A DNA stretch of 41,014 bases from Octopus sinensis (Eukaryota). The stretch covers positions 1 to 41,014 of the forward strand of contig NW_021829872.1 in assembly GCF_006345805.1 (NCBI RefSeq). The letters are read 5' to 3'. A program made the position numbers and the translations under genes. The notes beneath the pieces are model-generated. The model was not told where the DNA came from, made no database searches, and was given only the letters and a program-made list of their open reading frames with translations. Positions 1 to 41,014 of this stretch are shown piece after piece (positions within the stretch are counted from its first letter, which is position 1; the number at the start of each line of letters is the position of its first letter).

Positions 1-800
1 GAGGATATTATCGAAAATGTTCGCCTCAAAAATGGACATCTTGTTTGATTTAGTTGATCTACGAGATTTTTGCTGACTTTTGTTTGGGTTGGATTCTTTT
101 TCCAATTTTATTGGAAAAGATCTCTAAAAATAAATCTGCCACGGAGTTGTCAAGTGCAATAAAGAGTACAATTTTATGTGTAGAAAATCAAAAAATTTGC
201 ACAAGGATAATGGAAGGAAATTTGCACATGAAAAAATGTTCGAGTCATACTCAACGTGTGCTATAAAACACATCAGGGGACGTCCTTTGACGCAGGTACA
301 GATCGAGCGCCTGAATTAGATATTGAAATTCGTGATTTTTTAACGTGGTTTTTAAAGAACTTGTATTTAAAATGGATTGACGGCATTGAGAAATTTCAAA
401 TTCTTATAATTCTGTCCAGCATTCAACAACTTTAACTCTCCATTCAAATTAATTTTTGGAGCTTCTGTCGATGAAATCATAAATAATCATTAACAAAGAG
501 GAAATGAGGAAATACTCTAGTAATTGATTCGTGATATGAAGAAACACAAACTGAAGCTACTGAATATCATCGTGGTTTTGGTTATCAATAACAAAAGAAA
601 CTTAAAATTTAGACAATGCTGAAAGAAAAATGTTAACAAAAAGAATGTGGAAAAATGATATTACTATTTTGTAATATCAACGATCGAGTCGTCATAAGGT
701 GTATATTGATAATAATTATACATTCATATATTATGTTAAAGAAGTATCTGCCACATGAATGATTGATCTAGAAAAGATTGTCAGGAATGATTGCCAACCC
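1..800 (+). mobile_element. Degraded Ginger/Gypsy-type integrase remnant (5' part outside window)
   Basis: Frame-hopping translation gives DLVDLRDF..WIL..KNKSATE (first catalytic D region), IKHIRGRP..QIERLN (catalytic E region) and KWIDGIEK..YNS.QHSTT, in the expected integrase order. No TIR seen; end coordinate approximate. Confidence 0.55.
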
Positions 801-967
801 TGTGAGAAGGATGAGTGTGCCCATCGAAGAGATTGGCTTTAGCTCAAAGAGGAGGAGAATCGAGTGAGAGGACGCATTAATTAGTTCAATTGATAAATAA
901 TTAGTTTTGACTTATTTATATGTGATAGTGCTTTCCAGCACCCTGCATGTCACAAGACAACCTGGAC

Positions 968-1332
968 TGGTACAGGCCTGGTCTAGCTGGGAATCATAGA
1001 AATTTTAAAACATATTCAATAAGCACAAACTTGCATATTTAACGGATTTATAAGAACATAAAGAAATATCCGTTTATAGTTTATATAAAAAGCTCACATT
1101 AAACGATGTTGTGATATTTGTTAAAATGGCATGGGAAGATGTATCGCAACATATTATTTTAAATTGTTTTGGAATTCTAAATAATGATAACGTGAAAAAT
1201 AAATCAGAAGATTGTATACCAGTAGAAAGGACAGATATTTTTAATCCGTTGGATATTGAAGAATTTTTTGCATATGAATATGCAGAAAATGATACAATAG
1301 AAGAGATGGAAAATTGCGGAAACATTGAATAA
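968..1332 (+). mobile_element. Tigger/pogo DDE_1 transposase C-terminal remnant
   Basis: FNKHKLAYLTDL*EHKEI..YKKLTLNDVVIFVKMAWEDVSQHIILNCF. Closely resembles the minus-strand element at 32540-32974 (FNKHKLAYLIDLLEHQEI..YKKLTL), so same family. Confidence 0.65.
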
Positions 1333-1599
1333 ATCGTTCAGTATGTTCTATATTTTATGAGTTTTAATATAATTACAGGGGCAACAAAATTGGAGTCGTT
1401 ATTTTGATTTTTTGATTATTTTTATAATTCAAATTTCTATTATTTATTTTGTGTTTGCAAGCACATCGATAGGAATGAGACTGGCTTGCCTACCCGAATC
1501 AGTGTGCAAATAAAAGATGTATTGACCAGAAGTAGAACATTATTTAATTAATTTTTAACTTCTTGACATTAAGTAATGAAAGAACTGTTCGCTAATTTA

Positions 1600-1780
1600 A
1601 ACTAGTCGCCGAGCGGATGGACAAGCAATTCCCACGCAATATCGAGAACGATATCCGTTGAAAAAACCAGCTTATTTCACTACCGTCATGACTCCTTCCA
1701 GAGATGGCTGAATCAATTTCCCACTGATCTCGAAAGTCAGGGGAATGAAGCAGCAGGTATCGGTCAACGAGGCCTATTTT
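1600..1780 (-). mobile_element. CRE-clade non-LTR retrotransposon, 3' end fragment
   Basis: Minus-strand translation ..EISWFFQRISFSILRGNCLSI.. matches the FQRISIAIQRGN-type C-terminal motif of CRE elements. Confidence 0.55.
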
Positions 1781-4480
1781 GTATTTTGCAGTTTTCCTAA
1801 ATTCGGCAAATTTTGCACGTATCTATAACTTCTTCGGATATTGTAATATAGTCAAATCGATTTGATCATACAAGTGGTATTTTTGATCATTCGAATTTTC
1901 ATCAATATCTTTGAAAAAATAGCTAATACCATCAAATAAAACAGAACAGCAAAAGGTCCTCTGTACAACGTTAGACCAATAATTCTGTTTACAACAATAG
2001 AACGATAAATCTACTAACTTCCTTTACCAAACACTATCCATCATCGCATTACACTGAATAAAAAATAAAGTTAACCAAAGAGTTTTCAGACCAAAGAGTT
2101 TTCGGACAGGCAGGTCTACTGCTGATGTAATGTGAGTGCACAGACAGTATTGTACTCTTTACCAAAATAAAAAAAATCTATCTCAATACTTAGCATTAAT
2201 ATGTCCCGAGCTTTTGATTTGATTCACCAGGAGAACTTATGGAATTTCTGAAAAGTTTTCTTCACCATGATAACAGTGAAAAAATAATCCTGCTTAATCA
2301 GAAAATTCATCTTTCTGTCCAAATTGGCAAATTTGCCTCCTACTTTTTTGGACTTCACGTGGAGTTTCACAAGGGGATTCACTGTCCGCGGTCCTCTTTG
2401 TTGTTTAACTTTAAGCAGCGTAATAAGAAAGTTCAGAACTCTTGCTGGCAAATATTAAGAAAAGATGATTTATGCGAACGAGTTCGACTTTGTTTCTTAA
2501 AATATTCAAACACTACACTACATTCGCAAGAAAATCCAATAGGCATTATCAATATTTTTTGCTATTTAGATAATTGACCTGACCGATTGGGACAGTGACA
2601 ATAGATAAAATAAAAATCATTCTTGGTTTTTAATTTTATTAAAAAATGTTGGGATTCAAAATTTTCCCCAATTTCTTAGAATGTCGTAATTTATTTAAAT
2701 TTGTCCTATTTTTCATCCATTGGTAATTTATTGTTAAAGCCAAAAAAACTGGTTAAAGTAATTATTGTTAGTAAATTTATTTAAGCAATTAGTTTTTCAA
2801 TTGAATCGACATCCTTTAGAAGCATTCTCTTTTTCTTATAAATTACATATTAATAAACTAATACATTATATCTTCTAACAAATTTTATTCCTACACAAAT
2901 AATAGATAGTGCTATTAATGAAACTCCGAGAGAAATTAATGAAATTTGAATTATATAACGATTTTTATCATACTAAAATATATTCTAAACAAATAAAATA
3001 CAACCCAGGTGTGGAATCTGTTCTTGAAAGATGAATTTTTATTTTCAGATTTCACTTTTTTATTAGATATATTTAACAAATTTTTCATTATAGCAAATAA
3101 AAATGTAGCTTTCTCAAACAATATATCCTTTAGAGATTCTTGGTATTTATCCACTTGTTTATCCTTTTTTAATTTAACTTCGGTCGTTTCTTTTAAATAG
3201 GTCAATGAATGAGGAAAATACCAGTTGAAATTGACTTATTAATGTTGCCTGGTGTTTGATAAATATCTGGAGATGTTGTACGTACAAGAAAAAACAGATT
3301 TGATAAAATCTAGGTGTTAGATAAAGTTAAATACCAAAAAAATCATTACACTAAAAATTATTCAAGACTGTTCTATATGTTATTTCTTTTTAGAATTCTA
3401 GGTTATATTATTAAAAAATTTCACATAATTATTAAAAAATTAAAATATAATAATTTTATTAATAATTCTCAATTACAATATAAATTTAAAATTTTAATAT
3501 AATTACAGTGAAAACAAAAATTTGATTTGCTATTTATCTGGGCTGATGATAGGGCGTATTATAAGATACATTGACATAGAGATTTCGGAAGATTAAGTCG
3601 ATAAAAGGAGATTCACTTTAGATAGGACTTATAAAAAAAGATATTTCTGTCATAAAAGAAACTAAAAGATAGTTTCAGGTTTAGGGATATATTCATTTTT
3701 GTAAGTCGTATTGAACATGTCGGGATATTCAATGTACGCTATCTTCCGATAATTAGCAAAATTATGTCACTTTGCAAAAATCAAAATCCTAAAACATAAA
3801 ACAAGTGAATGAATGAATGAATTTTTTATTAAAACGGAAAAGCCGAAAAAAGAGAGAGAAAGTTAATGAGACATAAAATAAGTCAGTTACTCGTTTAAAT
3901 GGAATATAATTATTTGTTGTTTTTTTCCGGGCATATGTTTTCTAACAAGGATTTTCATAATTGTTCAATTTAAAATCAGCCTATCGTTCGAAAAAATGGC
4001 GAAAATGATATTCGGATATATCTTTCATCAGAGAATTTAGAAATATAAAGATTAGCTGTGCTAACAAAATAATTTTTTAAATTGATTACGCAAAAAATTA
4101 TTTTGATGTTCAGGGGTATGCAAAACAAAAATGTTTGAAAACCAGTGTCACTTTGCAGGCCACTTCCAACATTAATGACTAGGACATTTAATGACTTGTT
4201 TAATTTTCCTGCCTCCACTCTATACTGGACAATTCTGTCGGTCCCAAAAGGTTTGACTGAAATGTATTTAATTAATTATAAATTGAATACGAAACATGTT
4301 TCTTCCAGTACAGAGCACGGTTGAATACGATTCGTTAAAAAAATCAATACTCAATATACCGATTCAAAAAGTTAACTAACAAAATGGAAAACTTTACTAA
4401 TGACAGAACCTTAAATTTTTTAAAAATGAAGTTTTATATTGAAACAAAGCTTCCTATAAATTAGTCAAATTATTTACAAC

Positions 4481-5890
4481 CAGGGTTTTTAAAAATCATA
4501 ATTTTTATTAAGAAAATCAAAAAAATCTGACTTTTTGATTTAAACAGGATTTTTTAAAATTTAAATCAGATTTTTATAAAATAAATGTTTTTTATTCAAA
4601 ATAAAACAAATAATAGAAATCGTATTTATCTATTTAAATGCTTGTAATAAAGACAAATTTCGCGGCCTTTTCAATTCCAAACCTATTTCGTACATTCGAA
4701 TGTATGAATCCACAACTCAAAAAATTCGTAATATTCAACCTTTCCAAAAATTTTTTCAAAAAGTGTAATTGTTTCAGTAGGTAACTGACAAGAGTTCAAC
4801 TCCCACCAAAATATAGGTGATACATTAAATTTAGAACGAACATTTATTGCTTTAATGATTCAGTTCTTGCTCTAAAATTAATCAGAGTTTGGAAAGCATA
4901 TTCATAATGTTCAGCACAATACTCCAAAGCGAGGTGAATCTCTATATTTGAAAGAGATTTCTCACAACATGATGGGTCCATTAGATTCGCAAGTAAGTGG
5001 AAAGATGTTAATCAGCTCGAGTTTTCACTTTTTCTAAGATAGTCGCACATTCATAGTCCATATAAGTTGTTCAAGTTCCTTCCAAATTTCTACAGCATGG
5101 CAAATCTTCGTAGAATCATTTTTTATTTTGTTTAAAGCGACAGCAATTGGTTTAATCAGCCCAAATATTCTTCAACACGACGTTATAGGCAAATATTTTG
5201 AACTCTGGAAAAAATATCTGTATCAATGTCAGATCTGTGTTCTTCACAAATTCTCAAAATTGTAGACCAATTATCCAGATAAGATTCAAAACAATCTGAT
5301 TAAGTGTTCTAGCGAACATCAATCGGAAGAACAAGTTTTTTTCCTCCAGCAGATTTGTGCTATGCAACTAGAAGATAGACATTTCAAAAATATTTATTTA
5401 TTTTTACGATGGTTTCTTTAACGTCAGCTACTTCTACATCTTTTTCAAAAAGGTTTAGACAATGTTCCGAGCAGCCATAGTTAATAATTTCACTGTCATT
5501 TTGCATTATTATCCGCCTCCTTTTAGCCATGTTGGCAGCATTGCGCGTCACAAGACTGCCAATTTTACATCCAAATATTGCTCGGCAGTCCTCGATCGAG
5601 CAATGGACCACCAATTTGATGACGAGAAGGTAAAAGATAGCCAGGAAGAAACATTTAGACAAATTGAACAAATTCAAGATGTTCTACAGCAGCAAAACGA
5701 GTGTTAGTAAAATACTACTCGACTGCCAGTCTTTCCATAAATAATATGTTTATCAAAGTGAACTCACAAGGAATCACGCCTTCAACCAGACATTTAATCA
5801 ATTTAGATAATTTTAATTTGTTTGATTTTTTAATGATTTAAATCATTGATTTTTTGTTGATTAAAATCAAATTCTTTAAATCAACTCTTT
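4481..5890 (-). mobile_element. Old hAT transposase pseudogene with gatttaaatc-rich ends
   Basis: VTRNAANMAKRRR..INYGCSEHCLNLFEKD..KETIVKINKYF (hAT VTDNA / CxxH region), then LIKPIAVALNKI..AVEIWKEL. CAGGGTT start at 4481 and gatttaaatc-like repeats at both ends. No TSD recovered; boundaries approximate. Confidence 0.7.
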
Positions 5891-5899
5891 CATAATATT

Positions 5900-6760
5900 C
5901 ATTGCGGGTAATTTCAATGCCAAAGTAGGCACTCAAAAACAATTAGAACAATTCATGGGAAGAAATGGATTCGGTATAGGAAACTTATCTGGATGCTTCC
6001 TCACGAATTTCTGTCCCTTATATGACTTATTTATATTATGCAAACAAAGAAAAAACTGATTTTGTGTAAGTAACAAGATCAAATGACAAAATCGATGAAA
6101 GATGGCGCCATGTACAAAAACTTGACTCTCTTCTGAGAGACAGTGAGAATATTGTAAGGAGAAAAATGCTGACATCTGCATTAATGCACAAACTCTGGAA
6201 TGAATGGCTATCATGTATCAGCGAATGTTCAACTCCGGACAAGGCTTTACAATGCCTTTTTGAAACCCGTGTTAATTTATAGCTCCTCCACTTGGGGTTA
6301 CACAGATACGGAACTGACACGTCTTGACAGTTTCCACAGAGGACAATTGAAAAAATTCTTCAAAATGCAGTGGCCCTATCGAATATCCCGGGAGTCGTTA
6401 TACAGAAAGTGTTCTACAAGGCCACTTTGCATTAACATTTCTGAATCCCGCTGAAAGCTATTTGGACACATACTGCGAATGGACCACTCCGCACTTGCAA
6501 ATACGGTGATGGAGGATTACTTCCAATGCGACAAACCACGTTTCCGTGGACGCCTACGCACTACGTTACCTGTCGTTCTGAAACCGGACCTCGCACAAAT
6601 CAAATCCTGGCTCAAGACCGGTGATGACTTGGACAGGCTGCGGCCCACAGTCCTTAACCGAGGAAAATGGAGGAGACTCGTTACTAATATTGTTTTGGGT
6701 GTTGCACATGTGGGACTATAATTAATATGGCCCTACAATAAGTGGGTTAATAATAATGGT
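5900..6760 (+). mobile_element. RTE-clade non-LTR retrotransposon, internally deleted
   Basis: APE motif GNFNAKVG..MGRNGFG.GN.SG..LTNFC is fused to the RT C-terminus RTRLYNAFLKPVLIYSSSTW..RLDSFHR..LFGHILRM..RGRLRTTL..DDLDRLR..NRGKWRRLV. A short (TAA)n tail lies near 6748. Confidence 0.85.
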
Positions 6761-7099
6761 TTTCCGAACTTTAACGCCGAAAGAGAAAGCATTAGTGTTA
6801 ACCCTTCATCCATTTATGTTGATGCGTCAAGCATTATCATTAGTCATCAAGAATTAGCATTTCTCTATGGAGTGGCCAATTTAAGTGAGCGTATTCTCCT
6901 AAAGATTATGATCACCTGGTGTCTGGTGTTAGTGTATCAAGCATGATATACGCGATTTTGCATACAGAAAAGGCACGTCATCTTGGAGCCTAACTATGTA
7001 CGGTTTCAAAAGTGAACAAGTCATAGATGTGAAAGGGTTGATCCAAGTACAAAAAGAGTTTTTTTTATAAAAAAAAATTGGTGCTGTGCTATATGTTGA

Positions 7100-7255
7100 T
7101 ATTAGACGCTCTAGAAAGTTACGAACTCATAGGGTGCAATTTGTAGTAGAGAACGCCAGAGTATGCGTTAAAGTGAATATTACCATTTACACCTCGGTTG
7201 TTGTCTAGCACAATAAGCCAGACATTGTGGTACAAGATAAGATCTCTGTTGAGAT
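7100..7255 (+). mobile_element. R4/NeSL-like non-LTR REL-endonuclease fragment
   Basis: RSRKLRTHRVQFVVENARV.VKVNITI..HNKPDIVVQDK; parallels the longer fragment at 8440-9060. Confidence 0.6.
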
Positions 7256-7489
7256 ACTTATCATTTATGCACAGATTCAAAATCAATGTCATTTCTTGCG
7301 TACTATTTCCAAACTTGTCATGCAGACGGGTAGTCGGATTAATTTAGTTAACTTTTAATTATCTGTTTTTCGTTAAATAAAGCATATTCTTTTAATAACG
7401 AATTTGACTTTTGTTCGGAAATCTTGTATTGGTATTGTCTAGTTTTGTTGAAACATCCAAATTTTTTAAAAATTAATTTAATGTTATCA

Positions 7490-8130
7490 AATATCAGATG
7501 ACAGAAAAAAGGAGTAAATTATATGGCAGCGGTGAAGAGGCAGTGTGCGTTGCCACAAACGATAGCCAGGCGGATGCGCTGGAAGAACCAGTAACACTCT
7601 CCCGGATCCTTAAGCCTCCTCACAATTGACAACCCGACCTTGTTAAGAAACAAATGAGTGTCCCTTCCCGCGGTTCCAGGGCAATTAGTACAGCACGGTA
7701 GCGGTCCGCCAGGGCTGAATACTTTTCCAATTTTATCTTTTTGGCGTGGTTTGCAGCCGAACGAGGGTTCGCAGTGGAAAAAACGATTCTCGACTTTGAA
7801 AACGTATCAACAACAGTTACATCCCACAACAAGCTCTCCCTGACGAGTAAGGGAATATTGTTATCCCGTCAGGCTTTTTGCCGTCCCACTATCGAGTACG
7901 ACCAGTTCGAGGAGGCAGAAATGGAAACCGGCCTTTAAGATTTTGTTGAGGGTTTTGTGTCTGTGTGCCCTGCCTGCACTCATCTTGCAGGACAGTGGGT
8001 GCAGTCCCTTTTCGTAAACAGTCTTATCGCATCTGCAGCGGTGTTCAGCACAGACGTCCAAGCCGAGTCAGAGAGCGACTTCGATCAGCATGGCAGCATC
8101 ATCTAGCAACGTCCCAATACTGGAACATCC
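7490..8130 (-). mobile_element. CRE-clade non-LTR retrotransposon 3' part (zinc knuckle + REL endonuclease)
   Basis: HRCRCD..GLHPLSCKMSAGRAHRHKTLN, K(R)PDG, LWDVTVVDT..AANHAKKIKLEKYSAL, FFQRIRLAI. Confidence 0.85.
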
Positions 8131-8439
8131 AAATTGAATATAAAAAAATATGATAAATTTTATGGTGAAATTTGTAGATAATATTGATGTCGAGAGATTA
8201 AATATAATTCATCCATTAGGACGGAATGACAATATTTCCATTTTAACAAGGTAAGTCACTTGTGTTGAATACAATACAACGTGAACGGAAATTTGGTTGT
8301 ATTTGAACATTATCTTGTCAGTAAAATCCTTGGGGTATGCTAGCGTAATTGGATATTAAATTCCAATATGACTTTTAATGGATTCAAAAATCATATTTAA
8401 TCGATCTATCTACTTCTTCTCAATGGCTCTCAAAGGGCA

Positions 8440-9060
8440 ACAATGGTCCACGGTGCGAAGCATTGTACTGTCTTTTGAAAGATAAGAATTTGCTTTTTGC
8501 ATACGTTGGATCACTGCGTCTATTGAAAACAATCAAACAGACTTTTGACCATCTAGCAACGCGGTGTAGTAGGATGTTAAACAGTGATTATCTCCGAAGA
8601 CATAATGAGGTGGTTAAGTGTATCCATCTTCACTTATGTCGATTGTATGGAATTTGCGAAGTAGGAAATTGAAAGGACATTCGGTTGTGACAGTCCAAAA
8701 TGTCGAAATCAGAGTTGACACGTTAATTATTACTGAAACAAAATGTCCAATTCAATAAACCTGACATTTTTATGTATGACAAGAGGAAAAAAGAAATAAA
8801 TTTAATCAAAGTGGAGATTACTTACAAGATCGTTTAAACTTTAAAGCAAGTTGAAATTATGAAATTTCATAAATACGACCTGCTTGGAAACGAACCATCG
8901 ATCTTCTATAAAGAAAAAGTACAGATTATTTTAATTGTCTTGACATGGGATGGAGTTGCCTTAAAATTCTTTAAAAGTCACATGGATAAGTTATCCATTG
9001 AAGAAGCAACTAGTACATTCAGTCGCTTGTGCTGAAAAGGACGTTCTAGAGCAGTGATTC
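8440..9060 (+). mobile_element. R4/NeSL-like non-LTR retrotransposon C-terminal (CCHC + REL) fragment
   Basis: DHLATRCSRMLNSDYLRRHNEVVKCIHLHLC, NKPDIF.YDKRKKEI, KYDLLGNE, TWDGV; several frameshifts. Confidence 0.85.
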
Positions 9061-10012
9061 TTAACTTGCGGAGCTAGCATGTCGCGAGGACACTCAGATG
9101 AACAATTATTTTGATGTAGAAATGGAAAATTAGGGGAAGTTTATGGCAAACTCTTCTTCCAAACAAAGAAGAGAATCACTGACTATCTGGATTCTTAATT
9201 ATTATTAAAAAACGTTCACAGAACCATCGAATATAAATTAACTAAGGTCCCGTTTGTGCCACACGTTTCAAGATTATATTCACCAAGTCCTACCACTTTT
9301 AATTTATAATACTGTCATTCTGTAATCAAACCTCCACACTCTGTGAATTCTCCTAACAAAACAACTGTGGATAGAAAAGGTAACTCCGAAGTGATTGCAT
9401 TTGGAGTTTAAAAATAGAAGTTGCATCGTTCACATTTGTCTCCTGAAGAGTGGAAATAGTGACCTTATATGATGTTAAGTCGATTATTAGGTTCTCCCTT
9501 TTTTCTTTAAGCCTCGAACGTTAAATTACACCAAAGTGAACAGATTATTCGAAACATGTGAAAAAGACATGACTTTAAGAATCACGTTACCGTTTGACCA
9601 AGAAATAATTCTTAATTAAATAATTTAGAATAGAATTTACATAATTAAGTCATAATAAAATTTATCTATTTAGTTCATGAATATTTAAATTAAAAAATAT
9701 AAAAAGAAATAAATTATTAATATCTAAAATTGGGTGTTTGCAAGTTTTGGAAGGAACTACGTGCTTAAAAATATCTATCTAGTGATTTTTGAAATGTTAG
9801 TTTTACTTATTTGTTTTCAGCTACAACTATGCACATAAGTAAGTTTAATAATTAGGTTTGTTAGATTGATGATTTGGGAAAATAAAACAATTACTATAAC
9901 CCAAATTGCTTTAATTTAACAGGTAAGAATTTCAAAATAAAATATTATTTTTAGAAGTATACGAAGAAGTATATGCCAATCGTTATAAATTTGCAACAAG
10001 ATTTTGTGGATA

Positions 10013-11385
10013 CAGTCCGACCCCACAATGGGGCAGACCCCAGGGGTGGGGCACCCCCGCAATTTGGGGCACTTTATTCCAAAAGTACATTTTGGCAGAA
10101 AAAAAATAAAAATCGATAAAAAATATGGAATTTTTGGGGCACCATAAAATCATTTATAAGGAATATAAAATAAATAAAATTATAATAAATTATTATTTTT
10201 TGTTTTATTTTCAATTTATATTTTTATTGTTGTGGTTATGGATTACGAAACTAAATTGAAGATTGCTAAAGAAATTTTGAAGAAAATTTATCTGAGAGGC
10301 AACTAATGAAAAAGTACAACACAGTAAAGGAACAATATCAAGAATAAACCTGAGAATATATTTAATTGTGATGAAACTGCGCTTTTTATAAAAAGAACTC
10401 CTCTCAAAAATCATTTGTTGAACAAGGCGAACCGTGTTTTGGTTATAAAAGGGAAAGAAAGACTCACTGTTCTTCTATGCTGCAGTTTAATCGGGGAAAA
10501 ACTTAATCCATTGATTATTGGAAAATATAAAAAACCTCGGTGTCTAAAAAATTTTGATGTTTCAAGATTTTGGGTTATTGTATTCATCTTCTCAAATGCA
10601 TGGATGACTGGAAAGACTTTTATGATTTGGCTTACACTTATAAATGAATCGTTTTGCAAAAAACAACAGAAAAATATTATTAATACTTGACAATGCGGGA
10701 TGCCATAAAACTGCCGAATGTTCGAACATCGAATTTTTATTTTTGCCGAAAATCAACGCCCTATTTACAACCTTTGGATATGGGAATAATCAAGATTTTT
10801 AAAGATTTTATTCCTCTTTCTTAATGGAATTTTTAATGTTTTCAAGATTCGAAAACGATTTTACACATTCTATTGGTAAATTAAATTTGCGTCAGGTTAT
10901 GATGCTAATTTCAAAAGGATGGGGAAAAAAGATGCTAAAGTATTGTTAATTGTTGGAAGAAAATCGACAGGAACCGTGATTCTTATGCAACAAAAAACTG
11001 TCTAACAGATGCAACATTTAGATCAAGTTGTTAACGAAACAATTGATGGAGAATGCGAAGACATGAACAATAATGTTTATGATACATATTCAGAAACCGA
11101 AAATAGTGAAAATGTCGTACAAAAACAAAAGATCTGCTTAACAATTTAGAAGAAAAAATTTCTAATGTTGCACCAAGTATGCTCCGAGATTTTTTTGATT
11201 TTCGGCTGAAATTGACGACAATATCAGACAAACTCTACAAATAAAAAGAAAATAACTGAATATTTTAGTAAAAATGTTTTTTGATGTTTATTATGGTTTA
11301 ATTTTTAAAAAAATAACAAACCCCTGTTTTTGGGGCACCCCCGCATTTTTGGGCACTTGGTGTGCCCCATTTGGGGGTCGGACTG
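10013..11385 (+). mobile_element. Tigger/pogo DNA transposon, internally deleted, TIR-bounded
   Basis: TA|CAGTCCGACCCCACAATGGGGCA ... TGCCCCATTTGGGGGTCGGACTG|TA (~23-bp TIRs, TA at both sides). DDE_1 motifs CDETALFY, KERLTVLLCC, GKYKKPRCLK, NAWMT, LDNAGCH, QPLDMGII; frameshifted. Confidence 0.9.
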
Positions 11386-13084
11386 TATACAGATATCACA
11401 TTTACTACAGTGGTTTGGAATTTTTCAAATATAATATAGAATTTCCACACGCAAATTTTTATATTAAAGAAAATGGAAACAAGCAGGCTTGCTTTCAGAG
11501 AAAGATATGGATATTCACTTGAGAGTTTTATATTAATGGTTGATATTTTGAATTTAAATTAAAGATGAGAAATGAAACTTGATTATGGATATACGTATCC
11601 TAACAAAACAGTCGATCTAGAAGAGTTAATGATTTTTCTTTCACCTATTGGCTATTCCAAATAAAGATGCTATTTCTTTCGGTATTTTATATAAGATTAA
11701 ATCTAGTTTTTCCTTACGTTCTTAAAGAATTGGAGATATTTACTATCAAAACAATTTTTTCAATTTCTATTTAAAAACAAAAATAAATGAATTTAGTTCG
11801 GCTCGTATTTGTACTAATATCGACAACTAAACTCGTTGTGAAAATATCGAGAACAGTTTAATATTTTTAATATCATATTTAGATACTGTTTCTATTCAAT
11901 CATGGAATTCAAAATTAGACAAACTATTTGTAACTTTAGAATTTAATCTCAAACATGGTCTTACGGAACACTATTATATAAATAAATCAATTAAAAGAAG
12001 TGGAAAATATCTTCCGGAGAACGAAGATAATAAAGGCCTTTTATACAGAATCGAGTCAGATTGGATAGAATGGAAACAAATACAAGTTCCCTAGAAAAAC
12101 GGAACTATCTTGGATAATAGTACCAAAGATGAAGAATAAAATAGAATTAAAATGTTCTTTTGGTTGATAATATTTTAGATTTGTATATATCTTTAGTAAT
12201 ATTAACTTTTGCAGCAATTGTTATCGTTATTTTCATAAATAGTAATTAATATTTTAATGTAATAGTTTTAATATACTGGATCAAAAAAGAAAAGAAAAAC
12301 AAATGTATGAGAAAATAAATAAAACCTTATCTAGATTTTCAATGAATTATTAACTAAATTAAATAACATTTTGTTTTTAGTTTTGTTTAGGGTCTAATTC
12401 TTGCAATACTTTTATTTTTTGGATTTTTTAAATTCTTAAAATGTAAAAAATCTTTACAATTGATTTAGTTTAATTGAAATTTAAACAAAAATAGCATAAA
12501 ATCATAAAACTTCTTTTTTTAATTACTTTATTTTTAATCCGAAGTTGCCTCAATAAGCATGTTATTTTGAGAATTGAATTTGAATTAAACACTAGATTAA
12601 AAGAAGATTGTTCCGTATCTTTTTTATTTGTAATATGATTATCTTTAAATTCATTAAGAAATATAAAAATGTTGGTGTTCAAACTAACCGTGTAGTCCGT
12701 CGTGCCGTACGCTGGTGAATATGGTCGTTACCAACATTCATGACTTTCAAAATTTGATATTGATAAAATCTTGTAAATGTACAACTTCAACAACCAGTGA
12801 CAACTACAGTAAAGTCTTTCATACCCGCCACCCTTTGATAACCGGTACAAAAATATTTATTAAATAGAGAAATCTTGATATTTGCAATTTTTAATAAACG
12901 CCACATTTTTAGAAGTCCTATTTTTTAGCGGATATAAGAGACTTTACTAAACATATAAATCCTAAAAATACAAACTTAAAAGAAAACCAATCAATTTATA
13001 ATCTTTATTCGTTCTAAATCCTCAAGACTATCTTTTGATCCAAAAATAATTTATATCCTGAGGAGCTCTTTTTATTTTTATGTT

Positions 13085-13225
13085 ACGCACGTGCTGAAAT
13101 CTTATGATTTCTTGGTTCGGAGTTCTGCTGAAAAAATTCTTAATGTACATTTCGATAATATTTCCTGGTGTAGGCTAAACTTCCTGTGAGTCACGGAGGT
13201 CTGGGCCTCCGTTCCAGAGCCCTTT
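13085..13225 (+). mobile_element. CRE-clade RT C-terminal fragment
   Basis: ..SAEKILNVHFDNISW..KLPVSHGGLGLRS (LP..GGLG.R motif). The same element type resumes at 14455, beyond the Ginger insertion. Confidence 0.6.
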
Positions 13226-13249
13226 AAGTAATTAAAATATAATAAAATA

Positions 13250-14396
13250 TGTCACAGTCCGTTTATAAAACCCGCCCATTTAGACAACTATAAATAACGT
13301 AGTAGCAACGTAACAATTTATTATATATAAAGGCTTTTAATTATATTTAGTGCTTATAAAATGTGTATTTTAATAAATAGAAAATAATTAAAACAACCCC
13401 TAACTCTAATTCCAACGTATACCTGACGCCTAGCCCAGGACTTAGTTTCCACCCTAAACTGACTTTTATCTCCAAACCTAATCTAAACCCTAATCCTAAT
13501 CTAAACCCTAATCCTAATCTAAACCCTAATCTAAACCTAATCCTTAATACTTAAAAAGTTTTAATACTTAAAAAGTTAATGAAAATTTTAATTTTTAATA
13601 AATTTTTATAGAGTTAAATAAGTTATTTCTTAACTGTTTTAAGTCTTGAGATGTGTACATTTGGTACAATCTCACCATTTTCTCCTTCTAACAAATAATG
13701 ATCGTTTTTCACACTGATGATCTTGTGTTTGCTGGAATCAATTCCGTCATATAACGGATATCTTGGCCGATTGGTGTCATTATCTGTACGTAGAAGTACA
13801 AGATCGCCTTCTGATGGCCTATCCTCATCGTTTTTCCATTTTCTTTTTTTATTCATTTTTATACCGCAAGAGACAATGTTTTTGAAAGCTTCCTTTTCTT
13901 TTTCTCAAGTTCGTCATCACTGTCATTTTCCAAAACCTCTTTTTTTGTATCATCACTGTTATGCCCCATAAGCTCTTTTCGATGTGTTTCACTAACTGAA
14001 TTGCAATTCTTGATTCCCATAAACAGAAAGAAAGGTATCTGCCTTGTCGTCGAGTGAATAGTGTAATTATACGAGAATGTAAGTAATTTCATCCTTAAAG
14101 ACAATTGATCTGGCTATTCTCTTAAGCCGCATTTGCTGGAACTTGCTCTTGTTACCGAAGACACTCAAATCCTCTTCATTGGACTTGAATTCTTTGATAA
14201 TTTCCAATTCTTCCCTAGAAAGTGTCACCTGACGCATTAAATCACGCTGCTTTAAATTTAATTATTTTATCAGTTTTAATAAAAATTTATACATAAATAA
14301 ACGACTTTTTCCTTAAAATTATTTTTTTTCTTATTTTTTTTGTAATATTTGCTACAAGGTAACAAAATGGGCGGATTTCAGAATAGGACTGTGACA
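13250..14396 (-). mobile_element. Ginger2/TDD-like DNA transposon, internally deleted
   Basis: Imperfect ~32-bp TIRs (TGTCACAGTCC..CCGCCCATTT / AAATGGGCGG..GGACTGTGACA) and a 5-bp TSD AAATA (13245-13249, 14397-14401). ORF start at 14237 (MRQVTLSREEL..) is joined directly to the integrase C-terminus (SYNYTIHSTTRQIPFFLFMG; GDLVLLR..VHISRLK). HHCC and DDE core missing. Confidence 0.85.
13474..13543 (+). repeat. Telomere-like degenerate tandem repeat (CTAAACCCTAATCCTAAT)n
   Basis: Two full 18-bp units at 13483-13518 plus partial units on either side, inside the Ginger-like element. Confidence 0.85.
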
Positions 14397-14454
14397 AAAT
14401 ATCATACAAATAATAAAATATCATCCTTTTGAATAAAATCTGAATTAGAAATAA

Positions 14455-14830
14455 AACAGCTCATTTGCCAGAAGACCTTTGGTCTGGGATTCCACTTGTG
14501 TGGATACCTTCTCAAAGTTTTTCATCAACGAATCGGCCTCTCTTGCTGGGTCTCGTGCTAATAAGGCTGAGCTTTCGAAGTGCCGGAAATATCAGTCTTT
14601 GATGGATGACTTTTGGTTTGGCCAATCGTTGTCGAGACTTCCGGCGTCTTTGGCTCCGGGACCCTCACTTCCCTAAAGAAATTGGGACATCTTTGTTCTT
14701 CGCGGTCCAAGGACCCTAGGGAATTACTTTCCTCATTCAGAGGATCCTGCTGGCTGTCATGCGTTGCAACAGCTGTTCCCTCCGTCTCGCTGGGAGAATT
14801 TATTAGTTTGTTGACTTTACTTAGTAGTTT
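14455..14830 (+). mobile_element. CRE-clade non-LTR retrotransposon 3' end (REL domain)
   Basis: LVWDSTCVDT..ANKAELSKCRKY..PIVVETSGVFG..DPRE..QRILLAVMRCNS. Confidence 0.85.
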
Positions 14831-15129
14831 GACCCTAATTGATTAATATTTGCCAGAATTAACGAATGATTGACGAATTAATTAAAATATTATACCAGAC
14901 TAAAACTGTCATTGATTAGCTTTTTACTTGTAATTTAATAGTAAGAATTAAATGGCCACATGGCCATATGGATAGTAATCCATAAACTAAAAACTTGATA
15001 TGACACTCAAAAGCATCTAAAAAGCACTTTGAAAGCGACCTTCAGTGGTTGCGGGGCATAAAAAAGAAAAGCCTTAATTTTCATACCAAAAAATCAAATT
15101 GGCATGGAAAGTTTGCAAAAACAAATGAA

Positions 15130-16700
15130 TCATATGTTTATTTTACCAACTTCAAATCAATAATATTTTGTTTAAAAAATTTTTGACCGTTCGAGCTTTT
15201 GAATTTCAGGTCAGTGAGAACGTAGACAATCTGACAAATCTCTTGTCTTTCGCTTTGAAAAAGAGAAGGCTTAGGAAAACAGTACTTTTCTGACAAAAAC
15301 AGGACTGTCACTGTGAACAAAGGCATACCATAGTCAATGTTCTACAAATATAGTAGTATGGAATCCAACGCAAGGGAAAAACTGAAAAAATTAATTTAAA
15401 TACAATGAATGCACTTCGAAACTAGCTTAACTAACGGAAGAGAAAAACTGCTTCTTACTCTAAAGGTCCTCTTTCCTTGACGTTAACAAACAGGCCAGTT
15501 ACACCCCTTCTTTTCATTGGCTGTTTTACGCGGAATTGTCTCTCAATCCTGCGAGCCGGTACTTAATAACTAGCTTATTCCGTTTTCCATTTATTATAGA
15601 TGTTTAAATATTTATAATCGGTATGAAATAAACTCTCTCAAATTTGCCATTTTTGGTTCCTGTCAAAGTTGCGACGAATTTAAGAAATAGAAAATTTCAG
15701 AAGTTAATCAATAATTTTAAAATATTTATTTAAAACTTCTCTTCAGGTGTAAACAATTTCAGGTGTAAACAACCAAATTTGATTTTATTTCTTCTTTTTG
15801 TTCTTAAAAGTTTTTTAATCTCCTAATTGCTGTAATAAGACAACATCCTTTTCGTTTTCAATTTTCTCAAAAAGATCCTTTTAAATTTCACATAAATTAG
15901 ATGCTATTTTATTCTTGTTGAAGGTTCCCACTTTAATAGCTTCTTCATTGATGAATAGTATCTCACTTTCATTCAATAGTGATGTTATTGCTCCAAAATC
16001 TATCGCATTTTTTCAGAATAATTAATCGAAATAAATTCTCCGTTTACAATAGGATCGTAAATATTCATATTGAATAATTTTTCTCAACTATGTTCAGATT
16101 TACAAACCGTATAAGTATATTCTTTTTTTTGAAGTTTAAAACAATTTTCGATCTTTTTAGAGAATCCATCTTCCTAATCCATTTTTATAAACATAACGGT
16201 GTCTCTAAAGTTCAAATGTTTATATGGTTCAAATACCGACATTTTCTTTTTTCAATTATCCAGTAAGATACTCCAATTTGTGTATATTCAAACGGATTTT
16301 GAACTTTTTAATAATGTCCAATTTAGATTTCCAGACATTTTTGCGCATAACATGACAGATATTTTATCTTTGAAGTTTGTGTATCCTCCAAACCAAGTCC
16401 TACAGATACTACTAGATTAAATAAACTTGTAGAATGTTACAGTTTGATATATATCTGATCCATGGTTTATGACATTGAAAGTTCTTTAAATTCTTCGAAC
16501 AGGCCTTTAATGTCGACACTTTTGTCAGTAGAAATGTTTCCATGTAATTTCCTCACCCGAAATCCATGCTTTTTCTTATTAAATTTGGATAAAAATTCAT
16601 AAGAGTTTTGAAATATTGAAAATAAGCTGCTTAGCAAATAATTCTACCTTTCTTGCTATTAATGCATCGCTCAATAATGCACCTAAAAATTTAAAAACAC
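15130..16700 (-). mobile_element. Heavily degraded Tigger/pogo remnant(s)
   Basis: KLHGNIS and GYTNFKDKISVMLCAKMSG near 16330-16560, FKSSNG near 15190, and a TIR-like ctctctcaaatttgcca at ~15635. May be more than one copy. Confidence 0.45.
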
Positions 16701-18194
16701 TAAGATACACCTTTTGACTGTTATCTGTATACCGTAACATTTGGACTTTTTGTTGAGTCTTGTATATCTACCACCAGAAGCACAACGAAGCATGCTAGCA
16801 AAATAGAGTTTTATTGTTTATTAAAAATAAAAAGTTTCAATTTTCAGTAATTTTTTTAAAGACTAAAAAATAGTGGTAAATTTTGAAATTGACTAAAATT
16901 AGAAAATTTCTTACAAAATTGGAAAATAAAGAATTGGCAAATTTAATACAGACTCGTCTCTAATGAATGACAATAACCAAAAATTTTTTGCCTTGTAAAG
17001 TATGTAGGTCATTCTTCTCGCCAGCGTAGATCGGGTCATTGTTGATATTTAGACAGTAAATTGAAATTAAGTTTTAGCAAATTTTTGTTCTCAACATAAT
17101 GTTACATAAGATAAAAACACTAAAAATGAAGTCCAAATAAAAAAGAATTACCAGATTTAGTCGTATTGCCACATTTAATCAACCTTATATACGAACTAAT
17201 TTAGTGGTTAATCTCAAATTTATGAATTTAAATGTTGGATAAAAAATAAGAGAAAGTTTCAATCTTCAACCTTTCTCCTCCAGCCAGCCTGGCTGTCTCA
17301 ATCGTCCTGATCTGAAGGGCCAGCCAAAAACTAATCTAAATCAAAATCAACTCTCATCAACCTCTATGAACTTACGCCCACTTTTGGATCCTTATTTGTT
17401 AAAATCAGGTAATTCCGTCAGCTTTGATAAATCTGGAAAACACTTTACGCTTCAAATCATTTTAATCTTGTCTCCGAAAACCCGAGAAATATCCCCATTC
17501 ATTTTCTTCCTCAGAATCGAACTAGCAATAATAAAAGCTCGCAAAAATATTAGTGTCTAAATTCAAAAACATCATTATTTTAGTAGAAGATGACACATCG
17601 TAGTAAATTGAGGCAATCCAGTGTTAGGAAGTAAATAAACCAACAATAAAATATTAAATTTACTTACACGTGTTTTTGATTTCATTTTTGTTGTATCTTT
17701 TGCAGTTACAGTTCCGAATATTACATTTCGGAGATTCAGCTGCATACATTATTACTGATGCATTATTATGTTATCACACAAAATGTACTATAGATTATCG
17801 ATTCCATAATTACATTAAAGATACATACTTTATCTAAACATCGACTAAATTATATATAAACGTATTTGCAAGTATCGTCTTTCTATTCTTGGTTTGTAAA
17901 TAAACTAGAATCGTAATTGCTCACATAGGACTACGCAATTTAATAAATTAATATTTCATGTTAACTTAAAAAAAGCATTAGAATAAACTTGACCAGATTG
18001 GTAAATTCATGAATTCAAATTTTTCGAATCGGGCTTTCGGTTCACCTAGAAAAGGGATTTTATAGTTGAAGAGAACGTTTTAGATTACGTAGGATTGCTA
18101 ACCGAATACTTATTGAGGAAAATATAGCCTACATATATCAAAAAAATAAAAAAGTCAGATTATTCTGCATAAAAGAACAAGAGTTAAAGCTGAA

Positions 18195-18385
18195 ATAGCA
18201 CCATAAAATGGTGCTCTTCTCCGGTGCTAGGGTCAAACCCTTCTCTATAGTCCACATCTTTAGCGTTGCAATGTATGATTTCAGTCTTCTCCAAGACTGC
18301 GATATCCTTTTCGAGGTATCCATGACCAGGATATCGTCACCATAGATGATGAGCTTGCCAGTACGTGTCAAAACAATATGGAAAA
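18195..18385 (-). mobile_element. Non-LTR RT fragment (YxDD region)
   Basis: KLIIYGDDILV..RRLKSYIATLKMWTIEKGLTLAPEKST, typical of APE-type LINE RT domains 5-7. Confidence 0.7.
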
Positions 18386-19176
18386 GCAGTTCAATACTTA
18401 TTCGAAGAGGCAGATTATAGTGATATGGCTGTAATTTTCGACCCAAAAGATACATCAAATCAAGATGATATGACACGCTTATACAGACAAACCCATACTA
18501 TCGATGAGAAGGATGAAATTAACAAAGGTGATGCTGCGCTCAACTGTTTCGACAGAGCTATTGTACGCTTTCGTGGAAGTTCTTTTGGAAGCGAGATAGA
18601 ACACTTCAAGGAGTGGTTTGAGAAAAATATAATTCATAAAAAATACACATACATGTACCCTATAGAAGAGATCGCACCGGCAGACATAGATTTTTACAGA
18701 GTTTTAAAAACTATAGGCAGTTCGCATTATCACTCTATAAACAAGTATTTATCCAACAGAACGAGACAGGAGCACAATGTCTGGCTCAGGAATAAATCTG
18801 GCAACCTGGGGCCACAAAAGAATTCCCGATTAGAGGACATAATAAAAGAGTCCAAGAGGAGGAAAGGAAACGACGTTGTATATAATAAGAGCAGAATAGA
18901 CAAAAACTTGAGTGATTATAATGACTTGTCGAGTGTCTAACAGATGATAAGTTGGCCATGATGTACTTGGATACCAGCTTTATTCTATATATAGCGAAAA
19001 CATTGGGAAGATTTGTAAACCCAAGTTATTTTGCTAAAGATTCTTATCAACTAGTGTTTATAAGCTCCATTCTACGGGATGGCGCTTCAAATGGAATGTT
19101 TAGAGAATATCATGCGATTATTAAAAGAATTGTCTACGAATATAATAATTCTAAACATGACACATATTCCATTTAA
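18365..19176 (+). pseudogene. Unassigned ~270-aa ORF (one frameshift near 18930), possibly virus-derived
   Basis: The 191-aa and 74-aa ORFs can be joined by a single shift (..DYNDL/VECLTDDKLAMMYLD..). No motif recognised. TATG-A9 lies 20 nt after the stop. Confidence 0.4.
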
Positions 19177-19376
19177 CATTTTTATGGGAGTGGGATATGA
19201 AAAAAAAACTTGATGATTACATTATGCAGTCTTTATTAGCTTTTACTGGTAATTATGAAATTCTATCACGATAAGGAGAAAATGAATACGAAGTAGATTT
19301 TGTGTATCAAGAAAGCGAAGAAGTAAATAAAATGCAAAAAGACGTACTTAACAATTTGCATTTTATAATCATAATA

Positions 19377-20973
19377 TGTCGCGAGCCGAGCGCGCGACAG
19401 AGCGCTAGACGCGACTTTGACACCTGTCATACCTGTCATCCACTGTCAGTCTAATTGCCGGCGTACCATACTCACCCAGATAAAATATTATCCACGCTAG
19501 CATAATTTTGTCTACACTTTGTTATGTCGGGCCAGCGTTTGTTTGTAAAAGATCAAGATGAATATAATTCCTAAGATCTATACTCAATAATGAGGAGGTC
19601 GATCTTTCCAAACATAAGAAGTATCGACTCAAAAAGAAAGCAGAAAATTTCCTAATTAAAGAGGGGAAACTATATCTAAAGATGTAAACGGCCTACACAA
19701 GCTCGTAATTGCTTCCACGAGCTTAGAAGAGATGAAATTAATTGCACGTGAGATTCATGAAGCTAATCATTGCGGACATAATGCTTTGGAAGCCTTATGT
19801 AGGCGAAGATTTTTTATATTGAGAAGAGAGATCATTCGCCAAGTTGTTAAAGAATGCAATATTTGCAAATTTTCAGTTCCACTAAAACAATATGATGATT
19901 CAACTCATATTGTTGCTGATTTACCTAATGAAAGATTTCAAGTAGATTTAATTGATCTTAAACGTATAAAATTAACTTATTTTGTAGATTTAAAAATGAA
20001 AACAATGATTTTTCTTGGTTAATGTCTGTAATAGACGTATATTCGAAATATGCGTTTACAAGGAATCTTAAAAATAAAAGTGGAGTAGAGGTGGCGAATA
20101 ATCTGAATGATTTTTATGGATTTTGGTCCCTGCAAGTTTCTCCAATCAGACAACGGAACAGAATTCAAAAATTCTCATGTGACAAAAGTATGTGAAGAGT
20201 TTTGTGTTCGACAAATACATGGAAGACCAAACAATCCCCAGAGTCAGGGAATTGTTGAACGATTTAATCAGACGGTCACAAGGAGCCTTTCAAAAATTAT
20301 GAGTTTGGATGACACCAAAGAGTGGGTAAAACACATAAGAAAGACTGTTTTTTGTACAATCAAACACCTCATTCATCTACAGGTGAATTATTTGTCTTAA
20401 ATTTTTTGCAGGCGTTAGCCCCTTTGAGAGATATCGTGGAATTCCTGGATTCAATACTGTTTTAGGAAATACTGATGTTGAGGCAGCTGAACTTCAATAC
20501 ACTCCCGAAATTAACAGTAAATGTTTTAAATTCAACTAAAGATGAATTCGAATTCAACTTCCCAAAGTTAACTTGGATTCTCCATATTATAAGAGAATGA
20601 ACAGGAAGATGGGAGTGCATGTGTCTAAATATGAATTAAACATTGGAGACATTGTATTTATTTTATAATTACTTAAAAGGTTCGCATTCAAAAAGATTAT
20701 GGGACAAATCCTTCCTTGAGATTAACCAGGTTTGAACATCCATACGGGGATCCATTCACTATTGTTGCGAAATTGTCTAACAATTTTGTCAATGTGGAAA
20801 ATAGTGATGGATCAGTATGAAAGTTCATGCCAAACGACTTAAGAAGTTATAACAGTCAGAAATAATAATTGTCCTTGATCTAATCAATAAAATAAGTTAT
20901 TTTGACATTGATTGACATTGAGTAAATTTGATTGGTCGCGTCTAGTGCTCGGTCGCGCGCTCGGCTCGCGACA
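19377..20973 (+). mobile_element. Ginger2/TDD-like DNA transposon, near full length
   Basis: 39-bp TIRs (TGTCGCGAGCCGAGCGCGCGAC.GAGC.CTAGACGCGAC, 2 mismatches) and a 5-bp TSD TAATA (19372-19376, 20974-20978). HHCC finger (HEANHCG..CNIC), FQVDLIDL, LQSDNGTEF, PQSQGIVERFN. Frameshifted; no RT or LTR. Confidence 0.92.
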
Positions 20974-21084
20974 TAATATGACTTATCGAATGATTTCTGA
21001 GTATAGGAGTCCCAAAATAAACTGTATCAGATGTGATTCAGAAATTCAAAAAACCGGATCAAATAACCGACATTCCGGAACTGG

Positions 21085-21780
21085 ATAAAAAAAATATTGA
21101 CAGAGGAAGAAATTTTGTATATAAAATTTATTGCAACTGTGATAAACAGGTGGAATGTGCATCTACACTACAACAAATTCGATATAGGAGAGGTGAAGCT
21201 AGAAAAGGGCATATTACAGGGCGACAGTATGTCTCCGCTGCTGTTCATCTTCTCCCTAAAACCGCTGAGTAGAGTCCTCACAGCCCAATTCAAACAAATG
21301 TCAATTGAACATGAAGGAGGGTGTTTTAGCACCAACCATCTCATGTTCATGGACGACATTAAACTATTCGTTCGGTCTCCAGAGATCCTCCACTCGATGG
21401 GCAAAGCCTTGGAAGGTTTCATGAAGGCTGTGGGGTTGGAGCTCAACTACAAGTCGGCGACTAACACCCCTGTATGGGTGATTTAGTCAAAGCCTTGGAG
21501 GTACACCAAGGATATAAGTATCTTGGTGTGGTTGAGAGTCCAGCCTCATTAATCACACCCGAAACGAGAAAGTGTGTAGTGGAGGGTGTGCGTAGTAGGG
21601 CAGCAATGTTATGTAAAACTCGCCTCAATGGACGGAACTTATTTCATGCCTTGAACGAGTACGAGACAAGTGAAATCGAAATCGAGACGAGTGAGTACGA
21701 TGAAATGGACCTCATTGTCCGAAGAGTACTCTGAGAGAATCGCATCCATGTGTTGCCAAGCAATAAGGAGAGATTATTTG
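21085..21780 (+). mobile_element. R4/NeSL-like non-LTR RT fragment
   Basis: KGILQGDSMSPLLF, NHLMFMDDIKLF, GLELN.KSA, YKYLGV, LNGRNLFHALNEY. Confidence 0.88.
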
Positions 21781-22460
21781 GTTCCTCCATCTTCTGCTCA
21801 GCAATAAGTATGGCTTAAGGCGAGATTTACTCAGAGTTCTGGGCTAACCTCCACGCTGATGGAGATGGAGGGCGATCCTGGAGGGATGTTGCCAGTTTTC
21901 CATCTCTCTGGTTTTAGGGAGCTAACAGCGACTGGGCAATATTGACGTGGTATTAGAGAGGTTGTGATGGCTATAAAGTCTATTCTATGCAATGGCAAGA
22001 GTTACAACCGAGCATTTCCTGGTGGCTTCAAATCAGTCAAAAATATGATGATGGCCATACGTATCTGGTCATACGAGAGGTCAGAAAGAGAACTGACCAA
22101 AAAGCTCAACTGGCATTAGTCCGAGAAGCAAGAGTGTCTGATGCTTCTGCTTTCATCCTTCTTAATTAGATTTTGCCTTTTCTTTCTTCTCTTTTCTCTG
22201 ACGGAGGAAGGTTGCCAGAGTAAGGCCATAGAATCAAACTTGAGAACAACCACAAAAGTGCTTAGACTCGAAGAAGAGAATCGACTGAAAGCAGACGAAC
22301 TGATTAAAAAGTAATTTACTAAAAAGCATGCAGTGTATCCAGATAATTTCTAACTTGAAAACCAGATTTGTATACTGACATTGATGTGCCCAATCTGCAC
22401 AAAGTCAAAACAATTAATAATTTTATTTTTTCTTTAAAAAAATATCAGATATAATACTAA

Positions 22461-22980
22461 TTTCATTCTCAAGATTATAAGATAAATATTTTACTAAAAT
22501 GAACAATAAAATAGTACAAAAATCAAAATAGAATATATAGAAATAAAGTTAATTTCAAAAATCAATATAATGGAGATTAATTAATTGACAAAATGAAAAA
22601 AAATTGCTTGCAAAATGAACTTTAGCCAAGATATTTTACCAGCAGTCGATTTAATTAATCTTCACAAAATAAAAAACCAAAAATTATAAAAAATAATACA
22701 TCGATTGCAAGAAATGATCAAATAAAAATTAGAAACAGAAATGCACAACAACAAAAGAACAGAATATGACGTGCTAAACACGTGTACAATTTATCGAATT
22801 AATTTAATAAGTTAAAAACATTTAAAAAATAAAATAGTTAAAATTAATATCTTCAGTCTGTTTGACATTAACAAAAAAATGTGAATTTAACCAATTAACA
22901 TCAATGACAACGTCCGTGTACAAACATACTGACTTTTTTCAGACAAAAAAGACAAAAAGAATTATCTAATTAATTACTTT
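22461..22980 (+). repeat. Dispersed AT-rich non-coding repeat, copy A
   Basis: Collinear with 32979-33515 over ~520 bp, with scattered substitutions and indels. Confidence 0.85.
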
Positions 22981-23439
22981 AATTAACTATACAATTTTGG
23001 ATCAAAAATAGAATAAAAAGATTTTCTAATCACATCCAACTGGATCTTTATATTGAAATTTGTGTAAATGCATGCCGTAATACTAGTTTGTGAGAAGACA
23101 CAGATTTACTTAAAACATATTTTACATACAAAGGATTTTCGAAGGCTCTGGACTTAGAAAATTAATTAGTTATTAGTTTCTTTTTATTAATAAAGTCATA
23201 TAAAGGATTCTAAAATAGGATTTCAAATAAGTATTCCTACAACTGTTGATACAAATGATTTTTTATTACATTTAACTGAAGCATATGTTCTAGCAAATAT
23301 TCCATTATATAATCTAAGGAATTCTGTCTCAATACATTTTTTTAACTATTGGATTCAAGTTACCTCAATTATAGACCATTAATTTGTTCGCCCAATGCAT
23401 CAATTGAATGTTAGATTGTGGATGGTAAAATTCGTTTTG

Positions 23440-24757
23440 TAAATGTTGAAAAAAACAGCCTCTACACAGCCGCCACCCACGACACAACTCTTGGACTCCA
23501 TGATCCGCTTAGTCGCACACAAAGCGTCGTGGATTGACCTCTCGATCTCATAACAACCAAAATAATTGGGTCTTCTGATTACAATGGAGGCAGCCAACCT
23601 CGCTTTTAATCTACAAATGGCATTATTGTGACACTACTCAGTAATAAGAATCAATTCATCATCGCCGACCCACTGCTGACTGACCTGCGCTGCATTCACA
23701 ACGAAAGACGACTAAAAGTCTCACTCTCCACCATGAAAGCCAAGGCCATATCATCCACCACAGTAGCTGAATTAATAAATAAACACTGGCACCTCCAGTT
23801 GCTTGGCTATCCGTTTGAGATCCGACTTCAATACTCCCTCACAGCCATAGCATTGGCAGACACAAACTTTTTCAGTCTTCCAGTTTGGAAGGATCATTCA
23901 CCATCACCTGCACTCCCAACTTGAGCTTAGACTTCATTAAACCAAAGCCTAGACAGGTGATCTTAGCATTGGCGACAGATTTGACCATATCTGGAAAAAA
24001 ATCACAGAGAACATCACCTACACTCCCAATTTTGCAGTTCACAGCATATCTGTTAACGAGGAATGACTCCCTCACATTCTCCGCATTTGCTTTGAGGATG
24101 TTGATTGCCTTGATGGGCACTCTTGTCTGCCCTCCCACATCCAATTTGACCTTCGAACAGGCTTCCACACAGATTGGGGCAAAAAAGTCAGCATTTCTAC
24201 AATTTAGACATTTCTTCATACGGCCCAATGACTTTACTCTGCATCGATGTCTTAGCACTGTTAATCAACCACGTCTTATTAATCTCATTCCCCGATATCA
24301 ACATCCTCTCCTCAATAAACTTACACGCCTCTCTACAGTATTGGGGAATAAAGGAGTATTACTAACAGGCCATTCTGTAGCTGTCGATTATTTAAGTTGG
24401 GTGGGCGTTCATGGCGATTTGTTTTCTGCGTTTTTGAAGAGTTCTGCTGTGATAATCACCCGGTTTGAGACGGAGAATTTATTTCCACTGATGTTGTGCT
24501 GTCCCCTACTTCTTGATCCTGGAGATTGGCTAATTGGACGAGGATTTTAGCAGCAGGATGTTCCACGTTCATTAATCCGAGTATTGTGGCTCCGTCGTGG
24601 TGATAGTGGAATCCTAACACCGTCAATGTGGAAAAATACTCCGACCATCATTTTATCAAGATCAATTGGGCCTAGACTGAATTTCAGAAAGATCCCGATT
24701 GCACATGCGGCTTTAACTATTGAGGTTTATTTGGGTTAAATTTTAATTAAATTAATA
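23440..24757 (-). pseudogene. TCP1: T-complex protein 1 subunit alpha (CCT1) pseudogene, exon 2 onward, 3'-truncated, with micro-introns
   Basis: Motifs SLGPIDLDKM, DGATILG..VEHPAAK, QEVGD.TTSV, INILKA, NAKITCL, KLKLGVQV..DP.KL, DDELIL, IERSIHDALC, GGGCVEA. Introns at 24614-24639, 24460-24485, 24333-24362, 24197-24221, 23991-24017, 23767-23792, 23611-23637. Frameshifts, in-frame TAA codons and a ~100-nt coding deletion after KLED. Confidence 0.93.
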
Positions 24758-25173
24758 CAGTCAAACCCGGTTAGTCGCCACTTTTTAAACAAAAAATCAA
24801 ATTTTATAAAAAGAATTCAGTTACTCGTCAGATTCAGTTACTCGCCACTATTTTTAATTTTTTAATTTAAATAAAATGGTTTTAATTTAAAACAATAAAA
24901 TAATTTCCACATTTATTAACCATGCGGAAGTGTACTCGGTTATCTTTGGAGGAAAAGCAAAAATTTTAAATTTCATTGATGAAAATAAGGGTCTTAGCTT
25001 AAATCGAATTGCCTCAATTTTCTCGATTATTTTGAAGAAAAAAATTTCCAGAAGATGCCTAAACGATCTAAAAATAAATAAAAGCGAAATAGCCTCTATT
25101 AATCCAATTTTGGGGGAAAAAGTCGTTTATCTTGCAGAAAATTTCCTGCACTATACCATTTCCTATACTAAAT

Positions 25174-25440
25174 GGGATCGGATTAACGTCAAACTATGTG
25201 GGATTAACGTCAAACAAAGTGGGATTAAGGTCAAACTATGTGGGATTATTAACGTCAAACTATGTGGGATTAACGTCAAACAAAGTGGGATTAACGTCAA
25301 ACAAAGTGGGATTAAGGTCAAACTATGTGGGATTAAGGTCAAACTATGTGGGATTAACGTCAAACAAAGTGGGATTAACGTGAAACAAAGTGGGATAAGG
25401 TCAAACTATGTGGGATTAACGTCAAACTAAATGGGATTAA
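25174..25440 (+). repeat. 21-bp tandem array (left TIR arm), ~12 units
   Basis: Units GGGATTAA(C/G)GTCAAAC(TAT/AAA)GT, with no spacers. Confidence 0.95.
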
Positions 25441-25942
25441 CACCAAAAAATTCTTTTTTTTAAAATTTTATGTTAACCATATTTAGTGTTGTCGGCAATA
25501 TTTCCCTGTATTCCAGAAATAAAGCCTACACAATCTTTAGACGTAATGGTTCATTCATGCTATCCACAATTATTTGTTCAAGTATCCGTGTTCGATACTC
25601 TTAATTGATAAGCCTTCCCTGTTGAATTCAAATTTTTGTTTTATTCCATGAAGGGTAATTGTGCTATCGTCTTCAATGCATGATATTAAAAAGTCGACAT
25701 GTTTTTGTCAAACTTTTTTCTATAATTTCCACCTCTCGTGTCAGGTTTAACTCCATCCCTTATCCAACGATATGCTGTTGTTCTCGAGATATTGAGTTCA
25801 AGTGCTGTTTTTTTCCAATCTCCACCTGATTCTGCAGCTGAAATTAAATGTATTTTATTTCTATGCATTTGATTTTTCTCTTCCAATGATTTACGTGGCA
25901 TTTTTATTTGCTGCGCCGAAATATAATATTTATAATAAACGT

Positions 25943-26200
25943 AATCCACTTAGTTTGACCTTAATCCCACATAGTTTGACCTTAATCCCACTTTGTTTGA
26001 CGTTAATCCCACATAGTTTGACCTTAATCCCACTTTGTTTGACGTTAATCCCACATAGTTTGACCTTAATCCCACTTTGTTTGACGTTAATCCCACATAG
26101 TTTGACCTTAATCCCACTTTGTTTGACGTAATCCCACATAGTTTGACCTTAATCCCACTTTGTTTGACGTTAATCCCACATAGTTTGACGTTAATCCCAT
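25943..26200 (-). repeat. 21-bp tandem array (right TIR arm), ~12 units, inverted relative to left arm
   Basis: Reverse complement of the same two unit variants, mostly in strict alternation. Confidence 0.95.
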
Positions 26201-27498
26201 TTAGTATAGGAAATGGTATAGAATCGGAAGTTGTATCTTGGCTCGAGAAAATAGAATTGGCTGGAGGATTTCTTGATGACAATGCAATTTTATTAAAAGC
26301 AAAAAGTATTGCAAGATTACATGGAATAACTGATTTTATGGGAAGCAATGGATGGCTTTCCAGATTCAAACAGAGAAACAATTTAAAATTAAGATTATTC
26401 CATGGAGAATCTGGCTCAATAACTGAAAATCTAAATGAGCAAATTGAAAAATTTCAAATAATTTTATCTACGAAATTACAACAATATGATCGTGAAAATG
26501 TTTACAATGGTGACGAAACTGGTGTTTTTTTTATAAAAATGTTCCTTCAAAAAGCATTTGCTCAAAAACTCGACCTGGAAATAAAATCCTTAAAGATCGG
26601 TTGAAACTTTATTAATCATTAGTAGATTTTCGCTATTTCTGTGTACAAATATGGTCGGGTCAGATAAGAAAATTCCATAATGACTGGGAAATATCAGAAA
26701 CCAAGATGTTTTAAAACATTAAAATTGAGAAATATTTAAAATACTGTCATTCCTCAAAAGCATGGATGACTCAAAAAATTTTTAATGAATGGCTTTATAA
26801 TTGGGATATTGAATTAAAAAAGAAAAATTCTTTTAATTATTGACCAATGACCATCACATAAAATATTAATCGAATTAAAATTTATTGAAATTCTTGTTCT
26901 TCCTCCGAACACCTCAACAATATTGCAGCCGATGGATCAAGGAATAATTCGTTCCTTTAAAACTAATTGCAATAAGTTCAAATTTAATGAAATTCTTCAG
27001 AAAATTAAATGCGGATATGGCATTCATGAATCATACAAAAATTTAAAACTTAAAGATGGAGTTTTATTTACCTATTTTGGTTGGAATGAAGTCATCAAAG
27101 AAACTATCAAAAATTGTTTCAGGCATGCTAAGTGGATTCCATATGAAGAGGAAATTCAATCTTCTAACTATACGATTGAGAAATATGAGGAGACAATAAA
27201 GCAATTGAATATTTTGGATCCAATGGAACAATCAGATTTTCTTGATTACACGTACACTGAAATAGACGAAGTGGAAGAATCCCTCAAAAACGATGATGAC
27301 GTAAATGAGAAATAAACACGTGGTATTTTTGAAGAGAAAACACCTGCGAATGAAATAAATCATGAAGATGCGTTTAAAATGTTGCAATATCAAAAAGTAC
27401 TATACTCAAGACGATATTTTTAATATTAACGCAATTCAAATGATCAATCAATTAATCGAAGATACAATGTTTACTAAAAAAACAATTAAATTAAATGT

Positions 27499-27613
27499 GG
27501 AGAAAAAAGACGGCGGCATTAGGCCTATTGCCGTCGGAAATGTTTTCCGCCGTTTGTTTGCAAAAGTCGGGTGCAAACTGGTAATTCCGTCTATTAGTGA
27601 CGAACTCCAGCCC
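27499..27613 (+). mobile_element. Short CRE-type RT fragment embedded in the Tigger 3' region
   Basis: EKKDGGIRPIAVGNVFRRLFAKVGCK..ELQP, visibly more GC-rich than the Tigger sequence on both sides. Confidence 0.8.
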
Positions 27614-27730
27614 ATTTCGTCTTTCAACATTTAATTTAATTATTTTTAATTTTGTGAATATAAAATTTGATTAAAATTTGATAGTGAGTATTCAGTTACT
27701 CGCCAAATACAGTTACTCGCCATTTTTGGC

Positions 27731-29024
27731 TTGGTCCCAAACATGTACACACATGGTCATCTTGTTATGAAGTACCAAACCTCCACATCCTGTTACATGA
27801 GGATATGGTTTTGGCAAACGTATACATGTGCACACAACAGGATCCAACTTACGCCAACCAAAGAGGAGGCGCTGTATGCAGTTGACCAGTACAGGGCTGG
27901 AAATATGGAGAAGTACAAGACTAATCCTGATTATCCGGATGACGTGTCAAGATTCTTTGTTGACGTGACCAACTACCTAGAGTCCCTTTCCGTCTCTGCC
28001 TGCAGGCACTGTCTTCAGCGGTGGTGTTTGCAATACAACAGCCTGTTACCTCAGCGACAAGTCCATATATGTCGAGCTGTACAAAGATCTCACAAGTACG
28101 ATCTCACTTTCCCACCTTGAAGATGACACGTATACAACGATATGGGACCAATCTTTCCACATCGACAAAACATGTTGCTTCCAATACTGCGGGAATTATT
28201 ATTGGTCCTCATATGAAGGATTGATGATAAACGCAAATGGAGATTGTCCAAGAATGTGCCTTGGTCGACCCCATGCGATGAAGCCAGGTTGGAAACTGCA
28301 AGGAGAAGAGCTATCCATTGACATGCAGTTTAGGGTGCATGACTGTGAGATTCTTCTGCTGAGGTAGGACTCACATGAAAGTAAATACGGCCGATCTCCA
28401 TTACTTGACACCGATCAACAAGTCGTACAGTCATGTGTAACTAAAATGGCCATGTATGAATGGATTGATCAGAATGGAATGCTACGTCCATGCTGCATAG
28501 GACCCTGGTGCATCAATCAACGCGATTGGACATCAGGGCTCGTCAAGCCATATTGCCTAGCAGACACCTTCTTTGTCAACGGAATATATGTTGACCGCGA
28601 TTTGAAGTTACGGATCCCATACGATTACACAGCTGATCAAGAGTATCATGCCGAGTTTAACATCTCTTCGTTTATGACGGATATTGTTCCATGATAAAAC
28701 TGCAATCAAAAAGACCATCGAAACCAATTACTCAGACCTATTTGGTCAATTGGGTCAAAAATAGCTGCAGCCGCGAAATTCGTTGGTGTCGTGGTTCTGC
28801 GTTTTATTGCCATTTATATTTTGTGGCCATACATCCACAGGAGGCACATTCATGACCGTGTTGAAAGATTACACAAAAGGGCATTGGGGAGGTATCAAAA
28901 ATGGAGAAGGAGAAGGTCAATTCAAGAGGTTGACGACCCTATTGAGCTGGCGTCCGGGTCAGAGCTCACAGTGCAGAGAGTTCTCAAAAATATTTCTGTA
29001 CCAGTCTCTTGTTCTTTACAATAA
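27731..29024 (+). pseudogene. Endogenous viral element: rhabdovirus-type (VSV-G-like class III) glycoprotein, 5'-truncated
   Basis: Ordered motifs comparable to VSV G: KYQTSTSCYMRIW..HNRIQLTPTKEE..DQYRAG..NPDYP (cf. KWVTTCDFRW..HSIRSFTPSVEQ..EQTKQG..NPGFP); VFSGGVCNTTAC (cf. FINGKCSNYIC); KTCCFQYCG..EGLMI (cf. KACKMQYCK..SGVWF); FVNGIYVDRDLKLRIPY (cf. GPNGVLRTSSGYKFPL); then a TM helix and a basic tail. At least two frameshifts and a premature stop. Confidence 0.85.
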
Positions 29025-29149
29025 AAAATTCTGTTCTGTTATTTGTCATTTTATAATATTTATCTTGACAAAATAGATTTTGAAATAGAATTCAAATATT
29101 TATTTTGAATTTTCTTCCAAGTCAGAAAGTATAACCACCTAGGCTCGGT

Positions 29150-31432
29150 ATGGTCTCACTTACTAGAAAAAGGTTGAAATTGCTCGACAACTAAAAAGTC
29201 ATTCACACAGAGTACTTGCTCAAAAATATGAAACGGGCATTGGCACAATTGCTCGAATAAAAAAAACGATTACGCCGCAAATAACCTGTGGGAACATTAT
29301 TCCAAATTTTCGGACTGAAACAAAAACTGACGATATTTTTAAAACATTGGATAGTAAAGTTCTCGACGTTTTTCAACAATTATGGCTCCAAAATATTCCA
29401 GTTTCAGGTCCTCTTGTCAAAAAAATTGGTAATTTTACGTTTTCTCACATTGTTTTAAGGTTTGAAAATTGCGGGTAAATTGAACATTACAAGCTTTAAA
29501 GCATCGAATGGTTGGTTAATGAATTTTTAAAAAAGACATGAAATCAAATTCAAAATCCTTAGCGGCGAAAAAACTCATGTAATCGTGCTGGAATTCAATC
29601 ATTTTTAAAAGTTTTCCATTAAAAAATTGATCAATTTGGAAAAAATAATGGATCACATAAAACAAACGCCCCCAGGGGCGTTTGTTTAATATGTGTGAAG
29701 TTAGGGGCGTTTGTTTAAAATGTGTTATATTGATGTTATAAAAAATTATATTATAATTTTTCCCATGTTTATTGTAGGTAGTACATACGAAACAACTTTA
29801 AGAGAACTTCTAGGAAGTGATACAATCGGGATAATATCATTTTTTAAGGCAAAAAGTCTAATGAAATCAAAAATGATGTGTGTTTACTGCAGAACAGAAA
29901 TGGTTTGGGTTTTCAAGCGTACCTATCTGACCAATATACTTGGAAATGTCAGAATCAAAACTGTTCAAAATACAAGACCACATTGTCAATACGAACAGGT
30001 TCTGTTTTGGCTACTTCGAGTATAAGTCTCAAAACATGGTTAGATATTTTGTATAGGTGGAGCAATGAAGAATCAATTGTTATGATTAAAAAATCACTGA
30101 CCTTATCATCTCTAACACTTATAAAAATTTTTAAAACCATTAGAAAATGTATTAGCAGACACTTTGAAAGTAATCCCGTAAAATTATGTGGAGAAAATGT
30201 AGTCTGCCAAATCGATGAAAGTCTCTTTTGTCATAAACAAAGTACCATCGGAGTAGACTTGCTAATTCTCAAGTGTGGGTATTCGGTATTGTTGATACCT
30301 CATTTTCACCGGCAAGAGGTTTTATGCGAGTGGTTCCAAATCGATCAGCGGCCACTTTAAACCAATTATCTGTGAAGTAATTCTGCCAGGATCAATTATC
30401 CATAGTGATGAATGGAGGGCCTATTCCAATTTAAATGTTTTGGATATGACCACGCTACTGTAAACCACTCAATTAACTTTATTGAACCAACCATTGGTGT
30501 TCATGCCAAACATGTGGAGTCCTATTGGAATAAAAACAAATTGCGTTGTAAGAAAATGAAAGGTGTCAAAAAAATTTTTACAAGACTACCTAAACAAATT
30601 TATGTGGTGTGACAACGTAATTGGTGATCCTTTTGAAAAGTTAATGGAGCTTTTGAAAAATTATTATGTTGTTCAATAAACTTGTTTCTGAAGTATAGTA
30701 TTTATTTATAAATTTGATTTTTAGTTTTACATTACTTTAATGTTTTCGTCGAATGTTTGACATGTATAAATTTAGTGGCGTTTGTTTAATATGTGTAAAT
30801 TTAGGGGCGTTTGTTTAATATGTGTAAATTTGGGGGCGTTTGTTTAATGTGATCCAAAATAATATCTTTAACATTGATGAAACTTGTCTTTTTATAAAAA
30901 AGACCCCAAAAAATCATTCGTACAAAAAAATAAAAAAGCTTCAGGGTCTAAAATGAATAAGGAAAAAATTTCTTTGCTCTTTTGCTGCAGTTATTCAGGC
31001 CAAAAATTTGATCCTTTAATAATCGGGAAATTTAAAAATCCCAGATGTTTCAGAAATTTTAACCCTGAGGATTATGGTGCTATGTACTCATCTTCCAAAA
31101 ATGGCTGTATGACAAGAGATATTTTTATTCAATGGTTATTCTTAGTGAATGAACGAATGAAAATGGAAAAGAGAAAAATTTTAATAATTCTTGATAACGC
31201 TTCGTGTCATGAAAATAAATCGCTCTCAAATATCGAATTGCTGTTTTTACCCAAAAATACAACTCCAATTCTTCAACCATTGGATAATTGGATAATCAAA
31301 GCTTTTAAAGATAATTATTCGAAGGCGTTAATTGAATTTATTTGTTGAAAAGATGAAGAAGATTTTTACTGCGACTTACTTAAAAAAATTAATTTACGCC
31401 AATCATTGATAATAGTATCGAAATCGTGGCAA
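29150..31432 (+). mobile_element. Tigger/pogo transposase remnant, interrupted by Merlin, both TIRs absent
   Basis: HTH region (..EIARQLKS..LAQKYETGIGTIARIKK; FKASNGWL). The reading KIDQFGKNN|IFNIDET is continuous across the Merlin site. Then KEKISLLFCCS..GKFKNPRCF..LDNASCH..LQPLD.WIIKAFK. Confidence 0.85.
29650..30855 (+). mobile_element. Merlin (IS1016/ISXO2-like) DNA transposon
   Basis: 24-bp TIRs GGATCACAT(A/T)AAACAAACGCCCCC and an 8-bp TSD AAAATAAT (29642-29649, 30856-30863), with ~30-bp ggggcgtttgtttaatatgtgt subterminal repeats. Transposase motifs WKCQNQNC..SIRTGS, CQIDESLF, IHSDEWRAY, VNHS..VESYW; frameshifted. Confidence 0.95.
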
Positions 31433-31596
31433 ATTCAGATGATCCCGATTGCACATGCGGCTTTAACTATTGAGGTTTATCTGGGTTGAATTTTAATTAA
31501 ATTAATAATTAGATGATAACGGTTTGTTTCTCTAACAGAATTTCCAGAATTTCTTTCACCAAATAAAAGTAACGGATTTCCCCAAACAGCACTCAT
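31433..31596 (-). pseudogene. TCP1: CCT1 exon 1 (31521-31596), intron 1 (31467-31520) and start of exon 2
   Basis: ATG at 31594-31596: MSAVWGNPLLLFGERNSGNSVRETN + phase-1 GT..AG intron (54 nt) + (L)KAACAIG, cf. TCP1 MEGPLSVFGDRSTGETIRSQNV|MAAASI. Confidence 0.88.
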
Positions 31597-31744
31597 GTAG
31601 CCTAAGAACTAAAACGTGTTTTATATATTTTTTGAATTACATTTATTTACAAAAATTGTATTATGTCGCGTCCCATGGTGGTAACACTTCCCGAAAACAT
31701 TTTTATATGTTTATAAAACGTGCGTCGAACCATTTCTTGGAAAA

Positions 31745-32050
31745 CGTATAATTCTTCATACGAACAAAGGGAAGGAATTTGTCAACGAAAGGATTTCCCG
31801 ATTGTGTGATAAGTACAGGATAAAACACGTGAGAGGTCATACAAGGTGCCCTTGGGTGCAGGGGCAGATAGAAAAATTAAACCAATCCTTGAAATATATG
31901 TTTTCCTCCACCTGTTTGTCTGAGAACCTCAAATATAAATGAATTTGAATAAAAGACAGAACAAAGAGTTCATATAACTCAACGGTACATTCCACTATGT
32001 CGTTTGCATCGTTCAGAGTTATGTTTGGAGAAAATGCTGATCAGTCGGCA
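31745..32050 (+). mobile_element. Ginger-like integrase catalytic remnant
   Basis: IILHTNKGKEFVNE..KHVRGHTRCPWVQGQIEKLNQSLKY. An upstream TGTCGCG at 31664 resembles the TIR start of the 19377 element. Confidence 0.7.
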
Positions 32051-32149
32051 AACATAGCGAAGAAGAACTTGTTCTCTTATTCGCAAAATTCATGTATTAA
32101 TCCATGTGGATGAAAAAAATGACGTAGAGAATTACATGGCAAAACGGCA

Positions 32150-32405
32150 GTTCATTCGATCCGTGAACTTATTGAATCCTCCGAGGCGCCAATCATGGTT
32201 TAACTAGACGTCTCGAACGCCTTCAATTCCATCAGACGTGACCACCTACTGGAGTGCTGCCGCGAACTGGTTCCGTTCGCTTATCCCCTCGTACATCTTT
32301 CATACGCTTCCCCAAGTGTCCTTATGTTCGGTGATGTTCCTATCTCTTCGTCTACAGGGCTCCAGCAGGGCGATCCACTGGGTCCTGTTCTTTTTTCTTG
32401 TGCGT
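32150..32405 (+). mobile_element. CRE-type RT fragment
   Basis: LDVSNAFNSIRRDHLLECCRELVPFAYPLVHLSYASPSVLMFGD.PISSSTGLQQGDPLGPVLFS. Confidence 0.85.
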
Positions 32406-32409
32406 CATG

Positions 32410-32540
32410 GAACGCAGACTATCTTTCCGAACCCCGAAGATGATATCAAAGAAAGTGATGTTAAATGGGCCGTAAATGAATTGCCTTGCAACAAGGCGCC
32501 TGGCCCGGACGATATTTCAAGCGAGATGCTTAAGGTGAGC
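32410..32540 (+). mobile_element. APE-type LINE (RTE-like) RT N-terminal fragment
   Basis: IKESDVKWAVNELPCNKAPGPDDISSEMLK (KAPGPD motif). Confidence 0.7.
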
Positions 32541-32974
32541 TTTTTATATGAACTATTAACGAATATTTCTTGATGTTCTAACAAATCGATTAAATATGCA
32601 AGTTTGTGCTTATTGAAATTCGTTTTGAAATTTTTTATGACTCCCAGGTCCATTAGCTGGACCAAGCCTGTACTATTTCGCGGTATAAACATGATTTCAA
32701 TATTAGACAAATCTTCTGGTATGGAATGGGAAAAACAGTTATCCAGAATAAGCAGAATTTGTTTTCTCTGTAATTTTAGATTCATATCAAAGTTTATTAG
32801 CCAATCTATGAAGATTTTCCCAGTCATCTAAGCAGGCTGGGAGCTATAAAATTTGTGGCCAATCTGAGAACTGGCCATTTTGCAGAGTTTTTTCAATTTT
32901 CCAGAGGTAAATTGTTAAAAATGGCCAATTTGAGAGGTGGCCAATTAGAGAGGGGCCAATTTGAGAGGGTTGAG
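32540..32974 (-). mobile_element. Tigger/pogo remnant with one terminus
   Basis: MTGKIFIDWL..LLILDNCFSH..MFIPRNST..QLMDLGVIKNFK. Terminus TA|CTCAACCCTCTCAAATTGGCC at 32974, with repeated ggccaatttgagag motifs. Confidence 0.8.
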
Positions 32975-32978
32975 TAAA

Positions 32979-33515
32979 TTTCATTCCCAAGAATCTTGAG
33001 TCAAGATTATAAAGATATATATTTTACTAAAATGAACAATAAAATACTACAAAAATAAAAATAGAATATATAGAAATTAAGTTAATTCAAAAAATCAATA
33101 TTAATGGAGATTAATTAATTGATAAAATGAAAAAAATTCGCTTGCAAAATAAACTTTATCCAAGATATTTTGCTAGTAGTCAATTTAATTAATCTTCACA
33201 AAAATAGAAAAGAAAAAATATTATAAAAATAAAGCATTGATTTCAATAAATGATCAAATAAAATTAAAAACAAAAATGCACAACAAAACAACAAAATATG
33301 ACGTGCTAAACACGTGAACAATTTTTTGTATTTAATTCAATAACTCAAAAACATTTAGAAAATAGAATAAATAAAATTTAATATTTTCAGTCTGTTTGAC
33401 ATTAGCAGAAAATATGAATTCAACCAATTAACATCAATGAAGACGTCCGATGTAAAAACATACCAATTTCTTTTCAGACGAAAAGGACAAAGAAAATCAT
33501 GTAATTAATGACTTT
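32979..33515 (+). repeat. Dispersed AT-rich non-coding repeat, copy B
   Basis: Direct-orientation homologue of 22461-22980. Confidence 0.85.
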
Positions 33516-33569
33516 GAAAAAACAAACATAATAACATTTAAAGAGAGTCAATACAGATTAGGAAATTAT

Positions 33570-34215
33570 GACTCGCCAAAAGCTGGCTGCACCGCGGATA
33601 ACAAACGAATTGCCTCGCAAGATTGCTATAGATACCCTCTGGTACAGCCACCTGGTTTCCCGGTGGTCATTGGTCTTCTTTCCAATAAGCTTCCCAATTA
33701 CCGAAAGAATCATCTCCCGCAGGCCCAATCACGCCGCTCGTCTCCACAGTAATTGGAACAATGCGGGATGCGTCTGGAATCGACGCGTACTTGCTCCGTT
33801 TGTTTTTTCTTCGGCCTGGTAAGACGCGAAGCCAGAACACGACGCAGACGGAGTAACGGTTCCCCGAGAGAAAAGATGTCAGCACAGGTTATATCCCAAA
33901 CGAGACATTCTCTTTGCTGTGTGGGAATACAGTCATTCCGTCCGGACGCTTGCCGTCTCCGCGATTAAGACCAATGGGCTTCAAAACCGAAGGGATGCCT
34001 ACGATATTAAGCCCCAGTTTGACGACGTTGTTCAAACTGGAGTGTCTCGAGGTACGTCCACAACTTGACCGACAAGAAATAGAATGGAGGTTATCCAAGA
34101 CTATCAACTGGCCACACATGCATGGGTGAGGGTGGCAAAGAATGATTCCGACTCGTAAACAGGTATGAGTCGAACTAACTCATCATCCAAAAGTATCCAG
34201 CCGAGGATAGTGATA
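33570..34215 (-). mobile_element. CRE-clade 3' part (zinc knuckle + REL)
   Basis: HACMCGQL..DNLHSISC..GRTSRHSSLNNVVK..LKPIGLNRGDGKRPDGMTVFP, PITVETSGVIG. Confidence 0.88.
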
Positions 34216-34389
34216 CGGGATTTAACCAGTTTAACCAGTGTGGTTGCAGTGGAGGGAAATCGAGACTGAAAGAAAATTCAGTTAGTTCGAAATGTTCAGA
34301 AGAGGGAAAAAGAACAGAATTCACAAAATTTCTCGATTCCGAGAGGAGAGCAAAAATTATTTTAGCAACATTCTCCCTGATCTGATTTC

Positions 34390-35140
34390 CGCGTCAGTTC
34401 GGCGTTGGTGTCCGAGATGCCTGTGAGGCATCTGTCTACGGACTGAGGAAACTGGCCACAAAGCCAACTCCAACATCTTATTTCTCGTTAAGCTGGATGT
34501 GTGCAACGCCTTTAACAGTGTTTGTAGGGATCACATCCTGGAAGTCATTTACGCCCGTTGATCGACCGATTGTTTACCTATCTTACGCGTGTCCCTAAAT
34601 CTTATTTGGGAAAAATTTGCTAATTTCAGCGTCTAGTCTAGTGTTCAGCAAAGGGATCCATTATGGTCTCTCCTATTTTCCCTCGCAGTGAACCATATTG
34701 CCCAAAGACTGTCAAGCCCGCTCAATTTCTGGTATCTTAAAAATATCACCTTGTGTGGTTCGCTTGAATCTATAGGCAACGATGTTGATGATATTATTTA
34801 GGGTTTTTGCCAAATCAGGCTATCCCTTAATGGCTCCAAGTCGGAGATCACTCGGCTTTCTTCTGACTACTCTCTATTTGATCAGACCTTCGCATCCCTT
34901 TCTGAGAAGGTTGTCGGTCTCAGATCGACAGATCTGACAAATCTGGTTGTCCTTGGTTTGACAATCTCCAATGGAAGAATGTCCACTGCTATTTCAGACA
35001 TTAAACGTGAGTTAATTCTGACCCTAGAACGAATCTCCGACTTGAAGTACACGTAGGGCGATTTCCTGTTAAAAACTATCTTTGTACCCGGCGTCTCACC
35101 TACCTACTCGTTTCATCCGCATGTTTTCCGGAATCCGACA
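34390..35140 (+). mobile_element. CRE-clade RT domain (opposite orientation to the adjacent 3' part)
   Basis: QFGVGVRDACEASV, VKLDVCNAFNSV.RD, VQQRDPLWSPLFSL, LNFWYLKNITL.G, LSLNGSKSEI. Confidence 0.85.
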
Positions 35141-35199
35141 TGTTGTCTGACCTGTAAGTCTCTCTAGCAAGAAATAGATGGTTTGTTTATAAACTCTCC

Positions 35200-35500
35200 T
35201 AAGAGGACTGGAACAGCCCTGCATAGGTTTTTCTCTGTAAGGACAAGCATAGGAGAGTATTTCCCTTTTTCTCATAGTGTTGCTACGTGTATCTTCATAA
35301 CGCCAGATACACTTTGTGATATTAAAATAAAAGACAGTCGTGATTTTTTGCATCAAGCAACATTATTGTATGCACAAGTTCTTTTGTGTGAGAGATTGAG
35401 CATATGTCCAAATAGTGTAACAAAGGGTGAACGTTACGTGACGGAGTTTAAAAAAAGAATGTCAAAATTAATTTGTATCAGGACTCTCTATGGCAATTTA
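35200..35500 (-). mobile_element. Possible MULE transposase remnant
   Basis: Only the FNITKCIWR segment resembles the MULE FHxxQxIWR motif; weak. Confidence 0.3.
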
Positions 35501-36320
35501 ATTATTTTTGTATTCAAAAATAAGAGATTTCTTTAATGTCGGGCAACCCCTGAGGGTCGCTTACTGTGCCTTTAGAGCCCAATTTCTTTCAGAACCATGT
35601 AGCTTTTTACAGTGGCCTAAAAGCCGATGATTATCCATTTGCCCCAATCATTATTTATTTAGTCTATATAAATATTTTAATATTTTATCAAGTTCAATCT
35701 AAAATTAGATTAAACGTTTTTTCTTTATTCTCTGTTTGTGAACAACTTACCCATTATTTACAATCTATTGAGTTCTCAAATAAACGCATTATCACTACAT
35801 ACAAAAGAAAAAAGCGCCCAATCCTTTTAATCACGACCATAGAAAACCACTATAAGAACATTGAAGAGCCGAATGCTAGCGCCCAGAGCATGAAACTTTA
35901 ACTGTATTTCAAAACCGGCAACCTCAGAGGCGATATACAATGTTATTGGTAGCTACGAACAAAATTCGTGGATCAGCATCAACTATAACATAAGAACCCC
36001 CATCTAATACTAGTTTTGCTCATGTTTACGAACAACGTTGAATTCTATAGTTATTGACATGATAAGACATGCATGAACAAAGCTTTCTATTGAAATTAAT
36101 CTAACTAATCTCGAATAATATATAATTTTCCTACGATGTTATTTACCATATTTTTCATCTTAATAAAATTCTTGAAAATGTCTAAATTTGCCTTAACATA
36201 AACTGCAAATCCAGTAAAAATAGTATTTCATTTAACGTACAAAAATAAAGGAGACAAAATTAATTTGGATGCTGGATATGTGTATTTTTTCACGTTTCAA
36301 ATAAAAACAATAATAGTTGA

Positions 36321-36534
36321 ATGTCCCCTTGTAATGTCCCCTTTGAGTCAATGCGTGACGATATTAGGGCCCACTACTTAACCATGGTAAAGGACGCCCT
36401 CAAGACGTTTCTGCGGCCTGATTATCCTTCTTTCTTGTTAGGGCATGGGCGGGATGGTTTCAATATGTCTTCGAATAAATCAAACTTTAAGAAGGATTCT
36501 GTGCAAAAGGCCAAACCTAAGACTTCGTGTAAAC
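36321..36534 (+). pseudogene. 5' part of a putative RNA-virus capsid-like EVE (split by hAT)
   Basis: Open frame ..HYLTMVKDALKTFLRPDYPSFLLGHGRDGFNMSSNKSNFKKDSVQKAKPKTSCK. It continues at 38729 once the hAT and one TSD are removed. Confidence 0.4.
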
Positions 36535-38728
36535 CAGAGGTTTCCAAGCTTTTTTTTACGCGCCTCCCTTAGAGAAAAAGTACAATCTTGCGCCTCCCTT
36601 TATATTCCATAATATAATACAATTATTATTTTATCAAAAACAATTTTTTAAAACAAAAAGTTAATGAGATAATTTTTTTTCCATCTTGGCGCAAAGTTTT
36701 TCAAATCTTGGTGTCATCGCAGAGAGTGCTACTCTTAGCTCATTAGTCACTACTAAACGAGTTCGATATTTAGATTTAATTGCAGCTAGTGCAGAAAATC
36801 CAGTTTCGCATAAATATGAAGTAGCAAATGGCAACAAAACTTTCATTGCTTTATTCGACAAAATTTCATATTCCGTTCTTACATTCAACCAAAAAGAAAT
36901 TAGCGGTTCTCTCTCAAATTTTTGTTTCAATAATGTATCGCATGACAATTCTATCAATTTTTTTTTCAAAAGTTGTCAATGCAAATTGATTATCTTCTTC
37001 ATCAATAATGGATTCTGTATCCATTCGAACATTTTACAGTCGAGATCTTTAAAATAGTGAGCAAAATGCTTCAACAAACAATCCAAATGTTCAGCAAATA
37101 TGTCTTTGTTTGCTTCAATGTTCACTATGGCGCAAAAGGTGTTTAAAAGTGGAAACATGTCATAGATATTTTTTTTGTATATTTGATTTCCATAATACCA
37201 ATTTTTTCATAAATGCTTTTATTTTGTCCTTTTGAGAGAATAAATGTAGTTGTGGTCCCTGCATTGATTTATTCAATATACTCAATTTCCCAAAAATGTC
37301 AACTAAATAGGCAAATTTGACAATAAAGTCATCATCCCTGAACAACTTTGCATCTTCAATATCATTTTCATCAAGAAAATCTGCAACTTGATCTTTGAGT
37401 TCAAACACCCTTCTAATCACTTTTGCACGAGATAGCCAGCGTACCTCACAATAGTATAAAAGCGATGTATATTTTGAATCCATATCTTCACACAGCTTTG
37501 CAAAAAGCTTAGCTCTTAAAGGACTGTGTTTTATGTAGTTTATAACTTTTGTAATTTGCGCAAAAATATCGTTCAGTTCTGGACTCATATTCTTTGAGAC
37601 AAGTGCTGATCTGTGCAGCATGCAGTGCGTCCAGATAATTTCTGGTGCTCTGTTTTTTACAAGAGCTTGAAGACCAGATTTATTTCCTGACATTGACTGT
37701 GCTCCGTCTGTACAAAGTCCAACACAATTGATCCATTCTATGTTATTTTCTTCAAAAAAAGTATCAATTATATTAAAAATTTCATTGGCCGTGCTCCTTC
37801 CAGGAAATGGTTTGCAGAATAATAGATCTTCTATTATTGTACTTTCTTCAGCATATCTGACATATGCAATTAAATGTGCATTTTTATTTATGTCAGCTCC
37901 CTCATCAACTTGTATAGCAAATTTACAGTTACGTAGTCGAGAACCAACTGATCACAAAGATCTTCAGATATGTCATCAATTCTTCTAGCGACTGTGTTAT
38001 CAGCAAGCGGTATTTGCTGTAATTGTTTTGCATAGGATTCGCCAAACATTGCTTCAACCATATCGATAGCTGCTGGCAAAACTAGAGTTTCTCCGATATT
38101 GTGCGGTTTCTTGCATTTTGCAATCCTGTAAGAAACTTTGTACGATACTAGTAAAGCATTTGAAGAGACAGAAACAAGTTTTTTTAACGATTTCGTTTGG
38201 TTATCAAACTCTTCTAATTTTCTTTTAAAAAATTCTTCAGACTTATGGACATGTTCAGAATGCATCGTTTCAAAATGTCTTCTTAATTTGCATGGCCTCA
38301 TACTATCTGCTGCAAGTGTTTTGAGGCAAAGCAAATAGAGGGGTTTTTCCATAGAATCAACAAAGATACGTGTGAATCCTAACAATAAGTAAGATGGAAA
38401 GTATTTTCTTGTCTTTGGAGTGGTATTGATTATATTCCAATCTTTTGATTTTTTGAACCATCATCATCAAAATCTTTATTATTCGTGAATTTTCTTTTGC
38501 AACCACTCAAGAATTTATTCATGTGTTAAAATTATTTAATTGTCTAATAAATTAAATAAATTTTTGAAAAAATATAATTTTTAAATTAATAACTCTTATT
38601 ATCGGAATAGTCACGTTTTTTACATAGATATAATTTTCTAAAAATGTTTCTGAAATACTTTTCGCGCCTCCCTTGACACGAGTCAACGCCTCCCTAGGGA
38701 GGCGCGCCTCCCCATTTGGAAACCTCTG
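36535..38728 (-). mobile_element. Buster/Charlie-type hAT transposon, complete (copy 1)
   Basis: 13-bp perfect TIRs CAGAGGTTTCCAA, an 8-bp TSD GTGTAAAC (36527-36534, 38729-38736; TA at positions 4-5) and gcgcctcc subterminal repeats. Transposase ATG 38522 to stop 36661, with SMRPCKLRRH, CTDGA, WTHCMLHR, VRWLSR, LLPFATSYLCETGFS. Frameshifts in homopolymers. Confidence 0.97.
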
Positions 38729-39072
38729 GTGTAAACCAAAGAAAACTCAACTACGACAACGTCGCGTTCGCATCTCCTCAAACGTCTGCCGTTAGAGCCC
38801 TGACCCAGCGCGTCAATACCTTGAGTCTTCAACTCAAGCGTGCTGAGGGGACCCCGGATCGTGTTTTGAAACAGCAACGCGTGTTCATTTCACAACCGGA
38901 TGTTCCCCCAAATTTGGAGGCTGGGAGCATCATTGATGACATTCCAGTTAGTTTTTCTGCGTGCCACGACGCTTAGGTTTCGGCCCAAGTCTTATCATAT
39001 GACTTTTGGAGGCCAAAGTTCGTACGTTACCACGTTCGGACTGGGCTTTTCACCTCATCGAATGGTCTATAT
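38729..39072 (+). pseudogene. 3' part of putative +ssRNA virus jelly-roll capsid-like EVE
   Basis: Basic arm KPKKTQLRQRRVR, then SAVRALTQRVNTLSLQL..LEAGSIIDDIPVS..A*VSAQVLSYDFWRPKFVRYHVRTGLFTSSNG. The pattern resembles the S-domain start of noda/tombus-like capsids. One shift and one stop. Confidence 0.5.
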
Positions 39073-41014
39073 CAGAGGTTTCCAAGCTTTTTTTCGCGCC
39101 TCCCTTAGAGAAAAAGTACAATCTTGCGCCTCCCTTTATATTCCATAATATAATACAATTATTATTTTATCAAAAACAATTTTTTAAAACAAAAAGTTAA
39201 TGAGATAATTTTTTTCCATCTTGGCGCAAAGTTTTTCAAATCTTGGTGTCATCGCAGAGAGTGCTACTCTTAGCTCATTAGTCACTACTAAACGAGTTCG
39301 ATATTTAGATTTAATTGCAGCTAGTGCAGAAAATCCAGTTTCGCATAAATATGAAGTAGCAAATGGCAACAAAACTTTCATTGCTTTATTCGACAAAATT
39401 TCATATTCCGTTCTTACATTCAACCAAAAAGAAATTAGCGGTTCTCTCTCAAATTTTTGTTTCAATAATGTATCGCATGACAATTCTATCAATTTTTCTT
39501 TTTCAAAAGTTGTCAATGCAAATTGATTATCTTCTTCATCAATAAATGGATTCTGTATCCATTCGAACATTTTACAGTCGAGATCTTTAAAATAGTGAGC
39601 AAAATGCTTCAACAAACAATCCAAATGTTCAGCAAATATGTCTTTGTTTGCTTCAATGTTCACTATGGCGCAAAAGGTGTTTAAAAGTGGAAACATGTCA
39701 TAGATATTTTTTTGTATATTTGATTTCCATAATACCAATTTTTTCATAAATGCTTTTATTTTGTCCTTTTGAGAGAATAAATGTAGTTGTGGTCCCTGCA
39801 TTGATTTATTCAATATACTCAATTTCCCAAAAATGTCAACTAAATAGGCAAATTTGACAATAAAGTCATCATCCCTGAACAACTTTGCATCTTCAATATC
39901 ATTTTCATCAAGAAAATCTGCAACTTGATCTTTGAGTTCAAACACCCTTCTAATCACTTTTGCACGAGATAGCCAGCGTACCTCACAATAGTATAAAAGC
40001 GATGTATATTTTGAATCCATATCTTCACACAGCTTTGCAAAAAGCTTAGCTCTTAAAGGACTGTGTTTTATGTAGTTTATAACTTTTGTAATTTGCGCAA
40101 AAATATCGTTCAGTTCTGGACTCATATTCTTTGAGACAAATGCTGATCTGTGCAGCATGCAGTGCGTCCAGATAATTTCTGGTGCTCTGTTTTTTACAAG
40201 AGCTTGAAGACCAGATTTATTCCTGACATTGACTGTGCTCCGTCTGTACAAAGTCCAACACAATTGATCCATTCTATGTTATTTTCTTCAAAAAAAGTAT
40301 CAATTATATTAAAAATTTCATTGGCCGTGCTCCTTCCAGGAAATGGTTTGCAGAATAATAGATCTTCTATTATTGTACTTTCTTCAGCATATCTGACATA
40401 TGCAATTAAATGTGCATTTTTATTTATGTCAGCTCCCTCATCAACTTGTATAGCAAATTTACAGTTACGTAGTCGAGAAACCAACTGATCACAAAGATCT
40501 TCAGATATGTCATCAATTCTTCTAGCGACTGTGTTATCAGCAAGCGGTATTTGCTGTAATTGTTTTGCATAGGATTCGCCAAACATTGCTTCAACCATAT
40601 CGATAGCTGCTGGCAAAACTAGAGTTTCTCCGATATTGTGCGGTTTCTTGCATTTTGCAATCCTGTAAGAAACTTTGTACGATACTAGTAAAGCATTTGA
40701 AGAGACAGAAACAAGTTTTTTTAACGATTTCGTTTGGTTATCAAACTCTTCTAATTTTCTTTTAAAAATTTCTTCAGACTTATGGACATGTTCAGAATGC
40801 ATCGTTTCAAAATGTCTTCTTAATTTGCATGGCCTCATACTATCTGCTGCAAGTGTTTTGAGGCAAAGCAAATAGAGGGGTTTTTCCATAGAATCAACAA
40901 AGATACGTGTGAATCCTAACAATAAGTAAGATGGAAAGTATTTTCTTGTCTTTGGAGTGGTATTGATTATATTCCAATCATTTTGATTTTTTGAACCATC
41001 ATCAAAATCTTTAT
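39073..41014 (-). mobile_element. Buster-type hAT transposon (copy 2), runs off window end
   Basis: Same TIR CAGAGGTTTCCAAG at 39073, preceded by GTCTATAT (TA at positions 4-5). Nearly identical to copy 1; ORFs 39184-40272 and 40194-40922. Confidence 0.97.

What the first reader, a model, noticed from the sequence alone, without database searches (positions are those of the whole stretch)
23440..31596. CCT1 pseudogene with 25-30 nt introns at ancestral animal TCP1 positions
Seen: seven short interruptions of 26, 26, 30, 25, 27, 26 and 27 nt, six with GT..AG ends (one decayed to GA..GG), plus a 54-nt intron 1. Removing them gives exons of 76, 77, 128, 97, 111, 179, (198, deleted) and 129 nt. 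From recall, human TCP1 coding exons are 64, 86, 129, 98, 111, 182, 127, 176, 124.. nt with introns in the same phases (1,0,0,2,2,1,..1,2). Eight positions coincide. Established: introns this short occur in only a few lineages (e.g. dicyemids, myxozoans, some ciliates and other reduced parasites). Inference: the host kept the ancestral intron positions but shrank each intron, in a genome that is otherwise expanded by TEs.
Basis: partly seen in the sequence, partly recalled or inferred. Interest (0 to 1): 0.75.

Follow-up and report, generated by a model that had tools for sequence, protein, structure and literature searches.

The report
Dicyemid TCP1 pseudogene in octopus assembly
The tiny-intron CCT1/TCP1 pseudogene is real, but it shows a known trait of dicyemids (kidney parasites of octopuses), and the contig is filed in GenBank as Octopus sinensis, so it is most likely parasite DNA contaminating the host's reference assembly.

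Summary
On the minus strand lies a broken TCP1 (CCT alpha) gene copy with interruptions of 54, 26, 26, 30, 25, 27, 26 and 27 nt. Seven have GT..AG ends and one has decayed to GA..GG. All eight fall in the same codon and phase as introns of the annotated TCP1 genes of a bivalve and a teleost. Those two genes share all 11 of their introns.

The window is identical over the 10,821 bases compared, and equal in length, to contig VCDQ01011669.1 of the Octopus sinensis assembly GCA_006345805.1. It does not look like octopus DNA. The pseudo-protein is only 56-57% identical to any bilaterian TCP1. None of the window's TE families matched a cephalopod other than O. sinensis. A pogo element nested inside the pseudogene carries its own 31-nt intron.

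Other "O. sinensis" contigs of 509 and 688 kb share the window's hAT element at about 99% identity. They hold intact, compact PLK, UTP23 and ODC genes with roughly 20-27-nt introns.

O. sinensis is the host of Dicyema japonicum, whose roughly 26-27-nt introns at conserved positions are already published. The best reading is a dicyemid contig contaminating the octopus assembly. The intron biology is known. The contamination is a useful data-quality finding. Parasite-to-host transfer is not formally excluded.

The parts
31521..31596 (-). TCP1 pseudogene exon 1 (76 nt, ATG at 31596; MSAVWGNPLLLFGERNSGNSVRETN + 1 nt)
   Evidence: Aligns to Solemya TCP1 residues 7-24.
31467..31520 (-). Intron 1 (54 nt, GT..AG, phase 1)
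   Evidence: Same codon and phase as Solemya intron 1. It maps to fish residue 28, which is the codon of fish intron 1.
31441..31466 (-). First 26 nt of exon 2, in the copy still attached to exon 1 and intron 1. It belongs to the 67-nt duplication 31441-31507.
   Evidence: family D13: 24691-24757 and 31441-31507 are 97% identical.
24758..31440 (.). A 6.7-kb nest of decayed mobile elements splitting exon 2. It holds a pogo-like element with HTH_Tnp_Tc5 and DDE_1 domains (about 24758-27730), which itself contains an inverted-repeat element built of 21-nt tandem repeats (25160-26210). It also holds a rhabdovirus-G-like fragment (27731 to about 29024). A second pogo-like element (about 29130-31432) is interrupted by an IS1595/ISXO2-like element (about 29660-30860).
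24717..24757 (-). Second copy of the last 41 nt of intron 1, part of the 67-nt duplication
24640..24716 (-). Exon 2 (77 nt)
24614..24639 (-). Intron 2 (26 nt, GT..AG, phase 0)
24486..24613 (-). Exon 3 (128 nt; 1-nt deletion near 24599 relative to the 129-nt ancestral exon)
24460..24485 (-). Intron 3 (26 nt, both splice sites decayed: GA..GG, phase 0)
24363..24459 (-). Exon 4 (97 nt; 1-nt deletion near 24420; in-frame TAA at 24394-24392; the codon spanning the exon 4/5 junction is also TAA)
24333..24362 (-). Intron 4 (30 nt, GT..AG, phase 2)
24222..24332 (-). Exon 5 (111 nt, same length as in the bivalve and the fish)
24197..24221 (-). Intron 5 (25 nt, GT..AG, phase 2)
24018..24196 (-). Exon 6 (179 nt, against 182 in the references; one codon shorter)
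23991..24017 (-). Intron 6 (27 nt, GT..AG, phase 1)
23793..23990 (-). Composite 198-nt segment. It joins the 5' part of exon 7 (reference residues 228-264) to the 3' part of exon 8 (residues 300-327). Reference residues 265-299 and intron 7 are deleted at 23878/23875. Further frameshifts lie in the exon-8 part.
23767..23792 (-). Intron 8 (26 nt, GT..AG, phase 1)
23638..23766 (-). Exon 9 (129 nt against 124 ancestral; a frame change near 23730 and in-frame stops)
23611..23637 (-). Intron 9 (27 nt, GT..AG, phase 2)
23427..23610 (-). Exon 10, nearly complete. Homology ends about 4 codons before the position of ancestral intron 10. Exons 11 and 12 were not found anywhere in the window.
29429..29459 (+). 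A 31-nt GT..AG segment inside the second pogo-like element. Removing it restores one continuous HTH_Tnp_Tc5 domain, so this is a tiny intron in a transposon that sits within the pseudogene.
   Evidence: profile positions 4-65 of 66 matched in a single stretch across the junction, 40.4 bits.
36530..41014 (-). Two tandem copies of a hAT (FAM200/ZBED5/Buster-type) element. They are the link to the other contigs, being 98.6-99.5% identical to copies on O. sinensis-labelled contigs of 71, 509, 668 and 688 kb.

Best explanation
The window is a contig of a dicyemid mesozoan, most likely Dicyema japonicum or another dicyemid of the East Asian common octopus. It was assembled together with host DNA and deposited as Octopus sinensis contig VCDQ01011669.1.

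In a TE-only stretch of that genome lies an unprocessed, DNA-level partial duplicate of the chaperonin gene TCP1/CCT1, covering exons 1-10. It keeps the normal gene architecture of the lineage: ancestral bilaterian intron positions and phases, with each intron shrunk to 25-30 nt (54 nt for intron 1).

The copy is dead. Exon 2 is split by a 6.7-kb nest of transposons. Intron 7 and 35 codons are deleted. There are several 1-nt frameshifts and at least two TAA stops. One intron has lost both splice sites. The last two exons are absent.

Shown here: the anatomy, the 8/8 intron-position match, the identity of the deposited record, and intact tiny-intron genes on linked contigs.

Inferred: the dicyemid assignment (from the intron signature, the host association, and GC and repeat content), that the contig is free parasite DNA rather than DNA integrated in the octopus genome, and that a functional parent copy exists elsewhere in the parasite genome.
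For: 1. Anatomy and intron positions.

2. Record identity: a member of the window's hAT protein cluster lies on an O. sinensis contig of exactly 41,014 bp. The DNA fetched for it (contig positions 30194-41014) is base-for-base the reverse complement of window 30194-41014.

3. Not an octopus gene: the pseudo-TCP1 is 56-57% identical to every bilaterian tested, including the bivalve. Those proteins are 74-79% identical to one another. No closer protein was found in the 5.8-billion-cluster protein database searched.

4. The surrounding DNA also carries the tiny-intron signature: a 31-nt GT..AG intron in the pogo element nested in exon 2.

5. The same genome carries intact tiny-intron genes.
- The 688-kb contig VCDQ01004311.1 has the hAT at 99.0-99.4% identity. 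It also has a 589-aa PLK gene at L004 1443-3400 that needs at least 8 introns of 21-25 nt. That gene gives a full Pkinase domain (positions 1-263 of 263) and two POLO boxes.
- The same contig holds a compact UTP23 gene.
- The 509-kb contig VCDQ01001009.1 has a 390-aa ODC gene. Its 26-nt intron restores the PFYAVKCN motif, and the protein covers Orn_Arg_deC_N positions 2-247 of 247.
- On that contig NCBI's own HLH model is 263 aa within 857 nt.

6. The window shares older repeats (72-95% identity) with all four sampled contigs.

7. No cephalopod other than O. sinensis appears among the listed hAT hits. No cephalopod at all appears among hits to five other window TE ORFs.

8. Literature:
- O. 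sinensis is the host from which D. japonicum was isolated. That genome has GC 36.7% and 48.9% repeats (PMC6736024). The loci here have GC 33.7-38.7%.
- Dicyema sp. has a median intron length of 27 bp. Ogino et al. [quoted passage not shown]
- Among the 51 animal genomes surveyed in PMC13644364, only myxobolid myxozoans and D. japonicum have such introns.
Against: - No dicyemid sequence could be compared directly. The D. japonicum assembly (RDEW00000000) is not in any searchable collection here.
- No dicyemid TCP1 appeared in the protein database.
- Exact-protein look-ups of two window ORFs found no other record.
- A distance tree only places the pseudo-protein on a very long branch at the base of the sampled animals, next to a rotifer. 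That is uninformative.
- Contigs of 0.5-0.7 Mb are large for a contaminant.
- I could not obtain verified octopus DNA to show that the window's repeats are absent from it.
Confidence: 0.85

Rival explanations
1. Parasite-to-host horizontal transfer. The contig is genuine octopus chromosomal DNA. The TCP1 fragment, perhaps together with the pogo and hAT elements, entered the octopus germline from a dicyemid and then decayed.
For: The record is filed as O. sinensis and passed into RefSeq. The hAT family sits on contigs as long as 688 kb. Host-parasite contact is lifelong.
Against: Nothing in the 41 kb looks cephalopod. The large hAT-bearing contigs themselves carry intact, densely packed tiny-intron housekeeping genes, which is a parasite genome and not an insertion. 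Dicyemids live in the renal sac, away from the germline (PMC6736024). Contamination has a much higher prior probability.
Confidence: 0.04
2. The contig comes from a different tiny-intron organism associated with the sequenced octopus, for example a myxobolid-like myxozoan or an undescribed parasite, rather than from a dicyemid.
For: Myxobolids have median intron lengths of 22-27 bp at conserved positions (PMC13644364). The TCP1 tree cannot tell a cnidarian from a spiralian origin, because no cnidarian sequence was available.
Against: PMC13644364 describes myxosporean hosts as annelids, fish and other vertebrates, while O. sinensis is the host from which D. japonicum was isolated. Thelohanellus kitauei proteins are, from my own knowledge, in NCBI, yet no myxozoan appears among the best 120 TCP1 hits. 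The GC of 34-39% and the heavy TE load fit D. japonicum (36.7% GC, 49% repeats). They fit Henneguya salminicola less well (29% GC; myxozoans are described as having relatively few TEs). A ciliate is unlikely: the intact PLK gene reads through with the standard code and ends in TAA, the contigs are TE-rich, and the intron positions are metazoan.
Confidence: 0.08
3. It is not a pseudogene. It is the functional TCP1 of the parasite, made to look broken by long-read assembly errors.
For: Two of the frameshifts lie in short A runs, which is a typical long-read error pattern. A contaminant may also have had low coverage.
Against: Base-calling errors cannot produce the larger lesions. These are a 6.7-kb TE nest in exon 2 flanked by a 67-nt duplication, loss of 35 codons plus intron 7, TAA substitutions, decay of both splice sites of intron 3, and the absence of exons 11-12. 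The PLK and ODC genes on sister contigs read through 1.2-1.8 kb without a single frameshift, so base accuracy there is good.
Confidence: 0.02

Closest known systems
Dicyemid nuclear genes with about 26-27-bp spliceosomal introns in a conserved exon/intron structure (Ogino et al. 2010, Gene 449:70, as cited in PMC6543705; Lu et al. 2019, PMC6736024; Zverkov et al. 2019, PMC6543705)
   Same: Intron lengths of 25-30 nt (median 26.5 here against a published median of 27). GT..AG ends with little further consensus. Positions and phases identical to those of other bilaterians. A repeat-rich genomic background with about 35% GC. The octopus host.
   Different: This copy is a dead, truncated duplicate rather than an expressed gene. 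It is deposited under the host's name. Sequence identity to a dicyemid assembly was not testable here.
Ultra-short introns of myxobolid myxozoans: Henneguya salminicola with a median of 27 bp, Thelohanellus kitauei and Myxobolus rasmusseni with 22 bp (Hadjez et al. 2026, PMC13644364)
   Same: Introns under 30 bp at conserved metazoan positions, with reduced splice-site motifs, in a parasite.
   Different: The lineage and hosts differ (cnidarians of fish and annelids). The published H. salminicola genome has lower GC (29%), and myxozoans are described as having relatively few TEs. No myxozoan protein appeared among the best TCP1 hits.
Unprocessed (duplicated) pseudogenes
   Same: Introns are retained. 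The copy is partial and carries frameshifts, nonsense codons, an internal deletion and TE insertions.
   Different: The parent gene was not available, so age and origin cannot be measured. A 67-nt duplication flanking the TE nest is not a normal target-site duplication.
Parasite or symbiont contigs left in host genome assemblies
   Same: Contigs with foreign gene architecture and no host-like sequence, annotated under the host's name. An example is XP_029654378.1, 'zinc finger BED domain-containing protein 5-like [Octopus sinensis]'.
   Different: The contaminant here is an animal with a TE-rich genome. Composition-based screens would not flag it, because its GC is similar to the host's.

Membership tests
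TCP1/CCT alpha subunit (group II chaperonin, Pfam Cpn60_TCP1) | Significant match to the Cpn60_TCP1 profile, with best database hits being the alpha subunit | tested here: met
   260.9 bits, E = 2.8e-77. The named hits among the best 120 are mostly labelled T-complex protein 1 subunit alpha, with E down to 6e-122.
TCP1/CCT alpha subunit (group II chaperonin, Pfam Cpn60_TCP1) | An intact reading frame encoding the full protein of about 555 aa | tested here: not met
   At least two TAA stops, several frameshifts, a 35-codon deletion, a TE nest in exon 2, and no exons 11-12. It is a pseudogene.
Dicyemid-type ultra-short introns in a conserved gene structure | Most introns shorter than about 30 nt | tested here: met
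   Lengths 26, 26, 30, 25, 27, 26 and 27 nt, plus 54 nt for intron 1.
Dicyemid-type ultra-short introns in a conserved gene structure | Canonical GT..AG termini | tested here: met
   Seven of 8. Intron 3 reads GA..GG, which is consistent with decay in a pseudogene.
Dicyemid-type ultra-short introns in a conserved gene structure | Positions and phases shared with orthologues of other animals | tested here: met
   8 of 8 match a bivalve and a teleost, which themselves share 11 of 11 introns.
Dicyemid-type ultra-short introns in a conserved gene structure | The segments are actually removed from RNA | not testable with these tools
   No transcript data are available. Support is indirect: intact PLK and ODC reading frames on linked contigs exist only if 19-27-nt GT..AG segments are removed.
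Dicyemida (taxonomic source of the contig) | High nucleotide identity to a dicyemid genome or transcriptome | not testable with these tools
   No dicyemid assembly is in the searchable collections. Exact-protein look-ups found nothing.
Dicyemida (taxonomic source of the contig) | Genome-wide signature: compact genes with introns under 30 nt, about 37% GC, about half repeats, and an octopus host | tested here: met
   (compact genes). (GC 33.7-38.7%). (record from the O. sinensis assembly). (literature).
Horizontal gene transfer from parasite to host | The foreign segment is flanked on the same molecule by unambiguous host sequence | tested here: not met
   The whole 41-kb contig is TE sequence. 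No hit to a cephalopod other than the O. sinensis-labelled contigs themselves was found. The linked contigs look like parasite genome throughout the sampled parts.
Unprocessed pseudogene | Retains the parent's introns and carries disabling lesions | tested here: met
Unprocessed pseudogene | A functional parent copy exists in the same genome | not testable with these tools
   No close TCP1 was found in the protein database. The rest of the assembly cannot be searched by DNA.

The most novel reading that the evidence does not exclude
The contig, or at least its hAT and pogo elements and the TCP1 fragment, is truly integrated in the Octopus sinensis germline. That would be DNA transfer from a dicyemid kidney parasite into its cephalopod host, or an actively shared hAT family moving between the two.
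Probability: 0.05. Interest if true: 0.8.

Novelty: new member of a known kind. Interest (0 to 1): 0.3.

Why it matters
The biology is already published for dicyemids, and since 2026 for myxobolids. Animal introns can shrink to about 26 nt while keeping their ancestral positions. This locus adds one more example. It also shows that the tiny introns persist at full length in a decaying duplicate, and that a transposon in the same genome (a pogo element) carries a 31-nt intron.

The practical point is larger. The RefSeq-annotated Octopus sinensis assembly GCA_006345805.1 appears to contain parasite contigs up to at least 688 kb. Their genes are unannotated, as with PLK and UTP23. Or they are labelled as octopus proteins, as with the FAM200A/ZBED5-like proteins, an HLH protein and a fused ODC model.

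Such contigs can seed false claims of horizontal transfer, false octopus-specific genes and false TE inventories. GC-based screening would not catch them. They could also serve as a long-read resource for dicyemid genomics.

Tried and rejected
1. Exact-protein look-ups of two window hAT ORFs, to find the same locus in other assemblies or read sets. Nothing was on record.

2. A generic scan for 15-70-nt GT..AG segments that bridge two open frames, compared with seven control dinucleotide pairs, in the window and five loci. There was no enrichment. The method is too noisy for TE-rich DNA, so I used homology-guided reconstruction of single genes instead.

3. A suspected tiny intron at the end of a second hAT ORF in L003. 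It turned out to be a plain frameshift.

4. A neighbour-joining tree of TCP1. It gave a long unresolved branch at the base of the sampled animals. No cnidarian, flatworm or dicyemid sequences were available, so it cannot place the lineage.

5. A chimeric query of five window TE ORFs. It gave only 7 weak hits, the best at 54% and unnamed. This is useful only as evidence that cephalopod relatives are absent.

6. An Rfam scan of the window and four linked loci. No match.

7. The supplements of the 2026 intron paper are not held.

8. An alternative genetic code as the explanation for the two TAA codons. Rejected: the intact PLK gene on a linked contig has no in-frame TAA and ends with TAA.

9. An origin from the octopus's own TCP1. 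Rejected on identity: 57% to a bivalve, where bilaterian orthologues are 74-79% identical to each other.

10. A processed retrocopy. Rejected because the introns are retained.

Full report
**1. What is in the sequence**

Region 23427-31596 carries recognisable pieces of the chaperonin subunit TCP1 (CCT alpha) on the minus strand. Once the short interruptions are located, the segments are as follows.

| Feature | Coordinates | Length (nt) | Note |
|---|---|---|---|
| Exon 1 | 31596-31521 | 76 | ATG at 31596 |
| Intron 1 | 31520-31467 | 54 | GT..AG |
| Exon 2 | 24716-24640 | 77 | |
| Intron 2 | 24639-24614 | 26 | GT..AG |
| Exon 3 | 24613-24486 | 128 | |
| Intron 3 | 24485-24460 | 26 | GA..GG |
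| Exon 4 | 24459-24363 | 97 | |
| Intron 4 | 24362-24333 | 30 | GT..AG |
| Exon 5 | 24332-24222 | 111 | |
| Intron 5 | 24221-24197 | 25 | GT..AG |
| Exon 6 | 24196-24018 | 179 | |
| Intron 6 | 24017-23991 | 27 | GT..AG |
| Composite segment | 23990-23793 | 198 | parts of exons 7 and 8 |
| Intron 8 | 23792-23767 | 26 | GT..AG |
| Exon 9 | 23766-23638 | 129 | |
| Intron 9 | 23637-23611 | 27 | GT..AG |
| Exon 10 | from 23610 | | homology to about 23427 |

Seven of the eight interruptions begin with GT and end with AG. Intron 3 reads GA..GG. The joined translation scores 260.9 bits on Pfam Cpn60_TCP1. Its best database hits are TCP1 alpha subunits of animals, with E down to 6e-122.

**2. Are the positions ancestral?**

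I aligned two annotated proteins exactly to their own genomic loci.

- The bivalve Solemya velum has coding exons of 73, 86, 129, 98, 111, 182, 127, 176, 124, 193, 164 and 208 nt.
- The teleost Onychostoma macrolepis has 82, 86, 129, 98, 111, 182, 127, 176, 124, 193, 164 and 211 nt.
- Intron phases in both are 1,0,0,2,2,1,2,1,2,0,2.

A mollusc and a vertebrate therefore share all 11 introns. The recalled human numbers agree with these sizes.

In a global alignment of the conceptual window protein, each of the eight window introns falls in the same codon and phase as Solemya introns 1-6, 8 and 9. They also fall on the fish intron codons 28, 56, 99, 132, 169, 230, 331 and 372. Intron 7 cannot be scored because it lies inside a deletion. 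Introns 10 and 11 lie beyond the end of the copy.

**3. It is a pseudogene**

The lesions are these.

- Exon 2 is split by 6.7 kb of nested mobile elements (24758-31440). The nest is flanked by a 67-nt duplication made of the last 41 nt of intron 1 plus the first 26 nt of exon 2 (24691-24757 and 31441-31507, 97% identical).
- Exons 3 and 4 each have a 1-nt deletion.
- There is a TAA at 24394-24392, and the codon spanning the exon 4/5 junction is also TAA.
- Reference residues 265-299 and intron 7 are lost at 23878/23875.
- The exon 8 and exon 9 parts carry further frame changes and stops.
- Both splice sites of intron 3 have decayed.
- No trace of exons 11-12 exists anywhere in the window.

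Retained introns show that the copy is a DNA-level duplicate and not a retrocopy. Assembly error cannot explain the large lesions. Genes on sister contigs read through without any frameshift.

**4. Where the window comes from**

A search with the window's best-preserved transposase, a hAT of the FAM200/ZBED5/Buster type present as two tandem copies at 36530-41014, found a protein 99% identical and labelled Octopus sinensis. Its 90% cluster has eight members, all O. sinensis RefSeq proteins. One of them lies on a contig of exactly 41,014 bp. I fetched that place. It is contig VCDQ01011669.1 of GCA_006345805.1, positions 30194-41014. The fetched DNA is base-for-base the reverse complement of the same window coordinates. 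On that 10.8-kb identity and the equal length, the window is taken to be a whole contig of the Octopus sinensis assembly.

**5. Octopus DNA or parasite DNA?**

Several results argue against octopus.

a) The pseudo-TCP1 is 56-57% identical to every bilaterian TCP1 tested, including the bivalve. Those proteins are 74-79% identical to each other and 63% identical to a fungal one. It is an animal-type gene on a very long branch and not a decayed mollusc gene.

b) The listed hAT hits include no cephalopod other than O. sinensis. The next relatives are arthropod proteins at 55-69% and unnamed metagenome and transcriptome proteins at 66-73%. A combined query of five other TE ORFs from the window (pogo DDE, IS1595-like, an LTR-element ORF, a reverse transcriptase and a glycoprotein fragment) found only seven weak hits, none from a cephalopod.

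c) The second pogo-like element of the nest that splits exon 2 contains a 31-nt GT..AG segment (29429-29459). Removing it restores a single uninterrupted HTH_Tnp_Tc5 domain, with profile positions 4-65 of 66 matched. The DNA around the pseudogene therefore also carries the tiny-intron signature.

d) The decisive result comes from other contigs that carry the same hAT at 98.6-99.5% identity.

- On the 688-kb contig VCDQ01004311.1 (locus L004), positions 1443-3400 encode an intact 589-aa polo-like kinase. The frame is open only if at least eight GT..AG segments of 21-25 nt are removed, and further in-frame segments of about 27 nt are likely introns too. The product covers the Pkinase profile 1-263 of 263 in one stretch and has two POLO boxes.
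- A compact UTP23/Fcf1 gene lies 13 kb away on the same contig.
- On the 509-kb contig VCDQ01001009.1 (locus L007), an intact 390-aa ornithine decarboxylase needs introns of 26, 25 and about 19 nt. The 26-nt intron restores the PFYAVKCN motif. The protein covers Orn_Arg_deC_N 2-247 of 247.
- NCBI's own model of a neighbouring HLH gene is 263 aa within 857 nt.

The PLK and UTP23 genes were not called at all in the record's annotation.

e) Besides the hAT, the window shares older repeats at 72-95% identity with all four sampled contigs. They therefore belong to one genome.

That genome has densely packed genes with 20-27-nt introns. This is not a 2.7-Gb cephalopod genome.

**6. Which organism?**

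The published lineages with such introns among animals are dicyemids and myxobolid myxozoans (PMC13644364).

- In Dicyema sp. the median intron is 27 bp, and two thirds of introns are under 30 bp. Ogino et al. [quoted passage not shown]
- D. japonicum was isolated from the renal sacs of Octopus sinensis. Its genome has 36.7% GC and 48.9% repeats (PMC6736024).
- The window has 33.7% GC and the linked loci 34.7-38.7%.
- Henneguya salminicola has 29% GC. Myxozoans are described as relatively TE-poor, with annelids, fish and other vertebrates as hosts.
- A ciliate source is unlikely. The intact PLK gene reads through with the standard code and ends in TAA, the contigs are TE-rich, and the intron positions are metazoan.

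I therefore assign the contig to a dicyemid by inference. I could not compare it with a dicyemid assembly, because none is in the collections available here.

**7. Mechanism**

Shown:
- The gene structure.
- The lesions.
- The nesting order: TCP1 exon 2 was broken, and the inserted elements have themselves decayed.

Inferred:
- A segment covering the 5' flank (under about 100 nt) through exon 10 of the parasite's TCP1 was duplicated at the DNA level into a repeat-rich region. It lost function and then accumulated insertions, a deletion and point lesions.
- Its introns stayed at 25-30 nt because nothing removes or expands them quickly.

The 67-nt duplication flanking the nest is not a transposon target-site duplication of normal size and remains unexplained. 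Direct repeats at 22479-22916 and 33012-33449 (72-93% identical) bracket the whole pseudogene. I did not resolve what they are.

**8. Comparison with what is known, and novelty**

The intron phenomenon is already known for dicyemids. This locus is another instance, in pseudogene form. Three things are new.

- This contig, and at least two large contigs of the RefSeq-annotated octopus assembly, appear to be parasite DNA.
- Several RefSeq and UniProt entries labelled O. sinensis are then parasite or parasite-TE proteins.
- A pogo-type transposon in this genome carries a 31-nt intron.

The reading that would be truly novel is parasite-to-host DNA transfer. It is not formally excluded, but nothing here positively supports it. 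I give it about 5%.

**9. Verdict**

- Observation: confirmed.
- Best explanation: a dicyemid TCP1 pseudogene on a contaminant contig, confidence about 0.85.
- Novelty: new member of a known kind.
- Interest: about 0.3, mainly for the data-quality consequence.

Noticed in passing
window 1-41014 (= GCA_006345805.1 contig VCDQ01011669.1): The window matches a contig of the RefSeq-annotated Octopus sinensis assembly in length and over the 10.8 kb compared. RefSeq proteins such as XP_029654378.1 ('zinc finger BED domain-containing protein 5-like [Octopus sinensis]') are modelled on its hAT copies. If the contig is dicyemid, those entries carry the wrong organism name.
   Followed up: yes
L004 1443-3400 and 16162-16907 (VCDQ01004311.1, 688 kb): Intact polo-like kinase and UTP23 genes with 20-27-nt introns. 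Neither is called in the record's annotation. The same 22-kb stretch also holds a DNAJC8-like ORF (recognised by eye only) and an intact copy of the hAT with a 473-aa ORF.
   Followed up: partly
L007 14474-15716 and 6215-7071 (VCDQ01001009.1, 509 kb): An intact ornithine decarboxylase gene with tiny introns. NCBI's model appears to fuse it with a neighbouring DSHCT-domain (MTR4-like) gene. An HLH gene is modelled as 263 aa within 857 nt.
   Followed up: partly
window 27731 to about 29024 (+): A decayed glycoprotein gene. The first piece matches the Pfam rhabdovirus spike glycoprotein fusion domain (E = 1.9e-5), and a hydrophobic, transmembrane-like stretch lies near the end. GC is about 44%, above the flanks. 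It may be an endogenous viral fragment or the envelope gene of a retroelement. I did not reconstruct it.
   Followed up: partly
window 24691-24757 and 31441-31507: A 67-nt duplication (97% identical) of intron 1 / exon 2 sequence flanks the 6.7-kb TE nest. It is far longer than a pogo target-site duplication, and the right-hand end of the nest is a truncated transposase ORF rather than a terminal repeat. The mechanism is unexplained.
   Followed up: partly
window 25160-26210: A foldback-like insertion inside the first pogo element. Two arms of about 12 tandem 21-nt units in inverted orientation (up to 149 nt, 93% complementary) surround a short stretch with a helix-turn-helix-like ORF on the minus strand.
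   Followed up: no
window 29660-30860: An IS1595/ISXO2-like transposase remnant (DDE_Tnp_IS1595, E = 3.6e-19 after correcting frameshifts by eye). It is bounded by 29-nt repeats (29674-29732 and 30745-30861) and is inserted in the second pogo element.
   Followed up: partly
window 36530-41014: The contig ends in two tandem hAT copies with a period of about 2,537 nt. Long stretches are 100% identical, and the second copy is cut by the contig end. This may be a real tandem or an assembly artefact at a contig end.
   Followed up: no
window 22479-22916 and 33012-33449: AT-rich direct repeats (72-93% identical, about 10.5 kb apart) bracket the whole pseudogene and its flanking TE fragments. Their nature (long terminal repeats, or two copies of a non-autonomous element) was not determined.
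   Followed up: no
window 13451-13531: A short array of degenerate CCCTAA-like units (18- and 36-nt periods). It may be an interstitial telomere-like repeat.
   Followed up: no
L008 14019-20374 (Onychostoma macrolepis CM022807.1): The fish TCP1 locus used as a yardstick contains a local duplication of exons 6-9. Two exact copies of several exons are present, and the gene is split into several overlapping gene calls. This is either an assembly duplication or a real tandem.
   Followed up: no
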